Part shown: positions 1 through 64,000 of the stretch, in pieces
Layout of the letters: every line of letters begins with the position of its first letter
Position numbering within the stretch: position 1 is the first letter of the stretch
Assembly (NCBI GenBank): GCA_964422035.1
Contig: CAYQZQ010000001.1
Span: 50,528 to 114,527 of the forward strand
DNA length: 64,000 bases
Origin: an uncultured Pseudomonadales bacterium
Lineage (GTDB): Bacteria; Patescibacteriota; Microgenomatia; UBA1400; Chazhemtobacteraceae
Direction of reading: 5' to 3'
Position numbers and translations under genes: made by a program
Notes under the pieces: generated by a model
Seen by the model: only the letters and a program-made list of their open reading frames with translations
What the model was told of the DNA's origin: nothing
Database searches by the model: none

Positions 1-1593
1 GGAAAATGAGCGGCCTTTGTTGTATTTGAGATCAGCCAGCCAGTGGCGGATGATGATAACGGACCAGAGCATGGTGAGCAGCAATATAGCGACGATGAGA
101 AATTGTTTTATAGGGGAGTCTTTTTTAATCAACTGAGGAGAGAAAGAAAATTTGGAGATGAAGCGGGGGTATAAAGATAACAGGAGAGCCGGATAGAGAT
201 AGAAGAGAAGGGCAATGGGAATAACGGAGAAGCCAAAGAAGTTGGTGATTAGGATGCTGATGTAGCCTATAAGTAGAGCGGTGGGGAGAGGTTTGTCTTT
301 ATTTTTAAGAAATGTTTTGATGTAGATAACGAAAGTAGAGACAATCAGCGCCAGATAAGTGAGAGTACCAACCAGACCGGTGGTGGCAAGAAAGTTTAAG
401 TATTCATTGTGGGCCTTGTTGTAGAGAAAGTCCCATTCGGAGAGTTGGTTGTGTTCTTGAGGGCGTGTCCAGTAGTAAGAGTAGGCAAAGGTTTCAACTC
501 CGGTTCCCAGAACTGGGTTTTGTTTAAATAATTTCCAGGCACCAGTCCAGACAACACGGCGGATTTCAAAAGAGTCGGAGCCCCCGAAGCGAACTCCTTT
601 TTGTTTGGCTTCTATGAGCTGTTGGGTTTGGGGGGAGAGCTTTTCAAGTTCAAGCGGTTTTGCCTGAGTGGTGAGATTTATTATATTTAAAAGGGGCTCG
701 GCTGTGGGCCAGACAGGACCGCCAACGTTAAGGCGGTGTTGGATTTGGGCGGGACTAGGTGTCCAGGGGGTGCCAACCAGAAAAGTTACAGATAGACAGA
801 AGAGAGTGGTGAGGATAAGTGGTTTTAGTTTCTTTTTGTTTTTAAGGGAGCGGAAAAATAGAAAGAGGAAGCTTAAAGTGAGAATGATAAAAGTGGTGCC
901 GATACCAGAGCGGGATTTGGTGAAAAGAATGGTGGTGTAGTATAGGGAGGCGAGAAAGATAAATAAAAGTCGTTTTTTAGTTGATTGACTGTGAAAGGCG
1001 AGAAAAATGGGGAGAGGGAGAAGAGCTACCAGGTAAGCTGAAAGCCAGTTGGGCTGGCCTAAAGTTGAGAAAACTCTGTTTTGGACGTCTTGAATCCAGA
1101 TATGTTTGTCGATGCCAAAGTGCTCTAAAAAGCCGTAAAAAGCAACTAAGCCGGCAGAGGCCAGGATTGAGTAAAGGATGGTGGTTTCAAGATGCTTTTG
1201 GTTTTTTTGTTGGGAGAAGTGGCTGGTGAAGGTAAAGTATAAAAATAGATAGGAGATAGTGGAGATCAGGCCACCGTGAAAGCGGGAGTAGTAGCCCCAG
1301 AGTGAGGTGTGAGTATCTATCGAGAAGATGGTGGTTATAAGTTGGCCAAGAAAGAAAAGTAGTAGAGGAATGTCAAGAAAGGTGCGTTTGATTTTTAATT
1401 CACCTTGGAAGAGGGATTTGATGAGAAAGGCGCAGGTTATAAGGCCAGTTAAGAGATAGGTAAAGATCATTTTATTGAATTCAAAGACTTCGCTGGTTTT
1501 GGGCCAGAGCAGTAAAGGAACAAAAAAGAGCAAAGCAGCAAATCCGTAGGTGACAAAGCGGTCTAGAAAGTTTTGTAATTTGGTTTTTGGCAT
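1..1593 (-). CDS. O-antigen ligase/polymerase-like (Wzy_C-type) polytopic membrane protein. ATG at 1593 on the minus strand; the C-terminus runs off the window edge.
   Basis: Minus-strand reading frame open from the ATG (revcomp of cat at 1591-1593) to position 1 with no stop, so it is not in the ORF track. Translation is highly hydrophobic and multi-TM (MPKTKLQNFLDRFVTYGFAALLFFVPLL...), with a large periplasmic-type loop typical of the O-antigen ligase family. Plus-strand ORFs 668..940 and 981..1229 are antisense artefacts. Confidence 0.45.
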   Translation of the reverse strand, partial: MPKTKLQNFLDRFVTYGFAALLFFVPLLLWPKTSEVFEFNKMIFTYLLTGLITCAFLIKSLFQGELKIKRTFLDIPLLLFFLGQLITTIFSIDTHTSLWGYYSRFHGGLISTISYLFLYFTFTSHFSQQKNQKHLETTILYSILASAGLVAFYGFLEHFGIDKHIWIQDVQNRVFSTLGQPNWLSAYLVALLPLPIFLAFHSQSTKKRLLFIFLASLYYTTILFTKSRSGIGTTFIILTLSFLFLFFRSLKNKKKLKPLILTTLFCLSVTFLVGTPWTPSPAQIQHRLNVGGPVWPTAEPLLNIINLTTQAKPLELEKLSPQTQQLIEAKQKGVRFGGSDSFEIRRVVWTGAWKLFKQNPVLGTGVETFAYSYYWTRPQEHNQLSEWDFLYNKAHNEYLNFLATTGLVGTLTYLALIVSTFVIYIKTFLKNKDKPLPTALLIGYISILITNFFGFSVIPIALLFYLYPALLLSLYPRFISKFSFSPQLIKKDSPIKQFLIVAILLLTMLWSVIIIRHWLADLKYNKGRSFS

Positions 1594-1732
1594 GAGGATA
1601 TTGTAACGGATGTTTAGATTATTTGGGAAGGAGAGTTGTATATATAAAGCTGGAAAGTTGGAGATATGAGTGGGAAGGATGAATTAAAAAGAGTTTTAGA
1701 ACAACCTGTAATTCGTGTTATACTAAGCTGCG

Positions 1733-2797
1733 ATGATTGATCAATTTTGGCAAATGGTTTCATATGATATCGGCGTGGATTTGGGGACTGCCAATACTGT
1801 GGTACATGTTAAGGATAAAGGAATTGTAGTTAGAGAACCTTCGGTGGTAGCCAGACACAGGAAAACTTTGGAGATTCTGGCGATTGGAACTGAAGCTAAA
1901 CAAATGACAGGGAAGACTCCGGAGAATATTGAAGTGGTAAGACCCTTGCGAGATGGAGTGATTGCGGATTTTGATGCGGCTGAGGCAATGCTTGATTATC
2001 ACATTAGGCAAGTACATGAGTTGATGGGTGGACTTCGAGGAACTTTAAGGAAGCCTAGAGTAGTGGTGGGAATTCCCTCTGGAGTAACAGAGGTTGAGAG
2101 AAGGGCAGTGCAAGAAGCAGCTTTAAACGCGGGGGCAAGAAAGGCATTTTTAATTGAAGAGCCGATGGCGGCAGCCATTGGAGGGGGTTTACCGGTACAG
2201 AAAGCGATGGGTCAGATGGTGATTGATATTGGGGGAGGAACCAGTGAGATTGGAGTAATATCTTTGGGAGGATTGGTTTTAAATAAATCTTTGAGGATTG
2301 CCGGAGATGAGTTGACCGAGGCAGTGATTAGTTTTGCTCGGCTTAAATACAACTTGTTGATGGGTGAGTCGACGGCGGAGGCGGTGAAGATTGCAGTTGG
2401 TAGTGCGTACCCTTTGGATGAAGAGAAAAAGGCTAAGCCTTTGACTATTGTAGTTAGAGGTAGAAGTTTGGAGGATGGACTGCCTAAAAGCCAGAAGATT
2501 AACAGTGTTGAGGTAAGAGAAGCCTTGGCTCCGGTAGTGCGTCAGATTTTGCAGGAGGTGGCTTTGGTAATTGAAGAGACACCTCCGGAGCTTATTAGTG
2601 ATATTTTGGAAAGGGGAATTATGATGGCAGGTGGAGGTTCACTTTTGCGTAATATTGATAAGTTGGTAGCTGAGGAAACAGGAATGCCGGTATGGGTGAC
2701 GGACAATCCAATGGAGGCAGTGGTGAGAGGAACAGCTAAAGTATTGGAAGATGAAAAATTGTTAGGGCAGGTGAAGGTAGTTGGCGGTCTGGTCTGA
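1733..2797 (+). CDS. mreB: Rod shape-determining protein MreB (actin-like ATPase)
   Basis: DIGVDLGTANTVV phosphate-1 motif; full-length similarity pattern to MreB (IGGGTSE, MAGGGSLL). Alternative start at M8 (1754). Confidence 0.95.
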   Translation: MIDQFWQMVSYDIGVDLGTANTVVHVKDKGIVVREPSVVARHRKTLEILAIGTEAKQMTGKTPENIEVVRPLRDGVIADFDAAEAMLDYHIRQVHELMGGLRGTLRKPRVVVGIPSGVTEVERRAVQEAALNAGARKAFLIEEPMAAAIGGGLPVQKAMGQMVIDIGGGTSEIGVISLGGLVLNKSLRIAGDELTEAVISFARLKYNLLMGESTAEAVKIAVGSAYPLDEEKKAKPLTIVVRGRSLEDGLPKSQKINSVEVREALAPVVRQILQEVALVIEETPPELISDILERGIMMAGGGSLLRNIDKLVAEETGMPVWVTDNPMEAVVRGTAKVLEDEKLLGQVKVVGGLV

Positions 2798-2809
2798 TAT
2801 GATGGTTTT

Positions 2810-3403
2810 ATGAGTAAGAAAAAGGGTAAATTGTTTGACAAGATAGCTGCTATATCTAGTCGTGTTTTTGATCCGGTGATAGAGATTCCTGTATTGTTGT
2901 CGGCAGCTGTTTTGATAGCAGTGAATAATGGGATGAGGTGGAGATTTTTGGCGCTGCTTTTGTTAGTTGATGCAGTACTGCCGGCTGGTTATTTGGCTTG
3001 GGGGCTTAAAAGTGGAAAGCTGTCTGATTGGGATATAACAGATAGGAAAGAAAGAATGAGTATTTATCTGTTTGCAGTTCTGACTCATCTGTTTGGAGTT
3101 TTATTGGCTTTATTTATTGGTAAGTATGTGCTGTTTAGGATTTTGTTGGTTTGGTGGAGTATGGCGGTGGTGTTTTTTGTAGTAACTTTGTTCTGGAAGA
3201 TATCAGTTCACGCTGGTGTGAATGCGGCTTTAGTGGTATTTGTTAATCATTTTTATGGTTGGGATAGATATTGGTGGTTGATAGGAGGATTGATTTTGGT
3301 GATGTGGGCAAGAGTGAGGAGTAATAAGCACACGTGGGTGCAGGTATTGGTAGGAGCAGGACTGGCGCTGTTGTGGACAGGATTAGGGTTGCAGGTGATA
3401 TAG
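2810..3403 (+). CDS. Integral membrane protein, possibly a PAP2-like phosphatase
   Basis: 197 aa with 5-6 predicted TM segments. Weak PAP2-like motifs (SVHAG; RVRSNKHTWVQ). Lies between mreB and an inverted mreC. Confidence 0.35.
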   Translation: MSKKKGKLFDKIAAISSRVFDPVIEIPVLLSAAVLIAVNNGMRWRFLALLLLVDAVLPAGYLAWGLKSGKLSDWDITDRKERMSIYLFAVLTHLFGVLLALFIGKYVLFRILLVWWSMAVVFFVVTLFWKISVHAGVNAALVVFVNHFYGWDRYWWLIGGLILVMWARVRSNKHTWVQVLVGAGLALLWTGLGLQVI

Positions 3404-4168
3404 GACTGCGGCGACGTTGAGTTGAGTTTTGGGGTTTATGGCAGGAGTTAGTGAAGCTGATTGATAGACATCTGTCTGGGCTGGTTGGACTTGGTTTATA
3501 GTGCCGATAAGCAAGCCGGAGGGGTAGTCGTCTGTGCCTTGGGTGAAAACGGGTTGGTCAGCCGTTAAGGCGGGGTCTGGTGAGACCTGAGTGAAGCGCA
3601 GTGTCTGGGATTGAAAGATGACTTGACCGGTTTGCCCTTTGGATGTTTTGGCAGGAATCTGAATTTGAGGATCAGTGAGGAGGCGGACTGAGCTGGTGCG
3701 GGGGTTGACTTGTTCAATTATGCCTAGAAGTGAGGAGCCGGAGATGACAGCGTAACCCGGTTTGATGTGGGAAATGGCACCGTGATCAATGTATGCATAG
3801 CGGGAAAGACCAGTGACTCGAGCAGGTTGAATGGGAGCTTGGGCGACGGCGGGAACGTCAAGTAATTGTTTTAGGTGCTGGTTTTGATCTTTGAGTTCTT
3901 GGAGGGTGAGAAGCTGGCTTTGGAGCTGAGTGTTTTGACTGTTTAGGTTGTCAATGGTTTGTTGCTTGTTAGGGAGTTGTTTAAGAAAGGAGAGTCTGTT
4001 TTGAATATAGAGGCGGGAGTTGGTGGCGGGTATACGCAAGGGAGAGGTGAGAGTAGTAAGGGAGAGCTTGAGCCAGTTTAAGCGATTCTGGTATGAGAAA
4101 CCAACCAGGGTGGCAGAAATCAAAACAGCCAATAAGTAGTGAGTGAAAGTGGCGTCTTTGGTTTGCAT
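3383..4168 (-). CDS. mreC: Rod shape-determining protein MreC
   Basis: N-terminal TM segment, a Q/L-rich coiled coil, then MreC beta-domain motifs (VISGSSLLGIIEQV...SSVRLLTDP; VFTQGTDDYPSGLLIGTINQV). On the opposite strand to mreB. Confidence 0.85.
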   Translation of the reverse strand: MQTKDATFTHYLLAVLISATLVGFSYQNRLNWLKLSLTTLTSPLRIPATNSRLYIQNRLSFLKQLPNKQQTIDNLNSQNTQLQSQLLTLQELKDQNQHLKQLLDVPAVAQAPIQPARVTGLSRYAYIDHGAISHIKPGYAVISGSSLLGIIEQVNPRTSSVRLLTDPQIQIPAKTSKGQTGQVIFQSQTLRFTQVSPDPALTADQPVFTQGTDDYPSGLLIGTINQVQPAQTDVYQSASLTPAINPKTQLNVAAVLYHLQP

Positions 4169-4215
4169 ATAGGGGTATTGTAACTTATGAGTTAAGAACG
4201 TGGTAAATTAATGGT

Positions 4216-4644
4216 ATGAAAATTAAGTTTTGGGCGGTAGTCTTTACAACAGGTCTGTTGGTGATGATACTGGAGTCCAGTTTCTGGCCTTTGCCGATGG
4301 TTATTTGGTGGTGGTGGTGGATATCAAGGCGGATAAGTTGGAAAGAGTTGATCTGGATTAGTTTGGTGGTGGGTGTTTTGATGGATAGTTTGAAGGTTAG
4401 AGCTTTGGGGTGGTCGAGTCTAGTGCTTTTGGCTTATGTAGCTGTGTTGTGGTGGATAAAAGAAAAGGTTGGTAGAGAAGAGATAGAGTGGGTAGTTGTT
4501 TTGGTGATGGCTATAGTATGGAGTGGTTTTTGGGGATGGGGATGGGGGATTGGTAAGATGGTTTTAATAGCAGTGATAACAGGAGTTGAGATTTTACTGA
4601 TAGATAGATTGAGTAGTTATTCAGCAATTAGATTAAGAAGATGA
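4216..4644 (+). CDS. Small polytopic membrane protein, MreD-like by position
   Basis: 142 aa, 4-5 TM segments, located between mreC and PBP2 as mreD would be. No sequence motif recognised. Contains a WWWWW run encoded by 5 consecutive TGG codons. Confidence 0.4.
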   Translation: MKIKFWAVVFTTGLLVMILESSFWPLPMVIWWWWWISRRISWKELIWISLVVGVLMDSLKVRALGWSSLVLLAYVAVLWWIKEKVGREEIEWVVVLVMAIVWSGFWGWGWGIGKMVLIAVITGVEILLIDRLSSYSAIRLRR

Positions 4645-6236
4645 ATTCAGTAGGCAGACGAATGCTGGGTGAGCAGATGGGAGAGAAGGGAAAATTAAGA
4701 AACAGTGACAGCAAGGGTGGGATGTTGTGGCTTAAGTTAGTGGTTGTTTTATTGGCGGGAATTTTTATGAGCAGAGCCTTTTTTGTTCAAGTAGTGACGG
4801 GTCAGATTCAGTCAGGTCAGGCGCAAGGAAATAGTTTGGAGCGAAAATGGATAGAAGCCAAAAGAGGGGTGATTAAAGACAGGGAGGGTGAGGTGATGGT
4901 TAGAAATAGCAAAAATGATAAAGGTGAGGTGGAAAGGGAGTATTTACTTGAAGAGGCAGGAGCTCATCTTTTGGGGTATGTAGGAGAAGTTAATGAAGAT
5001 GAGATGGAGAAGTTTAATCTGAGAGCAGGTGAGTTGATAGGTAAGATGGGGGTTGAAAAAGCCTTTGATGAAGTTTTAAGAGGAGTACCGGGTCAAAGCC
5101 TGGTGGAAGTTGATGCTGAAGGGGAAATAATACGTGAGGTAACAAGAAAGAACCCGATTGATGGACGCGAGCTTAAACTTAACGTGTCGAAAGGACTGCA
5201 AGAGCAGATTACTAAAGTACTAAGGGAGAGGGAGGATGAGACAAAGGGAGCGGTGGTGGTAACAACGGTTGATGGAGAGCTTTTGGGGATGGTTTCCTGG
5301 CCAAGTTTTGATGCTAACTTATTTGTAAAGAAAGATGACAAGGTAAAAGAGCTTTTAAACTCAGAGGATAAGCCTTTATTTAACAGGGCAGCTTTGGGTA
5401 TTTATCCACCCGGTTCTGTTTATAAGCTGGTAACAGCAACAGCTGGACTGGAGGAGGGGGTAATTGATGAGAACACCTTAATTGAGGATACGGGAGAGAT
5501 TGTAATTGGTCAGTATAGGTATGGGAACTGGTACTATGACCAGTACGGAAAGACAGAGGGAGAGTTGGATGTGATAGGAGCACTGAAGCGCAGCAACGAT
5601 ATTTTCTTTTATAAAACTGGAGAGAAGTTGGGAGTAGAGAAGATGAGGGAGTGGTCACATAAAATGGGTTTGGGCGAGAAGATTGACTGGGATTTGGGAG
5701 GACAGATAACAGGAGGAGTACCAGATCCGATTGAGTGGGAAAAGAGAACCGGTCAGCGCTGGTTTTTGGGTAATACGTATCATATGTCAATTGGTCAGGG
5801 TGATTTGAGAACCAGCCCGTTGCAGATAAACAGAATGACGGCAACAGCTGTTTCAGGAGAGATTTGTGATGTAAGGGTAGAGGGGAAGAGTGGTGACTGC
5901 AGCAGAGTTGATATTGGAGACAAGACTAGAGAGCTGGTGGTGGAGGGAATGAAACAGACTTGCAGTCAGGGAGGTACGGCATTTCCGTTTTTTGATTTTA
6001 AGCCACAGGCAGCTTGTAAGACGGGAACAGCGCAACAGGGAGGAGAGGAAGCATTACCGCATGCTTGGATCAGTGTGGTGGTGCCAAAGAAGGGGGAGGA
6101 AGAGTTTGATTTGAAAGCGTACGAGAAGGGAGCGGTGATCACTGTTTTGCTGGAAGCAGCTGGTGAAGGAAGTGAACAAGCGGGGTCGGTAGCGAGAGAG
6201 GTTGCTGATTATTTAATTGAAGATGTGGAGTGGTAG
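4641..6236 (+). CDS. mrdA: Penicillin-binding protein 2 (peptidoglycan D,D-transpeptidase, elongasome)
   Basis: N-terminal TM anchor. Transpeptidase motifs SxxK (PGSVYKLV), SxN (KRSNDIFF) and KTG (CKTGTAQ). Positioned in the mre cluster. Confidence 0.9.
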   Translation: MNSVGRRMLGEQMGEKGKLRNSDSKGGMLWLKLVVVLLAGIFMSRAFFVQVVTGQIQSGQAQGNSLERKWIEAKRGVIKDREGEVMVRNSKNDKGEVEREYLLEEAGAHLLGYVGEVNEDEMEKFNLRAGELIGKMGVEKAFDEVLRGVPGQSLVEVDAEGEIIREVTRKNPIDGRELKLNVSKGLQEQITKVLREREDETKGAVVVTTVDGELLGMVSWPSFDANLFVKKDDKVKELLNSEDKPLFNRAALGIYPPGSVYKLVTATAGLEEGVIDENTLIEDTGEIVIGQYRYGNWYYDQYGKTEGELDVIGALKRSNDIFFYKTGEKLGVEKMREWSHKMGLGEKIDWDLGGQITGGVPDPIEWEKRTGQRWFLGNTYHMSIGQGDLRTSPLQINRMTATAVSGEICDVRVEGKSGDCSRVDIGDKTRELVVEGMKQTCSQGGTAFPFFDFKPQAACKTGTAQQGGEEALPHAWISVVVPKKGEEEFDLKAYEKGAVITVLLEAAGEGSEQAGSVAREVADYLIEDVEW

Positions 6237-7063
6237 AAAATAAAGTTAAGTATTTGTTGGGGTTGTCGGAAGTTGAAGGATTAAGGGGTAAGAAATTGAA
6301 GAAAATTTTGGATGAGGTAGGTGATGCCAAACAGATCTGGATGGCAAGTGATGAAATGTTGAATAAGTGGGGGGTTTCAGGTCAAGTTTTGGATAGCTTG
6401 CGGGCCTATAAGCGTAGTGTGAACTTGGATAAAAAAATTGTTCAATACGAAAATGAAAAAATTGAGTTGTTGCCAATCTGGAGTGATAAGTATCCGGATA
6501 ATTTAAAGGAGATTGAAGGAGCGCCGGGACTACTTTTTGTGAAAGGAAATTTGGATGTTTTAAATAAAAAAATGATGGCGGTGGTTGGCAGTCGAAATGC
6601 CAGTGATGGGGCGAAAGAAAAAACTGCAGCGGTGTGTGGAGTTCTGGTTAATAGAGGGTTTGTAGTGGTATCGGGACTGGCACAGGGAATTGATGGATAT
6701 GCGCATAAGGCTTGTCTGGGGCAGAAGGGTGAGACGGTGGCAGTTCTGGCGCATGGGTTGGAGAGAATATATCCTAAAAATCATCAGGGACTGGCGGAGC
6801 GAATACTGGATAAGGGAGGGGCATTGGTTAGTGAGCAACCGATGGATGTGGAGATAAAAAGGGAGTACTTTTTGGAGAGAAACAGGATAATGGTGGGGAT
6901 GAGCGAGGGCTTGGTAGTGGTAGAGGCGCAGGTAAGGTCAGGTTCGATGGCTTCGGCTAACAGGGCGGCCAGTATGGGAAGAGAAGTTTGGGCTGTTGAG
7001 GGAAGTATGGGGACTGATTTGTTAATAAAGGAGGGGGCAAACAAGTTGGCAGTGGACGTTTGA
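6230..7063 (+). CDS. dprA: DNA processing protein DprA (Smf)
   Basis: Rossmann-like DprA core (MAVVGSRNASDGAKE...GLAQGIDGYAHKACL...AVLAHGLERIYPKNH). GTG start overlapping the mrdA stop. Followed by topA, a conserved dprA-topA pair. Confidence 0.9.
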   Translation: MVENKVKYLLGLSEVEGLRGKKLKKILDEVGDAKQIWMASDEMLNKWGVSGQVLDSLRAYKRSVNLDKKIVQYENEKIELLPIWSDKYPDNLKEIEGAPGLLFVKGNLDVLNKKMMAVVGSRNASDGAKEKTAAVCGVLVNRGFVVVSGLAQGIDGYAHKACLGQKGETVAVLAHGLERIYPKNHQGLAERILDKGGALVSEQPMDVEIKREYFLERNRIMVGMSEGLVVVEAQVRSGSMASANRAASMGREVWAVEGSMGTDLLIKEGANKLAVDV

Positions 7064-7098
7064 GGTTGTTGGTGATTATGTGTTTAAATAGGGAAAGT

Positions 7099-9168
7099 AT
7101 GAAACTTATTATTGTTGAGTCACCAACAAAGACTAAGTCCTTGTCAAAGTATTTGGGAAAAAAATTTAAGGTAATGGCTTCGATGGGTCATATTCGTGAT
7201 TTGCCCAAGTCAAAGATGGGGATTGAGATTAAAAAGAAGAATGGTGATTATCACTTTGAGCCCGACTACATTACAGTTCGAGGCAAAGGTGAGCAGATAA
7301 AGAGAATACAAAAGGAAGCTAAAAAAGCTGGTGAAGTGATTTTGGCTACTGACCCGGATAGAGAAGGAGAAGCGATTGCTTATCACGTTGAGCATTATCT
7401 GAAAGATGATATGGAGAAAGAGAAGATAAAAAGAATTGTTTTTCACTCGATTACCAAAGAGTCGGTGTTGGAGGCGATAGAGGAACCAAGAGGAATAGAT
7501 AAAGACTTATTTCATGCCCAGCAGGCAAGAAGGCTTCTGGACAGGTTAGTGGGTTATACGCTGTCTCCGGTTTTATGGAAGAAGGTAAGGAGAGGTTTGT
7601 CAGCAGGTCGAGTTCAGAGTGTGGCTTTGCGTTTGACGGTGGAGAAAGAAAAAGAGATTGAGGCTTTTGAGCCGCAGGAGTACTGGAATATAACTGCTTT
7701 GACTAAAACAACCAAAAAGGATGACTTGGAGATGGCTTTATGGAAAGTCAAAGGCGAGAAGCTGGAAGTTGACAGTGAGAAAAAGGCCAAAAAGATTGAA
7801 AGTGATCTGAAAAAAAGTAGTATCAGTGTAGTTGAGGTAAAAGAGAAGAAAAGGAAAAGGAAAGCTAAGGCTCCTTACAGAACTTCAACTCTGCAACAGG
7901 CGGCTGCCAATGTCTTGGGTTGGTCTTCAAAGAAGACGATGGCAGTAGCGCAGAGATTGTATGAACAGGGGGACATTACTTATCACAGAACTGACTCGGC
8001 CAAGCTGGCAGATTCGGCTATTGGACAGGTAAGAGATTTTGTGAAAGATGAATGGGGGGAGAAGTTTTTACCTGGAAAGCCTAAAGAGTACAAGACAAAG
8101 AAAGGCGCAGTTGCTCAAGAGGCACATGAGGCTATCAGGCCGACAAGAATGGAAGTAGGTACTCATAGTTTTAAGGGTCAGGGAAAGATGGCTGACAGTC
8201 AAGAGAGATTGTATGATCTTATCTGGCGAAGAACGGTTAGCTCTCAGATGAAACCGGCTATTTATGAAGGTGTGCGGATTTTAGCGGAAGATGAGAAGGG
8301 AAACTATACTTTAAGAGCCAGTGGTGAGAGATTGATTTTTTCCGGATGGAGAGAGTTGTATAAGAGATTTGAGAAAAAAGACGAGGAGATGCCTGAAGTT
8401 GAGGAGGGCGAGAAGCTTGATTTGCAGAAAGTGGAGTTGGAACAGAAGTTTACCAACCCGCCGGCCAGATATAATGATGCGTCTTTGGTTAAGCAGTTGG
8501 AAAAGAAGGGGATTGGAAGACCAAGTACTTATGCATCAATTATCAGTACACTTTTGAGCAGGCGTTATGTAGTTAGGGAAGAGAGAAGATTTAAGCCAAC
8601 TTCGATCGGAATTGGTGTTTGTGAGTTTTTAGTTAAAAATTTTCCCGAGGAGATGGAGTATGACTTTACCAAAGAGATGGAGGATGGGTTAGATGATATT
8701 GCCAGAGGAGAGAAAGACTGGCAGGAGTATTTAAGTAATTTTTATAAAGATTTTCATAAGACGGTAGAGAAAGTAGAAGAAGAGGCTGAGAGAGTGGAGT
8801 TGCCGGTTGAGAAAACTGGAGAGAAGTGCCCTAAGTGTGATGAGGGAGAAGTGATTATCAGAGAGGGAAGATATGGCAAGTTTTACAGTTGTGACAGGTT
8901 CCCTGATTGTGATTACACCAAAGACTATAAGGAGTACCTGGATAATTTTAAGTGCCCTGAGTGTGATGGTAGGGTTGTCATTAAAAAAACTAGAGGAGGC
9001 AAGCAGTTTTATGGCTGTGAGAATTATCCTAAATGTGATTGGGCAAGTTGGAAAGATCCTCGTGAAGAGATGGATAAAGAGGGGAAAGAAGACAAAAAGG
9101 AAAAAGAAGATAAGAAAGAAAGCAAACAAGAAAAAAATAAAAAAAAGAGTAATGATAAGAAGAAATGA
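7099..9168 (+). CDS. topA: DNA topoisomerase I
   Basis: Toprim N-terminus (MKLIIVESPTKTKSL...GHIRDLP). C-terminal zinc-ribbon repeats (CPKCDEGEV..., CPECDGRV..., CENYPKCDW). K/E-rich tail. ORF-track start 7060; the ATG at 7099 matches the canonical N-terminus. Confidence 0.95.
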   Translation: MKLIIVESPTKTKSLSKYLGKKFKVMASMGHIRDLPKSKMGIEIKKKNGDYHFEPDYITVRGKGEQIKRIQKEAKKAGEVILATDPDREGEAIAYHVEHYLKDDMEKEKIKRIVFHSITKESVLEAIEEPRGIDKDLFHAQQARRLLDRLVGYTLSPVLWKKVRRGLSAGRVQSVALRLTVEKEKEIEAFEPQEYWNITALTKTTKKDDLEMALWKVKGEKLEVDSEKKAKKIESDLKKSSISVVEVKEKKRKRKAKAPYRTSTLQQAAANVLGWSSKKTMAVAQRLYEQGDITYHRTDSAKLADSAIGQVRDFVKDEWGEKFLPGKPKEYKTKKGAVAQEAHEAIRPTRMEVGTHSFKGQGKMADSQERLYDLIWRRTVSSQMKPAIYEGVRILAEDEKGNYTLRASGERLIFSGWRELYKRFEKKDEEMPEVEEGEKLDLQKVELEQKFTNPPARYNDASLVKQLEKKGIGRPSTYASIISTLLSRRYVVREERRFKPTSIGIGVCEFLVKNFPEEMEYDFTKEMEDGLDDIARGEKDWQEYLSNFYKDFHKTVEKVEEEAERVELPVEKTGEKCPKCDEGEVIIREGRYGKFYSCDRFPDCDYTKDYKEYLDNFKCPECDGRVVIKKTRGGKQFYGCENYPKCDWASWKDPREEMDKEGKEDKKEKEDKKESKQEKNKKKSNDKKK

Positions 9169-9728
9169 TTTTATCTGACAAGGATATAAAAAAACGAATA
9201 AAGAAAGGGGATTTAAAGATTGAGCCGTTTGATGTGAGTTGCGTGCAGCCTTCTACGTATGATTTGCATTTGGGTAATGAGTTTAGAATTTTTAACAGTC
9301 ATAAGCAAAGCCATATTGATTTGAAGAAGAAGTTTTCGTTAACCAGAGTTGAAGAGGTGAAAGACGATGAGGGGTTTGTTTTGCATCCCAGTGAGTTTGT
9401 TTTAGCAAGTACCGGTGAGAGCTTTAAGATACCGACTAATGTGGCGGCTAAGCTGGAGGGAAAGAGTAGTCTGGGTAGACTAGGCTTGGTGGTGCACGCT
9501 ACAGCTGGATATATTGACCCAGGGTTTGAAGGGGAGATTACTTTTGAGATGAGTAACATGAATACGATACCGATTGTTTTATATCCGGGTATGAAGGTGG
9601 CCCAGATATGCTTTTTTGAGATGAGTAGTGAAGTTGAAAGACCGTATGGAAAGGCGGGAAATAAGTATCAGGGACAGATGGGGCCAACGGAAAGCAGAGC
9701 GTGGCAGGATTTTGAGAATGAGGAATAG
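9165..9728 (+). CDS. dcd: dCTP deaminase
   Basis: MILSDKDIKKRI...IEPFD...VQPSTYDLHLG is the canonical Dcd/dUTPase-fold N-terminus; length 187 aa. Confidence 0.9.
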   Translation: MILSDKDIKKRIKKGDLKIEPFDVSCVQPSTYDLHLGNEFRIFNSHKQSHIDLKKKFSLTRVEEVKDDEGFVLHPSEFVLASTGESFKIPTNVAAKLEGKSSLGRLGLVVHATAGYIDPGFEGEITFEMSNMNTIPIVLYPGMKVAQICFFEMSSEVERPYGKAGNKYQGQMGPTESRAWQDFENEE

Positions 9729-9772
9729 ATAGCATTAGAAAGAAGCGTTTTTGCATATATAATAGTTGAGTA

Positions 9773-10456
9773 ATGAAAGAAAAACTAATAGTAATCGAAG
9801 GAGCAGATGGATCTGGCAAGAGTGTTCAAGTACAAAAACTTAGGGAGAGGATCGAGGAGGAAGGGGAGCAAGTAGTTGTGTATGACTTTCCTCAGTATGA
9901 GAAAACATTTTTTGGCGGCAAGGTAGGCGAGTATTTGAACGGCAAGTATGGAGGCTTTGAGGACATGCATCCCTTTTTTCCAGGGTTGTTGTTTGCCATA
10001 GATAGGTATGAAGCCAAAGATGAAATGATAGAAGACTTAAAAGCAGGCAGGGTGGTGATTTGCAATCGATATATGAGCTCTAATTTGGCTCACGGGGGAG
10101 CAAAGTTAAAGGATGAAAGCGGGGGCGATGTTGAGAATTTTATCGAGGAGATGGAGAAGGTTGAGTTTGAGGTTTTTAAGATTCCGGTGCCTGATTTGGA
10201 GATAATAGTATCAGTGCCGGCTGATATTAGTCAGAAGTTAGTTGAGATGAAAGGGGAGCGCTCTTATGTAAAGGGTAAGGATATTGCTGAAGAGGATGTT
10301 TTGCATCAGGAAAGGGCTTTGCAGATTTATCATTGGCTGGTTGAGAATAGAGATCGATATGAGTTGGTGGAGTGTGTTGATGAGGAGGGTGAGTTGTTGT
10401 CGATTGAAGAAGTGGCAGAAAAAGTTTGGGCAAAGGTGGAAGATAGACTTTGGTAA
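9773..10456 (+). CDS. tmk: Thymidylate kinase (dTMP kinase)
   Basis: P-loop IVIEGADGSGKS; DRY-like motif (AIDRY) and CNRYMSSNLAHGG (Tmk CDRYxxSSxAYQG lid region). Confidence 0.75.
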   Translation: MKEKLIVIEGADGSGKSVQVQKLRERIEEEGEQVVVYDFPQYEKTFFGGKVGEYLNGKYGGFEDMHPFFPGLLFAIDRYEAKDEMIEDLKAGRVVICNRYMSSNLAHGGAKLKDESGGDVENFIEEMEKVEFEVFKIPVPDLEIIVSVPADISQKLVEMKGERSYVKGKDIAEEDVLHQERALQIYHWLVENRDRYELVECVDEEGELLSIEEVAEKVWAKVEDRLW

Positions 10457-10529
10457 GAGCAATTGGGGTTGGCAAAGTATTTAAGGATTGTTACTTTGGT
10501 AAAGGTGGGTTATTAATTAATGTATTAAG

Positions 10530-10691
10530 ATGACAAAAGAAAGAGTCCCTTTGGTCAAAACAGGAAGATCTTTAGATGATGATAATGGGATTGATAGAAG
10601 TGAGTTAGATAATCGTTTTGAGAGGTGGTATCGAGGATTGGATAAAGAAGAACAAGAAAATGGTCAACAAGCTAAGGAAGAGGTAGAATAA
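10530..10691 (+). CDS. Small acidic hypothetical protein (53 aa)
   Basis: Unannotated short ORF (MTKERVPLVKTGRSLDDDNGIDRSELDNRFERWYRGLDKEEQENGQQAKEEVE) in the 240-bp tmk-folD intergenic region. Below the ORF-track size cut-off. No homology recognised. Confidence 0.2.
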   Translation: MTKERVPLVKTGRSLDDDNGIDRSELDNRFERWYRGLDKEEQENGQQAKEEVE

Positions 10692-10695
10692 AATT

Positions 10696-11505
10696 ATGAT
10701 CTTTGATGGCATTAAAGCAGCGGGTAAGATAAAGAAGAGACTTAAGGCAAAAGTGGTAAAGGAGAGACTTAAGTCTAAGTTGGTGATTTTTTTAAGTGAA
10801 GACAATAAGGCAGGTAAAAGTTATGTTGATCAGAAAAAAGAGGTGGCTGAGGACTTGGGAGTTGAGGTTGAGATAAAAAAGCCGGAGTCGGTTGATGAGT
10901 TAAAAAAGGGCTTGAGGCAGGCTAGTGAAGACAGTGGCGTGGATGGAGTGATGGTTCAGCTGCCTTGGGGGAACTTAGAGGGCAGCCAGTTGGCGGAAGT
11001 TTTAAGTTTGATTGACATTAAAAAGGATGTGGATGGTCTTAACCCTAAAACGCTGGAGCTGATTAGAAAAGGGAGAGTAAATTATCTACCAGCTACGGTA
11101 AGAGCGATTGAAAAGATAGTTGATCAGGCTCTTTTGGAAACGGATAAAGAGATGAATGAGGAGTTTAAGATAGCTGTGGTAGGTAGTGAGGGCATGGTGG
11201 GTAAGCCTTTGGTGGCAAGACTCTTGTATTTTGATTTTGAAGTGAGAGAGTTTGAAGAGGGAGATGACTTGGGTGATTTAAAAGACTATTGTGTAGTGAT
11301 AAGTTGTACAGGTAAAGACAGCTTAATCAAAAAGGAAATGGTACAGGATGATTTTGTGGGAATTGATGTTGGTTTTCCTGAAGGTGATTTTGATTTTGAG
11401 CGAGTAAAGGGTAAAGCTGGTTTTATTACACCTGTGCCCGGAGGGGTGGGGCCTGTGACGGTGGCTTGTTTGATGTCTAACCTGATTGAGGCAACGGCAG
11501 GCTGA
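10696..11505 (+). CDS. folD: Bifunctional 5,10-methylene-THF dehydrogenase/cyclohydrolase FolD
   Basis: FolD pattern: substrate-binding region then NAD(P) domain (IAVVGSEGMVGKPLVARLL...FITPVPGGVGPVTVACLMSN). Confidence 0.85.
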   Translation: MIFDGIKAAGKIKKRLKAKVVKERLKSKLVIFLSEDNKAGKSYVDQKKEVAEDLGVEVEIKKPESVDELKKGLRQASEDSGVDGVMVQLPWGNLEGSQLAEVLSLIDIKKDVDGLNPKTLELIRKGRVNYLPATVRAIEKIVDQALLETDKEMNEEFKIAVVGSEGMVGKPLVARLLYFDFEVREFEEGDDLGDLKDYCVVISCTGKDSLIKKEMVQDDFVGIDVGFPEGDFDFERVKGKAGFITPVPGGVGPVTVACLMSNLIEATAG

Positions 11506-11595
11506 ATATGTTATAATAAAAAAAGTTAATTAATTACACATTCTTGGTTAATCTTCTCTCGTATGCGAGCGGCCAAGAAGAGGGATAAAAAGAAG

Positions 11596-12366
11596 ATGGC
11601 AAAAACAAAATTTTCAGTTGATCTAGAAGAGTTATTAGAAGCAGGTGCTCACTTTGGGCATCAGTCTCGTCGTTGGAATCCTAAGATGGAGAAGTACATC
11701 TGGGATGAGAGAGATGATGTTCATGTATTTGATCTGGCAATTACTGCCAAAAAGATTGAGGAGGCTTGTGATTTTTTGTATGAGAAGGCCAAAGAGGGCA
11801 AAGATATCGTGATGGTAGGCACCAAGAGACAAGCTGAGGAGATTGTTAAAGAGGAAGCTAAAAATGCAGGAGTGTATTATGTGACAGAGAGATGGTTGGG
11901 GGGAACTTTGACCAACTGGAAACAGATGAAGACAAGAATTGATAAATTATTGAAGATGAAAGCAGAGAAAGAAGCGGGTGAGTATGAGGTGTATACCAAC
12001 AAGGAGCAGGTACTTTTGGATAGAGAGATAGACAGATTGGAGCGCTTTTTTGGCGGTCTGGTGGGTCTGGATGACATTCCAGATATAATGTTTGTGGTTG
12101 ATACCCTAAGGGAACGAGTGGCGGTTAGAGAAGCTAACCAGAGTGGAGTTACAGTAGTGGGAGTGGTGGATAGCAACGCTGACCCTGAATTGGTTGATTA
12201 TGTAATACCGGCAAATGATGATGCGGTAAGGACAGTGAAGTTGATTGTAGAAAAGATTGGCAGCGCTTTAGCTAAGGGTCGAGAAGAATGGGAAAAGAAA
12301 CAAGGGGTGATTAGAAAGAAAGAAGAAAAGAAGAAGAAAGACGAGAAGAAGGCAAAAAAGAAATAG
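11596..12366 (+). CDS. rpsB: 30S ribosomal protein S2
   Basis: LLEAGAHFGHQSRRWNPKM signature. K-rich C-terminal tail. ORF-track start 11563; the ATG at 11596 (MAKTKFSV) fits S2. Confidence 0.95.
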   Translation: MAKTKFSVDLEELLEAGAHFGHQSRRWNPKMEKYIWDERDDVHVFDLAITAKKIEEACDFLYEKAKEGKDIVMVGTKRQAEEIVKEEAKNAGVYYVTERWLGGTLTNWKQMKTRIDKLLKMKAEKEAGEYEVYTNKEQVLLDREIDRLERFFGGLVGLDDIPDIMFVVDTLRERVAVREANQSGVTVVGVVDSNADPELVDYVIPANDDAVRTVKLIVEKIGSALAKGREEWEKKQGVIRKKEEKKKKDEKKAKKK

Positions 12367-12386
12367 GTTAATATTTAGGTAATATT

Positions 12387-12836
12387 ATGCTGGATAAAAT
12401 TAAAAAACTTCGTGAAGAGACAGGTTCGGGGGTAATGGATGCCAAAAAAGTGCTGGAGGAGGCTAAGGGTGACCTGGAGAAGGCTAAAGATCTGCTTTTG
12501 AAAAAAGGATTTGAGAAAGCAGAGAAAAAGTCAGGCAGAGAAGCCAAAGCAGGAGTAGTTGAGGCGTATATACATCAGAATCACAGAGTAGGAGTAATGA
12601 TTGAACTTAATTGTGAGACTGATTTTGTAGCAAAAAATGAAGAGTTTAAGAAACTAGCTTATGAGATTGCCATGCAGGTAGCCAGTATGGAGCCTGAATC
12701 AGTAGATGAGTTGCTTGAACAAAAATATATTCGAGATCAAGAAAAAACTATCGAAGGATTAATTGCTGAGCAAATTACCAAGCTGGGTGAAAACATTCAG
12801 ATAGGCAGGTTTGTAAGATATGAGTTGGAAAAGTAA
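12387..12836 (+). CDS. tsf: Elongation factor Ts (short form)
   Basis: N-terminal UBA-like LREETGSGVMDAKKVLEE; core IELNCETDFVAKNEEF. 149 aa short variant. Directly after rpsB. Confidence 0.9.
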   Translation: MLDKIKKLREETGSGVMDAKKVLEEAKGDLEKAKDLLLKKGFEKAEKKSGREAKAGVVEAYIHQNHRVGVMIELNCETDFVAKNEEFKKLAYEIAMQVASMEPESVDELLEQKYIRDQEKTIEGLIAEQITKLGENIQIGRFVRYELEK

Positions 12837-12854
12837 TGTGTTAAGATAATTTTA

Positions 12855-13499
12855 ATGGAAGATAAGCATATGAATAAGGAGTCAACTGTTGGTGTCGATG
12901 AGGAGAAAAAAGAAGCAAAGCCATGGAGAGGTGAAGAGACAAGTGATCCGGAAGAATTTGTTAATGATTTTATGAAAGATGAATTCTTTTTGAAAGGATA
13001 TAACAAAGATAATATGAAGTCGGGGCCCAATTTAATTGGATTAAATGATTATATTGATAGAGTAAAATCTAGAGCAAAAGAAGAGATCGGTGATGATGAG
13101 ATAAAAGAAGTGTTTTTGAACACTAAGCAGACTAAGATGCTGCTGACATATTTTGCTAAGAATAAGAAGATGTTGGTATATGACGAAAACAAGTATCCAG
13201 ATAATATTAACCGGCTGTACGAAAAGTATAAAAAGACTGTTGAATTGATGAATAATTTTAGTAGTAGTCCCGAGTGGGCAAGGCTAGATTCATATGGGAG
13301 ACAAGAAAGAATAAAAGAATTAGATAGTAAAAGACAGTTTAACCATGTGAAGTTATCAGAGCAACTTGCAAAAGACGTCTTCCCATCTCACAGAATAGGC
13401 AGGACAGTGGCAAGGTTGTGGTTGATCTCGGAAGGATTGGATACGTTTGGACATTATGAGCGTGATGAGGAAATGAGAAGTCAAAGAATGAGTGAATAA
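12855..13499 (+). CDS. Hypothetical protein (214 aa) in the position normally occupied by pyrH
   Basis: No recognisable motif; no UMP kinase features. Sits between tsf and frr. Locally AT-richer codon usage. Confidence 0.5.
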   Translation: MEDKHMNKESTVGVDEEKKEAKPWRGEETSDPEEFVNDFMKDEFFLKGYNKDNMKSGPNLIGLNDYIDRVKSRAKEEIGDDEIKEVFLNTKQTKMLLTYFAKNKKMLVYDENKYPDNINRLYEKYKKTVELMNNFSSSPEWARLDSYGRQERIKELDSKRQFNHVKLSEQLAKDVFPSHRIGRTVARLWLISEGLDTFGHYERDEEMRSQRMSE

Positions 13500-13529
13500 G
13501 AATACTATTTATTAAAATTAAAAAATAAG

Positions 13530-14084
13530 ATGGACGATATTCTACAAAAAATAGAGAGCAAGATGCAGAAAGCTGTTGAGACAGTAAGAGGGGATATGAG
13601 CACTATCAGAGTAGGAGGTGCCAAACCTTCTTTGGTGCAGGACATTCAGGTGGATGCGTATGGATCAAAGATGAAGTTAGTTGAGTTGGCTCAGATCACA
13701 GCTCCGGACCCGACACAGATCATTATTTCCCCTTGGGACAAAGATGTTTTGGTGAATATCCAGGCAGCTATTGAGGAGGCTGACTTAGGTTTAACTCCAA
13801 CAGCAACAGGTGACAGGCTAGTGATTAACATGCCTGAGTTAACTGAGGAGAGGCGAAAGGATTATGTCAGGTTGGTAGGACAAAAGCTGGAGAGTGGCAG
13901 GGTAATGGTCCGTCAGATCAGACAAGAAGGCAGAGAAGAGATTGACAAATTAAAGGATGAACAGGGTATCAGTGAAGATGATGTGCATGAGATGTATAAA
14001 CAACTTGATGAGTTGACTGATAAATATAATGAGAAGCTTGAAGAGATGGCTGAGAAGAAGGAAGAAGAGATAATGAAGGTTTAA
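13530..14084 (+). CDS. frr: Ribosome recycling factor
   Basis: Canonical RRF sequence (TIRVGGAKPSLVQDIQVDAYGSKMKLVELAQI...LTEERRKDYVRLV). Confidence 0.95.
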   Translation: MDDILQKIESKMQKAVETVRGDMSTIRVGGAKPSLVQDIQVDAYGSKMKLVELAQITAPDPTQIIISPWDKDVLVNIQAAIEEADLGLTPTATGDRLVINMPELTEERRKDYVRLVGQKLESGRVMVRQIRQEGREEIDKLKDEQGISEDDVHEMYKQLDELTDKYNEKLEEMAEKKEEEIMKV

Positions 14085-14372
14085 ACGGGCGAGATTTAGC
14101 CTTATAGGTTGTTGTGAGGAAATTTATTTGTTAAGATGTGAGGACTACTTTAGGTAAAGCTTGGAGTGTTGTACTTGGACTTGCACCTTAATTTAATAAG
14201 AATAACCTATGAAGAAAGAGGTATGTATTTGTGCTATTTCTGCCTATAGGGGTAGAAAACTAACAAAAAAAAGGAGGTTTGATGAAGTATGCTGCTTTTG
14301 AGATTTGTATGAATAAGTGTTTAGATAGGAAAAGAGATCAATCTAAGAAAGAGTGATTAGATAGGAGGAGAA

Positions 14373-14864
14373 ATGGATAAGACTAGTGATTGGGTAACAG
14401 CGGCTCTTGGAAGAGGGCTTATCCTTAAGTCTCAAAATTTGGTTGATAAAGTTAAAAAGGAGATTAGTGATGAAGAAGAAGTTCTTTTAAAAAAGATCCA
14501 AATAATGTATCGGGAGTCTTATGTGGAAAGAATCAAAGTGATTGAAAGGTACTTGACTGAGTTTCGCATGGCTTGTTTGGGTAAAGTATCTTTGAAAGGT
14601 CCGCAGATTATCCTGAACACGGATATGCCTGGGTTCTTTCGTACTAAAGTTGATAAAATTGTTTGGGAGCTGAATTTCCCTGAGGTAGATGATTGTATAG
14701 GGGTGGATAAATCAGCAAGGGTGATATTTGTGTTTGGAGAGGGCCCAAATTGGTTTTTTAGTACGCAAAGTTTATCGACAGAGCGTTTGGAAAGCAGAGA
14801 AGAATGGGAGAGTTGTCTTTATGAATGGTTGGTGCAGTTGGTCAAGCACGGATTTGTCGCTTGA
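14373..14864 (+). CDS. Hypothetical protein (163 aa)
   Basis: ORF preceded by a good RBS (AGGAGG, 8 nt upstream). No family recognised. Confidence 0.45.
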   Translation: MDKTSDWVTAALGRGLILKSQNLVDKVKKEISDEEEVLLKKIQIMYRESYVERIKVIERYLTEFRMACLGKVSLKGPQIILNTDMPGFFRTKVDKIVWELNFPEVDDCIGVDKSARVIFVFGEGPNWFFSTQSLSTERLESREEWESCLYEWLVQLVKHGFVA

Positions 14865-14969
14865 CGATTAGTTTGTGTACTTTAGGGACAGTTGCCTCTA
14901 AAAAAGGTGGCTGTCCTTTTTTATTGGTTGCAAGTTTATTGTGAGGGAAAGTTGTATTATGATTAAGCT

Positions 14970-16637
14970 ATGCGAAAAAAAATAAAAAATGCAGTTTTGG
15001 AGGCTTTAAAAAGTTTGGATTGGAAAACTAAAAAAGTAGAACTGGAACACCCACAGGAGGATAGTTTTGGAGACTACTCCACAAGCGTGGCCTTGAAAGA
15101 AGCTGCAAAAAGTAAAAAGGAGGCAAGAGAGTTGGCTGAGGAATTGCTGGAGAAACTAGAAGAAGAAGGAATTGTAGGTGTGGAGGAGATCAAGCTTGCG
15201 GGGGCGGGATTTATTAACTTATATTTAAGTGAGGAGTGGTTGATCAGCCAGGCGGAAAAAGTGGTCAAAAAAGGGGAAAGATATGGAAGGAGCAGTTGGG
15301 GGAAGGACAGGAGAATGCTGATTGATTATTCTGCACCAAATATTGCCAAACAGTTTAGTGTGGGGCACTTGCGGAGCACTATTATTGGTCAGGCGATTTA
15401 TAATTTGTATGATTTTGGAGGCTGGGAAACGATTGGAGACAATCATTTAGGAGATTGGGGCACTCAGTTTGGAATGATAATTGCAGCAGTTGAAGAGGAG
15501 GGCTTGAATATAGATAAGATGAGTGTTACTCAGATGGAGGACTTGTATGTTGAGTACAACAAGAAAGCAAAAGAGGATGAGGAGTATCAAGAGAAGGCCA
15601 GGGAAGCTTTTTTAAGGCTTGAAAAAGGAGAGGAGGAGGCTAAAAAAATCTGGCAAGAGGCGGTTAAGGTGAGTATGGAAGAGTTTGTAAAAATCTATGA
15701 TCTTTTAGATGTAAAAATTGATATGGCTTTAGGAGAGAGTTTTTATGAAGACAAGATGGGTAAGGTTATAAAAGAGGCAAAGGAGAGCGGGATTGCAGTC
15801 GAGGGGGAGGGTGGTTCATGGATTGTTGAGTTTGAGGATATGCCACCGGCTATGCTGGTTAAATCAGATGGGGCAACAACTTATTTTACCCGTGATTTGG
15901 CAACTGTTAAGCACAGAGTAAGTGATGATAAGCTTAAATCAGATCTTTATGTATACGAGGTTGGAGCAGAGCAGAAACTGCATTTTAGACAAGTGTTTGC
16001 TGCAGCGGAAAAGCTAGGCTGGGTGGAAAATGATCAGTTAGTACATGTTGCTCATGGGTTAGTTTTGGATAGTAAGGGCAAAAAGATGAGTACCAGGAAG
16101 GGAACTGTTGAGAGTATGGAGGAGCTTTTGGATAAGGCGATTAAGAAAGCTGAGAGTATTAATGAAAAGTCAGCGCAGAAAGTAGGAGTGGGAGCGGTGA
16201 AGTTTAATGACTTAAAGCATGAACCACAGACTAGTTATCGTTTTGACTGGGAGCAGGCTTTGAGCCTGGAGGGTGATAGTGGTCCTTATCTGCAGTACAC
16301 AGCAGTGAGATGCAAAAGTGTGCTTAGTAAATCAGAGAAAAAGAAGAGTGACTGGTCAGAGGTGGACTGGGAGGAAGTGAGTGATGAGGGTAAAAGGGTC
16401 TTGCGCTGGATGTATAGATTCCCGCAGAAGGTAAAGGAGTCAGCGGTTAAGTTTGCACCCAATATTTTGGCTTCGTATTTGTTGGAGCTGGGACAAAGAT
16501 ATAATAGTTTTTATAACAAGCGACAGATTATAGATAGTGAGAACGAGGATTTGAGGCTACTTTTAACGGCAGCAAGTGGTCAGATTTTTGAGAACGGACT
16601 GGGTATTTTAGGGATAAAAGTACCCAGCAAGATGTAA
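14970..16637 (+). CDS. argS: Arginyl-tRNA synthetase
   Basis: N-terminal Arg_tRNA_synt_N-like region. Catalytic core with GNHLGDWGTQFGMII. KMSTRKG (ArgRS-type degenerate KMSKS). C-terminal DALR anticodon-binding domain. The HIGH region reads FSVGH. Confidence 0.95.
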   Translation: MRKKIKNAVLEALKSLDWKTKKVELEHPQEDSFGDYSTSVALKEAAKSKKEARELAEELLEKLEEEGIVGVEEIKLAGAGFINLYLSEEWLISQAEKVVKKGERYGRSSWGKDRRMLIDYSAPNIAKQFSVGHLRSTIIGQAIYNLYDFGGWETIGDNHLGDWGTQFGMIIAAVEEEGLNIDKMSVTQMEDLYVEYNKKAKEDEEYQEKAREAFLRLEKGEEEAKKIWQEAVKVSMEEFVKIYDLLDVKIDMALGESFYEDKMGKVIKEAKESGIAVEGEGGSWIVEFEDMPPAMLVKSDGATTYFTRDLATVKHRVSDDKLKSDLYVYEVGAEQKLHFRQVFAAAEKLGWVENDQLVHVAHGLVLDSKGKKMSTRKGTVESMEELLDKAIKKAESINEKSAQKVGVGAVKFNDLKHEPQTSYRFDWEQALSLEGDSGPYLQYTAVRCKSVLSKSEKKKSDWSEVDWEEVSDEGKRVLRWMYRFPQKVKESAVKFAPNILASYLLELGQRYNSFYNKRQIIDSENEDLRLLLTAASGQIFENGLGILGIKVPSKM

Positions 16638-16653
16638 GGCTATCTATGTTAAG

Positions 16654-17778
16654 ATGGTGATTATGCAAGCTTTAGTGTTTTTGGCAGTTTTGTCAGTGGT
16701 TGTTTTGATTCACGAGGGCGGTCATTTTCTGACAGCTAGATTGTTTGATATCAAGGTAGAGGAGTTTGGATTTGGTTTGCCGCCTAGATTAGTTAGGTTA
16801 TTTAAGAAAGGTGAGACGGAGTACACCTTAAACTGGTTGCCGATCGGGGGATTTGTGAAGCTATATGGTGAGAACGGGCTACAGGAGGGTGTTGAGGACA
16901 AGCGGGCCTTTGGAAGTAAACCGATATGGCAGAGAGTGGTGGTGTTAACGGCTGGAGTGATAGGAAACTTTTTGTTGGCAGTGGTTTTGTTTGGTGTGGT
17001 TTACTCGGTATTGGGTATTCCAACTGCCGTTGATGGAGCAGCAGTGTCGGAAGTGGTGGATGGATCCCCGGCGGCAGCGGCGGGGATTGAAGAGGGAATG
17101 ATAATCAAGGAGATTGTAGTTGAGGGAGAAAGTATGGATGTAAACGATGTGCCTGAGCTGATTACACAGATAGAGAACTATAAAGGTGAAGAGATTGGCT
17201 TAAGAGTTGAGAAAAATGGTGAAAGCAGGGTGATCAAACTGACACCCAGGGAAAATCCACCTGAAGGAGAAGGCTCCTTGGGGGTGGTGATAACTGACAG
17301 TCAGCTTAAGGAATATCCGCTTTGGCAGATGCCATTTAGGGGTGTTTGGGTTGGGTTTAAGGAAGCTTTAGCGTGGGGGGCGGAGATTGTGTTGGGACTT
17401 AAAGACGTATTTATAAGACTGGTAACAGGACAGGGAATTGATGCTGAAGAGGTAGCCGGACCGGTGGGAATATATCAGGTAACCGGTCAGGTCAGTAAGA
17501 TGGGTATCTGGCCATTGCTGCAGTTTATTGGAGTGTTTTCGGTCAACTTGGCAATTTTGAATATGATTCCTTTCCCGGCATTGGATGGGGGAAGGGTATT
17601 GCTTTTGGGGGTTGAGAAAATAAGAGGTAAGAAAATGGAAGTCAGAGTTGAGCAGTGGATAAATGCGTTGGGGATGATGATATTACTGGGGTTGATGGCG
17701 GCGGTGACTTTAAATGACGTGGCTAGACTAGCAGGGGGATGGCAGAAGTTATGGGTTAAGATCTGGTGGTGGTTTTAA
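16654..17778 (+). CDS. rseP: RIP metalloprotease RseP (site-2 protease, M50)
   Basis: HEGGHFLTARL HExxH in TM1; PDZ domain; LAILNMIPFPALDGGRV (LDG motif). Confidence 0.9.
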   Translation: MVIMQALVFLAVLSVVVLIHEGGHFLTARLFDIKVEEFGFGLPPRLVRLFKKGETEYTLNWLPIGGFVKLYGENGLQEGVEDKRAFGSKPIWQRVVVLTAGVIGNFLLAVVLFGVVYSVLGIPTAVDGAAVSEVVDGSPAAAAGIEEGMIIKEIVVEGESMDVNDVPELITQIENYKGEEIGLRVEKNGESRVIKLTPRENPPEGEGSLGVVITDSQLKEYPLWQMPFRGVWVGFKEALAWGAEIVLGLKDVFIRLVTGQGIDAEEVAGPVGIYQVTGQVSKMGIWPLLQFIGVFSVNLAILNMIPFPALDGGRVLLLGVEKIRGKKMEVRVEQWINALGMMILLGLMAAVTLNDVARLAGGWQKLWVKIWWWF

Positions 17779-17848
17779 GAATTAGATTTGAAAGAGTTTT
17801 TTGAAATTGGATGAAGTTTGAGGGAAATCTTTGCTATAATAGAACGGT

Positions 17849-18184
17849 ATGAAAAATGAAGAAAAATGTATTTTTTGCCAGATAGTTGAAGGTAAAGAAG
17901 AGGCTAATATGAGATATGAGGATGATAATTTTTTGGTGTTTGATGACATTAGCCCAAAAGCGCCTGAGCATGTATTGATTGTTCCTCGGGAACATATTGA
18001 GAGTATGAATCAGGCGGATGAGAAGATTCTAAATGAGATGATTAAGCTGTCAAAAAAGATATGCAATGATTGGCAATTAGATCACTTTAGGGTGCAGATA
18101 AACAACGGTCAAAAAGCCGGACAGATAGTTGATCATCTGCATATGCATCTTTTAGGATGGAATAAAGGGAAGGAGGTGGCTTAG
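17849..18184 (+). CDS. HIT-family (histidine triad) nucleotide hydrolase
   Basis: CIFCQIV...; histidine triad HLHMHLLG. Confidence 0.9.
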   Translation: MKNEEKCIFCQIVEGKEEANMRYEDDNFLVFDDISPKAPEHVLIVPREHIESMNQADEKILNEMIKLSKKICNDWQLDHFRVQINNGQKAGQIVDHLHMHLLGWNKGKEVA

Positions 18185-18185
18185 T

Positions 18186-18419
18186 TTGAGTATTGTGACG
18201 GTAAAGCGAAAGCCTGGTGATAGCAATCAGAGCTTAATTCGCAGATTCAAAAACAAGACATATAAAGATCCTGATCTAGAACGCTATGAAGAGCGTCAAG
18301 AAGGGTATAAACCTGATTCTGTTAAGAAAAAAGAACAACGCAATAAAGAAGCGCTACGATCAAAAATTGAGAGTCGTAGACACAGAAGACGCAAGAAAGG
18401 CGGCAAGATTAAAAATTAA
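18186..18419 (+). CDS. rpsU: 30S ribosomal protein S21
   Basis: 77 aa basic protein; SLIRRFKNKT core; R/K-rich C-terminus; TTG start. Followed by yqeY, a conserved pair. Confidence 0.65.
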   Translation: MSIVTVKRKPGDSNQSLIRRFKNKTYKDPDLERYEERQEGYKPDSVKKKEQRNKEALRSKIESRRHRRRKKGGKIKN

Positions 18420-18428
18420 TCTATTTAT

Positions 18429-18875
18429 ATGGAATTAATTGATAAGGTAAGGCAAGATCTTAAAAAAGCAGCAAAGAAGCGAGATAGAGAAAGACAGGCT
18501 GCAGTTAGGATGCTATTGGCTGGGTTGGAAACAGAATCAAAGCGTGAAGGAGAGTTTGATAAAGCTAAAGCTATATCAGTGGTCAAGTCGGAAGTGAACA
18601 AAAGAAAGGAAGCTATTGAAGCCTATGAGAAAGTAGGGGCAGATAAGAGAGCTGCCGGTGAAAAGAGAGAGCTTGAGATACTCAGCGAATATCTGCCTGA
18701 ACAGGCCAGTGAAGAGCAAGTGCGAAAAGTGGTTGAGGAGATAATTGAGCAACAGGGAGGGGTTGATAATATTGACAGCCCCGGGCCGATTATCGGTCAG
18801 GTGATGAGTAGGATTGGAAAAGAAAAGGTAGATGGAAGTGTAGTGGCACAAGTAGTTAGAGAGATCTTGGCTTAA
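18429..18875 (+). CDS. yqeY: GatB/YqeY domain protein
   Basis: YqeY pattern (RDRERQAAVRMLLAGLE...GPIIGQVMSRIGKEKVDGSVVAQVVREIL). Confidence 0.8.
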   Translation: MELIDKVRQDLKKAAKKRDRERQAAVRMLLAGLETESKREGEFDKAKAISVVKSEVNKRKEAIEAYEKVGADKRAAGEKRELEILSEYLPEQASEEQVRKVVEEIIEQQGGVDNIDSPGPIIGQVMSRIGKEKVDGSVVAQVVREILA

Positions 18876-19259
18876 ATGATAAAGGTAGACTTTAAGGTAA
18901 GAAGTGAGTATCAAATTGACAGAGACAGCTTGCGTGAGATGATTGGAGACTTTTTAGAGGAGAAAGGTATTGATAATGCCAAGGTAGGGGTGGTGGTGAT
19001 AGGAGACAGGAAGATGAAGGAGCTTAATGAGAAGTATTTAGGTAAAGAAGGTACTACTGATGTATTGAGTTTCTCTTTGATTGAAGATGAAGGGGAGTTT
19101 ATGGGGATAGATGAACAGCTGCTTGATTTAGGAGAGGTGGTTGTTTCTTGGCCGCAAGCGATGAAGCAAGCTTTGTCCAGACAAGTGAAAATTGATGAAG
19201 AGATTGAGTTTTTGGTGCAACATGGACTGCTTCATTTGTTGGGAATTCATCACGATTGA
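18876..19259 (+). CDS. ybeY: Endoribonuclease YbeY (16S rRNA 3'-end maturation)
   Basis: C-terminal metal-binding motif HGLLHLLGIHHD (H3xH5xH). Confidence 0.85.
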   Translation: MIKVDFKVRSEYQIDRDSLREMIGDFLEEKGIDNAKVGVVVIGDRKMKELNEKYLGKEGTTDVLSFSLIEDEGEFMGIDEQLLDLGEVVVSWPQAMKQALSRQVKIDEEIEFLVQHGLLHLLGIHHD

Positions 19260-19390
19260 ATAAGATTCGTGTGCTTTAAGTAAGGTGGTTTTGTTAGTGG
19301 GGGAGATTAAGGCTAAAAAGGCGAGTGTCTTATTTTGATGTAGTAATTGGTAGTTGACAGAAACTGAGTGTACTTTAGAGTGATTAATAC

Positions 19391-20932
19391 ATGGCAGTTT
19401 TTTATCGCAAATACCGACCACAGAAAATTTCAGATCTAGATCTTGTTGATGTGCGAGAAAGACTGGAAAAAGACCTTAAAAAAGGAGAACTTACTCATGC
19501 ATATTTGTTTGTTGGTCCCAGAGGATCTGGCAAAACCAGTGCAGCTAGGATTTTGTCCAAGGTTTTAAATTGCAAAGAGAATCAGGACAATAAAGGCAAG
19601 TTGGAAGAGCCTTGTTTGGATTGCAATCAATGTGAGAACATTGAGAAGAACAAAGCGGTGGATGTGATTGAGATTGATGCGGCTTCTCATAGAGGTATTG
19701 ATGCGATAAGAGAGTTGCGTGACAAGATAGGTTTGTCTCCTGTCTCGGCGGAGAAGAAGGTTTATATCATTGATGAGGTGCACATGTTGACCACCCCAGC
19801 TTTTAATGCGTTACTTAAGACACTGGAAGAGCCGCCAGAGCATGCCCAGTTCTTTTTATGTACTACGGAAGAGGAAAAAGTACCGGAGACAATTGCCTCA
19901 CGTTGTGTGAGGGTTGGGTTTACCAAAGCAACTGCGCAGGAGGTAAGGGATAGTTTGGAGAAAGTGGTGGAAGGTGAAAATCTTGAGATATCTGATGAAG
20001 CTTTGGAGTTGTTGGCTGAATCGGTAGATGGAAGTTTTCGCGAGGGGCATAAGTTATTAGAGCAGCTATCGGGTAAAGATGAGATTAAGCTAGAGGATGT
20101 TAAGAAAGTGTTGGGAGTGGCTCAGGGGATAGAGCCGGAGAAGCTGGCGTTGTTGTTGTTGGATGGAGATGCCAAGGGTGCTTTAAAGGAATTGGATAAA
20201 GCTGACAAGGCGGGAGTTATCTGGAGTGGGTATAGCTTAAGTGTTTTGGGGTATTTGCGTAATCAGCTTAAAGCCAAGTATGGATTAGGTAAGGAAGAGG
20301 TAAAGCATAGTAAAAGCCGGGTTAAAAATGTAACAGTAAGAGTAGAAAGGGCATGTGTAGAGATGAAAGATGCTGTGGTGGAACCGCTACCTTTGGAAGT
20401 GGCAGCGGCTGAATTGGGTGAAGAGCAAAAAAATGGAGAAGAGGGCAAAAAAGGCAATGGAGTAAAAAAGAAAAAACCTAAGTCGAGCTCTAAAGTTAAG
20501 AAAGCGAAGAAGAAAAGTACTCAAAAAGAAATAGGTAAAGTTAAGGCTAATAAGAAAAAATGTAAGGGAGGAGCGAAGATAAGTCTGCAGGATATTAAGG
20601 ATAAATGGGATGAGTTGATTAAAAGACTGGCGCCTGATAATCACAGCGTGGCGGGGCTATTGCGCTCATGTGAACCAAAGTCTGTTGATGATGATTGTTT
20701 GGTTATTGAAGCTTATTACAAGTTTCACAAAGAGCAGTTGGAACAGTCGAATAGAAGGATAATGGTTGAGAGGGAAGTTGATGAGTTAATGGGAATTAGG
20801 GGTGTCAAATATAAACTGGGAAAAAAGTCGAGCAAGAATAAAGTAGTTAAGGAAAAGCCGGTAAGTGATAATGCAAAGACTGGTGAAGATATTGAACTGG
20901 CAGATGCGGTAGAAGAGCTATTTGGGGTTTGA
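19391..20932 (+). CDS. dnaX: DNA polymerase III subunit gamma/tau
   Basis: YRKYRPQKISDLDLVDV; Walker A GPRGSGKTS; zinc module CLDCNQCENIEK; DEVHML box; SRC arginine; K-rich linker. Confidence 0.95.
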   Translation: MAVFYRKYRPQKISDLDLVDVRERLEKDLKKGELTHAYLFVGPRGSGKTSAARILSKVLNCKENQDNKGKLEEPCLDCNQCENIEKNKAVDVIEIDAASHRGIDAIRELRDKIGLSPVSAEKKVYIIDEVHMLTTPAFNALLKTLEEPPEHAQFFLCTTEEEKVPETIASRCVRVGFTKATAQEVRDSLEKVVEGENLEISDEALELLAESVDGSFREGHKLLEQLSGKDEIKLEDVKKVLGVAQGIEPEKLALLLLDGDAKGALKELDKADKAGVIWSGYSLSVLGYLRNQLKAKYGLGKEEVKHSKSRVKNVTVRVERACVEMKDAVVEPLPLEVAAAELGEEQKNGEEGKKGNGVKKKKPKSSSKVKKAKKKSTQKEIGKVKANKKKCKGGAKISLQDIKDKWDELIKRLAPDNHSVAGLLRSCEPKSVDDDCLVIEAYYKFHKEQLEQSNRRIMVEREVDELMGIRGVKYKLGKKSSKNKVVKEKPVSDNAKTGEDIELADAVEELFGV

Positions 20933-20954
20933 AGAGTAGTAATGGCGTGTTAAA

Positions 20955-21239
20955 ATGGCAAGCATGTTAGATAAAATAGGAAAAGTTGGTTCTCAGGGTA
21001 AAGCAGCGGCCAAGATGATGATGCTGCAAAGAAAGATTGGTAAAAAAAAGATAGAGTATCAGGATGAGAATATTAAAGTAGTGGTGACGGGTGACGGTAA
21101 GGTAAAGAGTATTGAGGTTGAAGGAGAGAAAAAAGAGGAGATTGCTAAGGTAGTTAATAAAGCTATCGAGAAAGCTCAAAAATGGGCTGCCAAACAAATG
21201 CAGGGGAAGATGGGCGATTTAAGTAAGATTCTTGGATAA
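20955..21239 (+). CDS. ybaB: Nucleoid-associated protein YbaB/EbfC
   Basis: 94 aa; the MMMLQRKIG...VVVTGDGKVKSIEV pattern matches YbaB; conserved dnaX-ybaB-recR order. Confidence 0.8.
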   Translation: MASMLDKIGKVGSQGKAAAKMMMLQRKIGKKKIEYQDENIKVVVTGDGKVKSIEVEGEKKEEIAKVVNKAIEKAQKWAAKQMQGKMGDLSKILG

Positions 21240-21281
21240 GGCTTGCTTGAGGGATTACAAAGAAGTTAAACTAGTTAGTGG

Positions 21282-21899
21282 ATGAATAGTATTAAACCAA
21301 TTGCCAAACTAATTGATCATTTGGAGCACTTGCCGGGGATTGGCCCCAAGACAGCCCAGAGACTGGCTTATTATATGTTGCGTTTTCCTCAGGGCAAGTT
21401 GGAAAGTTTTGCAGAAACGATAGAGAGATTGAAAAAAGAAACCAAGTTTTGTGAGATTTGTTACAACATAGATGATCAATCACCTTGTAAGATATGTGAG
21501 AATGAGAGCAGAAGTATAAAGACTTTGTGTGTGGTGGAGAGTCCGTTGGATGTGTTGGCTTTGGAGAAGTCAAATGGATTTGATGGAAAGTATCATGTTT
21601 TACATGGAGTGATTAACCCTTTAAATAATGTGGGGCCGGGGGATTTGTATTTACCTCAACTGCTGGAGAGATTGGAGAGCGAGTCAGTGGAGGAGTTGAT
21701 AATGGCTACCAACCCTTCGATGGAGGGAGAGGCGACGGCAATGTATATAGTAAATAAAATTAGAGAGATGCAAGAGGAGGACAGGATGGGTGAGATCAGA
21801 ATAACCAGGATTGGAAGAGGGTTGCCGACGGGGGCTGACGTGGAGTATGCAGATGAGGTAACTTTAAGCAAGGCTTTGGAGGGAAGAACTGAGTTATAG
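21282..21899 (+). CDS. recR: Recombination protein RecR
   Basis: HhH (LPGIGPKTAQRLAYY); C4 zinc finger (CEICYNIDDQSPCKICEN); Toprim domain. Confidence 0.95.
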   Translation: MNSIKPIAKLIDHLEHLPGIGPKTAQRLAYYMLRFPQGKLESFAETIERLKKETKFCEICYNIDDQSPCKICENESRSIKTLCVVESPLDVLALEKSNGFDGKYHVLHGVINPLNNVGPGDLYLPQLLERLESESVEELIMATNPSMEGEATAMYIVNKIREMQEEDRMGEIRITRIGRGLPTGADVEYADEVTLSKALEGRTEL

Positions 21900-21917
21900 A
21901 TATGCTTAAATGGATAT

Positions 21918-22370
21918 ATGAGTAGTCTGGGAAAGCAAATGCAAAAAGGTGTTGGGCAGTTGGGTAAATCAGTTGGTGGTGACGTAGTTAAGGGTGTGGG
22001 GGAGGTGGGTAAAGGGATTGTGGAGGAGGCGGGTAAGAAAGGTATCGAGCAGATCACGGGAGGGGTGGTAAAGCCAGATGATGACAATAAGGACAGAATG
22101 AAGACAGGATTATCTGACGAGGAGGTAGTTTGGCAGAGACAACAACAAGAGAAAAGAGCCCGGGTGAGAAAAAGAATCAAAGAGTTGCAGGAGGAGTTTA
22201 AAAGAATGAGTAGAGGTGAGGAGATATTAGAGGAAAGAGAGGAAAGACAGGAAGAGGAGTTTGTTGAGAGGCGAAAAGAACAACAGGAAGAGGTAAAAAA
22301 ACAACAGAGACGCAAACTAATTAATCAGAAACAAAGCAGAGCCAGAGGAGAGTTTTTAGGGAAGCACTGA
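21918..22370 (+). CDS. Hypothetical low-complexity protein (G/V/K-rich N-terminus, E/R/Q-rich coiled-coil C-terminus)
   Basis: ORF with compositional bias only. Confidence 0.35.
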   Translation: MSSLGKQMQKGVGQLGKSVGGDVVKGVGEVGKGIVEEAGKKGIEQITGGVVKPDDDNKDRMKTGLSDEEVVWQRQQQEKRARVRKRIKELQEEFKRMSRGEEILEEREERQEEEFVERRKEQQEEVKKQQRRKLINQKQSRARGEFLGKH

Positions 22371-22390
22371 AGATGATATGATATTGCCCT

Positions 22391-22909
22391 ATGGGCAGGA
22401 TAGAGAAGATTCGTTCTACAAATCCAAAACTTTTGGAGGGGGAAAACAAGCAGATGGTGTCTGTGTGGAGACAGAGACTGGATGACAAGGAAAAACGTAA
22501 GCTTAATCATGAGGGGGCGATTTTATTTACATATAATGACGAGATTGTAGATCATGTATGCTTACGCGGACTTCGATTTAAGGCAGAAAGCGAAGAGGAG
22601 TTGGAGAGAATGAGAGAGGAGTTGGCCCGTAGAGTGATTGCAGAGGGAAAGATGTGGCAACTGGGAGGGGATTGGAAAGTATTATGGCTTGAACCGAGGA
22701 GAAATAGTGCAGGAGGGGGAAGTTATAGATATAAATTTTGGGATACGAAAGCAAGCTCAAGGGAAGATTCTAATATCCAGAGAGTTGGAGGATACACAAA
22801 AAGTAAATACAGGCATAGTAAGCACCGTCAGTCGGTGTCGGATTATTTGAAGAGAACAGAAAGGTACAAAAATAACCAGTTTAGAAAGAAGTGGAAGAAG
22901 GATAAATAG
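22391..22909 (+). CDS. Hypothetical basic protein (172 aa)
   Basis: ORF only; no motif recognised. Confidence 0.4.
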   Translation: MGRIEKIRSTNPKLLEGENKQMVSVWRQRLDDKEKRKLNHEGAILFTYNDEIVDHVCLRGLRFKAESEEELERMREELARRVIAEGKMWQLGGDWKVLWLEPRRNSAGGGSYRYKFWDTKASSREDSNIQRVGGYTKSKYRHSKHRQSVSDYLKRTERYKNNQFRKKWKKDK

Positions 22910-22960
22910 AATTTGACAGGTGTTTGGGGGATATTTATAATTGCCTACGCACGTTAACAA

Positions 22961-23046
22961 GGGGCTGTCGTCTAATGGTAAGACATCCGGTTTTATAAAT
23001 TTATCCTCGCACCGGAAAAATATGGGTTCGAGTCCCATCAGTCCCT
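22961..23046 (+). tRNA. tRNA-like gene with a 21-nt anticodon loop (insertion, mini-intron or pseudogene); isotype undetermined
   Basis: Cloverleaf read directly from the sequence. Acceptor GGGGCTG/CAGTCCC (one G-U pair). D-arm GTCT-AATGGTA-AGAC. Anticodon stem TCCGG/CCGGA enclosing TTTTATAAATTTATCCTCGCA (21 nt instead of 7). Variable region AAAAT. T-arm ATGGG-TTCGAGT-CCCAT. Discriminator T. Confidence 0.5.
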
Positions 23047-23048
23047 AT

Positions 23049-23189
23049 AGGAAGGAAGTTGGTTAGGGCCGACCATGGTCTAAGGTTAAATACTCTTATT
23101 GAATGAGAGTGAACTAGTACCGTGAGGGAATTTCACATTCAATCAGCGTATTTGTTTTCCCACTAAATGCTTCCACCAACTTCCTTCCT
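23049..23189. repeat. 15-bp perfect inverted repeat (aGGAAGGAAGTTGGT ... ACCAACTTCCTTCCt) enclosing about 110 nt that carries a 23S-rRNA-like 15-mer (AGTACCGTGAGGGAA)
   Basis: Left arm 23049-23063, right arm 23175-23189, exact reverse complements. The internal sequence gaactAGTACCGTGAGGGAAtttc is identical over 15 nt to the conserved 23S rRNA domain I segment GAGUACCGUGAGGGAAAGG. The element sits exactly between two tRNA-like genes. Confidence 0.5.
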
Positions 23190-23199
23190 TTTGTACTTT

Positions 23200-23272
23200 G
23201 CGTCTGTAGCTTAACTGGTAAAGCCTAAGGTCCACTTCCTTAGAGTTGAGAGTTCAACTCTCTCCAGGCGCT
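23200..23272 (+). tRNA. tRNA-like gene with a non-canonical anticodon loop TCCACTT (C33, pyrimidine 37); formal anticodon CAC
   Basis: Acceptor GCGTCTG/CAGGCGC (one G-U pair). D-arm GCTT-AACTGGTA-AAGC. Anticodon stem TAAGG/CCTTA. Variable region GAGTT. T-arm GAGAG-TTCAACT-CTCTC. Discriminator T. The plus-strand fold is better than the minus-strand fold, which has a C-A mismatch in the acceptor stem. Confidence 0.5.
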
Positions 23273-23657
23273 TTAGAAAGTTTGCTTAATGCTGAGTCGC
23301 ATATCAGCTGTGTACTTGATAGCAGGCTTTCTTATACCGTGGGGTAAAAAAATAAACGAGTAGCTAATTACTCGGTCTCCTCCTTTGAGATATTTTTTAC
23401 AACCCCACGGTTTTTTTGTGGTACAAATTGGTTTATATGAGGCTGTAAGCTTGATGTAAATTAAGAGAGTGAATGTAATAACAAGTGTACTTTGAAAGGC
23501 ACGCCTAGGGTTAGTTGTTTTCAGCCAAGGCTCGGCCTTTTTGAACTCCTTGCTTAGCCGCAGGGGAGTAAACTGAGTTTTTTTAATTGTCTTTCCCTCA
23601 GTTTGTACTTTGTTCTTGTGGCTTTTTTTATGCTTTAAAATTGGTAAGATAGAGGTT

Positions 23658-25046
23658 ATGAAGTTACACAATTCATTAACAGATGAAAGGGAGGAATTTG
23701 TACCTTTGGGAGATGTGGTAAGGATGTATACTTGCGGACCGACTGTTTATGATTATGTGACGATAGGTAACTGGAGAACATACACTTTGGGGGACTTTGT
23801 AGTTAGAACACTTAAGTTTTTGGGGTATGAAGTTAAGTATGTGATGAATATTACTGATGTTGGTCATTTAACCGGTGATAATTTAGGGGACTCTGATAGT
23901 GGTGAGGACAGGATGGAGAAGGCCAGTGAGCGGGAAGGCAAGACTGCCAGTGAACTGGCTGATTTTTATAGCAAGGATTTTAAAAAAGGGATGGAGAAGT
24001 TGAATTTTGTTATGCCTGACAAGCTGCCTAAGGCAACGGCTCATATTGATGAGCAGATTGAGATGATTGAAAAGATTGAGAAGAAAGGGTTTGCCTATCA
24101 GATATCGGATGGAGTGTATTTTGATACCAGCGCTTATGAAAAAGCAGGCAATGAGTATGGCAAGTTATCATCGTTGGATGAGATAAAAGAAGGAGCAAGA
24201 GTTGAAGTTAATGAGGAGAAAAAGGATGCGCGAGATTTTGCTTTATGGAAGTTTTCAAAAGAGAAAGATCGACAGATGGAGTGGGACAGTCCTTGGGGGA
24301 TAGGGTTTCCCGGTTGGCATATAGAGTGCTCGGCTATGAGTATGGAATATCTGGGCAGTCAGTTTGATATTCATATTGGTGGTGAAGACTTGCGTTCTAC
24401 ACACCATCCGAATGAGATTGCCCAGAGTGAGACAGTAAGTGGAAAAAAGCCGTTTGTTAAGTACTGGCTGCATGGAGCATTTTTGCAAGTGGATGGAGGC
24501 AGAATGGGGAAGAGCTTGGGTAATGCATATAGTTTGCATGATCTGGAAGAGAGGGGATACTCAGCGCTTGATCTAAGATACTTTTTTTTGACAGGACACT
24601 GGCGTAAGCCGTTGAATTTTACCTGGGAGGCTCTGGAGGCAGCCAAGGTGGCCCGAAAGAAGCTGGTAAGTAGAGTCAGTCATTGGCAAGAGAAGGGGGA
24701 AAAGGGTGGAGGCTGTTTTGAGTATGAAGAAAAGTTTGTAGAGGCGGTGGAGGATAATCTGAACATGCCAAAAGCGCTGGCGGTGATGTGGGATATGATA
24801 AAAAGTGAAGAGGAAGGTAGAGATAAGCTGGCAAGTGTGATCAGATTTGACAGAATTTTGGGCTTGGGGCTGCAGGAGAGAAAAATAGTTGAGATACCGG
24901 AGAGAATTCGGGAGCTGGTAAGAAAAAGAGAATGGCTGCGGGAGCAGAGAAAATGGGATGAGGCAGATGAGGTAAGAGAGAAGATTGAAAGCCAGGGATT
25001 TAAGCTTGAGGATGAGGATGAACAAACCAAGATTGTTTCTGAGTAG
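23658..25046 (+). CDS. cysS: Cysteinyl-tRNA synthetase with a variant HIGH (TIGN) and variant KMSKS (RMGKS)
   Basis: CGPTVYDY..., zinc-ligand region GWHIECSAM, HIGGEDL..HHPNEIAQSE, and a C-terminal DALR-2-like region. ORF-track start 23610; the ATG at 23658 (MKLHNSL) has a GGAGG-like RBS (GAGG) 6 nt upstream. Confidence 0.9.
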   Translation: MKLHNSLTDEREEFVPLGDVVRMYTCGPTVYDYVTIGNWRTYTLGDFVVRTLKFLGYEVKYVMNITDVGHLTGDNLGDSDSGEDRMEKASEREGKTASELADFYSKDFKKGMEKLNFVMPDKLPKATAHIDEQIEMIEKIEKKGFAYQISDGVYFDTSAYEKAGNEYGKLSSLDEIKEGARVEVNEEKKDARDFALWKFSKEKDRQMEWDSPWGIGFPGWHIECSAMSMEYLGSQFDIHIGGEDLRSTHHPNEIAQSETVSGKKPFVKYWLHGAFLQVDGGRMGKSLGNAYSLHDLEERGYSALDLRYFFLTGHWRKPLNFTWEALEAAKVARKKLVSRVSHWQEKGEKGGGCFEYEEKFVEAVEDNLNMPKALAVMWDMIKSEEEGRDKLASVIRFDRILGLGLQERKIVEIPERIRELVRKREWLREQRKWDEADEVREKIESQGFKLEDEDEQTKIVSE

Positions 25047-25079
25047 TTAGGAGTTTGGTAAATACGATATGATGGAGAT

Positions 25080-25799
25080 ATGAAGAAGTTGGGGAGTATT
25101 TTATTGGTAATACTGGGAGTTTTGCTGTTTGTGGATTTGGCGTTTGTTAACTGGAAGATTTTAAATAGTAATCAATCACAGGTAGTTGAGCAACAAAGAG
25201 AGACAAATATCTGTGACAGAGAGTGCGTTGAGGCAATAATAGAGAGTAGACTGGGTAATGTTGATAGAGAGCAAGTTGAACAGATGGGTAGTGAGGTGGT
25301 TGAGACTGATGGTTGTGATAGGGAGTGTGTCAGTAAAATTGTAGATGAGAAGGTGGCTTTGATTAAGAATGAGTTGGTGGCAACGCCAACACCGACTCCA
25401 ACGGAGACGACTTCACAGGCTAGTGTGGTGAAAGAGACGCATATAGAGACGGTTGATTTATCAGGCGGCAGTGCAAAAGGGGGAGATTGGGTAAGGATTG
25501 GTGGTAGCGAGAAGTGGATGGATACTTCTTTATATGGGGAGTTGGTTTCAGCTACCTGGCAGGGGTGGATTGAGGTAAAGGATGGTAATGGAGTAGCTTA
25601 TGCAAGAATTTATGACGCAACTAACAACCGAGCAGTTGATGGTAGTTTAGTTAGTAATGCAAGTGGGGGGAAAGCAAGTTTTTATTCTGAGAATCTGTCT
25701 ATATGGAGAGGGCAAAATCAGTACTATATAGAGGTTAAGAGCAGTACAGGATATGAAGTGACTGTAGAGGGGACGAAGATAAAGCTTGAGGTGAGGTGA
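25080..25799 (+). CDS. Hypothetical membrane-anchored/secreted protein with a duplicated CDRECV motif
   Basis: N-terminal TM/signal segment (ILLVILGVLLFVDLAFV); two CDRECVxxI repeats; T/P-rich linker; beta-rich C-terminal domain. Confidence 0.45.
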   Translation: MKKLGSILLVILGVLLFVDLAFVNWKILNSNQSQVVEQQRETNICDRECVEAIIESRLGNVDREQVEQMGSEVVETDGCDRECVSKIVDEKVALIKNELVATPTPTPTETTSQASVVKETHIETVDLSGGSAKGGDWVRIGGSEKWMDTSLYGELVSATWQGWIEVKDGNGVAYARIYDATNNRAVDGSLVSNASGGKASFYSENLSIWRGQNQYYIEVKSSTGYEVTVEGTKIKLEVR

Positions 25800-25838
25800 T
25801 TATGATAAGATGAAGGCAATGAAAGGAGGTGAGAGTAA

Positions 25839-26087
25839 ATGAAAGATCAGAAAATAGGTGAAGTAACTCACTTTTATACTGGTATTAATGTAGCTATTGT
25901 GAAGCTGGAAGGTAAGCTGTCTGTAGGTGACAAGGTTATTTTTGAGGGAGCAACTACTGATTTTGAGCAGGAAGTTGATGATATGGAGTTTGATCACGAA
26001 AAACTGCAGGAAGCAGAAGCCGGCCAGGAAGTAGGTATTAAGGTAAAGGAAAGAGTAAGAGAGGGTGATGAGGTGTATTTAGCTTAA
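25839..26087 (+). CDS. Small EF-Tu domain-2-like beta-barrel protein
   Basis: 82 aa; pattern GINVAIVKLEGKLSVGDKV...AEAGQEVGIKVKERVREGDEV resembles EF-Tu/IF2 domain II. Confidence 0.45.
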   Translation: MKDQKIGEVTHFYTGINVAIVKLEGKLSVGDKVIFEGATTDFEQEVDDMEFDHEKLQEAEAGQEVGIKVKERVREGDEVYLA

Positions 26088-26131
26088 GAGGAATAGTAGG
26101 TGAATGTTAAAGTGTTGGAGAAAGAGTGTAA

Positions 26132-26368
26132 TTGGATAGACAAGAGAGGCTAGACTGGTATAATTGGGTTATGATGAAGTTTGTCAATTTTTTATTGAGT
26201 AGCCTTTCAGGTAAGAGGAATTTTTCCGTTGAGGAAGGTGTGAAGTATAGTCTGAAAAAATACAAGAAGGCCTATAAATTGCTGGAGAAGTATGACCAAG
26301 AAACTGCAAAAGACTGCCAAGAATTGGCTGACCCTGAAGACTTGCGCTCTTCTATTCAAGAGCTTTAA
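26132..26368 (+). CDS. Small hypothetical protein upstream of and overlapping the Doc/Fic gene; possible cognate antitoxin
   Basis: 78-aa ORF ending inside the 5' part of the Fic/Doc ORF in another frame; no motif recognised. Confidence 0.25.
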   Translation: MDRQERLDWYNWVMMKFVNFLLSSLSGKRNFSVEEGVKYSLKKYKKAYKLLEKYDQETAKDCQELADPEDLRSSIQEL

Positions 26369-26741
26369 GCAAGGGCTTGAATTTGGGGAACCGATTCCGG
26401 TTTTTGATAGCAGGTATCCAGGTAAGTTAGAGGGTATTTTGGATTCAGTGAGGCAGACCTATGACGGGAATTACTTGAATGCGACTGTAGCTGACGCATC
26501 AGCGGCATATTTTAATCAGTTAATTAGGGGCCATCCGTTTGAAAATGGAAATAAGAGAATGGCAGTTTTGTTTAGCCACTTTTTTCTTTTGAGAAATGGA
26601 GTAGATTTTACTTTGGGAAATCGGCAGATGTACCGATTTGCTTTAATAATTGCTAAAGCGGGAGAAAGTGGAATTAAAGCTGATGAGACAAAAAGGTGGT
26701 GTAAGCAGATTATTATACGATTTACTGAGGAGAAAAAATGA
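26292..26741 (+). CDS. Fic/Doc family protein (death-on-curing-like toxin)
   Basis: Fic motif HPFENGNKRMAV (HPFx[DE]GNKR). Size is Doc-like. True start uncertain: no in-frame ATG/GTG/TTG downstream of the 26368 stop, so the genes probably overlap. Confidence 0.7.
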   Translation: MTKKLQKTAKNWLTLKTCALLFKSFKQGLEFGEPIPVFDSRYPGKLEGILDSVRQTYDGNYLNATVADASAAYFNQLIRGHPFENGNKRMAVLFSHFFLLRNGVDFTLGNRQMYRFALIIAKAGESGIKADETKRWCKQIIIRFTEEKK

Positions 26742-27796
26742 GTTTATCAGTAGGAATAGTAGGGCTACCTAATGCAGGCAAGTCTACTTTATTTAACGCC
26801 CTTTTGGGCAAGCAGAAAGCCTTAACGGCTGAGTATCCATTTGCCACCATTGACCCAAACAAGGGTGTGGTAGGAGTGCCTGACAATAGATTGGATAGAT
26901 TATCAAACGCCACTGGTATTGATAATAAAAAACAGGCGACGGTGACATTTATTGATATTGCCGGATTGGTTAAAGGAGCAGCTGATGGCGAAGGGTTGGG
27001 AAATCAGTTTTTAGGCCAGATCAGGGAAGTGGATTTGATTTGTCATGTAGTGCGTGATTTTGAAGCTGAAGGAGTAGAGAAGATCGGCAAGAACCCTTTA
27101 GATGATTATCAGACTGTTCAAGCAGAGCTTATTTTAAAAGATCTGGAGACAGTGGAGAAGGCTTTGGATAAGACAGGAGTTAATCAGAAAGAAGAGAAAA
27201 GAGTTTTGAAAAGCCTTTATGAAAGTTTGAATGAAGGTGTGCCGGTGCGGGAACTGGAGGAGAGGAGAAGTGAAGAAGTAAAGCAGTTGAATCTGTTGAC
27301 CATCAAGGAGGAGATAGTGGTGGTTAACGTAGATGAAGATAAATTAGGAGAGATCAAAGAGGTTGAGAGCAAAGTTGGACAAGAGCTTGATATACCTGCC
27401 ATTGCATTGGCAGCTAAGCTTGAAGAGCAGGTATGGCAGTTGTCACAAGAAGAGCGAGAGGAGTTTTTGGAAGAGTTGTCAATCTTGGAGCTGGGATTAA
27501 ATAGATTGATAAGAGTAGCATTTGCTAAATTGGGATTGATTATTTTTTATACTACTACTTCGGAGGAGGAGATAAGGGCCTGGCCGGTAAAGAGAGGAAT
27601 TGAAGCCAGAAAGGCGGCTGGAGTGGTACATACAGACTTTGAGGAGAAGTTTATTAAAGCCAGAGTGATTGACTGGGAGGAGTATGCTAACTGGGGCAGT
27701 TGGCAGATAGCAGCCCAGGAGGGCAGGGTGAGAGTAGTGGGGGCGGACTACAAGATTGAAGACGGAGAAGCGGTTGAGTTTGTCAGTGGTTCTTGA
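26738..27796 (+). CDS. ychF: Ribosome-binding ATPase YchF (Obg-like)
   Basis: G1 motif GIVGLPNAGKSTLFNAL, YPFATIDPN, C-terminal TGS domain. Confidence 0.9.
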   Translation: MSLSVGIVGLPNAGKSTLFNALLGKQKALTAEYPFATIDPNKGVVGVPDNRLDRLSNATGIDNKKQATVTFIDIAGLVKGAADGEGLGNQFLGQIREVDLICHVVRDFEAEGVEKIGKNPLDDYQTVQAELILKDLETVEKALDKTGVNQKEEKRVLKSLYESLNEGVPVRELEERRSEEVKQLNLLTIKEEIVVVNVDEDKLGEIKEVESKVGQELDIPAIALAAKLEEQVWQLSQEEREEFLEELSILELGLNRLIRVAFAKLGLIIFYTTTSEEEIRAWPVKRGIEARKAAGVVHTDFEEKFIKARVIDWEEYANWGSWQIAAQEGRVRVVGADYKIEDGEAVEFVSGS

Positions 27797-27875
27797 TTGG
27801 GGAAAAGAAAAATTGTAAAATACAAGAGTTGTAAAAAATAAATTATTTATTTAAAAAAAGTAACGAGAGATACAG

Positions 27876-28157
27876 ATGAGCAAGCGTGTATACGAATTGA
27901 CAGTGATTTTTCCTGTTGACACCAAAGAAGAAAAAGCTGAGAAGTTAATTGGGTCTATTATTAACAAGGCTGGTGGATCTTTGTCCGAGTTTGATTATTG
28001 GGGAGAGAAGGGACTGGCTTACCCGATCAAGAAAAATAAGAGAGCTGTTTATGCTCACATGGAGGTAGAGATTGATGCTAGTAAAGTTAAAGATTTGGAG
28101 AGAAGAATTGGTTTGGAAGATGATATTATGCGAAGTTTATTAACAATTAAAGAATAA
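27876..28157 (+). CDS. rpsF: 30S ribosomal protein S6
   Basis: YELTVIF...; S6 fold length; followed by ssb and rpsR. Confidence 0.85.
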   Translation: MSKRVYELTVIFPVDTKEEKAEKLIGSIINKAGGSLSEFDYWGEKGLAYPIKKNKRAVYAHMEVEIDASKVKDLERRIGLEDDIMRSLLTIKE

Positions 28158-28200
28158 TGAGTCAGAAAGGCTGTTTGGCCGGAAAAGACTTATAATACAC

Positions 28201-28710
28201 ATGGCTGCAAGAAGCTTAAACAAAGTTGAGTTAATTGGAAATTTGACCCGTGATCCGGAGCTTAGATACACTCCTTCCGGTACAGCTGTATGTACTTTTG
28301 GAGTAGCTACTAATCGTGAGTGGACCGATTCGTCCGGTCAGCACAATGAAGAAGCAGAGTTTCATAATATTGTAGCTTGGGCTAAGTTGGCAGAGATTTG
28401 TGATCAGATTCTTCATAAAGGAAGAAAAGTATATCTTGAGGGTAGAATCTCAACCCGTGAATGGGAAGGCAAGGATGGCCAAGACCGCAAAACCGTTGAG
28501 ATTGTGATTGATGAAATGATTGCTTTTGGAAAAGGGCAATACGGAGATAATGATGAGAGTGAAGATGAAGAGGATGGTATGGATCTGGATACTTCTGATC
28601 TTGTTGAAGAAGAAGCACAGGGCGAAGAAAAGAATGAGGAAGAGAAGCCAAAAGAGGCTGATAAGGATGAAGACGCAGCAGAGGAAGTAGCTGATGACAT
28701 CCCTTTTTAG
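28201..28710 (+). CDS. ssb: Single-stranded DNA-binding protein
   Basis: OB fold (NKVELIGNLTRDPELRYTPSGTAVC...); acidic tail ending DDIPF. Confidence 0.95.
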   Translation: MAARSLNKVELIGNLTRDPELRYTPSGTAVCTFGVATNREWTDSSGQHNEEAEFHNIVAWAKLAEICDQILHKGRKVYLEGRISTREWEGKDGQDRKTVEIVIDEMIAFGKGQYGDNDESEDEEDGMDLDTSDLVEEEAQGEEKNEEEKPKEADKDEDAAEEVADDIPF

Positions 28711-28728
28711 GAAATATAAAAACAAAAA

Positions 28729-28959
28729 ATGGCAAAAGATAAAGATAAGAAAAACAAAATAACTGATAAAGGCGGATGTCACTTCTGTGGCAGCAAGACT
28801 GAGCCTGATTACAAGGATCTTGAGGTATTGGGCGAGTTTTTGTCTAATAAGAACAGGATAAGACCAGCTGAGTACACAGGTTTGTGCAGGAAGCATCAGA
28901 AAAGAGTAGCCACAGAGATAAAGAGAGCCAGACACCTGGCTTTAATGCCAACTCACTAA
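28729..28959 (+). CDS. rpsR: 30S ribosomal protein S18
   Basis: CHFCGSK...DYKDLEVLGEFLSNKNRIRPAEYTGLCRKHQKRVATEIKRARHLALMP. Confidence 0.9.
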   Translation: MAKDKDKKNKITDKGGCHFCGSKTEPDYKDLEVLGEFLSNKNRIRPAEYTGLCRKHQKRVATEIKRARHLALMPTH

Positions 28960-28975
28960 AAGGTAAACTATTCTT

Positions 28976-30451
28976 ATGAGAGTTTTGGGAGATTTACTAG
29001 TAGATGTTGAGGTATTGAGTAAAGAGAGTCTGGGTGAGATTGAGGTTGGGGCAGTTAAGACGGATTCAAGAGATGTTGAGGAGGGAGATTTGTTCATTGC
29101 TTACAAGGGTGTTGAGACTGACGGACATGAGTATATAAAACAGGCGATTGAAAAAGGGGTAAAAGCAGTTTTGGGTGAGAAAGACATGGAGCTTGATGTG
29201 CCATATATTCAGGTTGAGAATGGGCGTTTGGCTTGGGCTAGGATTGAGTCAGCCTGGCATGAACAGCCTGAAAAGAAACTGAAGATGATAGGAGTGACCG
29301 GCACCGACGGGAAGACGACGACGGTTAGCTTGATTTACAACATCTTGCAAGCGGCGGGTAAAAAGGTAGGTATGTTGTCAACTATTGAAGCTAAAATCGG
29401 TGAGAAGGCTAGATCAACAGGGCTGCATACGACCAGCCCTAACCCTAAAGTGTTTTTTAAGTTTTTAAGTGAGATGGTGGAGGCAGGTCTTGAGTATGCG
29501 GTGGTGGAGGTAACCTCGCACGCTTTGGTGCAAGACAGATTTGGAGACAGTCAGTTTGAAGTGGGGGTAATTACCAACATTGCCAGTGAGCACTTGGATT
29601 TACATAAAAGTAAAGAAGAATACAGAAAGGCCAAGCTTAAGTTAGTTAATAAAAGCAAGAAAGCTGTTTTGAACATGAGAATTGCCGGTCTGGAGAAGTT
29701 GGAGGTAGAAAAAGAGAAGTTGATTCTTTTTGATAGAAGAAGGGAAGTGTCAGAGACTGAGTATGTAGAGCTTGAAGAGAAGGTCTATCAGCAGTTTGAG
29801 ATGATGTATGAGAATGAGTGGAGGGTGTTTAAAAGCCAGCTTTTGGGAGAGTACAACCAGGAAAATATATTGGCGGCTAGTAAAATAGCGGAGCTGTTGG
29901 GAATTGAGGTTGATAAAGTACAGATGGGAGTAGGAAAGCTGGCTAAGGTTGAAGGCAGATTTGAAAAAGTTGCTAATGACAAGGATTTGCATGTAGTGGT
30001 TGATTTTGCCCATACTGCTCAGTCGATGTGGCAGGTGTTGAAACTGGTGCGCGAGGAGTTTTTGGAAGAGGGTAATAGAATAATTGTAGTATTTGGTTGT
30101 GCGGGAGAAAGGGACGCCAGTAAAAGAAGGCCGATGGGTCAGGTGGCAGTAGCTTTGGCAGATTTGTCGATTATCACTGCTGAGGATCCTCGTAGTGAGA
30201 AGATGGATGAGATTTTCAAAGAGATTGAGAAGGGTTGTAAGATGGCTCGAGGTAAAAAGGGAAAGGATTATATCAGGGAAGATGATAGGCGAGAGGCTAT
30301 CAAAAGAGCTATTTTGGAGGCTAATGAGGGAGACTGGGTGATGATTTTAGGCAAGGGACATGAGCAAAGCCTGAACTTGGGCGAGGGAGAGATGCCCTGG
30401 AGTGACGTTGAGACGGCTGAGGAAGTGTTAAGTAAGGGATTTAAAAGTTAA
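28976..30451 (+). CDS. murE: Mur ligase, most likely UDP-MurNAc-L-Ala-D-Glu:diamino-acid ligase MurE
   Basis: GVTGTDGKTTT P-loop; Mur central and C-terminal domains (VVDFAHT...IVVFGCAGERD...EDPRSE). The MurE DNPR motif reads EDPRSE, so the diamino-acid specificity is unclear. Confidence 0.75.
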   Translation: MRVLGDLLVDVEVLSKESLGEIEVGAVKTDSRDVEEGDLFIAYKGVETDGHEYIKQAIEKGVKAVLGEKDMELDVPYIQVENGRLAWARIESAWHEQPEKKLKMIGVTGTDGKTTTVSLIYNILQAAGKKVGMLSTIEAKIGEKARSTGLHTTSPNPKVFFKFLSEMVEAGLEYAVVEVTSHALVQDRFGDSQFEVGVITNIASEHLDLHKSKEEYRKAKLKLVNKSKKAVLNMRIAGLEKLEVEKEKLILFDRRREVSETEYVELEEKVYQQFEMMYENEWRVFKSQLLGEYNQENILAASKIAELLGIEVDKVQMGVGKLAKVEGRFEKVANDKDLHVVVDFAHTAQSMWQVLKLVREEFLEEGNRIIVVFGCAGERDASKRRPMGQVAVALADLSIITAEDPRSEKMDEIFKEIEKGCKMARGKKGKDYIREDDRREAIKRAILEANEGDWVMILGKGHEQSLNLGEGEMPWSDVETAEEVLSKGFKS

Positions 30452-30476
30452 CTTAAAGTATGTAGAATGGGCAGAT

Positions 30477-31787
30477 ATGAATGGAATGGTAGAAATACAT
30501 GGTGGCAAGAAATTAAAAGGAGAAGTTAAACCAATTGCTAACAAAAACTCAGTAGTGGCAGTTTTGCCGGCAGCTCTTTTGAGTAAAGAAAAAGTTGTCT
30601 ATGAAGGTATACCCCAGACTAGTGATGTAGATAAGATCTTGGCGATTATGGAGAAACTGGGAGCTAAGGTTAAAAGAGAGGGAGGTAGAGTTGAGATTAA
30701 GGCTGAGGATTTAATTAATTACAAGATTGACGAGGAGTTGGGAGGTCAGTTTAGGGCCAGTTTGATGTTTGTAGGGCCCCTTTTGGCTAGAATGGGCAAG
30801 GCAAGAATTCCTCTGCCGGGTGGTTGCGTTTTGGGGCACAGGTCAATTTCGGGACATGTGGATGTATTTAGAAAAGTGGGAGTGAAAGTTAAGCTGGAAG
30901 ATGACAGTGTCTTTTTTGAAGTACCTGAAAAGCTTGAAGAATGTTATCGCATTTGGCAGCTTGAAGCTTCGGTGACAGCCACAGAGAATTTGCTTATGTA
31001 TGCTGCGGGAATAGAAACGCAGATAGAGATAGTGGATGCGGCAGCTGAACCACATGTAGTGGAGCTACAGGAGCTTTTGCAGCGCATGGGAGCTGAGATT
31101 GAAGGATTGGGATCTAATAAACTGACTGTAAGGGGAAAAAGCGATCTTAGGGGCTCGGAGTTTACTCCCGGTCCTGACTTTGTTGACATTGCTGGTTTTA
31201 TGGTAGCTGCGGCAGTGACAGACGGGAAGATAAGGATATTGGGAGCTAATAAAGCAGGAGTAATTGATGGATTGATTGACTGGTTTGGTTTGTTTGGTGT
31301 GAAAGTTGAAAAAGATGGTGATGATATTGTTGTTGAAAGAGAAGAGAAAGGATTGCGTTATGATCTGTCGGGCAGGTATCCGATGGCAGCTGACAATTTA
31401 CCAAAGTTATATCCGCGTCCCTGGCCAGGATTTCCGGTAGATGTGATCCCAGTTATGGCCACTTTGGCTTGCAAGACAAAAGGAAGGTTGATGCTTAAGA
31501 ACTGGATGTATGAGAGCGGTTTTGATTTTGTGAGAGAACTTAACAGCTTGGGAGGAGACATTGTGATGGCTGACCCGCAAAGAATCTTGATTCACGGTCC
31601 GGTGAGCTTTACAGGTGGAGAAGTGGCACCGCCTAAGGTAATTCAGTCCACAAAAGCAGTGTTTTTGGCAGCCTTAGCTGATGAGGTGAGGACGGTGATT
31701 CATGGAGTGGATATTTTAAAGAGAAGATATCCTGACATTATCTCGGTTTATAAAGGGTTGGGAGCTGAGATTAAAAGTGAGGTTTAA
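30477..31787 (+). CDS. murA: UDP-N-acetylglucosamine 1-carboxyvinyltransferase MurA
   Basis: EPT fold; active-site loop LPGGCVLGHRSI containing the catalytic Cys; KNSVVAVLPAALL. Confidence 0.9.
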   Translation: MNGMVEIHGGKKLKGEVKPIANKNSVVAVLPAALLSKEKVVYEGIPQTSDVDKILAIMEKLGAKVKREGGRVEIKAEDLINYKIDEELGGQFRASLMFVGPLLARMGKARIPLPGGCVLGHRSISGHVDVFRKVGVKVKLEDDSVFFEVPEKLEECYRIWQLEASVTATENLLMYAAGIETQIEIVDAAAEPHVVELQELLQRMGAEIEGLGSNKLTVRGKSDLRGSEFTPGPDFVDIAGFMVAAAVTDGKIRILGANKAGVIDGLIDWFGLFGVKVEKDGDDIVVEREEKGLRYDLSGRYPMAADNLPKLYPRPWPGFPVDVIPVMATLACKTKGRLMLKNWMYESGFDFVRELNSLGGDIVMADPQRILIHGPVSFTGGEVAPPKVIQSTKAVFLAALADEVRTVIHGVDILKRRYPDIISVYKGLGAEIKSEV

Positions 31788-32503
31788 AAGCAGAGAAAGA
31801 TTAGGTTATCTTCGGTTTGTTTGACGGATTTTATGTTAAAGCCAGCTTGTTTGAGGAGTTTTTGAAGGCATGTTTTATCCAGAGCGGTGTAAAAGCGGGA
31901 GTGGTTGGTGTCTTTGTAAGGAATTTTGAGAAAGCGTAAGTTTAAGTGTTTTATCTTTAAGGGCAGGCTTTTAAGATGCTGGATAGCGAATTTTGGTCTA
32001 AGCAGTCTCCAGGTAGTTAAGATAAGTAAGCCATCTTTTTTAAGATGTTTTTTGGCTTGTTTTAAGACAAAAAGTTGTTGAGATTTTTCAGGTAAATGAT
32101 GAATGAAGGCGATGGTTAAGATTGCGTCGAACTGATCAAGGTCCTGCCAGGCTTGAGGCTTGGTTAGGTCAGCTTGAATAAAGTTGTGAGAGGGAAAAGA
32201 CTGACGGGCCTGGTTGAGCCATTTTTTGGAGAAGTCGATTCCGGTATAATTAAGCTGCTTTGGTAGGTAGTTTAGTACACGACCATGGCCACAGCCAAGA
32301 TCAAGTACTTTCTGATCAGGTTGAATTTTTTGGATGAAGGGCTTTAGACCCGGCCAAAGCCTGGGATGATAGGAGGCATGATCTGAGGCTATGTGATTGT
32401 AAGTTAGTTGTAAGTTTTTAAGTATGGACATAAAGGTTTTGTTTAGTGAAATTTTAGCAAAGTGAAGAGTTTGAGGGAAATGAATTAATAAAAAGCTTGA
32501 CAT
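31784..32503 (-). CDS. Class I SAM-dependent methyltransferase
   Basis: Motif I VLDLGCGHGRV; post-I acidic residue; motif II/III region DAILTIAFIHHL. Confidence 0.75.
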   Translation of the reverse strand: MSSFLLIHFPQTLHFAKISLNKTFMSILKNLQLTYNHIASDHASYHPRLWPGLKPFIQKIQPDQKVLDLGCGHGRVLNYLPKQLNYTGIDFSKKWLNQARQSFPSHNFIQADLTKPQAWQDLDQFDAILTIAFIHHLPEKSQQLFVLKQAKKHLKKDGLLILTTWRLLRPKFAIQHLKSLPLKIKHLNLRFLKIPYKDTNHSRFYTALDKTCLQKLLKQAGFNIKSVKQTEDNLIFLCF

Positions 32504-32525
32504 AGTATTTTAGGGGGCGTATTAT
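32497..32525 (+). promoter_or_regulatory. Sigma70-type promoter for the AbiE-1 operon (TTGACA-17-TATTAT)
   Basis: TTGACA at 32497-32502, 17-bp spacer, TATTAT at 32520-32525. The -10 box overlaps the ORF-track ATG (32524), implying the true AbiEi start is the downstream ATG at 32578. Confidence 0.5.
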
Positions 32526-33111
32526 GTACATATACGTACATAAATCGTCTTCAAATAAATTTTTAGGTAATTATCTTATGGATTACAAATCAGAGTTGTT
32601 AAAACAGGGCAGAAAGATATTTAAGACAGATGATCTGGCTTTGTTGTGGCAGATAAAGAAGAGAAACACCTTGCTGAAGACGATTTATCGCTATTTGGAG
32701 AGGGAAGTGTTGTTTAGTGTGCGAAAAGGAGTATATAGTGTGATGCCGCCAGAGGAGCTAGATCCGTTTGTGTTGGGTACGGCCTACATGAAAGGTTTTT
32801 GTTATGTCAGTTTGCAGACGGTACTAGCTAAAGAAGGGCTGATTAATCAGGTGGTGAGGCGAGTTACTTTAATAGGAGAGAGATCGTTGGAGTTTGAGGC
32901 GGGGGGAAGAGAGTATAGCTGCAGAAAAATGAAAAAGGAGTATTTGTATAACCAGATGGGGATAGAGTTTAAACATGAGTATGCTCAAGCGAGTAAGGCA
33001 AGAGCCATTGCTGATATATTGTATTATAATTCTGATTTTTACTTTGATAAGAAGTGGGGAGAAGTAGAAAACAGGGTTGAAGAAATTAGAAAGCAGGTGT
33101 TTTTAAAATGA
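32524..33111 (+). CDS. abiEi: AbiEi-family antitoxin/transcriptional regulator (type IV TA / abortive infection); true start probably ATG 32578
   Basis: AbiEi_4-like N-terminal domain pattern (GRKIFKTDDLALLW...RKGVYSV...FCYVSLQTVLAKEGLI). Immediately upstream of, and overlapping by 4 nt, an AbiEii nucleotidyltransferase gene. Confidence 0.75.
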   Translation: MYIYVHKSSSNKFLGNYLMDYKSELLKQGRKIFKTDDLALLWQIKKRNTLLKTIYRYLEREVLFSVRKGVYSVMPPEELDPFVLGTAYMKGFCYVSLQTVLAKEGLINQVVRRVTLIGERSLEFEAGGREYSCRKMKKEYLYNQMGIEFKHEYAQASKARAIADILYYNSDFYFDKKWGEVENRVEEIRKQVFLK

Positions 33112-33842
33112 TGAAAGTACCAAGACGAAACGAGATGCCTCATAAACTGGCGATGTATAGCTTGCTGCAGAAGCTTTTGGCTGATGTGGAGATTGTTTCA
33201 AGTATTTATTTTAAGGGTGGAAGTTGTGCGGCCATGCTGGGATATCTGGACCGGTTTAGTGTGGACTTGGATTTTGATTTACTGGATAAAGAGAAAAAAA
33301 GTAATTTGCGTCAAAAGATCCATCAGGTAATAGACAGTTTGGGGTATGAAGTTAAAGATGAGGCAAAAGAGCAGTTGCAGTTTTTCTTAAAGTACAGAGA
33401 TGCGGCAAATGAGCGCAACACCTTGAAGCTGGAGATTGGAGATTTGGTGTCTGAGGCTAATGAGTATAAAAAAGTGTATTTGGTGGAGATAGATAAGTAT
33501 TGTAAGGCACAGACGATCGAGACGATGTTTGCAAATAAACTGGTGGCGTTAAAGGCTCGTTATGAGGAGGGAAAGGGGATAGCAGGGAGAGATGTTTATG
33601 ATGTTGGTCATTTTTTTAAGCAAGGATATGGAATAAACAATAAAGTGGTGGAAGACTTAAGAGGGGTGAGTATGACTAAATATATAGAAGAGCTGGTTGA
33701 GTTTGTAGAAAATGAGGTGGGAGAGAAAGTACTATATCAGGATTTAAATCCTTTGTTGAGTAAAGAGAAGCTAAATCAGGCAGTACCAAGATTGAAGGAA
33801 GAAGTGTTGATTGCTTTGAGAAGCCTAATTGTGGGTAGTTGA
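33108..33842 (+). CDS. abiEii: AbiEii/AbiGii-family nucleotidyltransferase toxin (DUF1814-like)
   Basis: NTase motif KGGSCAAMLGYLDRFSVDLDFD (GS...hxRxSxDLD). Size 244 aa; operon partner of AbiEi. Confidence 0.8.
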   Translation: MMKVPRRNEMPHKLAMYSLLQKLLADVEIVSSIYFKGGSCAAMLGYLDRFSVDLDFDLLDKEKKSNLRQKIHQVIDSLGYEVKDEAKEQLQFFLKYRDAANERNTLKLEIGDLVSEANEYKKVYLVEIDKYCKAQTIETMFANKLVALKARYEEGKGIAGRDVYDVGHFFKQGYGINNKVVEDLRGVSMTKYIEELVEFVENEVGEKVLYQDLNPLLSKEKLNQAVPRLKEEVLIALRSLIVGS

Positions 33843-33854
33843 GTTGAATTATCA

Positions 33855-35423
33855 GTGGATGGTAAGTTTTTAAGTATGGACATAAAAGAATTCCTTTACC
33901 AGGATTTCAGCAAACTAAAACCAGATAATCTGGAGAGTTTTAAGCGCAGTTGGGCAGAGGATTTGGGTAAGATGCCCAAGCACAGCGATGTGTATGTGGC
34001 ATATAGAAAGCTTCTGGAAGAGGGGAAAATTGAGCCTAATATCGAGCTGGAGAGGGAGATGACAACCAGCAAGGTGCGCAGCCAGTCAGGAGTAGCTCCG
34101 ATGGCGGTGATGACCAAGGCTTTTGTTTGTCCTGGCGAGTGTATTTACTGTCCACTGGAGGCTGGATTGCCTAAAAGTTATCTACCTGATGAACCAGCAG
34201 CCCAGAGGGCCTTAAAGTATGATTTTGACCCATATAAGCAGGTTGAGTCTAGATTAGAGCAGCTTGAGAAAACGGGGCATAAGACTGACAAAGTGGAGTT
34301 GATTGTGATCGGAGGCACGTTTGGGGCGTATGCGGATGATTACAAAATTGAGTTTTTTAAGGGGATATATGAGGCTTTAAATGGCAAGAGGGCGGAGAGT
34401 TTGGAAGAAGCTAAGAAAGTTAACCAGACGGCTGATAGAAGAGCGGTGGGAATAAGTGTGGAGACAAGACCAGACTGGGTGAGTGATGAGGAAGTAAGGC
34501 TATATAGAAGGCTGGGAGTAACTAAGATTCAGCTTGGAGTGCAGGCTTTTGATGAGAAGATTCAAAAGATAATCAAAAGGGGGCACGGTATTGAGGCGGT
34601 GGCGCAGGCAACTAGGAAACTGAAGAATGCAGGTTTTAAGGTTTCTTATCATTTTATGCCTAACTTGCCGGGAAGTAACCCCAAAAAAGACGTTAAGATG
34701 GCCAAGCAGATGTTTGAAGATAAGCGATTCAAGCCTGATTACTTGAAGGTTTATCCTACTCAGGTAATTGCTGGCACGGTGCTGCACAGAATGCACCAGC
34801 AGGGTGAGTTTGAAGCTTATGATGATCAGACTTTAAAAGAAGTTTTGAAAAAAATTAAGGCAGTGACCCCTGAGTGGGTAAGAATAGATAGGTTAGTGAG
34901 AGATATTTCCAAAAAATGGGTAAAGAGTGGCACTCATAAGTCAAACATGCGCCAGATTATCAAAGACGAGTTGAAGGAGGAAAGTGGAGTGGGGTGTAGG
35001 TGTATCAGATGTCGAGAGATCAAACTACGTGAGTATACAGATAGACCCAAAATGAGTATTTTGAGGCTGGAAACTAGTGGCGGAGAGGAGTTGTTTATGA
35101 GCTTTGAAAAAGATGACAAATTGTACTCAATTTTACGTCTGCGATTGCCAAATGCTGATAAGAAGATGCTCTTTGATGAACTTGAAGGAGCGGCAATTGT
35201 ACGTGAGATTCATACCTATGGAACGGTGTTGGGGTTAAGTGAGAGAGTAAAGAAGAGGGTGCAACACAGAGGATTGGGACAGGAGTTGCTGGAAGAGGCA
35301 GAAAAACAAGCTAAAAAGGCGGGCTACAAAAGGGTAGCAGTTATCTCAGCAATTGGCACCCACCAGTATTATGAAAAATGGGGATACAGGCTTGAGGGTG
35401 AGTATATGGTTAAAGATTTGTAG
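33855..35423 (+). CDS. elp3: Elp3-family radical SAM / GNAT acetyltransferase (tRNA wobble uridine modification-type)
   Basis: Radical SAM CxxxCxxC (CPGECIYCP); Elp3 central region; C-terminal GNAT fold (QHRGLGQELLEEAEKQAKKAGYKRVAVISAIG). Confidence 0.8.
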   Translation: MDGKFLSMDIKEFLYQDFSKLKPDNLESFKRSWAEDLGKMPKHSDVYVAYRKLLEEGKIEPNIELEREMTTSKVRSQSGVAPMAVMTKAFVCPGECIYCPLEAGLPKSYLPDEPAAQRALKYDFDPYKQVESRLEQLEKTGHKTDKVELIVIGGTFGAYADDYKIEFFKGIYEALNGKRAESLEEAKKVNQTADRRAVGISVETRPDWVSDEEVRLYRRLGVTKIQLGVQAFDEKIQKIIKRGHGIEAVAQATRKLKNAGFKVSYHFMPNLPGSNPKKDVKMAKQMFEDKRFKPDYLKVYPTQVIAGTVLHRMHQQGEFEAYDDQTLKEVLKKIKAVTPEWVRIDRLVRDISKKWVKSGTHKSNMRQIIKDELKEESGVGCRCIRCREIKLREYTDRPKMSILRLETSGGEELFMSFEKDDKLYSILRLRLPNADKKMLFDELEGAAIVREIHTYGTVLGLSERVKKRVQHRGLGQELLEEAEKQAKKAGYKRVAVISAIGTHQYYEKWGYRLEGEYMVKDL

Positions 35424-35440
35424 CTGGTAAGATAGAAGCT

Positions 35441-36010
35441 ATGCAAGCAGTCTATGTTGACCAGTTAGCGGAGGGTAACAGAGAAAAAGTAGAGAAGGTT
35501 AATGGATTGATAAATGACAAGCAAGCAGCGAAGAGATTTGGAGCTAGAAACCTAAAGGAGTACAGTTATTGGGCGTGGCGAGCTTGCGGGGTGGCTAATG
35601 TGGCGATGATTTTTCAAAGTGAGAATTTGTGGGAAGGGAAGCTGATGGAGTTGGTGTTGGAGGGGTTGAAGATGAACGGCTATGCATATAAAAATATAAG
35701 GGGTGAGAAAGATGTGGGTTGGCGGCATCAGTGCTTGATGAAAATGATGGAAGAGAGAGGTTTGCAGTCTAAGAGGCGAGAGGGAGTGAAGGCAAAGGAG
35801 TTGAAAAATGAGATCGACGGTAGTTATGTAATAGCTTCTATTAAAAGTAAACCAGGTAGTCATTTGGTGCTGTTAAAAGAGTTTGTAAAAGGAACATGGA
35901 TAGTAAATGACCCTTACGGGTTTGATAGGCAGGGAGAGGATAGAAAGATAGGAGAGGAAGAGTTTAAAAAAGTGTTTTTAGGTAAAGTAATTATGGTGTC
36001 TTATGGATAA
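35441..36010 (+). CDS. Papain-fold cysteine-peptidase-like protein (C39/BtrH-like)
   Basis: Candidate catalytic Cys in WRACGVANVAMIF, His in GSHLVLL, Asp/Asn in VNDPYGFD, in the order typical of C39-like peptidases. Confidence 0.4.
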   Translation: MQAVYVDQLAEGNREKVEKVNGLINDKQAAKRFGARNLKEYSYWAWRACGVANVAMIFQSENLWEGKLMELVLEGLKMNGYAYKNIRGEKDVGWRHQCLMKMMEERGLQSKRREGVKAKELKNEIDGSYVIASIKSKPGSHLVLLKEFVKGTWIVNDPYGFDRQGEDRKIGEEEFKKVFLGKVIMVSYG

Positions 36011-37163
36011 ATTTGATTACGGTGAAAGCAATATAGTTAAAAAAGCATTTCGCAGCCTACGCTGGCAAGTTGCCAAGGCTTGGCTCAAGTTACACCCACA
36101 TGTAGATGTAATCGGGATAACTGGCAGTGTGGGTAAAACGAGTGGTAAAGAAATGATAAAAGCAGTGTTGTCAGAGGTATTTAAGATAGAAGCAACACGG
36201 GAGAACTTGGATCCTATTTTTAACATTCCACTGACAGTATTGAGGCTGCAAGACAATGAAAAGATGATTTGTGAGATGGGAGTGGATGATTTTGGCCAGA
36301 TGAGTGCGTATTTGGAGTTGGTTCAGCCAAGAATTGGGGTTGTGACTGAGCTTTCTTTGGCGCATGCAGACGAGAGTCATTTTGGTTCTTTGGATGGGTT
36401 GATAGAGGAGAAGAGTAAGTTGATTAAAGGATTGTCTGAGCATAGTTGGGCGGTTTTAAATGGAGATAGTAACAAGGTGAGGAGCTTGGCTAAGAAGACA
36501 AAGGCTTGGGTGTTGACGTATGGATTTGGGAAAGATAATGACATAGTAGTTAGTAGTTTTACGCATTTTGATAGGGGCAAAAAGGTGGGGAGTAAGTTTA
36601 AGATTAACTATGGATTGGGAGAAGAAGAGGTAGAGATAAAGCTTATGGGTAGACATAATGCTAAGCTGGCAGCGATGACTGTGGCGGTGGGAATGATTGA
36701 GGGAATGAAGATAGAAGAGATAAAAAGAGGATTGAAGAAAATTAAGCCAGTAGAGCAGAGATTGGAGCCAAAGTGGGCAGGTGAGAGATTGATTATTGAT
36801 GATACATATAATGCCAGTCCGCAAGCTTGCAAGGCAGCCATTGAGGTGTTGGCTGATCTGGATAAAAAGGGAGTATTTGTAATGGGAGATATGCTGGAGC
36901 TGGGTAAGCATAGCAAGAGAGCCCATAAACATGTAGGTGAGTATGCGGCAAAAAAGGGAGTAAGCAAGCTGGCAGTGCTGGGTGAGGAGAGCAAAAGCAC
37001 AGCTGATGGCATTATTAAAGCAGGGGGAGATAGACAGAGGGTGTTACGAGCAGAAAGCCCAGAGGAGATTGTAGAGTGGCTAAAAGAAGGGCAAGAGACG
37101 GTACTGGTGAAGGGTTCACGAGGAATGAGGATGGAGAGAGTAGTAGAAGGATTGATGGAGTAG
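36003..37163 (+). CDS. murF: UDP-MurNAc-tripeptide:D-Ala-D-Ala ligase MurF
   Basis: Mur ligase P-loop VIGITGSVGKTS; IIDDTYNASP; C-terminal domain. Short N-terminal domain. Confidence 0.8.
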   Translation: MDKFDYGESNIVKKAFRSLRWQVAKAWLKLHPHVDVIGITGSVGKTSGKEMIKAVLSEVFKIEATRENLDPIFNIPLTVLRLQDNEKMICEMGVDDFGQMSAYLELVQPRIGVVTELSLAHADESHFGSLDGLIEEKSKLIKGLSEHSWAVLNGDSNKVRSLAKKTKAWVLTYGFGKDNDIVVSSFTHFDRGKKVGSKFKINYGLGEEEVEIKLMGRHNAKLAAMTVAVGMIEGMKIEEIKRGLKKIKPVEQRLEPKWAGERLIIDDTYNASPQACKAAIEVLADLDKKGVFVMGDMLELGKHSKRAHKHVGEYAAKKGVSKLAVLGEESKSTADGIIKAGGDRQRVLRAESPEEIVEWLKEGQETVLVKGSRGMRMERVVEGLME

Positions 37164-37201
37164 ATTTAATAGTAAGCAATAAGTAGTGGGGATATTGGGG
37201 G

Positions 37202-38299
37202 CTAGGTGGATAGAGGGTGATATAAGTGGAGCTGATGGGAGTTAAAAGCTGTGACTAGAAAGCCGTTTTTGGTTGAGCAAAGCCCGGTAGGCTCTTGTCC
37301 AGTGTAAGAAGATCGACCAAGAATCTTAAATGTTTGAGGATTAAGAAGATAAACTGCCTGAGATGCCCGACAAGATACGGCTAAAAGAGGGTTGAAGTCT
37401 AAAAGACACAGAGAGTTAGGTTGTTTACCTACCTTAGTGCTAGTGAGTAGTTTTCTTTCAGGGATAGACCAAAGATTAACAGTATTTAGGCCAAGGTTGG
37501 AAAAGGCGGCATATTGGGAGTTGAGGGTGATTAAATCACGAGGATTGCCGGCATATTGCTGGTTGGGAGTTAATCGGGAAGAAATGTGTTCAAAGTGGAA
37601 GCCTCTTTTGGGGTGATAACTGATTTCTAAAATGTTTTGGGAGTAAAAACCGGTGACAAGAGCTGTTCTGCCGTTAGGAGTGAATTCGATAGCTCTGGGG
37701 GACTCTAGTTGTTGACGACCTTTTGGGGGTGAGAGGAGTTTTATAACTGAGGGGCGAGAGCGATTTCGGATATCAATCACAGAAATATCGTGAGATTTCC
37801 AGTTGCTGACTAGGATGTATTTACCGCTAGGGTGTAGGGCAGGAACCTTGCTCCAATTACCTTGGGTGTTGACGGAGGAAATGATTTTCAGACTACGGGG
37901 GTCAATTAACCAGAGTTTGTTGTGATGAGGAGGCAGGTGTGAAAAATTGGTGGTAGTAACCATAATTAGATCTTGTTGTCTTTTAACTTCTACTACCTGA
38001 TTTGGGAGATTGAACTCTTTTTTTAGGTGTAGTTTTTTAGATAAGTCAAAAACTTGGAGTTTGCGGCTTGACATGCAGGAAACAAAGACATGGTTTTGGT
38101 AAAGAGCAACTTGTTTAGGTTGTTTTTGGGTGGAAACAGTGGTTGTTTTTTTAGTCAAGACGGGAAGGTCCTTGGCAGATTGATAGATTTTTGTCTCAGG
38201 TGGGGGGTGAAAGTAAATTCTCCAGGTTCTTTTGAGAAGAATGAAAAATCTATTTAAGTGTTTTCTTAGACTAGTGATAAAAAGATTGAATGAGCGCAA
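37202..38299 (-). CDS. Beta-propeller repeat protein (YVTN/NHL-like)
   Basis: Repeated about 40-aa units with conserved aromatic/Gly positions (PRAIEFTPNGRTALVTG..., PTGLCSTKNGFLVTAFN...). Confidence 0.5.
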   Translation of the reverse strand: MRSFNLFITSLRKHLNRFFILLKRTWRIYFHPPPETKIYQSAKDLPVLTKKTTTVSTQKQPKQVALYQNHVFVSCMSSRKLQVFDLSKKLHLKKEFNLPNQVVEVKRQQDLIMVTTTNFSHLPPHHNKLWLIDPRSLKIISSVNTQGNWSKVPALHPSGKYILVSNWKSHDISVIDIRNRSRPSVIKLLSPPKGRQQLESPRAIEFTPNGRTALVTGFYSQNILEISYHPKRGFHFEHISSRLTPNQQYAGNPRDLITLNSQYAAFSNLGLNTVNLWSIPERKLLTSTKVGKQPNSLCLLDFNPLLAVSCRASQAVYLLNPQTFKILGRSSYTGQEPTGLCSTKNGFLVTAFNSHQLHLYHPLST

Positions 38300-38425
38300 T
38301 TTAAAAGTATTCTATCATTAGCTTGTGTGAGACTATTTGGTTAGTGAAAATGAATATTTGGGAGTTTAATTGGAGGTTGTTTTTTTAGCTTAAAAATAGA
38401 AAGGAGGCTGTGATAGAATTGTCGT

Positions 38426-40945
38426 ATGAGTAAAGATCATTATAATCACCAGAAAATCGAAGATAAATGGAGTAGTAAGTGGGGAGATGAGAGAGTTTAT
38501 GAGGTTGATTTGGAAAAGGCAGAGAAACCTTTTTATAACCTAATGATGTTTCCTTATCCGTCAGCGGAAGGGCTGCATGTAGGTAATGTATATGCTTTTG
38601 TAGGTGCTGATATATATGGCAGATACCAGCGACTTTTAGGTAAAGATGTATTTGAGCCGATCGGTCTGGACGGGTTTGGAATTCACTCTGAAAATTACGC
38701 CCTAAAGATAGGTAAGCACCCAGCAGAGCAGGCTAAGATCTCTGAGAAGAATTTTTATAAGCAACTTAAGATGATTGGTAATGGTTTTGCTTGGGAGAAC
38801 AAGTTGGAGACATATAAAAGTGAGTATTATGGCTGGACTCAGTGGATGTTTGTTCAGATGTATAAAAATGGTTTGGCATATAAAAAAGCTGCACAAGTAA
38901 ACTGGTGTGGGCAGTGTAAGACTGTGCTGGCAGATGAGCAAGTAGAGGCTGGAGCTTGTGAGAGATGTAAAAGTAAGGTGGAAAGAAGGGAAGTTGAGAG
39001 CTGGCATTTTAAGATAACTGATTATGCAGATAAACTTTTGGAGAATATTGATGGGGAAGACAAGGACAGTCAGACAGGTAAGGTAGGGCCGGTAGAAGAT
39101 GACTGGGAAGCTAGTCGTGATGGCTTGCGTTGGCCGGAGAAGATAAAAACAGCTCAAAGACAGTGGATTGGCAGGAAAAAAGGAGTGAAGGTAAAGTTTG
39201 ATATAAAGGGTAAAGAATTTGATTTGGAGATATTTACTACTCGACTTGATACTATTTTTGGTACCACTTTTATGGCTGTGTCTCCGGAGACGGTAAAGAG
39301 CTGGCAGAAGCGGGGTCTTAAGGTGAGCGAAAAAGTTGAAAACTATGTTGAAGAGAGTCTGCGCATGAGTGATCAGGAAAGATTGGTTGAGGCAGGAGAG
39401 AAAAGTGGGGTAAGGCTGGAAAAGATTAGAGCGATTAACCCAGTAAATGAGGAAGAGCTACCTGTTTATGTGGGTGATTATGTACTATCAACGGTGGGGA
39501 CAGGTGCGGTAATGGGAGTACCAGGCCATGACCAGCGTGACTATGATTTTGCAGAGAAATACGGATTGCCAATTGAGAAAGTGATTAAGCCTGAAGATGG
39601 TGAAGTTAAAAGTGAGGGAGCCTTTGAGGAAGATGGAGTACTTGTCAACTCAGGCAAGTACAGCGATTTAAGTTCAAAGGGAGCTAGAGAAGAGATACTG
39701 GAAAGCTTGGAAAGCAGGGGATTGGCTGAGAGACAAGTTAATTATCATCTGCGGGACTGGGTTATTTCTCGTCAACGCTATTGGGGTCCGCCGATTCCGA
39801 TGGTTAAGTGTGAGAAGTGTGACTGGCAGCCGGTACCAGAGGAAGAGTTGCCAGTTGAGTTGCCGGATATTGAAGAGTATAAGCCTAAAGGAGGAGGAAC
39901 AACGCCTTTGTCTAATGCGCCTGATGAGTGGAAAGAGACTGAGTGTCCTAAGTGTGGAGGTAAGGCTAAGCGTGAGCTTAATGTGTCAGATTCGTTTGTT
40001 GACAGTTCTTGGTACTTTTTGGCCTATGTGCATATGAATGAAGGTAGATGGGTGAAGGAGGGCAAAAATGAGCCGTTTGTTGAAGAAAGGTTGGAAAAAT
40101 GGCTGCCAGTGGATGCTTATATTGGTGGAGCGGAGCATGCGGTGTTGCATTTGCTTTACTCGAGATTTGTAACTATGGCTTTGCATGACTTTGGTTATTT
40201 GTCTTTTGAAGAACCGTTTCCATTTTTGTACTCGCATGGCCTGATCATTAAAGATGGCTCCAAGATGAGTAAGTCAAAGGGGAATGTGATTAACCCGGAT
40301 GAGTATATAGAAAAATACGGGGCGGATGCATTACGGACTTACTTGATGTTTTTGGGTCCATATAGTCAGGGAGGAGACTTTCAAGACTCGGGCATGAGAG
40401 GGGTAAGAAAGTGGTTGGATAGAGTATACAGAACAGTATTGGATGAGAACAAACAAGCAAAGCAGACAACCCAGAAGAGTAAAAGAAAGCTGGCGGAGAC
40501 GATTAAAAAGGCCAAGGAAGACTACGAGAAGCTCTCATACAACACGGTGGTGGCAGCTTTGATGGAGTTTTCCAATATGTGGCGCGAAGAGGGGGAGAAG
40601 CTGTCAAAGAAAGATATGGAGAAGTTTTTGGTTATTCTTTCACCTTTGGCACCGTTTATTAGTGAAGAGTTGTATGAAGAAATTGGAGGAGAGGGGTTAC
40701 TACACCAAAGAGAGTGGCCTGAGTTTGAAGAAAAACTTTTGGAGAAAAAACAAGTAGAGATTCCAGTTCAGGTGAATGGCAAGCTGCGGGCTGTTATTAA
40801 GATGGAGAAAAGTGAGGCTCAAGATGAGAAGAAAGTAGTGGAAAAGGCTTTAAAGCAGAATCAGGTGCAAAAGTATGTGGAAGGTAAAGAGCGAAAGGTG
40901 GTATTCGTACCGGGAAGATTGGTTAATTTGGTAATAAAAGAATAA
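38426..40945 (+). CDS. leuS: Leucyl-tRNA synthetase (HIGH motif reads HVGN)
   Basis: FPYPSAEGLHVGN...; CP1 editing domain; zinc knuckle CGQCKT...CERC; KMSKS present (SKMSKSKGN); anticodon-binding and C-terminal domains. Confidence 0.95.
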   Translation: MSKDHYNHQKIEDKWSSKWGDERVYEVDLEKAEKPFYNLMMFPYPSAEGLHVGNVYAFVGADIYGRYQRLLGKDVFEPIGLDGFGIHSENYALKIGKHPAEQAKISEKNFYKQLKMIGNGFAWENKLETYKSEYYGWTQWMFVQMYKNGLAYKKAAQVNWCGQCKTVLADEQVEAGACERCKSKVERREVESWHFKITDYADKLLENIDGEDKDSQTGKVGPVEDDWEASRDGLRWPEKIKTAQRQWIGRKKGVKVKFDIKGKEFDLEIFTTRLDTIFGTTFMAVSPETVKSWQKRGLKVSEKVENYVEESLRMSDQERLVEAGEKSGVRLEKIRAINPVNEEELPVYVGDYVLSTVGTGAVMGVPGHDQRDYDFAEKYGLPIEKVIKPEDGEVKSEGAFEEDGVLVNSGKYSDLSSKGAREEILESLESRGLAERQVNYHLRDWVISRQRYWGPPIPMVKCEKCDWQPVPEEELPVELPDIEEYKPKGGGTTPLSNAPDEWKETECPKCGGKAKRELNVSDSFVDSSWYFLAYVHMNEGRWVKEGKNEPFVEERLEKWLPVDAYIGGAEHAVLHLLYSRFVTMALHDFGYLSFEEPFPFLYSHGLIIKDGSKMSKSKGNVINPDEYIEKYGADALRTYLMFLGPYSQGGDFQDSGMRGVRKWLDRVYRTVLDENKQAKQTTQKSKRKLAETIKKAKEDYEKLSYNTVVAALMEFSNMWREEGEKLSKKDMEKFLVILSPLAPFISEELYEEIGGEGLLHQREWPEFEEKLLEKKQVEIPVQVNGKLRAVIKMEKSEAQDEKKVVEKALKQNQVQKYVEGKERKVVFVPGRLVNLVIKE

Positions 40946-40950
40946 ATTCG

Positions 40951-41442
40951 GTGAAAAAGAATTATATGACTTTGGAAGGTAAAAAGGTTTTGGAAAGGAG
41001 GCTAAAGGAGGCTAAGGATGAGTTTAAAAAACAGAACTTGGCGATAGGTAGTGCGGCTGGTGAAGAGTATGATTGGCATGATAACGCGGCGTTTGATATA
41101 GCAGTGGCAAATAGAGATGTAGCCAGTAGCAGAATTAGAGAATTAAAGCAGAAATTGCAGAATGTGGAGATTATTAAACCGCGTGAAGAGACGAATGAGG
41201 TAGGAATAGGGAATGAGGTGGTGGTTAGGTACAACAAGGAGAAGGAAGATAAAGTGTTTACCATTGTGGGACCGGTAGATTCTGAGTTACATGAAGGCTG
41301 GATTAGCCATAAAACCCCATTGGGGAAGAGTTTATTAGGAGCTGAGGTGGGAGAATTCGTAGAAATGAAGCTTGGGGATGGGATGGTTGCTAGAATTAAA
41401 GTTAAGGAAATTAAAAAGATGAATGTTTTTGTTGAAATATAG
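40951..41442 (+). CDS. greA: GreA/GreB-family transcript cleavage factor homologue
   Basis: N-terminal coiled coil plus a C-terminal FKBP-like domain (ISHKTPLGKSLLGAEVGEFVEMKLGDG). The acidic-tip region is not canonical (DWHDNAAFD instead of D..E). Confidence 0.7.
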   Translation: MKKNYMTLEGKKVLERRLKEAKDEFKKQNLAIGSAAGEEYDWHDNAAFDIAVANRDVASSRIRELKQKLQNVEIIKPREETNEVGIGNEVVVRYNKEKEDKVFTIVGPVDSELHEGWISHKTPLGKSLLGAEVGEFVEMKLGDGMVARIKVKEIKKMNVFVEI

Positions 41443-41659
41443 TGCTGAGAAAGATAAGTGGAGGATATATTATGTAAACGATTTCTCTCATCTTAAATAT
41501 ATGAGGAGGGAGAGTTAATATTTTTTTAGTTATCTTTTGTTGTGGATAGATATGAGCTTTGCCTTTGATGAAAGTAGTTAAGAGCTCTGGTTGATGTAAA
41601 TAATAAGTAAAACGCAAGAATTGATTTTTAGAGAGTGCAAATTTTTATAAGAGATAAGG

Positions 41660-41687
41660 CTTGACAGGGGGTGATATAAAGATATAC
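41660..41687 (+). promoter_or_regulatory. Strong sigma70-type promoter (TTGACA-16-TATACT)
   Basis: TTGACA 41660-41665, TATACT 41682-41687. About 75 nt upstream of an intrinsic terminator. Confidence 0.55.
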
Positions 41688-41693
41688 TACAAA

Positions 41694-41777
41694 CAGATGT
41701 CTGAATTTGAGGTGCAGGACACCATAGTTTTAGCAAAAAGCTAATAAAACTTATTAACCGCCGTTTGGCGGTTTTTT
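41694..41777 (+). ncRNA. Candidate about 80-nt small RNA or cis-acting leader (promoter to intrinsic terminator)
   Basis: Predicted transcript ACAAACAGAUGUCUGAAUUUGAGGUGCAGGACACCAUAGUUUUAGCAAAAAGCUAAUAAAACUUAUUAACCGCCGUUUGGCGGUUUUUUU. Contains an internal imperfect hairpin (GUUUUAGC/GCUAA-AAAC) and a terminal terminator hairpin. Confidence 0.4.
41757..41777 (+). terminator. Rho-independent terminator (CCGCC-GTTT-GGCGG followed by T7)
   Basis: Perfect 5-bp GC stem, 4-nt loop, 7 consecutive T. Confidence 0.7.
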
Positions 41778-41843
41778 TGCAGTTGAATTGACAGGCATAA
41801 GAATAACTTATAATATATATTTATAATAATTTAAAATAAAAAA

Positions 41844-42776
41844 ATGAGTGAAAAATCAATAAATTCAGAGCAACCAAAGAATATTGAAAAAGGGGAGGAC
41901 AAAAAAGGAGGTATATCGAGAAGAAGGTTCTTGAAAATAGCAGGAGCATTGGTGGCGGTGGGGGCAATAACTAAGTTAGAGAAAGCTACAGGAGTGACTA
42001 AGGGATTGGGTAAGGAAAAGGGGGAGAAAGTGTTATCAGGTGAATCTGTGGAGTTTAAGGTTGGGGATAGGATTAAAGAAATCTATCAAATTAACGGAGT
42101 GGGGATAAATCCAGAATTTGATAATGAGACGGAAGGGTCAGCAGAGGATATAATGGCTCTGGTTTTTGTTAAGGCTTGTCATAAGGCGTGGCAGCGACAT
42201 CATAAGGATTTAGAGACTGGCTTTGATGAGTATGTGAGTATGCTGGATGAGGCAGAAAAAACAGGAGAATATGAGCAAATAATGTTTACTGTGGGAGGAG
42301 CGGATTTAACGGCTGGCGGAGATTATGATCAGATGATGATAAATCCTCTGGAAGGGTTTGATGTGGTGGTAGCTGATTATATATATGATGACATGAGAAT
42401 GAAGATGAGAATCGAGAGGCAAGAGGCGAGTTATAGGAGTAGTGATAAAGTGATGGATGAAGATGTGTCTCCTATCGAGGTTAAAAAAGACAATGTTATG
42501 CTTGGGTACGCAAAGAGTGAAGAAGGAAAGTTGCAGTTGATGTTTAATTTACCCAGTCAGGCATGGGCTAAAGATCCTACTTCTTCAAAACATCTGACAG
42601 AAAGGTTGATGATATCCTTGATAATGTTGCAAAGTTCCCCGGGCGAACAGATGGGTCATACGATTAGTGGTGAGAAGCAGCAAGAAGAGCTTAATTCAAA
42701 GTTGGAAAGAGAGTCAGATGGGTATAAGAAGCTGATGTTTGTTAGTGATGAGATTGGTATACTGGCAGCTGAGTGA
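41844..42776 (+). CDS. Secreted hypothetical protein with a twin-arginine (Tat) signal peptide
   Basis: N-terminus ...GGISRRRFLKIAGALVAVGAITK matches the Tat consensus S/T-R-R-x-F-L-K followed by a hydrophobic h-region. Confidence 0.55.
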   Translation: MSEKSINSEQPKNIEKGEDKKGGISRRRFLKIAGALVAVGAITKLEKATGVTKGLGKEKGEKVLSGESVEFKVGDRIKEIYQINGVGINPEFDNETEGSAEDIMALVFVKACHKAWQRHHKDLETGFDEYVSMLDEAEKTGEYEQIMFTVGGADLTAGGDYDQMMINPLEGFDVVVADYIYDDMRMKMRIERQEASYRSSDKVMDEDVSPIEVKKDNVMLGYAKSEEGKLQLMFNLPSQAWAKDPTSSKHLTERLMISLIMLQSSPGEQMGHTISGEKQQEELNSKLERESDGYKKLMFVSDEIGILAAE

Positions 42777-42799
42777 TGTAAGGAGAAGTAATAGGCAAG

Positions 42800-45073
42800 T
42801 TGTGTGTTGTTGGTATTTTTTGTTATATTGGAGTTATGAGGAGATGGAAAAGATGGGATATTTTGGTTTTATTAATATTTTTGGTGATTTTAATTATTGG
42901 AGGATTGTGGATATTGAGACCTATAATTAATGCGAATAGGAGAATTAAGTTTGAGAATAATTCTTCAGTTAAAATTAGTAAATCATTTATAGGAATGGTA
43001 AGGCTTGATGAGTTTCTAGAAGAAAATGAGGTATGGAGTAATGGGTTAAGGGCCGAAGGATCAGAAGGAGAGGTGAAGTTTTCAAAGATTAAGTTTGTCT
43101 ATCAAGATGATAAATTATCGAATTATATACTGGTGGATGCTCAAGGAGTATCAGCAAGTTATGGTAATGGATATCTTGAAGGAGATGTTTATAGAGTACC
43201 CTTGCATGTGAATGTGAGGCTGAAGTCATTGAGTGAGGCAGATTATGAGCGGATGATAAATTTTCTGCCGATATATGCAGTTTTGGCCTTACAGAGAGAG
43301 AAATATTTTGATAGGCAGGTGGCGGAAGAGGTAATGACGGAGAGCTTGGGAGTAATGGAGGGAGTGCGGGAGAATGAGCACTGGATTTTGGCGAGGGAGA
43401 GGACGATAGTAGATATCGGCAGAGGGTTGTTTAGGAAGATTTGGAATTTTTTCACAGTTGATGAAATTGAGGCATACTGGGCTTGTGGCGGGAGTTATAC
43501 TTGTAGTCCGATTGGTTGTGGGGGTCTACATGGTGAATGCAGTTGTGCATATTCGGGTGGTGGTGGTAATAGTAGTGCTTGTGTTTGGGGAATGGCGAAT
43601 AACTGTACAGGATATTGTGGGAATGCGGCGTATCCTTGTAAAACATCGGATAATTGTAGTACCTATTGGGTAGATGAAGAAGGTGGTGGTAATGGTGGTA
43701 ATGGTGGGTGCACTCCGAGTTGTTCATCACCACTATGTGGTCAGGGCGATGGATGTGGAGGTACGTGTTCAGATGAAGATGTGGGTACATATACAGAAGG
43801 TGCTTGGAGTGCATGTGATCCGGTTACTTTTGAGCGAACTAGAACAATAGATTATGCATGTGATGAGACTGATCAGACAGAGACAGAGGATTGTAGAGGG
43901 GAGATAACCGGTACTTTTTTTGATGCCAGTGAGGTAGATAACTGTAGTAATATAGTTGCGCAGCCTAAGATAGAGGGAGTGATGATACAGGCAGAGGCGC
44001 AGACAAATCATAGTGGTGTATATAGTGATGTTACAAGCGCAGATGGTAGTTACTTGATAAATGGGACAAGTTTAAGGGTGCCGGATGATTATTTAATGAG
44101 CTTTTCAGGGTTAGATACGGCTTTATATATTGGAGATGCGCCCAAGTTAATGTGTGACTTTGGAGTGGCGGATACTCCCAGTACTTGGGTAGCTAGTTTG
44201 AGTGATCAGGCTGAGGTGGAACAATGGAGAGTGGGTTTTTGGAGAATATATGGCAGTTGGTTTCAAGTGCAGGGTGGTGATGTGTATGCAGATGAGGGGA
44301 TTGAATCAGTAATTCCTGCGAATTGTGGTGAAGCAGAGAACTGGGAGAGTTGTGGAAATGTGATAGATGCAGGGGGAAGTTATACCAGCAGTACACCTTT
44401 GGTAAGGCAGGTATTTAACACAGATGGCAGTCGTGATAATCCGGGAGTGGCATTTGTGGGAAATGGAGATATAGATCTGGGTGGGGCAGGTAATGCAGTG
44501 GTAAGCAGTGAGGGCTGGGAGGCTGTCTCAGACTATCAAGGAAGGAATGCAGATTACGGATACTTTAATGTGGTAACAGGTAGGGTAGACAGGCAGGCTT
44601 GGGAGGGGAGTGGCAAGCCTAGCGGATCTAGTACTGGCATATACACAAGCTCAGGGAATGTAACCATTGATAGTGATTGGGATCTGGGGGGAGGAGGAAG
44701 CGATGAGACGATGGTGGTGGTGCATGATGGTAGTGTGAATATCACAAGTAATATTAACGTTGAGAAAGGCTCCTACTTGGCTGTAATAGCGTCAGGGAGT
44801 ATTAATGTGGCCAGCAACGTAACCTTATTGGAAGGGGTTTATGTAGCAGACAGTACTATAAACATCGAATCAACGGATGATACCAGTACAGATCAACAGT
44901 TTATTGGTGAAGGAACGTTTATTGGCTGGGATGGAGTTTCGTTAAACAGAGATAGAGGTATAACTAACAACAGTGAGCCACCACACAGATTTATTTTCCG
45001 TCAGGACTTTATTGTTAATGGGCCGGATGGGATGAGGAGTTCGAGGGTAACATGGAGGGAGATTAGGCCGTAG
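42800..45073 (+). CDS. Large (757 aa) membrane-anchored cell-surface protein with a Cys/Gly-rich module and a beta-helix-like C-terminal region
   Basis: N-terminal TM anchor (WDILVLLIFLVILIIGGLWIL). Central region with about 30 Cys and GGGNGGNGG tracts. WSACDPVTFERTRT..YAC segment reminiscent of a thrombospondin type-1 repeat. C-terminal repetitive V/I-x-S/N strands (SVNITSNINVEKGSYLAVIASGSINVASNVTLLEGVYVADSTINIES). Confidence 0.55.
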   Translation: MCVVGIFCYIGVMRRWKRWDILVLLIFLVILIIGGLWILRPIINANRRIKFENNSSVKISKSFIGMVRLDEFLEENEVWSNGLRAEGSEGEVKFSKIKFVYQDDKLSNYILVDAQGVSASYGNGYLEGDVYRVPLHVNVRLKSLSEADYERMINFLPIYAVLALQREKYFDRQVAEEVMTESLGVMEGVRENEHWILARERTIVDIGRGLFRKIWNFFTVDEIEAYWACGGSYTCSPIGCGGLHGECSCAYSGGGGNSSACVWGMANNCTGYCGNAAYPCKTSDNCSTYWVDEEGGGNGGNGGCTPSCSSPLCGQGDGCGGTCSDEDVGTYTEGAWSACDPVTFERTRTIDYACDETDQTETEDCRGEITGTFFDASEVDNCSNIVAQPKIEGVMIQAEAQTNHSGVYSDVTSADGSYLINGTSLRVPDDYLMSFSGLDTALYIGDAPKLMCDFGVADTPSTWVASLSDQAEVEQWRVGFWRIYGSWFQVQGGDVYADEGIESVIPANCGEAENWESCGNVIDAGGSYTSSTPLVRQVFNTDGSRDNPGVAFVGNGDIDLGGAGNAVVSSEGWEAVSDYQGRNADYGYFNVVTGRVDRQAWEGSGKPSGSSTGIYTSSGNVTIDSDWDLGGGGSDETMVVVHDGSVNITSNINVEKGSYLAVIASGSINVASNVTLLEGVYVADSTINIESTDDTSTDQQFIGEGTFIGWDGVSLNRDRGITNNSEPPHRFIFRQDFIVNGPDGMRSSRVTWREIRP

Positions 45074-45111
45074 GGTAGATGATTGGGTAAAAGAGAGAGC
45101 CCAGAAGGGTA

Positions 45112-45140
45112 TTGACAGAAAATGTACATTTATGTATATT
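45112..45140 (+). promoter_or_regulatory. Sigma70-type promoter (TTGACA-17-TATATT) giving a leaderless or near-leaderless abiEi-2 mRNA
   Basis: TTGACA 45112-45117, TATATT 45135-45140. Start codon at 45149 lies only about 8 nt after the -10 box. Confidence 0.5.
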
Positions 45141-45148
45141 AACTATTA

Positions 45149-45718
45149 ATGAGATTAAAAGAGTTAGAAGACAAGCTGGAGTATCCGATTTTTAGTTCAA
45201 ATCAGGTTGAAAGGATGTTTGTTGAGGAAGAGAATAATAGTATAAATATTCAGCTCTCCCGTTGGGAAAAGAGAGGGGAGCTGGTGCGGTTAAAAAGAGG
45301 GATATATAAGCTGGCGGATAGGGAAGTGGAGGAGATGGTAGTGGCGAGTGTTATGTATAGGCCTTCTTATGTAAGCTTGGAGACGGCTTTGCATTATCAG
45401 GGGGTGATACCGGAGGTGGTGAATATGATTACCAGTGTGACAACGATTACCTCAAAAGAGTTTGAAAACCAGATGGGGGTTTTTGTATACAGCAAACTTA
45501 AAAAAGAGCTTTATTTTGGTTTTAAGAAAGTGAAGGATAGTAAAAGTGGCATGTACTACCAGATAGCCGAGCCGGAGAAGGCTTTATTGGACTGGATTTA
45601 CGTGAAGGGAGTAAAAGACTTGCAGGCAAGCAGAGTAGATAGAAGTCTTTTGGAGGAGGAAAAGTTGTCCAGGTGGGCTGAAAAGTACCCGGACTGGGTG
45701 GGGGAGGTAATTGATTAA
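45149..45718 (+). CDS. abiEi: AbiEi-family antitoxin/regulator (second copy)
   Basis: RLKRGIYKL...VMYRPSYVSLETALHYQGVIPE is the AbiEi N-terminal domain signature; upstream of AbiEii-2. Confidence 0.75.
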   Translation: MRLKELEDKLEYPIFSSNQVERMFVEEENNSINIQLSRWEKRGELVRLKRGIYKLADREVEEMVVASVMYRPSYVSLETALHYQGVIPEVVNMITSVTTITSKEFENQMGVFVYSKLKKELYFGFKKVKDSKSGMYYQIAEPEKALLDWIYVKGVKDLQASRVDRSLLEEEKLSRWAEKYPDWVGEVID

Positions 45719-45730
45719 TTTAATAATAAA

Positions 45731-46513
45731 ATGAATAATTTAATAACCAACTTTGATCAGATCTTGCAGATGGCGGACGATCAGGGAGTGCCTTTAAAAA
45801 AGCGGGGTGTTTTAAGGGAGTATCTGCAAAGTAAATTTCTGGCAGAGTTTTATGGTTTGAAAAAGGCTAGCAAGATGTCGTTTGTGGGCGGGACGAGCCT
45901 GAGGTTTTTGGAAGGACTGCCTAGATTTTCAGAAGATCTGGATTTTGACAATTTGGGTTTAAGTGATGACCAGGTAGAAGAGTTGGTGGAGGAAGTGGTG
46001 GGTAGTTTTGAGGCGGAGAATATAGATTTGGAACTTAAAAAAACGATAAGGGAGCACAAGAAGTATTTTGAATTAAGGTTTCCCAAGATACTTTATCAGC
46101 TGGGGATATCCTCACATGCAAAGGAGAAGATGATGATTAAGATTGACTATGCCCGTCACTGGCGGGGGCAAAAGACCAGGTCGGTTTTGTTTTCGAAGTA
46201 CGGGTTTATTGAGCAGATAGTCAGCAATCAGTTGGATCAGATTTTGGTGCAAAAGATAGCGGCTTATGTGGGGCGTAGGCAAGTGCAGCCGAGAGATATG
46301 TATGACATAGTCTGGTTGTATGCTCGGGGAGTAAGACTCGATAGGGAGTTTATGAAGGAAAATGGAAAAACAGAGCTGATAGAAAAGGCTCGAGAAAGGT
46401 TTGAAGAAAAGGGAGTTTCTCAGGCTGACAAAAGAAGACTGAGACCCTTTTTATTCAAAGAAGGTGAGGTGGATAAGATAGAGTTGTTAGGTGAAGTTTT
46501 GTCTAAGTTGTAA
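45731..46513 (+). CDS. abiEii: AbiEii/AbiGii-family nucleotidyltransferase toxin (second copy)
   Basis: NTase motif FVGGTSLRFLEGLPRFSEDLDFD; 260 aa. Confidence 0.8.
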   Translation: MNNLITNFDQILQMADDQGVPLKKRGVLREYLQSKFLAEFYGLKKASKMSFVGGTSLRFLEGLPRFSEDLDFDNLGLSDDQVEELVEEVVGSFEAENIDLELKKTIREHKKYFELRFPKILYQLGISSHAKEKMMIKIDYARHWRGQKTRSVLFSKYGFIEQIVSNQLDQILVQKIAAYVGRRQVQPRDMYDIVWLYARGVRLDREFMKENGKTELIEKARERFEEKGVSQADKRRLRPFLFKEGEVDKIELLGEVLSKL

Positions 46514-46533
46514 ATTATGATGATTAAAGAAAA

Positions 46534-47025
46534 ATGCAGATAAATTTTTACCCCGATTGTGACAGGAAAGAGGTGGAGACGGTCACCGAAGAATACAAAA
46601 ACTTGTGGGAAGAGAAAGGAGAGTTGATAGAAAAAAGTGTGGAAGAGGTGTCAGGCTTAAAATTTAAAGAAAAGTATATTAATGCAGTGGTCTATCGGTC
46701 TAGTCTGGTTCCACGCTCTTTTCCCTTGAGCCTGCAGGCTATTATATCGGAGGAGGATAAATTGGGGCTATTGGTACATGAGTTGATTCATAGGCTGTTG
46801 TCGGGGAATGATGTTAAGATTGAATATGAAATACATAAAGTGGTGGATTTGATCTTATTTGATGTTTGGGAGAAAGTGGGGGGTGAGGGGTTTGCTCAAA
46901 GAATGGTAGAGAAGGAGAAGAGTTTTGATAACAAGGCATATAAACGGGCCTGGGAGTGGGCTTTGAAGTTGAGTAAGGAAGAGAGGAGTAAAAAGTTTAA
47001 AGAAGTGTTGGGAAATAGCAGTTGA
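46534..47025 (+). CDS. Small HExxH-motif protein (putative minimal zinc metallopeptidase-like)
   Basis: LLVHELIHRLL with downstream Glu/His (EYEIH); 163 aa; no family assigned. Confidence 0.3.
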   Translation: MQINFYPDCDRKEVETVTEEYKNLWEEKGELIEKSVEEVSGLKFKEKYINAVVYRSSLVPRSFPLSLQAIISEEDKLGLLVHELIHRLLSGNDVKIEYEIHKVVDLILFDVWEKVGGEGFAQRMVEKEKSFDNKAYKRAWEWALKLSKEERSKKFKEVLGNSS

Positions 47026-47867
47026 AAGTAGAAAGGGTGAGGACTAAAAATGAAATAGAAGAGAGGTTAAGTAAGAAATTGAGGTACGGATATGAGATGT
47101 ATAATCAAGATATGGCAGAAAAAATTGATTATGAAAAGTTCTATGAAAGAGTGGGAGAGGAAATTGGTTGGGATTTTAGCGAGTTGAAGGTGGAAAAAGA
47201 GGAGAGAAAGTGGAATCTTTATGAAAAGGCTATAAAAAAAGTAGAAGATAGGGGAGAGTTACTTGATATCGGATGCGGAGGAGGCAAGAAGATATTAAAA
47301 GTGGCGGATGCCTTTGACAAAGTTGTAGGAATTGATAGCTCTAAGGCGATGATTAAAAAAGCTAAACAAAATCTTAAAGAGGCTGGAAAAGAGGATGTTG
47401 AGTTTAAGTTGATGGATGCTAAGAGTTTAGAGTTTGAAGATGAAAGTTTTATGGTGATTACTTGTAGACATGCCCCTTTTGAGGCTGATCAGGTTTACCG
47501 GGCTTTGAAAAATGGAGGCTTGTTTATAACTCAGCAAGTATCGTTGGGAGATAAGAGAAATATTAAGGAGGTGTTTGGAAGGGGGCAGGGATGGGGAGAG
47601 GAAGAGGGAAGTTTCAAAAAGAGGTTGTTAAATGAGCTAGAGGAGGCAGGATTTGAGGATATAGAGGTAGATGAGTATGAAGTGGATGAGTTCTATAAAG
47701 AAGCTGAGGACGTAATATTTTTATTAAAACATACTCCAATAGTTGTGGATTTTGGGAAAAAGGAAGGTGATTTTGATAAGCTGGAGAAGTTTATTGAGGA
47801 AAATAAGGAAGAGAGAGGGATTAGAACAACATCAAAACGGTTTATGTTAAGTGGGAGGAAGAGATAG
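47022..47867 (+). CDS. Class I SAM-dependent methyltransferase
   Basis: Motif I LLDIGCGGGKK; acidic post-I VVGIDSS; motif II/III (FMVITCRHAP...LKNGGLF). Confidence 0.75.
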   Translation: MKVERVRTKNEIEERLSKKLRYGYEMYNQDMAEKIDYEKFYERVGEEIGWDFSELKVEKEERKWNLYEKAIKKVEDRGELLDIGCGGGKKILKVADAFDKVVGIDSSKAMIKKAKQNLKEAGKEDVEFKLMDAKSLEFEDESFMVITCRHAPFEADQVYRALKNGGLFITQQVSLGDKRNIKEVFGRGQGWGEEEGSFKKRLLNELEEAGFEDIEVDEYEVDEFYKEAEDVIFLLKHTPIVVDFGKKEGDFDKLEKFIEENKEERGIRTTSKRFMLSGRKR

Positions 47868-47903
47868 TAGTTGAAAAAGGGCAAAGAGGGAGCTTAGGGG
47901 AAA

Positions 47904-48542
47904 TTATTGATTAAGATATTGATTGAAGTTCTTATAAGAAGGCTCAAAATAAAGTCGAGTAAAGATATGGCTAAATTCTTCCTGGTTGGGTTTGGTCTTT
48001 TTAATTTCTTCAAGAAGTTTGAGAAATGTATCTTGGGGAAAGTTATCAAGCAGGATTTTGACTGCCCAGCCGGCTTCAGAATAGATTTCTTTACCTGGCT
48101 TGTTAAAAAAGTCTAAGGACTTAGTTAGTTTTTCAGGCTGGTCTTTCCATTTAAGTTGACCGGATAGGTAGGTGGCGATACCCTCATCTAGCCATCGAGG
48201 CTGGGTGTAGTTGTCGGTTAAGACATAATAAAAGCAATGAGTTAGCTCATGTTTTAGAAGGGCGGCGTATTTGTCTTGTGAATAAGAATGACAACTCTCA
48301 GTTTCGAAGTTTTCTTTATCTAAAAGATAAACGGTGGGGGGAGCAAAAGATGTCCAACCTATGACCCAGTCATCTGTTTTGCGGTCTTTTAATAGATCAA
48401 TGGTTTGGCGATTAGGGACAAGAAAGACTTGAGGTAGGTGATGCTTCCAGCCCAGCTTGAAGAATTGATTTAAGTCTTTGATGGCTTGTTGGTAGGTTTT
48501 TTGCAGTTGTGGGTCTGATAGGGGTTGGAGTTTGTAGAGCAT
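47904..48542 (-). CDS. Gluzincin-type (HExxH...E) putative metallopeptidase, peptidase-MA-like
   Basis: HELTHCFYYV...(18 aa)...EGIATYL is the HEXXH-x18-E gluzincin signature. The ORF-track N-terminal extension (to 48788) overlaps the MTase gene and is probably not translated; the ATG at 48542 (MLYKLQP...) is used here. Confidence 0.45.
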   Translation of the reverse strand: MLYKLQPLSDPQLQKTYQQAIKDLNQFFKLGWKHHLPQVFLVPNRQTIDLLKDRKTDDWVIGWTSFAPPTVYLLDKENFETESCHSYSQDKYAALLKHELTHCFYYVLTDNYTQPRWLDEGIATYLSGQLKWKDQPEKLTKSLDFFNKPGKEIYSEAGWAVKILLDNFPQDTFLKLLEEIKKTKPNQEEFSHIFTRLYFEPSYKNFNQYLNQ

Positions 48543-48583
48543 AGGCTGATTATATAAGAAAAGAGGTTGAGTATAATAAAAAT

Positions 48584-49396
48584 ATGAGTAAGGTTTGGGA
48601 TGAGTTATATAACAAGCAGGGAAAAAAGTATGTAAGCCGGCTGGATGGAGTTGGTAAGCTGGCTGATTTTTGGCAGGAAGAAGAGGTGAAGAATGTATTG
48701 GATGTGGGCTGTGGGAGTGGTAAACATCTGCTAAAGCTAGTTGAAGCAGGATTCGAGGTGACAGGCTTTGATGTCTCCCAGGAGGCAATTAGGTTAGCCA
48801 AAGAGCGCTTCAAAGCAGCAGGAGAAAGGGGAGAGTTTAAGAGGGCTTCGATGTATGAGAGCTGGCCTTATGAGGATAATAGCTTTGGAGCGGTGATGGC
48901 GCTGCGATCTTTTAATCATGGTAACAGGAAACAAATCAGAGAAGCTATTGTGGAGATAAAGAGAGTACTGAAACCGCAGGGTTGGTTTTATATGTCGGTA
49001 TTAAAGATACCAGAAAAGCAGATTAAGACAGACAGGGGGGAAACTACCTTGAATAACTTGCCGGTTAAGATGATTGAGCCACGCACCTATGTACCTTTGG
49101 AGGGGAAAGAGAAGGGTCAGGTTCATTTTATCTTCAACGAGCAGATTCTAAGAGAGGATTTTGAGGATTTTAAGATCGAGGATTTGTGGGTAGAGTACGG
49201 AGAAAAGCAGTGGGAAAAGTATTGGTGTTTATTGGTGAAAAATAGGCAAGCTGGAGAGAAAAAATACAGTCGGAGTTTGAGTAAACTGCAACAAGCGATG
49301 CAAGAGTCAGGAATCAGTGAGGACGAGCTTCAGAAAGCAGGAGAGAAGATTAGAAAGAAGTTAGTCAAGGAGAAAGGTCTTAAGGTTTTGGATTAA
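48584..49396 (+). CDS. Class I SAM-dependent methyltransferase (paralogue A of a three-member family in this window)
   Basis: VLDVGCGSGKHL motif I; C-terminal block ...LRSFNHG...LKPQGWFYM...PRTYVPLEGKEKGQVHFIFN...EDLWVEYGEKQWEKYWCLLVKN shared with the ORFs at 57632 and 56267. Confidence 0.75.
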   Translation: MSKVWDELYNKQGKKYVSRLDGVGKLADFWQEEEVKNVLDVGCGSGKHLLKLVEAGFEVTGFDVSQEAIRLAKERFKAAGERGEFKRASMYESWPYEDNSFGAVMALRSFNHGNRKQIREAIVEIKRVLKPQGWFYMSVLKIPEKQIKTDRGETTLNNLPVKMIEPRTYVPLEGKEKGQVHFIFNEQILREDFEDFKIEDLWVEYGEKQWEKYWCLLVKNRQAGEKKYSRSLSKLQQAMQESGISEDELQKAGEKIRKKLVKEKGLKVLD

Positions 49397-49439
49397 AAGC
49401 TTGTCTTGTAAAAATTTCTAACATACAATAAAGGATATT

Positions 49440-50750
49440 GTGTCAAAAACAATTGAGAAAAAGACTAGTAATTTAAACAAAATAAGAGCGGTATTGATAG
49501 GTTTGTTGTTGTTGGTTCTGGGTGGATTGGGTGGATGGGGAATGGGATATAAAACTGGTAAGCTGCAAAAAGAGAATGGCGGACCTTCATTGCAGGAAGT
49601 AGTAAACAGGCAATCGGGTGAGGAGACGGTTGATTTTAGTTTGTTCTGGGATGTGTGGGGCAGGCTGGAGAGAAGTTTTTTGGATCAGAGTAAGTTGAAC
49701 GCACAGAAGATGGTATATGGAGCGATTGAGGGCATGACTGGTGCTTTGGGTGACCCATACACTTCATTTTTACCTCCTTCGGAGAATAAGCAGACGAAAC
49801 AGGATTTGGCTGGTGAGTTTGCAGGAGTAGGAATTCAGCTGGGATACAAGGATGAGACGTTGGCTGTTATTGCACCCTTGGAGGGGCACCCGGCGATAGA
49901 GCAGGGAGTTGAGGCGGGGGACTTGATACTGCATATTAAAGATGAGAAAAAGGATGTTGATATAGATACTAAGGGAATGAGTTTGCCGGAAGCGGTAAGC
50001 ATAATCAGAGGTAAAAAAGGAGAACCGGTAACTTTAACTTTATATAGTAAAGGAGACGAAGAGGAAAGAGAGGTAACAATTGTTAGAGATACAATCGTTG
50101 TACCAACTGTTGAGTTGGTTTTTGTTGGTAGAGCAGGAGAAACTGTTGAGTCGGGTACATCGTATGCTCATCTTAAGGTAGCCAGATTTGGTGAAAAAAC
50201 TGCTTCGGAGTGGGAGGATGCAGTTGATCAAATTGTGGCAAGAGGTGATGTCGGCGGAGTAGTTTTGGATATGCGCAATAACCCGGGTGGATATCTGCAA
50301 AGAGCGGTTGATCTGGCAGGTGAGTTTGTAAGCTCAGGCTCAGTAGTAGTGCAAGAGGAGGGGAGAGAGAAGACTGTTGAGTTTAAATCAGATAGAAGAG
50401 GCAGGCTTTTAAATGTACCCTTAGTGGTTTTGGTAAATGAAGGTAGCGCCTCGGCTAGTGAGATACTGGCAGGAGCTTTGCGTGACCAGGTAGGGGCTAA
50501 ACTGGTAGGGGAGAATACATTTGGAAAAGGGACAGTGCAAGAAGCCCAGGAGTTGAGAGATGGGGCAGGGTTGCATGTAACTATTGCCAGGTGGCTATTG
50601 CCAAGTGGTGAAAATATTCATGAGACAGGACTTGAACCGGATGTAGTGGTAGAAAATGAACGGGTAGATGGTGAGTTGGTAGACAAGCAACTGCAAAAAG
50701 CGATTGAGGTATTAGATGAGCAAAGTATGGTGGCAGGACTTGAAAATTAG
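49440..50750 (+). CDS. ctpA: Carboxyl-terminal processing protease (S41, CtpA/Prc-like)
   Basis: N-terminal TM anchor, PDZ domain, S41 catalytic region (RNNPGGYLQRAVDLAGEFV...LVNEGSASASE with Ser/Lys dyad context). Confidence 0.8.
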   Translation: MSKTIEKKTSNLNKIRAVLIGLLLLVLGGLGGWGMGYKTGKLQKENGGPSLQEVVNRQSGEETVDFSLFWDVWGRLERSFLDQSKLNAQKMVYGAIEGMTGALGDPYTSFLPPSENKQTKQDLAGEFAGVGIQLGYKDETLAVIAPLEGHPAIEQGVEAGDLILHIKDEKKDVDIDTKGMSLPEAVSIIRGKKGEPVTLTLYSKGDEEEREVTIVRDTIVVPTVELVFVGRAGETVESGTSYAHLKVARFGEKTASEWEDAVDQIVARGDVGGVVLDMRNNPGGYLQRAVDLAGEFVSSGSVVVQEEGREKTVEFKSDRRGRLLNVPLVVLVNEGSASASEILAGALRDQVGAKLVGENTFGKGTVQEAQELRDGAGLHVTIARWLLPSGENIHETGLEPDVVVENERVDGELVDKQLQKAIEVLDEQSMVAGLEN

Positions 50751-50775
50751 AAAAACAAGGACTTAAATAATAAAT

Positions 50776-51918
50776 ATGAAGAAGTTTCTATTGGGACTGG
50801 CAGTTTCGGTTTTAATTATTTTTTCGGCCTTGGGTGGAGCGATTGCTGACAGATTATTTGTAATAAGACCACTTGATAGGATAACAGGAGGAGAAAAGGA
50901 ACAGGTAAGAAAACTGGAGCAGAGGGTAGTGAATGAGGAAAGTGTGGTTATTGATGTGGCTAGTAAGGCGTCACCGTCGGTGGTGACTGTGTCAATACAA
51001 AAGGAGAGGAGAATAGTGGAGCCGCTTTTTGAAGACCCATTTGGCTTGTTTAATGTGCCCGGTGAGCAGAGATTGGAGACGATTGAGAGGGATATAGGAA
51101 CAGGATTTGTAATTGAGGGGGGTTTGATTGTAACCAACAAGCATGTTGTGGCTGACAGTGAGGCTGAGTATGAGGTAATTGATAATGAGGAAAACCGCTA
51201 TCAGGTGAGCGATATTTATAGAGATCCGGTTAATGATCTGGCTATTTTGCAGGCTAAGAGTTCAGAGAGTTTGCCGGCTTTACAGATGGGGGATTCGGAT
51301 AATATTCAAGTTGGTCAGTTTGCCATGGCAATTGGAACTGCTTTGGGTGAGTTTAGGCATACGGTGACTACGGGGGTTATATCGGGAGTGGGTAGAGGTA
51401 TTCAGGCGCAAGCATCAGGTTATTTTGAAAGTCTTGATAATGTGATCCAAACTGATGCGGCTATCAACCCGGGCAACTCAGGAGGACCGCTTTTAAACTC
51501 TGCTGGTCAGGTGGTGGCGGTGAATGTGGCGGTGGCGGGAGCGGCTGAGAATATTGGTTTTGCTATTCCTATAAATGTAGTTAAGGAAAGTGTGGAGACA
51601 TTTCAGGAGACGGGCAGATTTGAGAGAGCCAGATTGGGGGTTAGATACCAGATGATAAGTAGAGAAGTGGCGGTATTAAACGAGGTACCGCAAGGAGCGT
51701 ATATTGTGCAGGTAACGGAGGGAGGGCCTGCTGATAAAGCTGGTATTCAAAGAGGAGAGATAATTGTTAGTGTTGATGGACAGAAAGTTAGTGAAGTTAA
51801 GGGTGGCTTGGCGGGAATTATTAACAAGAAAAGAGTGGGTGAGAGGATAAGAGCTGAGATTTGGGGGGAGGGAGAACAGACATCAGTTGAGCTAAGACTG
51901 GAGACGATAGAAGAGTAG
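50776..51918 (+). CDS. htrA: HtrA/DegP-family trypsin-like serine protease with PDZ domain
   Basis: Catalytic His (VTNKHVV), Asp, Ser (GNSGGPLLNSAGQVVAVN); single C-terminal PDZ domain; N-terminal TM anchor. Confidence 0.9.
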   Translation: MKKFLLGLAVSVLIIFSALGGAIADRLFVIRPLDRITGGEKEQVRKLEQRVVNEESVVIDVASKASPSVVTVSIQKERRIVEPLFEDPFGLFNVPGEQRLETIERDIGTGFVIEGGLIVTNKHVVADSEAEYEVIDNEENRYQVSDIYRDPVNDLAILQAKSSESLPALQMGDSDNIQVGQFAMAIGTALGEFRHTVTTGVISGVGRGIQAQASGYFESLDNVIQTDAAINPGNSGGPLLNSAGQVVAVNVAVAGAAENIGFAIPINVVKESVETFQETGRFERARLGVRYQMISREVAVLNEVPQGAYIVQVTEGGPADKAGIQRGEIIVSVDGQKVSEVKGGLAGIINKKRVGERIRAEIWGEGEQTSVELRLETIEE

Positions 51919-52701
51919 TTGGATTTTTGTAAATTTGGGTGTATATTGAAGTCAATGAAAAAAGAACATATTGCAGTAGCAGTTTTATTTTTAATTATTG
52001 GTCTGTCATTTGGTTATCTTCTAAACTCCAGCCAATTGGGAATAAACAAGGGTGAGGAGATAGCGACAAGTAAGCAAGAGGGTGAAGAGGAAAAAATTGG
52101 AGGAGAGAGAGACGAGCAAGGCTGTTTGGCAGCGGCTGGTTATGCGTATGATGAAGAAATTGGGGCTTGTATTCGTGATTGGGAGCTAAATGAGAATCAA
52201 AAAGATGGAGCTAAAATAGCGGTTGATTATTTGGATAAGGATAAAGTAACGGTAGTTGAGGTTTTGGAGAGTAGTATTTCTGGCACGTATAGAGTAGTGG
52301 TGAATATGGCTGATGACCAAAGGGTAACGGTGGATATTGCGGATGGGGAAGTGATTGAGGTAGATGGAGAAGTTGTTGTGCGAGAAGAAAAAGTTGACTA
52401 TGAGGAGATAGCGCGACTAGTAGAGGTAGCCTTACAAGATAAGCATGGATGGGAAGAGGGGGAGATGAAGGTTGAGGTTAACTGGAGTGATGGTGAGTGG
52501 GCTAAGGGTGGGGTGAGTCCGACTGAGGGTAGAATTGGCGGGGCGATGTGGTTTGCCGGCAAGGTTGATGGCGAGTGGGAGATTATCTGGGATGGTAATG
52601 GAACGGTGATGTGTGAGGATGTAGATAGCTTTGCAAAGCAAGTACCAACAAGCCTGATAGAGGAGTGTTATCAGGAAGGCAGTGGAATGATTAAGCGTTA
52701 A
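51919..52701 (+). CDS. Hypothetical membrane-anchored acidic protein
   Basis: TM segment (IAVAVLFLIIGLSFGYLL) then an acidic beta-rich domain; no motif recognised. Confidence 0.4.
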   Translation: MDFCKFGCILKSMKKEHIAVAVLFLIIGLSFGYLLNSSQLGINKGEEIATSKQEGEEEKIGGERDEQGCLAAAGYAYDEEIGACIRDWELNENQKDGAKIAVDYLDKDKVTVVEVLESSISGTYRVVVNMADDQRVTVDIADGEVIEVDGEVVVREEKVDYEEIARLVEVALQDKHGWEEGEMKVEVNWSDGEWAKGGVSPTEGRIGGAMWFAGKVDGEWEIIWDGNGTVMCEDVDSFAKQVPTSLIEECYQEGSGMIKR

Positions 52702-52703
52702 AA

Positions 52704-53636
52704 TTAGGAAAGTTGTTTGTGGGTGATTTTGATGACTTTTTTGAGTTGGCCGTCTAGGATGTCACCCAGTTGGTGCCAACTTTGATTTATTCTGTGGTCG
52801 GTGACGCGGTTTTGAGGAAAGTTGTAGGTGCGGATTTTTTCAGCTCTATCGCCGGTGCCAACAGCCTGAGAACGGGTTTTTTTAAGTTTTTGCTGTTGTT
52901 CTTGTTGTTTTTTGTTCCAGAGGATTTGGCGTAGGCGCTCTAGAGCAATTTCCCGGTTTCTTTGCTGGGTTCTTTCCTGCCTGACAGAGACAACTTCGCC
53001 GCTTGGTTTGTGGGTGAGGCGAACAGCGGTGGCTACTTTGTTGACGTTTTGGCCGCCTGGTCCGCCGGAGCGGGAGAAGTTCCATTCTAGCTCAGAGTCT
53101 TTGAGTTCTACTTGTTGGGGGTTGATTTCTGGAAGTACGGCAACGGTAGCGGTTGAGGTATGTATACGTCCTTGCGACTCTGTTTGGGGGACTCGTTGTA
53201 CGCGATGGACGCCAGCTTCGTGTTTAAAGGTTCCGTAAGGGCCCAGAGACCAGTCTTTGGGGTTGCCTGAGACTTTGATAACTCCATTATCAATGAGTTG
53301 AACTTTAAAACCGATTGATCGAGCAAAGCGGGTGTACATTTGTTGGAGATCTTCAGCGAAAAGCTTGGCTTCATCACCACCGGCAGCACCTTTGATCTCG
53401 ATGGTGGCAGGTTTGTCATCAAAGCTGGCTTGAGCTTGTTTTTTTTGTTTGCTTTTGAGGGATTTTTGAATATCTTTGAGAGATTTTTGCAGAACTTGTT
53501 TTTGTTGTTTAAGTTGGGAAATTTCTTGTTGGGCGAGATTTTTGAGGGATTTGTCTTCTAAAAGCTGAGTGTTTTCTTTGATTTTTTCCTCTACCTGATT
53601 GATCTGTTTTTTAAGATAGTCTAGTTGGTTGGACAT
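52704..53636 (-). CDS. prfA: Peptide chain release factor 1
   Basis: RF1 tripeptide motif PQT (PxT) in RVQRVPQTESQGRIHTS; GGQ motif SGGPGGQNVNKVATAVRLTH; downstream of rpmE as in many bacteria. Confidence 0.85.
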   Translation of the reverse strand: MSNQLDYLKKQINQVEEKIKENTQLLEDKSLKNLAQQEISQLKQQKQVLQKSLKDIQKSLKSKQKKQAQASFDDKPATIEIKGAAGGDEAKLFAEDLQQMYTRFARSIGFKVQLIDNGVIKVSGNPKDWSLGPYGTFKHEAGVHRVQRVPQTESQGRIHTSTATVAVLPEINPQQVELKDSELEWNFSRSGGPGGQNVNKVATAVRLTHKPSGEVVSVRQERTQQRNREIALERLRQILWNKKQQEQQQKLKKTRSQAVGTGDRAEKIRTYNFPQNRVTDHRINQSWHQLGDILDGQLKKVIKITHKQLS

Positions 53637-53669
53637 ATGTATAGTTTATACAAAAAAGAGGAGGAAGGT

Positions 53670-53984
53670 TTACTCTTTGCTCTCTTTGACCTGCTGTTGA
53701 AGCATGTCTTTTAGGGTCTTGGGTTGTTGGTCTTTGTCGGGTTGAGTCTTTTGTTCTTTTTTCTTATTTTTGCCTTGTTTTTTGGCAGCTTCCATTTTTT
53801 GACGGAATTTTTCTACACGTCCCTGGGTATCGATGTATTTAACTTCTCCGGTGAAGAAAGGGTGGCAAGCTGAGCAGATCTCAACGTTGATTTTCTCTTG
53901 AGTGGAGCCGGTGGTAAAAGTGTTGCCACAAGCACACTCTACTTTGGCATCTGAGTAGTATTTGGGATGTATTTTGGATTTCAT
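53670..53984 (-). CDS. rpmE: 50S ribosomal protein L31 (zinc-ribbon form)
   Basis: [10 protein letters not shown]...CACGNTF...[10 protein letters not shown]; C4 zinc ribbon; K-rich C-terminal extension. Confidence 0.9.
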
Positions 53985-54089
53985 AACAGAGTGTATTTTA
54001 ACATAGGTAGAGGCATGAAGCTAGTTATGGAAGGCTAGTTTGCTTTATATTTGTCCGAGAGAGTGGATTTTGTGTCACTTGTCACAGGT

Positions 54090-54118
54090 TTGACAACTAT
54101 AGGGTATTGTAGTAGAAT
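54090..54118 (+). promoter_or_regulatory. Sigma70-type promoter (TTGACA-17-TAGAAT) for the 54.1-58.3 kb cluster, preceded by a TGTCAC direct repeat
   Basis: TTGACA 54090-54095, TAGAAT 54113-54118. TGTCACTTGTCAC immediately upstream (54072-54084) is a possible operator. Confidence 0.45.
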
Positions 54119-54150
54119 CAAGGCTAATTATATATTATTGAAAGGGTAGA

Positions 54151-55236
54151 GTGATAACTAGTTTAACTTTATCTGATCTGAGGGACAAATATCAAATACC
54201 TGAGAATGATATAGTATTGCAGACTCTAAATATATGTGGAATTAAAGCTGCGATGGAACATAAAAGAGTGAGGTTGAGGTTGAGGGTTGAGGATTCGGGG
54301 AAGGAATATTTTTTGGCTATTTGTGTGAATACGCGGGAAACACCTTTTGTGTATAAGGATGGCTATATTTGGTTTGAGGAAAAAAAATGGGGAAAAGTTT
54401 TATCCTTGAAAAATGATACTTGTGATCAGACGTATTTGAGAAAAGGCGGCAAACACTTAACTTTAAACTCTAACTCTAGAAGTTTATGTAAGGGTTGCAG
54501 GTTTTGTGGGACTTATAGTTTGAAAGAAGAAGATATATCTAATTTTAATACTAAAGAAAAAGTGGTGGATCACATAAAAGAGGTTGTAATCGGCAAGAAC
54601 GGTATGGAAGATTTGTCTAATCTGGATTCGATCGGTGTTTGTACGGGGTGTTTTGTAGATGGTCAGGCAGCTGTAGAGCATATCATTATGTTAAATAAAG
54701 TTTTGTGCGAAGAATTTGGTTTTGAGGGAGAGGTTCAATATATTGGCTCTCAAATAATTGAGACAAAACAACTTGATAGGTTAAAGAGAGAGGGGATAGA
54801 TTTGGCTTTGTATTTAACAATAGAATGTTTTGAGCGTAGGAAAAAGTTTTTAAAGCCTGTGAAGGCATCTATTTCTTTGGAGGATGCTTATGAAGTGTTG
54901 GAATATGCTATGGAAAAAGAGTTTAACACCAGTTTTTTGTATATTTTAGGACTAGATTCGTTAAAATCAATTAGGAAATACTTTGAGTACTTTAAGCCGG
55001 TAATAACTCGTTTTCCATTGCTGAATCTAATGCAGAATTATGTACCGAACCATGAGAGCTTGAGAAACAAAAAGGCGGATAAGATAGATTATTATCTGAA
55101 AGCGAGGAAGTTGCTAGAAGAAATTTTTATAGATAGTAATTTTAGACCGAGGGATTGGGAGAATTATCGCTCTCCTTGGTATACTAGCTTTGCTGGAGAA
55201 AAATTAATAAAAACACCCTTATATGAATCCAAATAA
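54151..55236 (+). CDS. Hypothetical protein with a CxxCxxC cysteine cluster (possible Fe-S or radical-SAM-like enzyme)
   Basis: 361 aa; SLCKGCRFCGTY (C-x2-C-x2-C) plus GVCTGCF. Alternating beta/alpha pattern compatible with a TIM-barrel-type fold. No confident family. AT-rich. Confidence 0.45.
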   Translation: MITSLTLSDLRDKYQIPENDIVLQTLNICGIKAAMEHKRVRLRLRVEDSGKEYFLAICVNTRETPFVYKDGYIWFEEKKWGKVLSLKNDTCDQTYLRKGGKHLTLNSNSRSLCKGCRFCGTYSLKEEDISNFNTKEKVVDHIKEVVIGKNGMEDLSNLDSIGVCTGCFVDGQAAVEHIIMLNKVLCEEFGFEGEVQYIGSQIIETKQLDRLKREGIDLALYLTIECFERRKKFLKPVKASISLEDAYEVLEYAMEKEFNTSFLYILGLDSLKSIRKYFEYFKPVITRFPLLNLMQNYVPNHESLRNKKADKIDYYLKARKLLEEIFIDSNFRPRDWENYRSPWYTSFAGEKLIKTPLYESK

Positions 55237-55723
55237 AGCAAAAAAGTATTGGATGGCTTTGAAGGATATAGCGGGAATAGATTTTGCAGTTGGAGTTCCT
55301 TGTGGTGTTCAAAAATATTTGATTGAAGAGATTGAGAAAGAAGAATCGATTAAGAATATAACCACGGCGCGTGAATCAGAAGCGGTGGGAGTGGCTGCAG
55401 GATCATTTTTATCAGGAAAGACACCGTTAGTCTACCTACAAAATTCTGGATTATTGGACTCAATGAATGATGTAGGTTCTCTACTAATTTCTTATCAGAT
55501 CCCGATGCTGTTTTCAGTGACTTGGAGAGGCGCGCCGGGAGAGAGTGCACCACACCACTGGTATACAGGAAAGGCTACCAAGGATGTATTGAGGGCTTTT
55601 GAGATTCCTTTCGTAGTGCTCGATTTAAATGAGCCTAGTGAGGTTGTAAAGATAGCAAGTAGTTATGTTAAGAGAGGGCAATCAGTAATGATTTTAATAA
55701 TTAGAGAAAGATTTAATCAATGA
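55223..55723 (+). CDS. Thiamine-diphosphate enzyme, N-terminal (PYR) subunit, sulfopyruvate/phosphonopyruvate-decarboxylase alpha-like (ComD-like)
   Basis: 166 aa; pattern GIDFAVGVPCGVQKYL...ARESEAVGVAAGSFLSGK..LVYLQNSGL typical of split ComD/Ppd alpha subunits. Confidence 0.65.
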   Translation: MNPNKAKKYWMALKDIAGIDFAVGVPCGVQKYLIEEIEKEESIKNITTARESEAVGVAAGSFLSGKTPLVYLQNSGLLDSMNDVGSLLISYQIPMLFSVTWRGAPGESAPHHWYTGKATKDVLRAFEIPFVVLDLNEPSEVVKIASSYVKRGQSVMILIIRERFNQ

Positions 55724-56283
55724 AAAGGAAACAAGCAATTGAGATAATTGACAAGGTTTTAGGTGAAGGAGTGCCGATTATAAGCTCGACAGGGTTGATG
55801 AGTCGGCAGCTGTTTGACATGAATGATACGGTGAACCATTTTTATATGACAGGTTCAATGGGTTTGGCGGGAGCTATAGGTTTTGGTTTGGCATTAAATA
55901 GCAAACAAAAAATTGTTGTATTAGAAGGAGATGCTAGTTTATTGATGAATTTAGGAGTGATGACGACTATTTGTCGTTACAAACCAGAAAATTTAATTCA
56001 TATAGTTCTTGATAATCAAGCATATGCCTCGTGTAGTGAAGAAAAATCGGCCTCTTCAGTGATTGCTTTGGAAAAGTTGGCCAAGGTGGCGGGATACGAA
56101 GAGATTGTGAAGGTTTCTACAATTAAAAAATTGGAGAATACTCTGGAAATGGTGTTGGGTGAAAAAGGTCCAATATTTGTTTTGGTTGAAATTGATTTAG
56201 GAGGCAGGAGAGATTTGCCTAGACCAATAGATTTACCAGGAATAGCGAAGAGATTTAAAAAATATATTGAGAAAAATGAATAA
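55720..56283 (+). CDS. Thiamine-diphosphate enzyme, C-terminal (PP) subunit, ComE/Ppd beta-like
   Basis: 187 aa; TPP-binding GDG-x(25)-N-like motif (LEGDASLLMNLGVMTTICRYKPENLIHIVLDNQAY); overlaps the alpha gene by 4 nt. Confidence 0.65.
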   Translation: MKRKQAIEIIDKVLGEGVPIISSTGLMSRQLFDMNDTVNHFYMTGSMGLAGAIGFGLALNSKQKIVVLEGDASLLMNLGVMTTICRYKPENLIHIVLDNQAYASCSEEKSASSVIALEKLAKVAGYEEIVKVSTIKKLENTLEMVLGEKGPIFVLVEIDLGGRRDLPRPIDLPGIAKRFKKYIEKNE

Positions 56284-56923
56284 ATGGAACGAGATATATC
56301 AGAAAGGAGTAGAGGAGTATGAGTATTATGATCTTGAAGAACCACACGAAGATATTGAAAAAGTGATTGATTATTTTAAAAAAGGGGGAGTTAATAAGGT
56401 TTTGGATTTAGGCTGTGGAATAGGTAGAAATATGATTCCACTGGCGAAAGCAGGTTTTAAAATGACAGGGGTTGATTTGTCTGTTAAAGGAGTAGATCTG
56501 GCGAAGAAAAAAATTAAAGAGAACGGTCTGTCTGGGGAATTTGCAAGAGGAGATTTTCAAAAATTACCTTTTAAAGATAGAAAATTTGATGCCGTAGTGG
56601 CGGTACAAGTACTTCAACATGGAAGGGAAGATGAGATTAGAAAAGCAGTAGATGAGATTGAAAGAGTGCTTATTCCTAAAGGGGCAATCTTTATTACCTT
56701 GTCGGGTAGATATTCAAAGGGGAAAGTAAGATATTGTTTGGTAAAGACAGCAAAACGTGTTGGAGAGAGAACATATATTCCAATGAAAGGTAATGAAATA
56801 GGAGTACCTCATTTTATATATAACAAAGAGTGGATAAGGCGTCATTATCAGAATTTTTTGATTAATCAGTTCTGGAGAGATGATAAAGACTATTATTGTT
56901 TTTTAGCTAATAAAAATGAATAG
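56267..56923 (+). CDS. Class I SAM-dependent methyltransferase (paralogue B)
   Basis: VLDLGCGIGRN motif I; C-terminal PHFIYN / YYCFLANKN block shared with 48584 and 57632. Confidence 0.7.
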   Translation: MRKMNKWNEIYQKGVEEYEYYDLEEPHEDIEKVIDYFKKGGVNKVLDLGCGIGRNMIPLAKAGFKMTGVDLSVKGVDLAKKKIKENGLSGEFARGDFQKLPFKDRKFDAVVAVQVLQHGREDEIRKAVDEIERVLIPKGAIFITLSGRYSKGKVRYCLVKTAKRVGERTYIPMKGNEIGVPHFIYNKEWIRRHYQNFLINQFWRDDKDYYCFLANKNE

Positions 56924-57650
56924 AGAAAGAAATACCGTTAGAAGATATGATGAGATAGCAGAGCAATATGATAGTGATTGGCGAGGGGAGTTGGATGATG
57001 AACAGAAAGATAGGTTGGATATATTTATGAAGTTGCTAGGGGTCCCGCCTAAAGAGGTTCTCGATGCTGGTTGTGGAACTGGTAAGCATGCAGTGTATTT
57101 ATCGAGTAAGGGATTTCAAGTAACGGGCTTGGATTTGTCTAAGGGAATGTTGAAAAAGTTTCAAAATAAGGTGAAAAGACAAGAATTAAATGCAGGCTTG
57201 GTAATATCTGAGATGCAGAAATTGAGCTTGGAGAGTGAGAGTTTTGATGGAGTTTGGTCGTCAGTGGCTTTGGTGCATGTAGATCATGAAGAAAAAGAGA
57301 AAGTATTAGAAGAATTTAATAGAGTCTTGAAGCCTAAAGGTTTGTTGTATCTTAGAATTCAAAATTTATATGGAAAGAAGCATATTAAAAGGATGTTTCA
57401 ATCGTGGGTGAGTGATTTGGGTTATGATGATGATGGTAAATTTTATATGAAGCCAAAGCAGTGGAAAGAGATTTGGGCTAATCCGATTTGGGATAGGTGG
57501 AAGGAAGGCTATGCTAAGCTTGATAGTAGAGATTGGTATTTTATATCTAAACAAAGAATGTTAAAACAACTTGATAATAATGGGTTTGAGGTTAAAAAAG
57601 TAAATAGTGTGCTTGATCGTAGATTAAGTATTTGGGCAGTAAAAAAATGA
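56916..57650 (+). CDS. Class I SAM-dependent methyltransferase (UbiE/Tam-like)
   Basis: VLDAGCGTGKHAVYL motif I; FDGVWSSVALVHV; LKPKGLLYL. Confidence 0.75.
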   Translation: MNRERNTVRRYDEIAEQYDSDWRGELDDEQKDRLDIFMKLLGVPPKEVLDAGCGTGKHAVYLSSKGFQVTGLDLSKGMLKKFQNKVKRQELNAGLVISEMQKLSLESESFDGVWSSVALVHVDHEEKEKVLEEFNRVLKPKGLLYLRIQNLYGKKHIKRMFQSWVSDLGYDDDGKFYMKPKQWKEIWANPIWDRWKEGYAKLDSRDWYFISKQRMLKQLDNNGFEVKKVNSVLDRRLSIWAVKK

Positions 57651-58309
57651 GTAAAAGCTGGGACGAAATATATCAAAAAGAGGGCAGAAAATATGTAAGT
57701 AGATTGACTTATTTAGAAAAGCTGTCTAAATTTTGGAAGGAAAATAAGGTTAAGAGGGTGTTGGATGTGGGGTGTGGAGCAGGAGAACACCTGAGAAAAA
57801 TGAATGATTATGGATTTGAGGTAGCAGGAATGGATATATCTGAAAAGGCAGTGGATATAGCAAGAGATAAGTTTAAGAATAGTAAAGCTAGAAGTGATAT
57901 AAAGGTAGCTTCGATGCATAATGAGTGGCCTTTTGTGGATGAAAGCTTTGGAGGCGTAATGGCTTTGCGATCTTTCAATCACGGTTTTCTAAGAGAGATC
58001 AGGTTTGCTATTGAAGAGGTGAGAAGAATGTTAAAACCGGGAGGGTGGTTTTTTATGACGACCTTGATGATACCAGGAAGAAAGGTAGTGCAAGGAATAA
58101 CAACTTTAAATACCATGAAAGCAGTGATGATTAGACCCAGGACTTATGTTCCTTTGGAAGGGAAAGAAGTGGGGGTAGTACATTATATTTTTAATAAAAA
58201 GATTATTAGGCAGGAGTTGTCAGGTTTTGTTATTGAGGATCTGTGGGTAGATTATGGGGAAAAAGAATGGGAGAGATATTATTGTGTATTGGCCAAGAAG
58301 TTAGCGTAA
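57632..58309 (+). CDS. Class I SAM-dependent methyltransferase (paralogue C)
   Basis: VLDVGCGAGEHL; LRSFNHG...LKPGGWFFM...PRTYVPLEGKEVGVVHYIFN...EDLWVDYGEKEWERYYCVLAKK, collinear with the protein at 48584. Confidence 0.75.
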   Translation: MGSKKMSKSWDEIYQKEGRKYVSRLTYLEKLSKFWKENKVKRVLDVGCGAGEHLRKMNDYGFEVAGMDISEKAVDIARDKFKNSKARSDIKVASMHNEWPFVDESFGGVMALRSFNHGFLREIRFAIEEVRRMLKPGGWFFMTTLMIPGRKVVQGITTLNTMKAVMIRPRTYVPLEGKEVGVVHYIFNKKIIRQELSGFVIEDLWVDYGEKEWERYYCVLAKKLA

Positions 58310-58894
58310 GGAATCAAACCAACTATCAAGTTGTTGATAAAAGTCTGATTCAATTCCTACGTAAGGCATGTTTTTTTTCAACTCTTGAATAAATATTTGT
58401 CGTTGATTAATTGAGTGGTGAACAATAGGTTGATCATGAGGGACAATTGCAAGCTTAGTTTGTTGAATATTCTGACATGGTTTGTTGATGGGTAGATGGG
58501 CTTTTTCTAAGTCTGGATCCCAAGTAGCGTCGAGTAAGCAAGAGTGATCGTGAAATGATAGAGAAATACAGAGATGATACTGAAGAGGCATTTTTTTACT
58601 TAGTTTTTCTAGGGAAGGAGGGTAGTTTGCTGGCAACTCTTGCCAGTAAAAAGGAAAAGTAAGATATTTAACAGTCAGATTGTATTTTTCAAGCCATTCT
58701 CCTAAAAGATAGTGTTTATCTGTACAACCACCTTTTTGAAATTTGATAATGCTTTCTTTCCATGAAAGAGAAGAGGGAGGTGGGGTACCAAAAGGAATAT
58801 CTCTTACCTTTAAGTAGAGAGGTAGGATTTGTTGCTCTAAAGATTCAGACAGTTCAGGAGTACTGGTATAGCACTGAAACCTTTCCTTATTCAT
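58301..58894 (-). CDS. Transglutaminase-like superfamily protein (Cys-His-Asp papain-like core)
   Basis: Candidate Cys in QKGGCTDKHYLL, His in LQYHLCISL, Asp in LLDATWDP, in transglutaminase-like order. Confidence 0.4.
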   Translation of the reverse strand: MNKERFQCYTSTPELSESLEQQILPLYLKVRDIPFGTPPPSSLSWKESIIKFQKGGCTDKHYLLGEWLEKYNLTVKYLTFPFYWQELPANYPPSLEKLSKKMPLQYHLCISLSFHDHSCLLDATWDPDLEKAHLPINKPCQNIQQTKLAIVPHDQPIVHHSINQRQIFIQELKKNMPYVGIESDFYQQLDSWFDSLR

Positions 58895-59011
58895 ATACCC
58901 TGTATTATATATTATTGAGACTCTATGTGAAACTTTAAGGATAATGGAGGTTTAATATAAACAAAAACTTTTGATACAGATCAGATTGTGAGGAAAATTA
59001 GAAACTTTTAT

Positions 59012-59920
59012 TTATCGGCGTTTTTCTACGAGAAATACACCTAGGATGATGATTATGATAGCGATGATTTCAAGTGTTTTTATGTGTTCTGAGAGGAGGA
59101 GGTAGGCAGTGGGGACAGCAAAGAGGGGTTGTAAATAGGTAAAGACAGCGGCTTCTGAGGCTTCAATCTTTTCTTGGCCTTTTAGATATAAAGTTAAGCC
59201 AATAACTGAGCCGAAGATACCCATATATAGAGAAGCAATTAGGGGAGAGCGGGCGGATTGGGTGAAAAGAGTGGTGATTTGGTTGATGGGTGAGTGGCCG
59301 ACAAAAAGGCTGTATGAAGCGAAAACTAGAAGAGCTATCCAAAAACTGATGTGAGTGGTGACCCATTTGTTAAGTTTTTTGTAGTGTTTTTTAGCTAGGA
59401 GTAAGTAGGCAGCCATGGAGATGTTTTGCAGGAAAATGAGAATGTTGCCAAAAAGAGCACCGTTGAAGCCTTTTCTTATAACAGGCTCGATGACTAGTAG
59501 AATTGTACCGATGATGGCAATGAAAAGGCCAATTAACTCATTTTTTTCTTCTTTTTCTTTAAAGATAAAAATTCCGCCTATGGTAACAAAGATGGGCCAG
59601 GTGACGGCGATTAAAGTAGCTTCGATAGAGGTGGTGTGGTTTAGGCCGATGTAGAGTAGGGAAAGGGTAACAACGGTGCCTAAAAGTTCCAAAAGGACGA
59701 TGGTTATTAGTTGTTTGAAGGTAGGGGGATTTTTTTTGATAGCGATGATGCCGATGGGGAGGGAGAAGATTACAGCAAAGAAAAAGCGGGCTAGAAGGAA
59801 GGTAAGGGGAGTGAGCCCATTTAGAAAACCTAGTTTAATGATAGGAAAGGCGATACCCCAGAAAAAGGCATTGCCAACAAGCATAAGATAGGCTACAAGA
59901 CGATTAGGAGTTAGCTTCAT
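59012..59920 (-). CDS. EamA/DMT-superfamily transporter (10 TM)
   Basis: 302 aa; two EamA-like 5-TM repeats; hydrophobic throughout. Confidence 0.7.
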   Translation of the reverse strand: MKLTPNRLVAYLMLVGNAFFWGIAFPIIKLGFLNGLTPLTFLLARFFFAVIFSLPIGIIAIKKNPPTFKQLITIVLLELLGTVVTLSLLYIGLNHTTSIEATLIAVTWPIFVTIGGIFIFKEKEEKNELIGLFIAIIGTILLVIEPVIRKGFNGALFGNILIFLQNISMAAYLLLAKKHYKKLNKWVTTHISFWIALLVFASYSLFVGHSPINQITTLFTQSARSPLIASLYMGIFGSVIGLTLYLKGQEKIEASEAAVFTYLQPLFAVPTAYLLLSEHIKTLEIIAIIIIILGVFLVEKRR

Positions 59921-61164
59921 GAGGAAAGTTTATCAATAAGTTCTTTTTGTGTTAAGAGAGACTGATCTCCTGATCTCATGTCTTTGAGGGTTATTTTTTG
60001 TTCTTTTGTTTCTTCTGGGCCGATGATGGCTACAAAAGAGACGTTTTTCTTGTCGGCGTATTTAAGCTGTTTGCCGATGTCTGTTTTAGAGTTGGTGTAT
60101 AAAAGAGTATTAACACCAGCCTGGCGGAGCTTATCGGCTAGTTGTAAAGATTTTTCCACTAAATCTTGATTGAAGATGGTGACCAAGATTTGAGCAGAGG
60201 AGAGGTCTTCAGGGAAGAGATCCAGCTTTTCCATAGCCTCTATGGTGCGATCAAAGCCTATGGCTAGACCAACAGCTGGAACGTTAAAGTCACTTAGTTG
60301 GCCAATTAGCTTATCGTATCGACCGCCGCCAGCCAGTGAGCCGGCCTTAAACTGAGGAGACTTGAGCTCAAAAATAGTGGAGGTATAGTAATCAAGGCCG
60401 CGGGCGAGGGTAGGCTTGAATTCAAGTTGTGTTTCAAGTACACCTAGAAGCTGACAGAGACCAATTAGTTGTTTGGTGTTTTCATCTGGTTTGGCGGAGT
60501 CAATAAGATTGAAGAGTTTGTCAACTTTTTGAGTATCGATTTGTTTGCCTTCAAGCTCTTTTTTAATTTTTTGGGTAGATTGCTTGTCCAGTTTATCTAT
60601 GGATTGGATGACAGAATTAGCTTTGTTTTTGTCGATGCCTGTTTGTTTGATTAAGTCAAATAAAAGAGAGCGTGAGTTTAATAGCATTTTGATGTTTTTA
60701 AAACCTAAGTTTTGATAGGTTTTTAGAGTGGTGGCGATGATTTGGGCGTCTGCCAGTAGTGAGTCTTCACCGAAGATGTCGATGTCGCACTGGAGGAACT
60801 CGCGGAAACGGCCCTTTTGAGGATTCTCAGCTCGCCAGACGGGCTGGATTTGATAGCGCTTGAAAGGTAGACCAAGATTGTTGCGGTAGGCGGCAATAAC
60901 GCGGGAGACAGGCACAGTCTGGTCGAAGCGTAAGCCCACCTTTCTGTTACCTTGATCAGTAAAGGTAAAAACTAATTTGTCGGTTTCTTGTCCGGATTTG
61001 CCCATTAGCAACTCTTGCCTTTCCAGGGCAGGGGTTTGGAGTGGTTCAAAGCCAAACAGCTCGAAGCTTTGGCGGATTTTATCTAAGGCGAACTGACGTT
61101 TTCTGGCTTGGGAGGGCAGAAAATCACGAAAGCCTTTTAGTGGTTGTAGATTTTGTTTGTCCAT
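59917..61164 (-). CDS. hisS: Histidyl-tRNA synthetase
   Basis: Class II motifs: motif 1 region LKGFRDFLP; motif 2 (FKRYQIQPVWRAENPQKGRFREFLQCDID); motif 3 (GGGRYD); C-terminal anticodon-binding domain. Adjacent to tRNA-His. Confidence 0.95.
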   Translation of the reverse strand: MDKQNLQPLKGFRDFLPSQARKRQFALDKIRQSFELFGFEPLQTPALERQELLMGKSGQETDKLVFTFTDQGNRKVGLRFDQTVPVSRVIAAYRNNLGLPFKRYQIQPVWRAENPQKGRFREFLQCDIDIFGEDSLLADAQIIATTLKTYQNLGFKNIKMLLNSRSLLFDLIKQTGIDKNKANSVIQSIDKLDKQSTQKIKKELEGKQIDTQKVDKLFNLIDSAKPDENTKQLIGLCQLLGVLETQLEFKPTLARGLDYYTSTIFELKSPQFKAGSLAGGGRYDKLIGQLSDFNVPAVGLAIGFDRTIEAMEKLDLFPEDLSSAQILVTIFNQDLVEKSLQLADKLRQAGVNTLLYTNSKTDIGKQLKYADKKNVSFVAIIGPEETKEQKITLKDMRSGDQSLLTQKELIDKLSS

Positions 61165-61198
61165 ATTTAGATATTAACATTGATAACGTGTAAATGGG

Positions 61199-61271
61199 GG
61201 AGATCGACGGGATTTGAACCCGCAACCGTCGGTACCACAAACCGATGCTCTACCATTGAGCTACGATCTCC
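61199..61271 (-). tRNA. tRNA-His (anticodon GTG) with genomically encoded G-1
   Basis: Minus-strand cloverleaf. G-1 plus GAGATCG acceptor pairing with CGATCTC-C73. D-arm GCTC-AATGGTA-GAGC. Anticodon arm TCGGT-TTGTGGT-ACCGA. Variable region CGGTT. T-arm GCGGG-TTCAAAT-CCCGT. Followed by CCCA. Confidence 0.9.
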
Positions 61272-61303
61272 ATATAAAAAACCTGGCGATTAAGCCAGGC
61301 ATA

Positions 61304-61327
61304 TAAAAAAACGGACCAAGTGGTCCG
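61304..61327 (-). terminator. Rho-independent terminator on the minus strand (CGGACC-ACUU-GGUCCG followed by U7-8)
   Basis: Plus-strand sequence AAAAAAAACGGACCAAGTGGTCCG. On the minus strand the hairpin is followed by the U-tract. Lies about 170 nt downstream of the 61497 gene stop. Confidence 0.6.
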
Positions 61328-61496
61328 ATTGTATTTGCCTGACTCGGTTTCCCTTATGGGTGACATCAGGTGATTTTTTACGGAAATCTAACCGGCTGGC
61401 ATTTGACCAGCAGCTGGCTTAGGCGTGAACTAAGCTCATAACGCTTTGTTTTGTGTTTTTAAGGTAAAAGTAGTATATAACCCTATAAGACTAATG

Positions 61497-62333
61497 TCAA
61501 TTCTGGGTGCAGTCGGCTGGGCACGTTTCTGGAGTTTCAGGTTCGGGGCAACCTAGGCCTTGACAGACTACATCCTGGCAGATGCCGTCTCCACAAGTGC
61601 CTGCCTGGGCTGAGTCTGTGGCTGGGCTAGTTGTGTCATTGATTTGCTCTGAGATAGGGAAGGCGATTAGATTTAGAATGCCGATGTCTTGATCGTCTGT
61701 GTCTACTGAGAGAACCAGGGCGACTGATTGATTGATTTGGAGATCTTCAATGTCAATTTCTTGTTGGTTGATGGTGGTCAGAATGGTGTTTGAGGAGATG
61801 GCTATTGGGTCATTCAGATAGGAGCTGTGGTTGGAAAAGGTTATGGTGTCGTCTTGTATTTGCTCAATTTGGGCGTAGGCGATACGGCGAATGGAGGAGG
61901 GGGGAGTGTAGTCGTCAACTACGATACGTTGAGCTGTGAGTGTTTGTTCATTTTGGAGAGTGCCCATGGCGATGATGTAATCACCGATTTGAAAGTCTTC
62001 AATCTGGACTTCTGTTTGGCCGACTTTTATCAGGTTTGTGTCAGGAGTGACGATAGCTTGTTTGATGACGGTGGCTGAGCCGTGGTTGGGGTTGATGGTG
62101 ATGGAGATGGTTTCCTCTGAGATGGATTCAATTAAGCCGACGAAAGCTTTTAGAGAGGCTTGTTCACCTAGAGTTTTATTATTGATGTTTTCATCAACGG
62201 ATTGCTTGATGCGTTCTTTTAGGTCTTTTTGAATCTCTTCTGCTGAGTTAGTGGCTTCTTGGGCATTGATAAGCTGAGGAGCAAGTAGAATGGAGAGAGA
62301 TAGTAAAAAGGCGACTGCGATTTTGTTTTTCAT
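61497..62333 (-). CDS. Secreted hypothetical protein with a C-terminal Cys-rich knot
   Basis: Signal peptide (MKNKIAVAFLLSLSILLAPQLINAQE); C-terminus GTCGDGICQDVVCQGLGCPEPETPETCPADC. Confidence 0.5.
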   Translation of the reverse strand: MKNKIAVAFLLSLSILLAPQLINAQEATNSAEEIQKDLKERIKQSVDENINNKTLGEQASLKAFVGLIESISEETISITINPNHGSATVIKQAIVTPDTNLIKVGQTEVQIEDFQIGDYIIAMGTLQNEQTLTAQRIVVDDYTPPSSIRRIAYAQIEQIQDDTITFSNHSSYLNDPIAISSNTILTTINQQEIDIEDLQINQSVALVLSVDTDDQDIGILNLIAFPISEQINDTTSPATDSAQAGTCGDGICQDVVCQGLGCPEPETPETCPADCTQN

Positions 62334-62752
62334 TATTCTAGTTGAGTTGTAAAGACTAAGTTAATGTATTGATCTTGTTTTTGTCCGGTGGAGGTTATTG
62401 CTGAGATGTGAATGAGATTGCCGCCGGGGATAAGCTCGATTGTCTGGGTGAAATTACCACTATCATCAACTTGAGGAGTTAGCTCGTTTTGCTCGGTAAT
62501 GATGATTAAAGCGTTGTTTGGTTGAGTCTGGCCTGAGATGGTGGCAGTTTGATTGCCAAAGATCTGTCCGTCTTGGGGAGAGTAGATGGTTAAAAGTGAG
62601 GTGGGAGTAGGTTGAGCGGTGGGTTGGGCAGTGGTTTGCTGGTCTGTTTGATTTTGAGGCGACATAGCCTGGTTAGCACGATGCAGGCCGTAGACAAGTA
62701 CGGAGCCTAATAAGAGACCGATGATGATAGCTAAAATTACTTCTTTTCTCAT
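62333..62752 (-). CDS. Small membrane-anchored/secreted hypothetical protein
   Basis: N-terminal TM/signal (VILAIIIGLLLGSVLVYGL); Q/T/P-rich linker; small beta domain. Stop overlaps the start of the downstream gene. Confidence 0.45.
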   Translation of the reverse strand: MRKEVILAIIIGLLLGSVLVYGLHRANQAMSPQNQTDQQTTAQPTAQPTPTSLLTIYSPQDGQIFGNQTATISGQTQPNNALIIITEQNELTPQVDDSGNFTQTIELIPGGNLIHISAITSTGQKQDQYINLVFTTQLE

Positions 62753-62861
62753 TGACAGATGAAGGTTATCAGGTTAGAGGGAAAGTTGCAAGTGTTAGGG
62801 GATGATTTTTGACTTTAAAAGGGGGTAGTAAAGAAACTCCAATATGATATATTACTAATGT

Positions 62862-63521
62862 ATGTTAATTAGATATTTGGGCCATTCCAGTTTTAAAATT
62901 AGAGGCAGTGAGGGAGCAGTTATCACTGACCCTTATGATAATAAAGCAGTGGGACTGGAGCTGCCAAGAATGAGTGCAGAGGTAGTGACTGTCAGCCATG
63001 ATCATGATGACCATAATGCGGCTGATAGAGTGCAGGGAACTTCTGATAGAAAAGAGCCTTTTGTGATTGATAAGCCCGGTGAGTATGAAGCAAGTGGAGT
63101 GTCAGTGATTGGGGTACAGTCTTTTCATGATGACAAAGAGGGAGCTGAAAGAGGAAACAACATAATTTATGTATTTAAGCTTGATGATATCTGGGTGTGC
63201 CACTTGGGAGATCTGGGACATACTTTAAGCAACAGTCAGATCAAGCAGATCGGCCAGATTGATGTCTTGATGGTGCCGGTGGGAGACAAGTACACAATTG
63301 GGCCTAAAAATGCACTTAAGGTAATGGAAAGTCTTTCACCATCTTTGGTTATCCCTATGCACTATAAACAGAAGGGAATGAATGAGCAGTTTGATGAGCT
63401 GGTAACAGTTGATGAATTTTTGGAAAAAGCAGCATTGAATGGAGTAGAGAGATTGGAGAAGATCTCTTTGAGTGAAACAAACCTGCCGGATGAGATGGAA
63501 GTTATAGTAATGGAGATGTAA
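62862..63521 (+). CDS. Metallo-beta-lactamase-fold hydrolase (UPF0173-like)
   Basis: HxHxDH motif (VSHDHDDHN) plus downstream His/Asp ligands (CHLGDLGH, MHY). Confidence 0.75.
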   Translation: MLIRYLGHSSFKIRGSEGAVITDPYDNKAVGLELPRMSAEVVTVSHDHDDHNAADRVQGTSDRKEPFVIDKPGEYEASGVSVIGVQSFHDDKEGAERGNNIIYVFKLDDIWVCHLGDLGHTLSNSQIKQIGQIDVLMVPVGDKYTIGPKNALKVMESLSPSLVIPMHYKQKGMNEQFDELVTVDEFLEKAALNGVERLEKISLSETNLPDEMEVIVMEM

Positions 63522-63553
63522 TGTTTGTGAGAATTTGTAAAATTTAAAGATCT

Positions 63554-64000
63554 ATGGCTTCTAAAGCTAAGGTACCACCGCATTCAAGTAAAGCAGAAAG
63601 CTCGATATTGGGCTCGTTGCTTTTGTCTAAAGACGCGATGATGGATGTGGCTGAGATAGTCAGCCCGGAGATGTTTTATGAAGACAAACATCAAAGAATC
63701 TATGAGGCGATCAGATCTTTGTATGAAGCTAGAGAGCCGATTGACGTAGTAACGGTATCTGAGTGGTTGAAAAAGAAGGACGATCTAAAGAAAATAGGGG
63801 GATCCAGTTATCTATCTGAGTTGGTAAATAGTGTACCGACGGCTGCTCATGCTAAGGGGTATGCCAAGATTATAAAAAACCACTTTATTAAAAGAGAGAT
63901 GATTGACTCAGCTAGCCAGTTAGTTGAGTTGGCTTTTGATGAGGGAGCTGAAGTAGAGCAGGTTTTGGATAAGGCAGAGAGAGAAATATTTGGATTAAGT
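63554..64000 (+). CDS. dnaB: Replicative DNA helicase DnaB, N-terminal part (runs off the window)
   Basis: DnaB N-terminal domain signature (PPHSSKAESSILGSLLLSKDAMMDVAEIVSPEMFYEDKHQRIYEAI...); reading frame open to the window end. Confidence 0.85.
   Translation, partial: MASKAKVPPHSSKAESSILGSLLLSKDAMMDVAEIVSPEMFYEDKHQRIYEAIRSLYEAREPIDVVTVSEWLKKKDDLKKIGGSSYLSELVNSVPTAAHAKGYAKIIKNHFIKREMIDSASQLVELAFDEGAEVEQVLDKAEREIFGLS

Follow-up and report, generated by a model that had tools for sequence, protein, structure and literature searches.

Does an AbiE toxin-antitoxin operon that lies immediately upstream of a gene for Elp3, a tRNA-modifying enzyme, have anything to do with that enzyme? We addressed this question in a 64,000-nt stretch of DNA from a Patescibacteria (CPR) genome (hereafter, the window). 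The explanation we favor, with a probability of about 80%, is that the region from 32.5 to 36 kb comprises three unrelated units and that the AbiE cassette was inserted at the junction between elp3 and a gene for a Trm9-like methyltransferase. The original prediction identified abiEi, abiEii, elp3, a C39-like gene, and a promoter (TTGACA-17-TATTAT), and we found all of these where it placed them. The link that it proposed between AbiE and Elp3 did not hold up, and its gene list omitted the methyltransferase, which is encoded on the minus strand (31784–32431) and is the conserved partner of elp3. The gene order is not an artefact of assembly, as 11.6 kb recurs with 100% identity in a second, independent assembly from Logan (L090).

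The AbiE cassette and its promoter

The first gene of the cassette, abiEi (32578–33111, plus strand, 177 amino acids), would encode an antitoxin and autorepressor. The open reading frame at 32524–33111 matches 15 PADLOC models for AbiEi (best E = 6e-22) and also matches NCBIfam's TAA_AbiEi (E = 7e-12, which is under that model's cutoff). There was no match in Pfam and no sequence match in the PDB, so we assigned it to the family from the PADLOC and NCBIfam profiles only. ATG 32524 overlaps the -10 box of the promoter; the true start is ATG 32578 (MDYKSELL), which is conserved in relatives. The second gene, abiEii (33108–33842, plus strand, 244 amino acids), overlaps abiEi by 4 nt and encodes a DUF1814 nucleotidyltransferase, the putative toxin (PF08843, 8e-16; PADLOC, 2e-31). 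Motifs I–IV, as defined in PMC3985639, are all intact (G37 G38, R49, D53 x D55, K144LVALKAR151, and R161DVYD165), and these residues are kept in 116–120 of 120 relatives. The claim that relatives of this nucleotidyltransferase nucleotidylate tRNA is correct for the MenT toxins and for AbiEii from Streptococcus agalactiae (bioRxiv 10.64898/2026.01.19.700257). The label "type IV" follows classical usage, but a 2026 preprint moves AbiE to type VII.

In a consensus scan, the promoter of abiE (plus strand, 32497–32525; -35 box TTGACA at 32497–32502, a 17-nt spacer, and -10 box TATTAT at 32520–32525) was the top match within 31.5–37.5 kb, with 11 of 12 positions matching. The window as a whole has nine sites that score at least 11/12, versus 2.1 ± 1.1 in shuffled sequences. 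Both hexamers are conserved 5' of abiEi in related cassettes (L082, L083, and L085), with a spacer that varies, and of 64 cassettes that are more distant, 10 have the same layout, compared to a background of 1%. A palindrome, TTATGTACATA–TACGTACATAA (32522–32543; 91% complementary), overlaps the -10 box and the likely start of transcription. This TGTACA-type palindrome beside the -10 box is conserved in the related cassettes, and more broadly, the motif GTAYA-N2-8-TRTAC is found in 25 of 64 regions upstream of abiEi (background, 1.6%). By analogy to AbiEi from S. agalactiae (PMC3985639, PMC7319586), the palindrome is a putative operator for AbiEi. The promoter and this putative operator both travel with the cassette.

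Other features indicate that this is an ordinary, autonomous, and mobile two-gene toxin-antitoxin unit. An abiEi homolog is immediately 5' of abiEii in 75 of 80 metagenomic loci, and four relatives of AbiEii with 62–67% identity lie in four unrelated contexts. The window contains a second AbiE pair 12 kb downstream (45149–46513). Cassette and host agree in GC3 skew; the insertion is therefore no recent event, and the donor is untraceable.

Elp3, its Trm9-like partner, and the flanking repeat

The open reading frame at 33855–35423 belongs to TIGR01211 (E = 3e-152; 508 bits versus a cutoff of 350). The start of elp3 is most likely ATG 33876 (MDIKEF), instead of 33855, which fits the 515-amino-acid product at NCBI and places the gene at 33876–35423 on the plus strand. 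The protein, a radical-SAM/GNAT enzyme, is similar to DmcElp3 (5L7J; E = 3e-121) and Methanocaldococcus infernus Elp3 (6IA8; E = 2e-113). All of 26 homologs retain its radical-SAM cysteines (C92/C96/C99), zinc cysteines (C381/C383/C386), and QHxGxG motif. Elp3 is common among the relatives of this bacterium: we found over 5,300 homologs at E ≤ 1e-20, and the best matches are nearly all from CPR.

A tRNA-targeting toxin beside a tRNA-modifying enzyme had suggested a functional link, and the original prediction proposed to compare the neighborhoods of Elp3 across CPR genomes, with an Elp3 that is ubiquitous at unrelated loci and has no conserved linkage to AbiE as the outcome that would count against it. 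That outcome is what we observed. Among 80 Elp3 loci from Patescibacteria, tblastn identified AbiEi, AbiEii, C39-like, MurF, or MurA proteins at none (0/80), and a hidden Markov model built from 120 AbiEii sequences identified AbiEii at none (0/80). The closest relative of this Elp3 (75% identity) is without AbiE and has a gene with a NYN domain upstream instead. From the other side, neither Elp3 nor the Trm9-like gene was found near 80 metagenomic AbiEii loci (357 kb of flanking sequence), and Elp3 was not found near the four closer relatives of AbiEii.

What is conserved next to elp3 is the methyltransferase. When we clustered the neighboring genes at the 80 CPR loci, it was the only conserved neighbor: 72 of 80 have a homolog upstream of elp3, in divergent orientation and always on the opposite strand. 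In the window, the methyltransferase (likely start ATG 32431, MSILKNL) belongs to class I and matches Pfam's Methyltransf_11/23/25. A profile built from 18 such proteins hit Yarrowia Trm9 (5cm2_Z) with E = 7e-27, over seven orders of magnitude ahead of the runner-up (2e-19). The aligned residues include ones that are essential in Trm9 (PMC4678810). Genes for Elp3 and Trm9 cluster in Sulfolobus as well, and Haloferax requires Trm9 for its mcm5U (PMC6144793). The pair of elp3 and the trm9-like gene is thus widely conserved in CPR and suggests an archaeal/eukaryotic-type mcm5U34 pathway, in which Elp3 would make cm5U at wobble U34 of tRNA for methylation to mcm5U by the Trm9-like enzyme. This pair is a by-product of our analysis and is of more interest than the AbiE cassette.

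The cassette is bracketed by a 39-nt direct repeat (32396–32434 and 33848–33886) with 85% identity and a spacing of 1452 nt. The window contains exactly two instances of its 25-nt perfect core, where 0 would be expected by chance. The left copy contains the working start codon of the trm9-like gene (on the minus strand) and a relic of the elp3 start (ATGGACAT). The right copy contains the working start of elp3, together with decayed remains of the trm9-like gene's first 12 codons. In other words, the repeat duplicates the overlapping start codons of the two genes. In relatives, the divergent starts typically overlap or abut (for example, ATGTCAGACAT, ATGCTCAT, or CATATG). Within the cassette we found no recombinase gene, and we did not find comparable flanking repeats around other AbiE cassettes.

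We infer the following history. The ancestor would have had the head-to-head elp3/trm9-like pair with overlapping start codons that is conserved across Patescibacteria. A cassette of about 1.4 kb, self-contained with a sigma-70-type promoter, the palindromic operator abutting its -10 box, abiEi, and abiEii, would then have inserted exactly at the junction, and the duplication of 39 nt of target sequence would have kept both genes intact. By analogy to AbiE and MenAT, AbiEi would repress its own promoter via the palindrome and neutralize AbiEii, and free AbiEii would add nucleotides to the 3' ends of tRNAs and block aminoacylation and growth, resulting in abortive infection or addiction to the cassette. 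Because a mobile cassette would have come to lie between elp3 and its partner, AbiE beside Elp3 appears to be accidental rather than functional. Since the insertion, elp3, the C39-like gene, and murF have followed abiEii at short gaps (at most 33 nt) with no terminator match, and these genes are probably transcribed from the AbiEi-regulated promoter.

Alternative explanations and the downstream genes

Could the adjacency reflect function after all? If AbiEii and Elp3 have their tRNA substrates in common, then their genes might be kept together; the toxin might even sort tRNAs by their U34 modification, or Elp3 might counteract the toxin or sensitize tRNAs. The genes lie side by side and probably share a transcript, and both families act on tRNA (TIGR01211; the AbiEii/MenT literature). 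However, AbiE and Elp3 did not co-occur in either survey, the closest Elp3 relative manages without AbiE, and the second AbiE pair in the window is far from any tRNA-modification gene. Also, the target of MenT-type toxins is the 3'-CCA acceptor end of tRNA and the anticodon is untouched, so they share no site with Elp3, and the duplication that flanks the cassette identifies it as a secondary insertion. We consider coupling in any of these forms to be highly improbable, and the surveys already come close to refuting a conserved association. Neither do we expect that AbiE was ancestral at the junction and was lost elsewhere. Although the cassette fully conforms in composition to the strand bias of the host and the junction is variable among relatives, this scenario needs losses in all 72 sampled lineages, with overlapping starts restored in many of them. 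The duplicated start codons are a trace of insertion and not of loss, and the nearest relatives of AbiEii are in unrelated contexts, so an ancestral pair is very hard to credit. Toxin-antitoxin cassettes often decay in reduced genomes, and AbiEi falls under the NCBIfam cutoff and lacks a Pfam match, so the cassette might instead be a nonfunctional remnant. This is unlikely, as both reading frames are full length with their 4-nt overlap retained and the toxin motifs, promoter, and palindrome are all well preserved.

A further possibility is compatible with the insertion that we favor but reaches further: the cassette may have displaced the native promoter of elp3 and placed elp3, the C39-like gene, and murF under an AbiEi-repressed promoter, which would make both wobble modification and the synthesis of the cell wall depend on the state of AbiE. 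Just 33 nt separate the stop codon of abiEii from the ATG of elp3, and 17 nt separate elp3 from the C39-like gene, which murF overlaps by 8 nt. On the plus strand, we found no terminator-like site within 31.5–37.5 kb, and up to 36.6 kb the abiE promoter is the only strong promoter match. Furthermore, because the start codons overlap in relatives, their elp3 promoter must sit inside the trm9-like coding region, of which only 28 nt are duplicated here. On the other hand, consensus scans are weak evidence, and elp3 might have a promoter inside abiEii or a non-consensus promoter. We regard this displacement of the native promoter, with its consequences for wobble modification and the cell wall, as a tentative idea, somewhat less probable than its opposite.

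The genes downstream of elp3 have another affiliation. The C39-like gene (35441–36010, plus strand) matches PF03412 (2.5e-5, barely over the gathering score). The AlphaFold2 model of its product (mean pLDDT of 77.6) has LahT150, the peptidase domain of ComA, and PCAT1 as its top Foldseek matches (E = 3e-7), which points to a papain-like cysteine peptidase. Cys49, His141, and Asp/Asn157 are conserved in this small CPR family, whose members lie between murA and murF or beside murJ, with ddl and DUF5715 among the flanking genes. So, the C39-like gene belongs with cell-wall genes (murA, murF, and murJ) and not with Elp3. The gene for MurF (36003–37163, plus strand) is the last of the probable co-transcribed run and lacks the N-terminal domain (TIGR01143, 1.8e-89; the match begins at profile position 58). 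Both genes would be part of the surrounding murE-murA...murF cluster.

Comparison with known systems

Like AbiE from S. agalactiae and Lactococcus lactis and MenAT from Mycobacterium tuberculosis, the cassette is an operon of two overlapping genes led by that for the antitoxin, has a putative toxin with motifs I–IV of the Pol-beta-type DUF1814 nucleotidyltransferases, and carries promoter inverted repeats suited to autorepression by the antitoxin (PMC3985639, PMC7319586). Unlike those systems, it belongs to a CPR-specific subfamily that is distant from them in sequence: among solved AbiEii/MenT chains, only JHP933 (4O8S) was a significant match (1.6e-4). Also, S. agalactiae AbiE has two 23-bp inverted repeats, whereas the putative operator of this cassette is one TGTACA-type palindrome directly against the -10 box.

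The Elp3 resembles those of Dehalococcoides mccartyi (5L7J) and M. infernus (6IA8) in its radical-SAM and KAT domains, its Fe-S and zinc cysteines, and its acetyl-CoA motif. Unlike DmcElp3, but like the archaeal enzymes, it is extended at the N terminus by about 65 residues. It is a member of a large CPR clade, whereas bacterial Elp3 was described as rare (PMC6367351). Its partner resembles the Trm9 of the Trm9-Trm112 systems of yeast and Haloferax volcanii, as it belongs to the class I methyltransferases, the profile of its family matches Trm9 best, and it conserves most of the catalytic and tRNA-binding residues; its genomic link to elp3 recalls the cluster in Sulfolobus solfataricus (PMC6144793). 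Unlike in yeast, Haloferax, or Sulfolobus, the host is a bacterium, the two genes lie head-to-head, and their start codons overlap. The protein in the window has His at the position of Arg29 of Trm9, with Arg two residues later. Peregrinibacteria have this methyltransferase as a fusion with a WecG/TagA glycosyltransferase domain, which is odd for a tRNA enzyme.

Finally, the modeled C39-like protein would share the fold of the C39 domains of peptide-exporting ABC transporters (LahT150, ComA, and PCAT1; target-normalized TM-scores of about 0.73–0.75), and it has the Cys/His/Asp triad in the same order along the sequence. Unlike those domains, it is a stand-alone protein of 189 amino acids that is not fused to an ABC transporter, and instead of genes for double-glycine peptides, its conserved neighbors are murA, murF, murJ, and DUF5715.

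Layout of the locus

The promoter proposed for the operon (TTGACA starting at 32497, a 17-nt spacer, and TATTAT ending at 32525) is present, and nothing else between 31.5 and 37.5 kb is as good a match to a sigma-70-type promoter. The window has 9 sites that match at least 11 of 12 positions, about four times the 2.1 ± 1.1 of shuffled sequence. The four genes named in the original prediction were recovered as well, each with a profile match. On the plus strand, these are the ORFs for AbiEi (32524–33111; PADLOC, 6e-22), AbiEii (33108–33842; PF08843, 8e-16; PADLOC, 2e-31), Elp3 (33855–35423; 3e-121 to 5L7J, the Elp3 of Dehalococcoides mccartyi or DmcElp3), and a C39-like peptidase (35441–36010; PF03412, 2.5e-5). 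We corrected the start of abiEi: the ATG at 32524 overlaps the -10 box, and the conserved start is the ATG at 32578. The start of elp3 is probably the ATG at 33876.

A class I methyltransferase gene, which we call trm9-like (31784–32431, minus strand), lies between murA and abiEi. The order of the genes is murE, murA, the methyltransferase (minus), abiEi, abiEii, elp3, the C39-like gene, murF, a beta-propeller gene (minus), and leuS. An independent Logan assembly (L090) has an identical sequence over 11.6 kb. The intergenic gaps from abiEi to murF are -4, 33, 17, and -8 nt, and we found no plus-strand terminator-like site across this run. Because of the short gaps and the lack of such a site, it is plausible that abiEi through murF are co-transcribed.

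The window also has an extreme strand bias, with a GC skew of +0.43 over 1–64000 (G 29.9%, C 11.8%). At third codon positions, plus-strand genes show a skew of +0.5 to +0.7 and minus-strand genes one of -0.54 to -0.61, and the minus-strand proteins have fewer G, E, D, and V and more L, S, T, P, and Q. Such a bias has been published for “Ca. Chazhemtobacterium aquaticus” Ch65, a sibling lineage (skew 0.33), and for Collier- and Beckwithbacteria (PMC7143001); the bias in the window is stronger.

The AbiE cassette

The predicted antitoxin gene abiEi (32578–33111) comes first and overlaps abiEii (33108–33842) by 4 nt. Among 80 metagenomic AbiEii loci, abiEi is directly upstream of abiEii in 75. 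AbiEii is a DUF1814 nucleotidyltransferase (PF08843, 59 bits against a cutoff of 22.5). Toxin motifs I–IV, as defined in PMC3985639 (hG[GS]x9-15DhD with Arg, KLxAaxxR, and +DxxD), were all located in the protein, and their residues are conserved in 116–120 of 120 relatives. AbiEi-type proteins (COG5340) have an N-terminal winged helix-turn-helix and a C-terminal antitoxin domain. For the AbiEi of this cassette, 15 PADLOC AbiEi models match, and the score to NCBIfam’s TAA_AbiEi (45 bits) is under the cutoff of 150. There was no Pfam match, and searching the PDB with the single sequence or with a 7-sequence profile gave no meaningful match. An AlphaFold2 model built from the window’s two AbiEi sequences alone was unusable (pLDDT 32.5).

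The cassette brings its own control region. A palindrome at 32522–32543, a putative AbiEi operator, overlaps the -10 box and is conserved in related cassettes. At three loci of closer AbiE relatives (L082, L083, and L085), the TTGACA-17-TAT(T/A)AT promoter followed directly by the ATGTACA...TGTACAT palindrome is kept, with a variable spacer. Among 64 more distant regions upstream of abiEi, the palindrome motif is found in 25 (background of 1.6%) and the strict promoter pattern in 10 (background of 1%). By analogy with the autorepression described for AbiEi-type proteins of S. agalactiae and M. tuberculosis (PMC3985639, PMC7319586), AbiEi would repress the cassette promoter via the palindrome. 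AbiEi would also neutralize AbiEii, which would itself extend the 3' ends of tRNAs and thereby block their charging. According to a 2026 preprint, AbiEi neutralizes by inducing autophosphorylation of AbiEii, and on that basis AbiE would count as type VII (bioRxiv 10.64898/2026.01.19.700257). We infer all of the AbiEi and AbiEii activities at this locus from such studied systems.

A second, divergent AbiE cassette lies at 45112–46513 of the window. It includes abiEi (45149–45718; PADLOC, 4e-48), abiEii (45731–46513; PADLOC, 1.5e-43; all four toxin motifs intact), and a TTGACA-17-TATATT promoter at 45112 with ATGTACA-type motifs within the spacer. Similarly, L083 (a Dojkabacteria contig) has two AbiE cassettes less than 5 kb apart. 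The second and more distant pair there (779–3015) is convergent with a radical-SAM gene, which we considered as another case of AbiE beside Elp3 and rejected: the gene is of the PA0069 / mobile-pair-B family rather than an Elp3 or MnmL gene. Scans of viral contigs returned only two distant AbiEii relatives (27% identity) and so offer no sign of phage carriage for this subfamily.

Elp3, AbiE, and their neighbors

The original prediction called the placement of a tRNA-targeting toxin beside Elp3, a tRNA-modifying enzyme, suggestive, and a functional link speculative. Homologs of this Elp3 are numerous (over 5,300 at E ≤ 1e-20), and the closest are nearly all from the CPR (Patescibacteria). We collected 80 CPR Elp3 loci, with one genome per species, by an alignment-based genome scan (a scan with the single Elp3 protein returned nothing); the genomes are labeled as Collier-, Woese-, Beckwith-, Peregrini-, Magasanik-, or Saccharibacteria, among others. 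Using tblastn, we found AbiEi, AbiEii, the C39-like protein, MurF, or MurA near Elp3 in 0 of the 80 loci, and an HMM built from 120 AbiEii sequences also found AbiEii in 0 of 80. Conversely, Elp3, the Trm9-like protein, the C39-like protein, MurA, and MurF were all absent from the 80 metagenomic AbiEii loci (357 kb of flanking sequence). The closest relative of the window’s Elp3 (L081, 75% identity) is flanked by an NYN-domain gene on the upstream side and by alr, murB, murA, and ddl on the downstream side, and close relatives of AbiEii (62%–67% identity) occur in four unrelated contexts, each with abiEi upstream. By analogy, AbiEii would act at the acceptor end of tRNA and Elp3 at the anticodon, so the predicted target sites differ. 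A functional link is unsupported: AbiE is a self-contained module, and here it is an ordinary cassette that landed beside Elp3 and not a new system. Recognizing this adjacency as chance avoids a false lead. We also considered whether Elp3 itself might be a defense gene, as it matches PADLOC’s PDC-M51A (4e-6, residues 165–353), but we judged this match to be generic radical-SAM similarity.

The C39-like protein (35441–36010) scores 24.6 bits against PF03412 (cutoff of 22), and it is predicted to have a papain-like fold with a Cys/His/Asp triad. Its AlphaFold2 model (mean pLDDT 77.6) matches the C39 peptidase domains of LahT150, ComA, and PCAT1 at about 3e-7, and the top Foldseek matches in the PDB are 6mpz, 3k8u, 5xe8, and PCAT1 (E from 3e-7 to 1e-5). 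Cys49 and His141 never vary across the family, and the residue at 157 is either Asp or Asn. Unlike the C39 peptidases of ABC exporters, which act on double-glycine leader peptides, this protein stands alone (189 amino acids), and it and its relatives are encoded next to genes for cell-wall synthesis rather than transporters. These two features rule out a transporter-linked member of the C39 family. The family has few members (44 representatives at E ≤ 1e-30), and the gene orders among relatives are murA, C39-like, DUF5715, and murF (386–388 amino acids) or murJ and C39-like. The C39-like gene belongs to the cell-wall cluster that hosts the trm9-like/elp3 block, and not to Elp3 or AbiE. The window’s MurF (36003–37163; 386 amino acids) is without the N-terminal domain, and its match to TIGR01143 begins at profile position 58. 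Relatives (for example, L087 at 7374–8534) have the same short form of 386–388 amino acids and follow C39-like and DUF5715 genes.

An Elp3/Trm9-like pair and the junction between its genes

From its sequence, Elp3 is predicted to be a radical-SAM/GNAT enzyme that forms cm5 at U34 of tRNA. It scores 507.6 bits against TIGR01211 (cutoff of 350), covers profile positions 16–522, and has the Radical_SAM, Radical_SAM_C, and GNAT domains of Pfam. We checked for the cysteines of the Fe-S cluster, the three zinc cysteines of bacterial and archaeal Elp3 (described in PMC6367351), and the acetyl-CoA motif, and all are present; C92, C96, C99, C381, C383, C386, Q470, H471, G473, and G475 are invariant in 26 Elp3 sequences. 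Bacterial Elp3 has been called rare or merely present (PMC6367351, PMC13315578). In the CPR, it is far from rare, and a Trm9-like methyltransferase almost always accompanies it. Unsupervised clustering of the neighboring ORFs identified this methyltransferase as the sole conserved neighbor of Elp3. It occurs in 72 of 80 loci, each time upstream of elp3 and on the other strand. In four of the eight loci without it, the contig breaks off no more than 210 nt from elp3.

In many CPR genomes (L001–L080), the head-to-head start codons of trm9-like and elp3 are separated by -11 to 0 nt, and they typically overlap or abut (for example, ATGTCAGACAT, ATGCTCAT, or CATATG), so each promoter must sit within the coding sequence of the partner gene. 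Unless it duplicated such a junction, an insertion there would inactivate one of the two genes, and a duplication is what we see. A 39-nt direct repeat flanks the cassette (32396–32434 and 33848–33886; 85% identical) and has a perfect 25-nt core, GTAAGTTTTTAAGTATGGACATAAA, which occurs exactly twice in the window (none expected by chance). Inside the core, ATGGACAT holds the ATG of elp3 (plus strand) overlapping the ATG of the methyltransferase (minus strand). The methyltransferase uses the left copy and elp3 the right one, in which the first 12 methyltransferase codons survive as a decayed relic.

At four other AbiE cassettes we found only short flanking repeats, probably chance matches, so the 39-nt duplication is not a general signature of these cassettes. 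The cassette is slightly AT-richer (GC content of 0.40 versus 0.44); we considered this as a sign of recent transfer, and it proved uninformative. The GC skew of the cassette at third codon positions is 0.66–0.70, which matches the extreme strand bias of the host and speaks against a recent insertion. In 23 of 72 loci, 0.4–4.6 kb of unrelated and variable cargo separates the two genes. This cargo includes an SDR, PyrH, a Band-7 protein, a lysyl-oxidase-like protein, recurrent unknown proteins, and, in L019 (1272–1775), a ParE/Phd toxin-antitoxin pair. The locus in the window shows how a toxin-antitoxin cassette with its promoter and putative operator can insert between genes with overlapping starts, with a 39-nt target duplication that preserved both. 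It illustrates the spread of such cassettes in very compact genomes, where they may take over the transcription of housekeeping genes.

The pair of Elp3 and the Trm9-like protein is a more notable result than AbiE. By itself, the window’s methyltransferase matches Yarrowia Trm9 (5cm2_Z) at 1.9e-6, ranked second. A profile of 18 Elp3-linked CPR methyltransferases matches the same chain at 7.3e-27 over residues 3–187 of 205, and the next-best match is at 2e-19. The alignment takes in the FSxTR...WP motif, the SAM-binding Asp, the HH pair, the W of “VWxLxQ,” and the RxY motif. In yeast Trm9, R29, D72, H116, W145, W168, R241, Y243, and N271 are essential (PMC4678810). The CPR family keeps the equivalents of R29, D72, H115/H116, W145, R241, and Y243, the W168 position is aromatic, and N271 is beyond the aligned stretch. 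The window’s protein has “ASYHPRLWP” where its relatives have “FSxTRxxxWP,” with His at the R29 position and Arg two residues on; avoidance of G on the minus strand may be the cause.

Trm112 is the obligate activator of Trm9. In Sulfolobus, the genes for Elp3 and Trm9 lie close together, and Haloferax requires Trm9-Trm112 for mcm5U (PMC6144793). Given the profile match, the aligned essential residues, and these precedents, the CPR pair most likely modifies U34 in two steps, to cm5U and on to mcm5U. Caveats to this pathway are the His at the R29 position in the window’s protein and the form found in Peregrinibacteria (L053, L054, and L055), where the Trm9-like protein (459–514 amino acids) carries a fused WecG/TagA/CpsF glycosyltransferase domain at its C terminus (PF03808, 1.8e-50).

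Overall, with a probability that we put at roughly 40%, we propose that mcm5(s2)U34 of the archaeal/eukaryotic type is made by this head-to-head, start-overlapping pair and used in decoding across the Patescibacteria; that mobile cargo has repeatedly landed at the junction (AbiE here, ParE/Phd in L019, and other genes elsewhere); and that here elp3, a murein-linked peptidase, and murF came under a toxin-antitoxin autorepressor. In the literature that we searched, no paper linked Elp3 to the CPR through a Trm9-like pair. The pair predicts that mcm5U-type wobble chemistry, which is otherwise known from eukaryotes and archaea, occurs in a major bacterial radiation. In its genomic association with Elp3, the CPR Trm9-like gene resembles the Elp3-Trm9 cluster of Sulfolobus.

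Follow-up and report, generated by a model that had tools for sequence, protein, structure and literature searches.

A short promoter-to-terminator unit with a predicted 5'-terminal AUG upstream of a conserved gene pair in an uncultivated bacterial lineage

Introduction

In mycobacteria, an AUG or GUG at the very 5' end of an RNA is both necessary and sufficient for leaderless translation, and initiation of this kind gives rise to hundreds of unannotated small open reading frames (ORFs) (Shell et al. 2015, PMC4633059). Most of these short ORFs in Mycobacterium tuberculosis give no sign of purifying selection, their translation being pervasive and unselected (Smith et al. 2022, PMC9094748), and mycobacterial leaderless short ORFs have also been found to serve as attenuators (Canestrari et al. 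2020, bioRxiv 10.1101/834739). The unit described here lies in a 64,000-nucleotide stretch of DNA, referred to below as the window, which was analyzed as a whole. It resembles the mycobacterial short ORFs in being an unannotated reading frame at the predicted 5' end of an RNA, upstream of an annotated gene and in a genome rich in leaderless genes. Unlike them, it has a strong terminator and then a further promoter behind it, and it is not the first cistron of the operon; it contains no Cys-rich or other sensory codon run, and it belongs to an unrelated, uncultivated lineage known from sequence alone.

Several other well-described systems share parts of this layout. Trans-acting small RNAs (sRNAs) with Rho-independent terminators are likewise intergenic, with a stand-alone promoter and an RNA of 50 to 300 nt that ends in a GC-rich hairpin and a U-tract, whereas our unit would begin with an AUG, in a genome of leaderless genes, and shows no conserved or significant structure, no seed or target, and no Rfam family. 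Leader-peptide attenuators of the trpL, hisL and pheL type also combine a short ORF with an intrinsic terminator within about 10 nt, upstream of an operon, but the present unit has no 2:3 antiterminator and no run of regulatory codons, and a further promoter precedes the gene. The dual-function sRNAs SgrS/SgrT, RNAIII/hld and SR1/SR1P are similar in that a short terminated transcript carries a very small ORF; these RNAs are longer and led by a Shine-Dalgarno (SD) sequence, and their base-pairing regions have been demonstrated.

Results and discussion

A near-consensus promoter is paired with an intrinsic terminator

The original prediction for this locus described a strong promoter, a transcript of about 80 nt and a perfect intrinsic terminator on the + strand, and each of these elements was recovered. 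The promoter (P1) consists of a -35 hexamer TTGACA (41661-41666) and a -10 hexamer TATACT (41683-41688) separated by a 16-nt spacer, and it matches the consensus at 11 of 12 positions. The terminator begins 68 nt past the -10 box. Its stem proved to be longer than the CCGCC-GTTT-GGCGG-T7 core first described, with AACCGCC (41756-41762) and GGCGGTT (41767-41773) enclosing a GTTT loop and a T7 run at 41772-41778. Having a 7-bp stem with 5 GC pairs, a 4-nt loop and the T7 run, the element (41756-41778) is built as an intrinsic (Rho-independent) terminator; its hairpin has a predicted energy of -10.9 kcal/mol and a pair probability of 0.999 in the fold of the full transcript. Judging from the geometry of promoter and terminator, transcription would start at 41695-41697 and end within the U-tract, giving a discrete predicted transcript of about 80 to 85 nt (41695-41778).

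Since C makes up only 11.8% of the + strand of the window, GC-rich hairpins are rare on it. We compared the observed numbers with 60 first-order-Markov simulations, each of 64 kb and of the same composition. On the + strand of the 64-kb window we observed 6 promoters with at least 11 of 12 matches (0.6 expected) and a single perfect terminator (0.0 expected), and the promoter-terminator pair, present once in the window, appeared in none of the simulated sequences. When the terminator rules were relaxed, the majority of matches fell within ORFs; 41756-41778 is the sole intergenic terminator with an all-GC stem and a T7 run on the + strand in 64 kb. We conclude that the promoter-terminator pair is real and far from chance.

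The upstream neighbor, greA, ends at a stop codon at 41442. The fold of the region that follows (41443-41545) has an energy of -25.6 kcal/mol (z = -3.1) and includes an AU-rich hairpin with a T7 run (41483-41527, + strand), at which the greA transcript probably ends. Because greA has its own hairpin and T7 run, read-through from greA is not needed to account for the downstream unit.

Separately, we noted that a 22-nt string covering most of the P1 terminator, CCGCCGTTTGGCGGTTTTTTTG (41758-41779), is identical to "terminator" annotations in several Escherichia/Shigella siphophage records. This identity represents convergence, not homology.

Roughly half of the genes in the window look leaderless

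The window is a gene-dense chromosome segment that encodes leuS, greA, mur ligases, murA, ssb, ychF, a release factor and two AbiEi/AbiEii pairs. A -10-like hexamer was found 5 to 10 nt before the start codon of 29 of the 62 ORFs, with peaks at 6, 8 and 9 nt, compared to counts of 8 and 4 at control offsets. SD-like 4-mers were depleted, being present at 8 of the 62 starts (13%) against 25% of random windows. Judged by these sequence signals, roughly half of the genes in the window look leaderless. Strong TTGACA promoters lead to start codons at 6 to 9 nt at AbiEi (45149), at the Fic gene (26171), and at 19391, 9773 and 58894, while others lead to stable RNAs, namely, a tRNA at 22961 and a structured minus-strand RNA of about 160 nt. 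Genes internal to operons often overlap by 4 nt.

Nearly all genes lie on the + strand, which is G rich, the base counts of the window being 20023 A, 19125 G, 17305 T and 7547 C. The GC skew, (G-C)/(G+C), ranges from 0.29 to 0.50 on the + strand across every 4-kb bin, which is far above the usual bacterial values. The only relatives that carry P4, the first gene downstream of the unit, at 39 to 51% identity (L023, L052-L061 and L063) share this skew, with values of 0.41 to 0.53.

The predicted RNA begins at or next to the AUG of a 15-codon ORF

An ATG at 41697, 8 nt after the -10 box of P1, opens a + strand ORF of 15 codons that encodes MSEFEVQDTIVLAKS and reads ATG...AGC TAA TAA (41697-41747), with the tandem stops at 41742-41747 and the terminator stem starting 11 nt past the first of them. 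The 8-nt spacing is among the three favored by annotated genes of this window, and the combination of a perfect -35 box, a good -10 box and an ATG at 6 to 9 nt was found at two sites only, 41697 and AbiEi. From the base composition, we estimate that chance alone would place an ATG at 6 to 9 nt, with 15 or more open codons behind it, downstream of about 3 to 4% of promoters. The codon usage of the ORF is gene-like, its log-odds of 0.29 per codon matching the median of real gene starts (0.27 ± 0.16); against 272 decoy short ORFs it ranks in the top 8.8% (p of about 0.09, with little power, given 14 codons). The sequence-based case for translation of this ORF is thus suggestive. The AUG and the reading frame behind it, like the leaderless look of the window's genes, had been overlooked in the original prediction, which offered either an independent sRNA or an attenuating, riboswitch-like leader; the discrete short unit that it described stands and the independent sRNA is still viable, but the leader is not borne out.

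Our best reading, which we hold tentatively and with less than even confidence, is that the locus encodes an independent, lineage-specific leaderless mini-mRNA for a 15-residue peptide. P1, a near-consensus promoter of the sigma-70 type, would fire an RNA starting at the AUG at 41697 or 1 to 2 nt before it. Direct loading of ribosomes on 5'-terminal AUGs is to be expected here, because -10 boxes lie near the start codons and SD sequences are depleted; ribosomes would accordingly be able to load straight onto the 5'-terminal AUG of the short RNA and translate it, as a leaderless mRNA, into MSEFEVQDTIVLAKS. Translation would even be the default expectation for this RNA, since about half of the genome's genes appear leaderless and the RNA is predicted to have a 5' AUG. 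The strong, presumably constitutive terminator would end the RNA 11 nt past the first stop, provide it with a hairpin-protected 3' end, and shield the next promoter, which begins 9 nt later. The mini-gene would thereby be self-contained and not the leader of the downstream operon. The promoter, the terminator, the ORF and the leaderless spacing of gene starts are observed in the sequence; where transcription begins, that the ORF is translated and what the peptide might do are inferred, and a dual role as an RNA is possible.

Certain observations weigh against a mini-mRNA. Neither a peptide nor an RNA homologue was found in the 69 fetched loci, although this absence is uninformative, because protein identity to the nearest relatives is only about 50%. 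With 15 residues, the product would be near the lower size limit of functional peptides, and a start at 41695 would mean a 2-nt leader, tolerance of which is suggested by the 8- to 9-nt spacing class only. In its favor, the RNA body is no more structured than shuffled sequences, as expected of a message. Moreover, the transcript of another short unit on the minus strand (61500-61305) lacks an AUG near its 5' end and is structured (z = -3.2), which indicates that true noncoding RNAs look different in this genome.

The RNA body is not structured above chance and matches no Rfam family

The enclosed RNA had been described as containing an imperfect hairpin. This hairpin (41727-41750, + strand) is indeed present in the minimum free energy (MFE) fold of the full transcript, its arms GUUUUAGC (41727-41734) and GCUAAUAAAAC (41740-41750) being joined by AAAAA, and it overlaps the last codons of the ORF as well as both stops. 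Its structure, however, does not exceed that of shuffled sequences: with z = -1.3 and 22 of 200 shuffles folding equally well, it is not significant in a test that folded 41728-41758 and so excluded the first G of the lower stem. Without the terminator, the body of the RNA gave z = -0.76 against shuffles. Rfam scans of the whole window at gathering and E-value thresholds, together with two focused permissive scans, returned only tRNAs and terminator-driven noise, so that neither at the gathering score nor at E <= 10 did any family match the unit, in agreement with the earlier remark that no riboswitch consensus could be recognized. The sub-threshold matches included the terminator-bearing sRNAs STnc240, ncS54 and isrK, at 16 to 20 bits against cut-offs of 43 to 55, and Phe_leader, at 12.9 bits against a cut-off of 55.

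These results bear on whether the unit encodes a noncoding, trans-acting sRNA of about 85 nt that would work by base pairing or protein binding, its 5' AUG and reading frame being incidental. An own strong promoter combined with a Rho-independent terminator is the classical layout of an sRNA gene, the window contains a second such unit that is clearly noncoding, and the sub-threshold sRNA matches in Rfam are all to terminator-bearing sRNAs. On the other hand, neither the body nor the internal hairpin is structured above chance, the best duplex of the RNA with the 63 gene starts in the window was equaled by 72% of shuffled RNAs, and no homologue was found in the fetched loci. An RNA starting with AUG would, moreover, be expected to engage ribosomes in a genome that initiates on 5'-terminal AUGs. 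We consider an sRNA conceivable but doubtful.

The resemblance of GUUUUAGC...GCUAAUAAAAC to a Cas9 repeat:anti-repeat duplex raised the idea of a tracrRNA or another guide-like RNA, which was rejected since the window lacks an array, a cas gene and a further copy of the hairpin. No array of repeats, spaced or in tandem, was seen in the 64 kb. Domain scans of 34 ORFs, 28 of them against Pfam and 6 against NCBIfam, detected no Cas domain, and LeuRS is the longest of the ORFs. The unit also has no tracrRNA match in Rfam, and no exact match turned up in a scan of viral contigs. That the unit could be a guide-like RNA for an effector encoded elsewhere is hardly credible.

The downstream gene P4 carries promoter-like signals of its own

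Two genes follow the unit on the + strand. P4 (41844-42776) encodes a 310-aa protein of no known family with a borderline Tat-type signal, and P5 (42800-45073) encodes a 757-aa Cys/Gly-rich, membrane-anchored protein. A promoter-like site, P2 (41788-41816, + strand), whose TTGACA begins 9 nt after the terminator T-run, lies in front of them, followed by TATAAT after 15 nt or TAATAT after 17 nt. A further -10-like hexamer, TAAAAT (41832-41837, + strand), ends 6 nt before the P4 ATG at 41844, which is the modal leaderless spacing of the genome.

P4 had been called Tat secreted. Support for this is borderline, since the protein scores just below the cut-off for the Pfam TAT_signal (21.8 versus 22.7 bits) and just above that for TIGR01409 (16.9 versus 16.7), and the twin arginine RR is RK in two of the four aligned homologues. 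No Pfam or NCBIfam family other than the Tat signal was detected in P4. Its AlphaFold model (pLDDT of 63.6, pTM of 0.66) suggests at most a weak resemblance to a zincin-like fold, and a Foldseek search of the model against the PDB found nothing.

The P4-P5 pair is conserved at 26 to 29% identity in a distant lineage (L064, positions 444-7963), where it adjoins type IV pilin-like genes, a probable prepilin peptidase (judged from the sequence by eye) and HicAB. In the lineage of about 50% identity, the order is reversed, with a P5-like gene before P4 and a P5 C-terminal fragment after it. This neighborhood loosely supports the notion of a surface module and reveals no regulatory logic for the upstream unit.

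Evidence against a riboswitch or an attenuator

A riboswitch lacks support on three counts. The unit contains no aptamer matched by Rfam and has no counterpart upstream of P4 homologues in four lineages; it shows no mutually exclusive terminator and antiterminator folds, the terminator forming with probability 0.999; and no leader appears to run continuously into the P4 ORF, given that the sequence signals TTGACA at 41788 and TAAAAT intervene. Consistently, a search of the RNA for an antiterminator found none, and the CCGCC arm is unpaired in the nascent-RNA fold. A leader-peptide attenuator is not supported either, as MSEFEVQDTIVLAKS has no run of a repeated residue and no tandem regulatory codons. 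The proposal of an attenuation leader is therefore not borne out, given the lack of an aptamer and of a competing fold, the unstructured body, the downstream promoter signals, and the absence of the element in relatives.

A cis-acting attenuator of the P4-P5 operon might be envisaged more broadly, P1 being the operon promoter and a ligand, a protein or a ribosome on the leader ORF modulating read-through. The unit does share a strand with P4 and lies 66 nt ahead of it, and an ORF followed by a terminator superficially resembles a leader-peptide arrangement. In the closest P4 lineage (L052 and relatives), the gene is likewise preceded by a promoter-like site together with a weak hairpin and U-run, and there is the precedent of attenuation by mycobacterial leaderless short ORFs (bioRxiv 10.1101/834739). 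Against this stand, in addition to the firm terminator without an alternative fold, the peptide without regulatory codons and the lack of any riboswitch or leader match in Rfam, a perfect TTGACA downstream of the terminator and ahead of P4, with a -10 box that ends 6 nt short of the P4 ATG. By our geometric estimate, a ribosome at the stop at 41742 would extend only as far as the base of the stem, at about 41754-41756. Nor does P4 have an SD sequence, so that its AUG, if internal to a read-through RNA, would be in a poor position for initiation in this genome. The regions upstream of P4 homologues also differ in all four lineages. We therefore regard an attenuator as improbable.

Two further variants, a ribosome-sensing switch in which the leaderless ORF reports translational capacity and boosts P4-P5, and a lineage-specific dual-function sRNA that encodes a peptide, appear quite improbable as well. 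In the switch variant, a ribosome that reaches the tandem stops close behind RNA polymerase would weaken the adjacent terminator and thereby allow transcription from P1 into P4-P5.

No counterpart of the element was found in the few known relatives

The best LeuRS match in GTDB species genomes and JGI metagenomes was 41 to 47% identical. Among 5.8 billion proteins, relatives of GreA and P4 reached 45 to 51%, apart from the source itself, and a HMMER scan of 1.84 billion representatives yielded only 5 P4 relatives. Hardly any relatives of this lineage have been sequenced. A GreA relative (L051) was tried as a comparator and discarded as uninformative, having neither synteny nor GC skew.

A comparison of homologous upstream regions, which had been suggested as a source of covariation, revealed no shared element: the regions upstream of P4 homologues in four lineages could not be aligned, and none had the element. 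In the lineage of about 50% identity (L023 and L052-L061), the P4 homologue is preceded by a P5-like gene, a promoter-like site and a weak hairpin; in L063, by a promoter and an SD-containing leader of about 55 nt; and in L064-L069, by a 128-aa gene whose own terminator abuts a TTGACA promoter. L064 thus has before the homologous gene the same terminator-then-TTGACA junction as that at 41778-41788. Searches of 568 kb of fetched sequence (69 loci) with the RNA (nhmmer) and with the peptide (tblastn) found nothing. Absence at such distances says little about an independent gene, but it removes comparative support for a leader of the P4 family.

It is also conceivable that the unit has no selected product and represents a proto-gene, or an insulator guarding the P4 promoter, with RNA and peptide as by-products. 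This would fit the lineage-restricted occurrence of the element, absent in every relative examined, the documented unselected and pervasive translation of short leaderless ORFs (PMC9094748), and the terminator abutting the next promoter in L064, which there ends the normal 128-aa gene. Yet a -35 box with 6 of 6 matches, a -10 box with 5 of 6, and a perfect 7-bp stem with a T7 run would be costly to maintain by chance in a strand with 11.8% C. As the hairpin and T7 run of greA lie upstream, an insulator would mainly insulate against P1 itself. Translated searches also argue against a decayed gene, since tblastx of the 401-nt spacer against the fetched loci and the window detected no remnant; of the 128-aa upstream gene of L064, no trace was seen in the window. 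Overall, we consider the absence of a selected product unlikely.

Implications of the proposed leaderless mini-mRNA

If the peptide or the RNA of the tentatively preferred mini-mRNA is functional, leaderless micro-ORF biology would extend beyond the Actinobacteria. The unit is of a type that gene annotation pipelines miss, in an uncultivated and poorly sampled lineage that uses near-consensus sigma-70 promoters and few intrinsic terminators and whose genes look mostly leaderless. It further implies that calls of "sRNA or leader?" made from promoter-terminator pairs must first check for a 5' AUG. Taken alone, the unit is a small matter, one further orphan short transcription unit whose value is that of a clean test case, and the GC skew and leaderless gene grammar of the window are arguably more notable than the mini-gene.

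Other elements in the window

The second promoter-to-terminator unit lies on the minus strand (61500-61276). A TTGACA-17-TATACT promoter (61500-61472) is followed by about 160 nt of structured RNA (z = -3.2) and CGGACC-ACTT-GGTCCG-T7, and a second terminator, CCTGGC-TTAATC-GCCAGG-T6, is located just upstream of tRNA-His (61271-61195). The unit has no 5' AUG and no Rfam family, and no homologue was found in the fetched loci; it is a candidate novel noncoding RNA.

At 22913-23046, a perfect promoter, matching at 12 of 12 positions, drives an 86-nt tRNA-like gene (Rfam tRNA, 57.9 bits) that ARAGORN misses. The anticodon stem of this gene, CCGGU/ACCGG, closes a loop of 19 nt, suggestive of a short insertion or an intron. 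Between this gene and tRNA-Val lies an element of about 145 nt (23049-23190) with a 14-bp closing stem, AGGAAGGAAGTTGG...CCAACTTCCTTCCT; it contains GAACTAGTACCGTGAGGGAA, which resembles a 23S rRNA string. Rfam gave no match to the element, and the fetched loci gave no homologue. Downstream of tRNA-Val, at 23338-23424, lies a large-loop terminator with a T7 run.

Some gene starts and short genes can also be revised. The Fic-domain gene probably starts at the ATG at 26171, 6 nt after a TATAAT, and not at 26292. An unlisted leaderless ORF of 91 codons begins at 20964, and an apparent 650-bp gap (17779-18428) contains, judged by eye from the sequence, a HIT-family-like ORF and an S21-like ORF (17849-18419). 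In the region 45112-45149, the AbiEi proteins of relatives align from position 45122 of the window, 27 nt upstream of the ATG at 45149 and across an in-frame TAA, implying that what is coding N terminus in the relatives corresponds here to the TTGACA-17-TATATT promoter of a shorter, leaderless AbiEi. The second AbiEi/AbiEii pair is located at 32524-33842.

Follow-up and report, generated by a model that had tools for sequence, protein, structure and literature searches.

Positions 41844–45073 of the window, the 64-kb stretch of DNA analyzed here, carry two co-directional genes on the + strand that we read, with moderate confidence, as a two-gene surface adhesin cassette of a CPR/Patescibacteria bacterium. 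The larger protein, encoded by gene 2, would stay anchored in the cytoplasmic membrane through an N-terminal helix that is not cleaved off. Outward from there would follow a spacer domain particular to this lineage, a Cys/Gly stalk rich in disulfides, and a small Cys module resembling a thrombospondin repeat (TSR). Beyond this module, a CnaB/transthyretin-like beta-sandwich would lead to a terminal beta-solenoid ‘head’ folded like ice-binding proteins and ComZ. Together with the small modules, this head may recognize a ligand carried by a different cell or by a surface, probably a glycan or a polymer of the cell wall, and this binding is what would make the gene 2 protein an adhesin. Gene 1 would be co-transcribed with gene 2, exported or anchored through a Tat-type (or Sec-type) N-terminal signal, and would serve as an accessory partner at the position held in most family loci by a coupled single-pass membrane protein. 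A host- or partner-attachment role had been proposed by a first-pass annotation of this DNA and is the most reasonable reading of gene 2, given that its predicted folds match those of adhesins and pilus proteins; overall, the observations in that annotation were partly confirmed and its interpretation partly supported.

A large part of bacterial diversity falls within CPR/Patescibacteria, whose cultivated members live attached to other microbes. To our knowledge, hardly any host-recognizing molecules of CPR have been described outside Saccharibacteria. The family of gene 2 is large, with thousands of clusters, and its secreted, presumably disulfide-rich proteins match no Pfam or NCBIfam model. 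It combines a confidently predicted solenoid of the ComZ/ice-binding type, hypervariable N-terminal modules, a membrane partner that is conserved and coupled, and direct linkage to pilin genes in several clades, and so offers a concrete candidate for what determines host-attachment specificity in lineages without a genetic system.

Locus organization and gene models

The open reading frames place gene 1 at 41844–42776 and gene 2 at 42800 or 42836 to 45073. The publicly recorded gene 2 protein starts at the ATG at 42836 and has 745 residues (42836–45073); the 757 residues given earlier can be obtained, but require a TTG start at 42800. The earlier description of this protein as giant does not fit a family whose median length is 673 residues. 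An identical 745-residue protein is encoded on a 725,544-bp NCBI contig, indicating that the window comes from a tiny (~725 kb), CPR-type genome, and the relatives of gene 2 are almost all from Patescibacteria; the suspected CPR lineage is thus borne out. Homologs exist for both genes, which puts the pair beyond chance.

The two genes are separated by 59 nt, without overlap. A sigma-70-like promoter candidate (TTGACA, a 17-nt spacer, and TAATAT) lies on the same strand at 41788–41816, 28 nt 5' of gene 1, and matches 10 of the 12 consensus positions by pattern alone. The stretch between the genes has neither a terminator-like site nor a promoter match above 9/12, and the candidate promoter probably drives both genes as a single transcript. 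A candidate small RNA 5' of gene 1 was rejected: it has no Rfam match, its folding z-score is -1.98, and it is not conserved in the intergenic region of locus L002. An AbiE pair adjoins the locus. Membership in a defense system, considered because of this pair, was dropped, as neither gene 1 nor gene 2 has a PADLOC match. A phage origin or tail-fiber relationship was likewise set aside, since gene 2 has no PHROGs match and no relatives on viral contigs.

Domain architecture and predicted fold of gene 2

Gene 2 opens with a signal-anchor helix at residues 8–28 (42857–42919; DILVLLIFLVILIIGGLWILR), preceded by MRRWKRW. The hydrophobic stretch of 20 residues agrees with the membrane anchor annotated initially, reaches a Kyte-Doolittle value of 3.3 over 19 residues, and is modeled as a helix spanning residues 2–35. 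No AxA site follows it; the homologs carry cleavable-looking signal peptides. Next comes a lineage-specific region (residues 29–215, 42920–43480) that is missing from most relatives, with a counterpart of loosely similar length in a single family member (P0003). The possibility that the N-terminal 215 residues represent a fused upstream partner was discarded, as phmmer, hhalign (probability 2.9%), and BLASTP gave nothing significant.

The following segments are Cys- and Gly-rich. The stalk (residues 217–311, 43484–43768) holds 15 cysteines and the family motif CTPSCSSPLCGQGDGCGGTC, and it leads into a small TSR-like Cys module at residues 313–353 (43772–43894; ...GAWSACDPVTFERTRTIDYACDETDQTETEDC). 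The Gly tracts reported at first are present as SGGGGNSS and EEGGGNGGNGG. The cysteine count was overstated: the protein has 22 cysteines, 19 of which fall within the 154 residues from 217 to 370, rather than about 30 in about 170. Behind the module lies a predicted beta-sandwich of putative CnaB, SdrD-B, or transthyretin (CarboxypepD_reg) type (~residues 354–468, 43895–44239), and the protein ends in a C-terminal right-handed beta-solenoid (~residues 470–745, 44243–45070).

A deep AlphaFold model of residues 210–745, built from a 135-sequence alignment, has a mean pLDDT of 83.3 and exceeds 90 from residue 319 onward. The folds are therefore confident from residue 319, including the beta-helical C-terminus anticipated in the annotation. 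In the Cys module, pLDDT reaches ~90–97, with strands at residues 333–340 and 347–352. No fold can be assigned to the stalk (residues 217–311), because its pLDDT is below 50. A full-length model from 10 sequences has a pLDDT of 42.6, and residues 29–215 are of low confidence.

The best fold matches of the gene 2 model are ice-binding proteins, ComZ, adhesin domains, and pilins, all of them non-enzymatic. Against Pfam, NCBIfam, and PDB sequences, gene 2 yields nothing that reaches threshold, and no characterized adhesin is linked to it by sequence; the family profile likewise finds no solved structure at E≤1. Two family members, P0010 (23.8 bits) and P0011 (13.8 bits), approach DUF7305 (PF23981), both below its cut-off of 27, and the window protein has no match to this model.

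The matched folds are generic beta-solenoids and beta-sandwiches that also occur in enzymes and structural proteins, which counts against the adhesin reading, as do the missing sequence link to a known adhesin and the low model confidence of the stalk and of the N-terminal 215 residues. The solenoid could instead be an enzyme or a structural envelope element, such as a beta-helix that degrades glycans or peptidoglycan, or a wall component akin to an S-layer. Right-handed beta-helices occur widely among polysaccharide lyases, hydrolases, and tailspikes (PMC6561018), and invariant R, D, and N residues in the C-terminal stretch of the family could make an active or metal-binding site. In related genomes, moreover, the gene 2 homolog keeps its place on the chromosome, close to S41 and HtrA proteases, and this constancy points to a housekeeping function in the envelope. 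We nevertheless regard this explanation as quite unlikely: the closest folds are non-enzymatic, no enzyme family was detected, viral contigs hold no relatives, and the hypervariable N-terminal modules are easier to reconcile with diverse binding than with one constant enzymatic task.

A thrombospondin-repeat-like module

The similarity to a TSP1 repeat that was noted at the outset is genuine as far as the motif goes and is shared across the family, yet none of the tests reaches significance. Gene 2 carries the string AWSACDPVTFERTRTIDYAC with W-S-x-C...R-T-R-T, and the motif W..C...R.R..C occurs in 45 of 153 family proteins; the family consensus of the module is C.E(C)GP..W..WS.C...H.RTRTC.E.CG.D.C...E.C.G. 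The order W-S-x-(W-S-x)-C...R-T-R-T-(R-T)-C...C...C over ~40–45 residues is shared with the TSRs of the TSP_1 clan, which includes the PTN/MK C-terminal domain. Unlike a TSR, the module lacks the CSxTCG turn throughout the gene 2 family, and its A-B connection is for this reason four residues shorter. The window copy furthermore retains three of the six TSR cysteines (C327, C342, and C353), while typical family members have five to six.

Profile comparisons gave a similar picture. TSP_1 (PF00090) and its clan have no match on whole gene 2 at E≤1 or on 10 family members at E≤0.1. Isolated family modules match models of the TSR clan and no other Pfam models, always below threshold: TSP_1 at E 0.026–0.77 and 10–15 bits (cut-off 21.6), TSP1_spondin at 13 bits (cut-off 41), and TSP1_CFP_C at 15.7 bits (cut-off 27). 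The sole match of the window segment is PTN_MK_C at 18.4 bits (cut-off 25.3). The sole PDB profile match of the module is the BAI1 TSR at E=2, and hhalign gives a probability of 75% against a TSR alignment.

These results bear on a second alternative, in which gene 2 has a true TSP1 repeat and gene 1 encodes a genuine Tat substrate (folded and possibly cofactor-bearing), the two jointly forming an attachment apparatus. We consider this combination very unlikely. For the module, the exclusive matches to TSR-clan models and the hhalign probability speak in its favor; against it stand the lack of any significant match, the reduced cysteine set, the missing turn, and the absence of a TSR among the top 50–60 fold matches, a list dominated by larger domains. 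If the module does prove homologous, a mostly eukaryotic adhesion module would extend to CPR bacteria.

Gene 1 and its candidate Tat-type signal

Gene 1 (41844–42776) encodes a 310-residue orphan that is predicted to be exported or membrane-anchored. Single-sequence and two-sequence profile searches of 5.8 billion proteins returned one homolog (P0014, 49% identity), and beyond its signal, gene 1 has no match in Pfam, NCBIfam, PADLOC, PHROGs, or PDB sequences. The gene for this homolog directly adjoins a gene 2 family member in locus L002. Genes 1 and 2 are thus linked, the lone gene 1 homolog abutting a gene 2 relative just as gene 1 does in the window.

The N-terminal sequence of gene 1 (...KKGGISRRRFLKIAGALVAVGAITKL...) contains the twin-arginine motif named in the first-pass annotation, SRRRFLK, at residues S25 to K31, followed by a short, weakly hydrophobic h-region from I32 to T43 (IAGALVAVGAIT); motif and h-region together span 41916–41972. 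The hydrophobic maximum of gene 1 is only 1.97 over 15 residues, and no clear AxA cleavage site follows the h-region. Several features suggest Tat use and favor the Tat half of the alternative above. Firstly, Tat signals typically pair such a motif with a short, Gly/Ala-rich h-region, and the TIGR01409 score narrowly exceeds the cut-off of that model (16.9 bits against 16.7). Secondly, the combination of RR and a hydrophobic stretch occurs once across the six frames of the 64-kb window. Finally, the motif is largely kept in the homolog, as SRKDFLK, and a Cys-His pair (KACHKAW) is conserved between the two proteins in the mature part.

Other results weigh against a true Tat substrate. The Pfam TAT_signal model (PF10518) reaches 21.8 bits, below its gathering cut-off of 22.7. 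The homolog itself does not keep the RR pair and has no TAT_signal match at E≤0.01. In the 64-kb window, neither tatA nor tatC was found by tblastn with E. coli and B. subtilis TatA/TatC queries. In favor of Tat use, Tat components are known from some CPR classes, TatA/TatC having been reported in Microgenomatia, Paceibacteria, and Saccharimonadia (PMC9166423). The Tat aspect, initially held to be remarkable in itself for a CPR lineage, is therefore a minor one.

Family distribution and genomic neighbors

The gene 2 family comprises at least 3017 representative clusters at 50% identity (E≤1e-3), of which 575 remain at E≤1e-30; nearly all come from Patescibacteria. Twelve relatives are close ones. 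Most of the 36 genome loci are labeled Patescibacteria or as a CPR group (Collierbacteria, Woesebacteria, Paceibacterota/Pacebacteria). Sixteen carry the record labels uncultured Pseudomonadales or Gammaproteobacteria, and two are labeled Anaerolineales and Spirochaetia. The beta-solenoid is the family-defining domain and is always C-terminal. The modules that precede it are highly variable, and one member (P0011) has a discoidin/F5-F8 type C domain. Among 120 full-length relatives, 91 carry an N-terminal hydrophobic signal, and cysteines make up a median of 4.1% of the residues; the motif CGQxDGCGG occurs in 36 of 153 family proteins.

A recurrent neighbor is an upstream, same-strand ORF of 160–340 residues with an N-terminal TM segment, found at 22 of 33 assessable family genes and also at loci L042 and L043. 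In 20 of those 22 cases, it overlaps the start of the family gene, so that the two are translationally coupled. The shared architecture makes gene 1 a positional analog of these partners and nothing closer: the proposal that gene 1 is a diverged copy of them was rejected after a phmmer all-against-all comparison, hhalign, and BLASTP against the partners of the closest homologs were all negative. This lack of similarity, together with a 59-nt gap in place of an overlap, counts against the two-gene cassette.

Pilin genes are the other frequent neighbors and raise a third alternative, in which gene 2 is an accessory or tip protein of a type IV pilus, a ‘ComZ without pilin domain’ whose solenoid would dock on a minor pilin and whose N-terminal binding modules would be displayed at the pilus tip to recognize hosts or capture DNA. 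A pilin gene lies near the family member in 13 of the 36 loci and immediately downstream in 12, where it encodes a GFTLIELL-type protein of ~170 residues in the same orientation and as part of a type IV pilus cluster. In L010, the single locus read from end to end, the cluster also holds PilD- and PilC-like ORFs, as judged from their sequences. There is also a precedent in Saccharibacteria, in which large proteins that are encoded in the pilus locus and lack a PilD signal have been proposed as tip adhesins (PMC11623550). For the window protein, this reading is nonetheless unlikely. It has a membrane-anchor helix of its own, the eight loci of its clade have no pilin neighbors, and the 64-kb window contains neither pilin-like or type IV pilus genes nor similarity to the pilus genes of the linked loci. 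In addition, the prepilin motif (G-F-x-x-x-E) is present neither in gene 2 nor in any of the 120 full-length relatives, and identity to the pilus-linked members over the solenoid is a mere 25–32%.

Relationship to known systems

Under the favored adhesin reading, the nearest structural parallels are instructive. ComZ of Thermus thermophilus (PDB 6qvi), a competence-pilus tip protein, matches the fold of the gene 2 solenoid without sequence similarity. In ComZ, the solenoid is inserted in a pilin-like domain; the gene 2 family lacks both a pilin domain and a prepilin motif. Its members instead have either Sec-type signals or a TM anchor, and their Cys-rich and beta-sandwich modules precede the solenoid; the window copy is located away from pilus genes. 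Ice-binding proteins (DUF3494/IBP-1 fold; 3wp9, 6bg8, and 7bwx) share with gene 2 a right-handed triangular beta-solenoid at 15–17% identity. The gene 2 solenoid is longer and ends a modular, Cys-rich protein, and neither gene 2 nor 19 relatives have a Pfam match to the ice-binding family. Ice binding is not expected.

A further reading unites these parallels in an undescribed, Patescibacteria (CPR)-wide host-recognition system. Here, a Cys-rich protein, either secreted or anchored, would dock its ComZ-like solenoid on a dedicated single-pass membrane partner or on a minor pilin at the tip of type IV pili, its small W/R-rich Cys module would be a true prokaryotic TSR relative that grips cells as in apicomplexan adhesins, and gene 1 would be delivered folded by Tat. 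We regard this as speculative and improbable.

The predicted beta-sandwich may be compared with those of Gram-positive surface adhesins and pilins (CnaB/SdrD-B) and with CarboxypepD_reg (transthyretin-like) domains. Unlike those adhesins, gene 2 has no LPXTG sortase signal and is anchored at its N-terminus, and no isopeptide-forming domain was detected in it. The domain composition of gene 2 also differs from that of the tapirins of Caldicellulosiruptor and of PilX1 and PilX2 of Saccharibacteria TM7x, with no sequence relation detected. In TM7x, PilX1 is a beta-jelly roll and PilX2 a beta-propeller, unlike the solenoid-bearing gene 2.

A CPR-wide family of predicted beta-solenoid proteins

Gene 2 (42800 or 42836 to 45073, + strand) follows gene 1 (41844-42776, + strand; a 310-aa ORF) in the same direction, and its 745-aa product from the ATG at 42836 exactly matches a public record on a 725,544-bp NCBI contig of a very small genome. 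The first-pass annotation had described a "giant" 757-aa membrane-anchored protein with about 30 cysteines in about 170 aa. The anchor-like helix is present, but the recorded length is 745 aa, which "giant" overstates, and the cysteines number 22, with 19 in residues 217-370. The GGGNGG-type tracts and the thrombospondin-like string AWSACDPVTFERTRTIDYAC are present as described.

The N-terminus reads MRRWKRW and continues into a 20-residue hydrophobic helix (Kyte-Doolittle 3.3), the putative transmembrane anchor (residues 8-28). A lineage-specific region (29-215), a Cys/Gly stalk (217-311), a small Cys module (313-353), a beta-sandwich (~354-468) and a beta-solenoid (~470-745) follow. With just 10 sequences, a full-length AlphaFold model was of poor quality (pLDDT 42.6). 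Residues 210-745 modelled with a 135-sequence alignment reached a mean pLDDT of 83.3, with values over 90 throughout residues 319-745 and below 50 in the Cys/Gly-rich stretch 210-310. The predicted solenoid (pLDDT >90) bears out the beta-helix-like C-terminal domain proposed earlier, and Foldseek agrees with the fold assignment. Sub-threshold Pfam matches, to CarboxypepD_reg in five homologs and to DUF7305 in two (within their C-terminal domain), are compatible with the modelled folds.

The best-supported reading, which we hold to be somewhat probable, is a surface cassette in which gene 2 would be held by its N-terminal helix and would present a disulfide-rich stalk and binding head to the cell outside, with gene 1 as its exported or anchored accessory protein. 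That the solenoid, which matches no family model above threshold, has an enzymatic or structural role in the envelope is quite unlikely. Viral contigs, PHROGs and PADLOC gave no pointer to a phage or defence function.

Gene 2 itself has no match at E<=1 in Pfam or NCBIfam. A word-indexed search retrieved 12 relatives, and 1.84 billion representatives, searched exhaustively by profile, yielded 3017 proteins at E<=1e-3 (575 at E<=1e-30), whose conserved part always runs to the C-terminus. Taking one genome per species left 36 loci, most with record titles of Patescibacteria or a CPR group (Collierbacteria, Woesebacteria, Paceibacterota/Pacebacteria), one titled Anaerolineales and one Spirochaetia. 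Third-party MAG records titled Pseudomonadales or Gammaproteobacteria, labels as deposited, account for 16 of the 36. Titles of "uncultured Pseudomonadales" or "Gammaproteobacteria" are carried by L006, L007, L010, L012, L013, L015, L016, L019, L020, L026, L028, L029, L034-L037 and L040. Some of these MAG loci, such as L007, have the gene order of the window (S41 protease, HtrA, RF-1), so the labels look unreliable.

Among 153 surveyed family proteins (120 full-length), none has a prepilin motif and median Cys content is 4.1%; 91 of the 120 have an N-terminal hydrophobic signal. Close relatives of gene 2 have cleavable-looking Sec signals (for example ...IRA/A and ...AKA/S), in contrast to its own uncleaved-looking anchor and ~190 extra residues, for which only the relative P0003 offers a loose counterpart. 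Several genomes have two or three tandem paralogs (L010 5002-8208; L011 5023-8218; L041 4996-8208; L015 5026-7604; L024 5494-8444); L010, L011 and L041 each pair a copy with a Cys-rich N-terminus with a shorter one. A second recurrent element, CxPxCxxxxCGQxDGCGGxC, occurs in 36 of the 153 proteins, among them at residues 292-311 of the window protein and in the N-terminal halves of the relatives P0010, P0051, P0057 and P0118. After it, many members read like an Ig/FN3-type domain (...W.A..KA..Y.......Y.F.P....Y..RVRA.N..C).

A thrombospondin-like module

The W-S-x-C...RTRT segment of gene 2 is no chance string; alignment of relatives yields a family-wide consensus, C-x-E-(C)-G-P...W-(S-x-W)-S-x-C...H-x-R-T-R-T-C-x-E-x-C-G-x-D-x-C...E-x-C-x-G. 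Its core is carried by 45 of the 153 proteins, and some members have the module in tandem. In the window protein the module is degenerate: Ile replaces the usual Cys after RTRT, and three Cys remain. Searched as whole proteins, gene 2 (E<=1) and 10 family members (E<=0.1) gave no match to Pfam TSP_1. Isolated modules matched almost exclusively models of the thrombospondin type-1 repeat (TSR) clan, every one below threshold: TSP_1 (E 0.026-0.77), TSP1_spondin (E 0.12) and TSP1_CFP_C (E 0.02), with PTN_MK_C at E 0.0027, also below threshold, for the window segment. A 20-module profile searched against all PDB sequences gave a single match at E<=10, the TSR of BAI1 (7r84, E=2). Aligned by hhalign to nine TSRs, the module profile scored a probability of 75% (P 2.5e-5), with the W, C, RxRxC and next Cys paired and the CSxTCG turn appearing as a 4-residue deletion. 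The TSP1 resemblance noted in the first pass stands as a family-wide motif with TSR-clan affinities but does not extend to any match above threshold; it suggests a distant homology or a convergence, not TSR membership.

Membrane partners and pilin neighbours

Of 33 family genes that could be assessed, 22 have immediately upstream, on the same strand, an ORF encoding 160-340 aa with an N-terminal TM segment; L042 and L043 have this arrangement too. The ORF overlaps the family gene start by ~4-13 nt in 20 cases, a signature of translational coupling, which suggests that most family genes are coupled to a membrane partner. These partners have no recognisable sequence likeness between clades and no similarity to gene 1 or the gene 2 N-terminus. 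Gene 1 occupies the same upstream position, but with a 59-nt gap to gene 2; from position, it may be the partner's equivalent.

A pilin gene lies nearby in 13 of the 36 loci. In 12 of these, a GFTLIELL-type pilin gene (~170 aa) directly follows the family gene on the same strand, with further pilin genes clustered around it; in L010, the only locus to be read completely, there are also ORFs reading as PilD and PilC. By our own estimate, chance adjacency would be around a few percent in a ~1 Mb genome with a few pilin clusters. Type IV pilus linkage is seen in some clades of the family. The family is related in fold to ice-binding proteins and to ComZ, the Thermus thermophilus competence-pilus tip protein, in which a pilin-like domain has an inserted ice-binding-protein-like beta-solenoid and which binds both DNA and the neighbouring pilin PilA2 (PMC6561018). 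A pilus-tip accessory role for gene 2, as a "ComZ without pilin domain", would fit this likeness but is unlikely: in a neighbour-joining tree built from the solenoid domain, the window protein falls in a clade of eight loci with synteny to S41 and HtrA proteases and RF-1 and no pilin neighbours, and the window holds no pilin motif or similarity to pilus genes.

Read as a surface protein, gene 2 would be a known kind of object, a bacterial surface adhesin of modular build that includes a beta-solenoid; what is new is the combination of its architecture, a CPR-wide spread without a matching Pfam or NCBIfam model, the apparent coupled membrane partner and the TSR-like module. A literature search found no description of the family. 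For uncultivated CPR lineages it is a concrete candidate for recognising hosts, a function that we infer entirely.

Gene 1 and the Tat signal

Gene 1 begins MSEKSINSEQPKNIEKGEDKKGGISRRRFLKIAGALVAVGAITKLEKATG, and the Tat-signal models are borderline: the motif recognised in the first pass exceeds the cut-off of TIGR01409 (16.9 against 16.7) but falls short of that of Pfam PF10518 (21.8 against 22.7 bits). The h-region is short and Gly/Ala-rich, as is typical of Tat signals; a normal transmembrane helix would need more residues. On reading, the sequence has no obvious AxA cleavage site. The signal is the only RR-plus-hydrophobic site across the window's six frames. Single-sequence and then profile searches of 5.8 billion proteins retrieved one homolog, P0014 (49% identity), making gene 1 close to an orphan. 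P0014 keeps most of the motif (SRKDFLK) without the RR pair and has no TAT_signal match; its gene is the immediate downstream neighbour of a gene-2 family member (locus L002), so both known copies abut the family.

A tblastn search with E. coli and B. subtilis TatA/TatC found no tatA or tatC within the 64-kb window. TatA/TatC have been reported from Microgenomatia, Paceibacteria and Saccharimonadia (PMC9166423), which makes the use of Tat by a CPR lineage, previously flagged as notable, unremarkable by itself. The stricter version of the earlier proposal, a Tat substrate beside a true TSP1 domain, draws on the TIGR01409 score and the RTRT motif; given the absence of RR in P0014 and the sub-threshold TSR matches, we consider it very unlikely.

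Transcription and strand composition

Genes 1 and 2 are probably co-transcribed, judging from pattern matches: a sigma-70-like site (41788-41816) lies just before gene 1, and the spacer between the genes has neither a terminator-like nor a strong promoter-like site. The 400-nt greA-gene 1 gap holds a possible independent small transcription unit (41661-41781, + strand) with the region's best promoter-like site (TTGACA, 16 nt spacer, TATACT; 11/12 matches) and, ~70 nt past it, a GC-rich hairpin and T-run (41756-41781). An Rfam search gave no match to this element, its folding z-score is only -1.98, and it is not conserved in the equivalent L002 spacer. Directly downstream of gene 2 lies an AbiEi/AbiEii toxin-antitoxin pair (45149-46513, + strand; PADLOC E 4e-48 and 1.5e-43). 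At least two further genomes likewise carry AbiE genes a few kb or less from gene-2 relatives (L001 273-1007; L005 4036-5407 and 7693-8376; L043 5012-6659 and 13738-14397), which may just reflect many AbiE copies per small genome.

The window (1-64000) shows extreme strand asymmetry, with 19,125 G against 7,547 C (GC skew +0.43; +0.22 to +0.55 in every 2-kb bin), far above the values usual in bacterial chromosomes. Nearly all genes lie on the + strand. Third codon positions give a + strand skew of +0.5 to +0.69 whichever strand carries the gene, which argues for a strand-wide mutational bias, not gene orientation alone. Many long minus-strand ORFs overlap real plus-strand genes (for example 43452-43814, 38702-39157 and 47904-48788); since the minus strand is G-poor and has few TAG/TGA stops, they are most likely artefacts, not genes.
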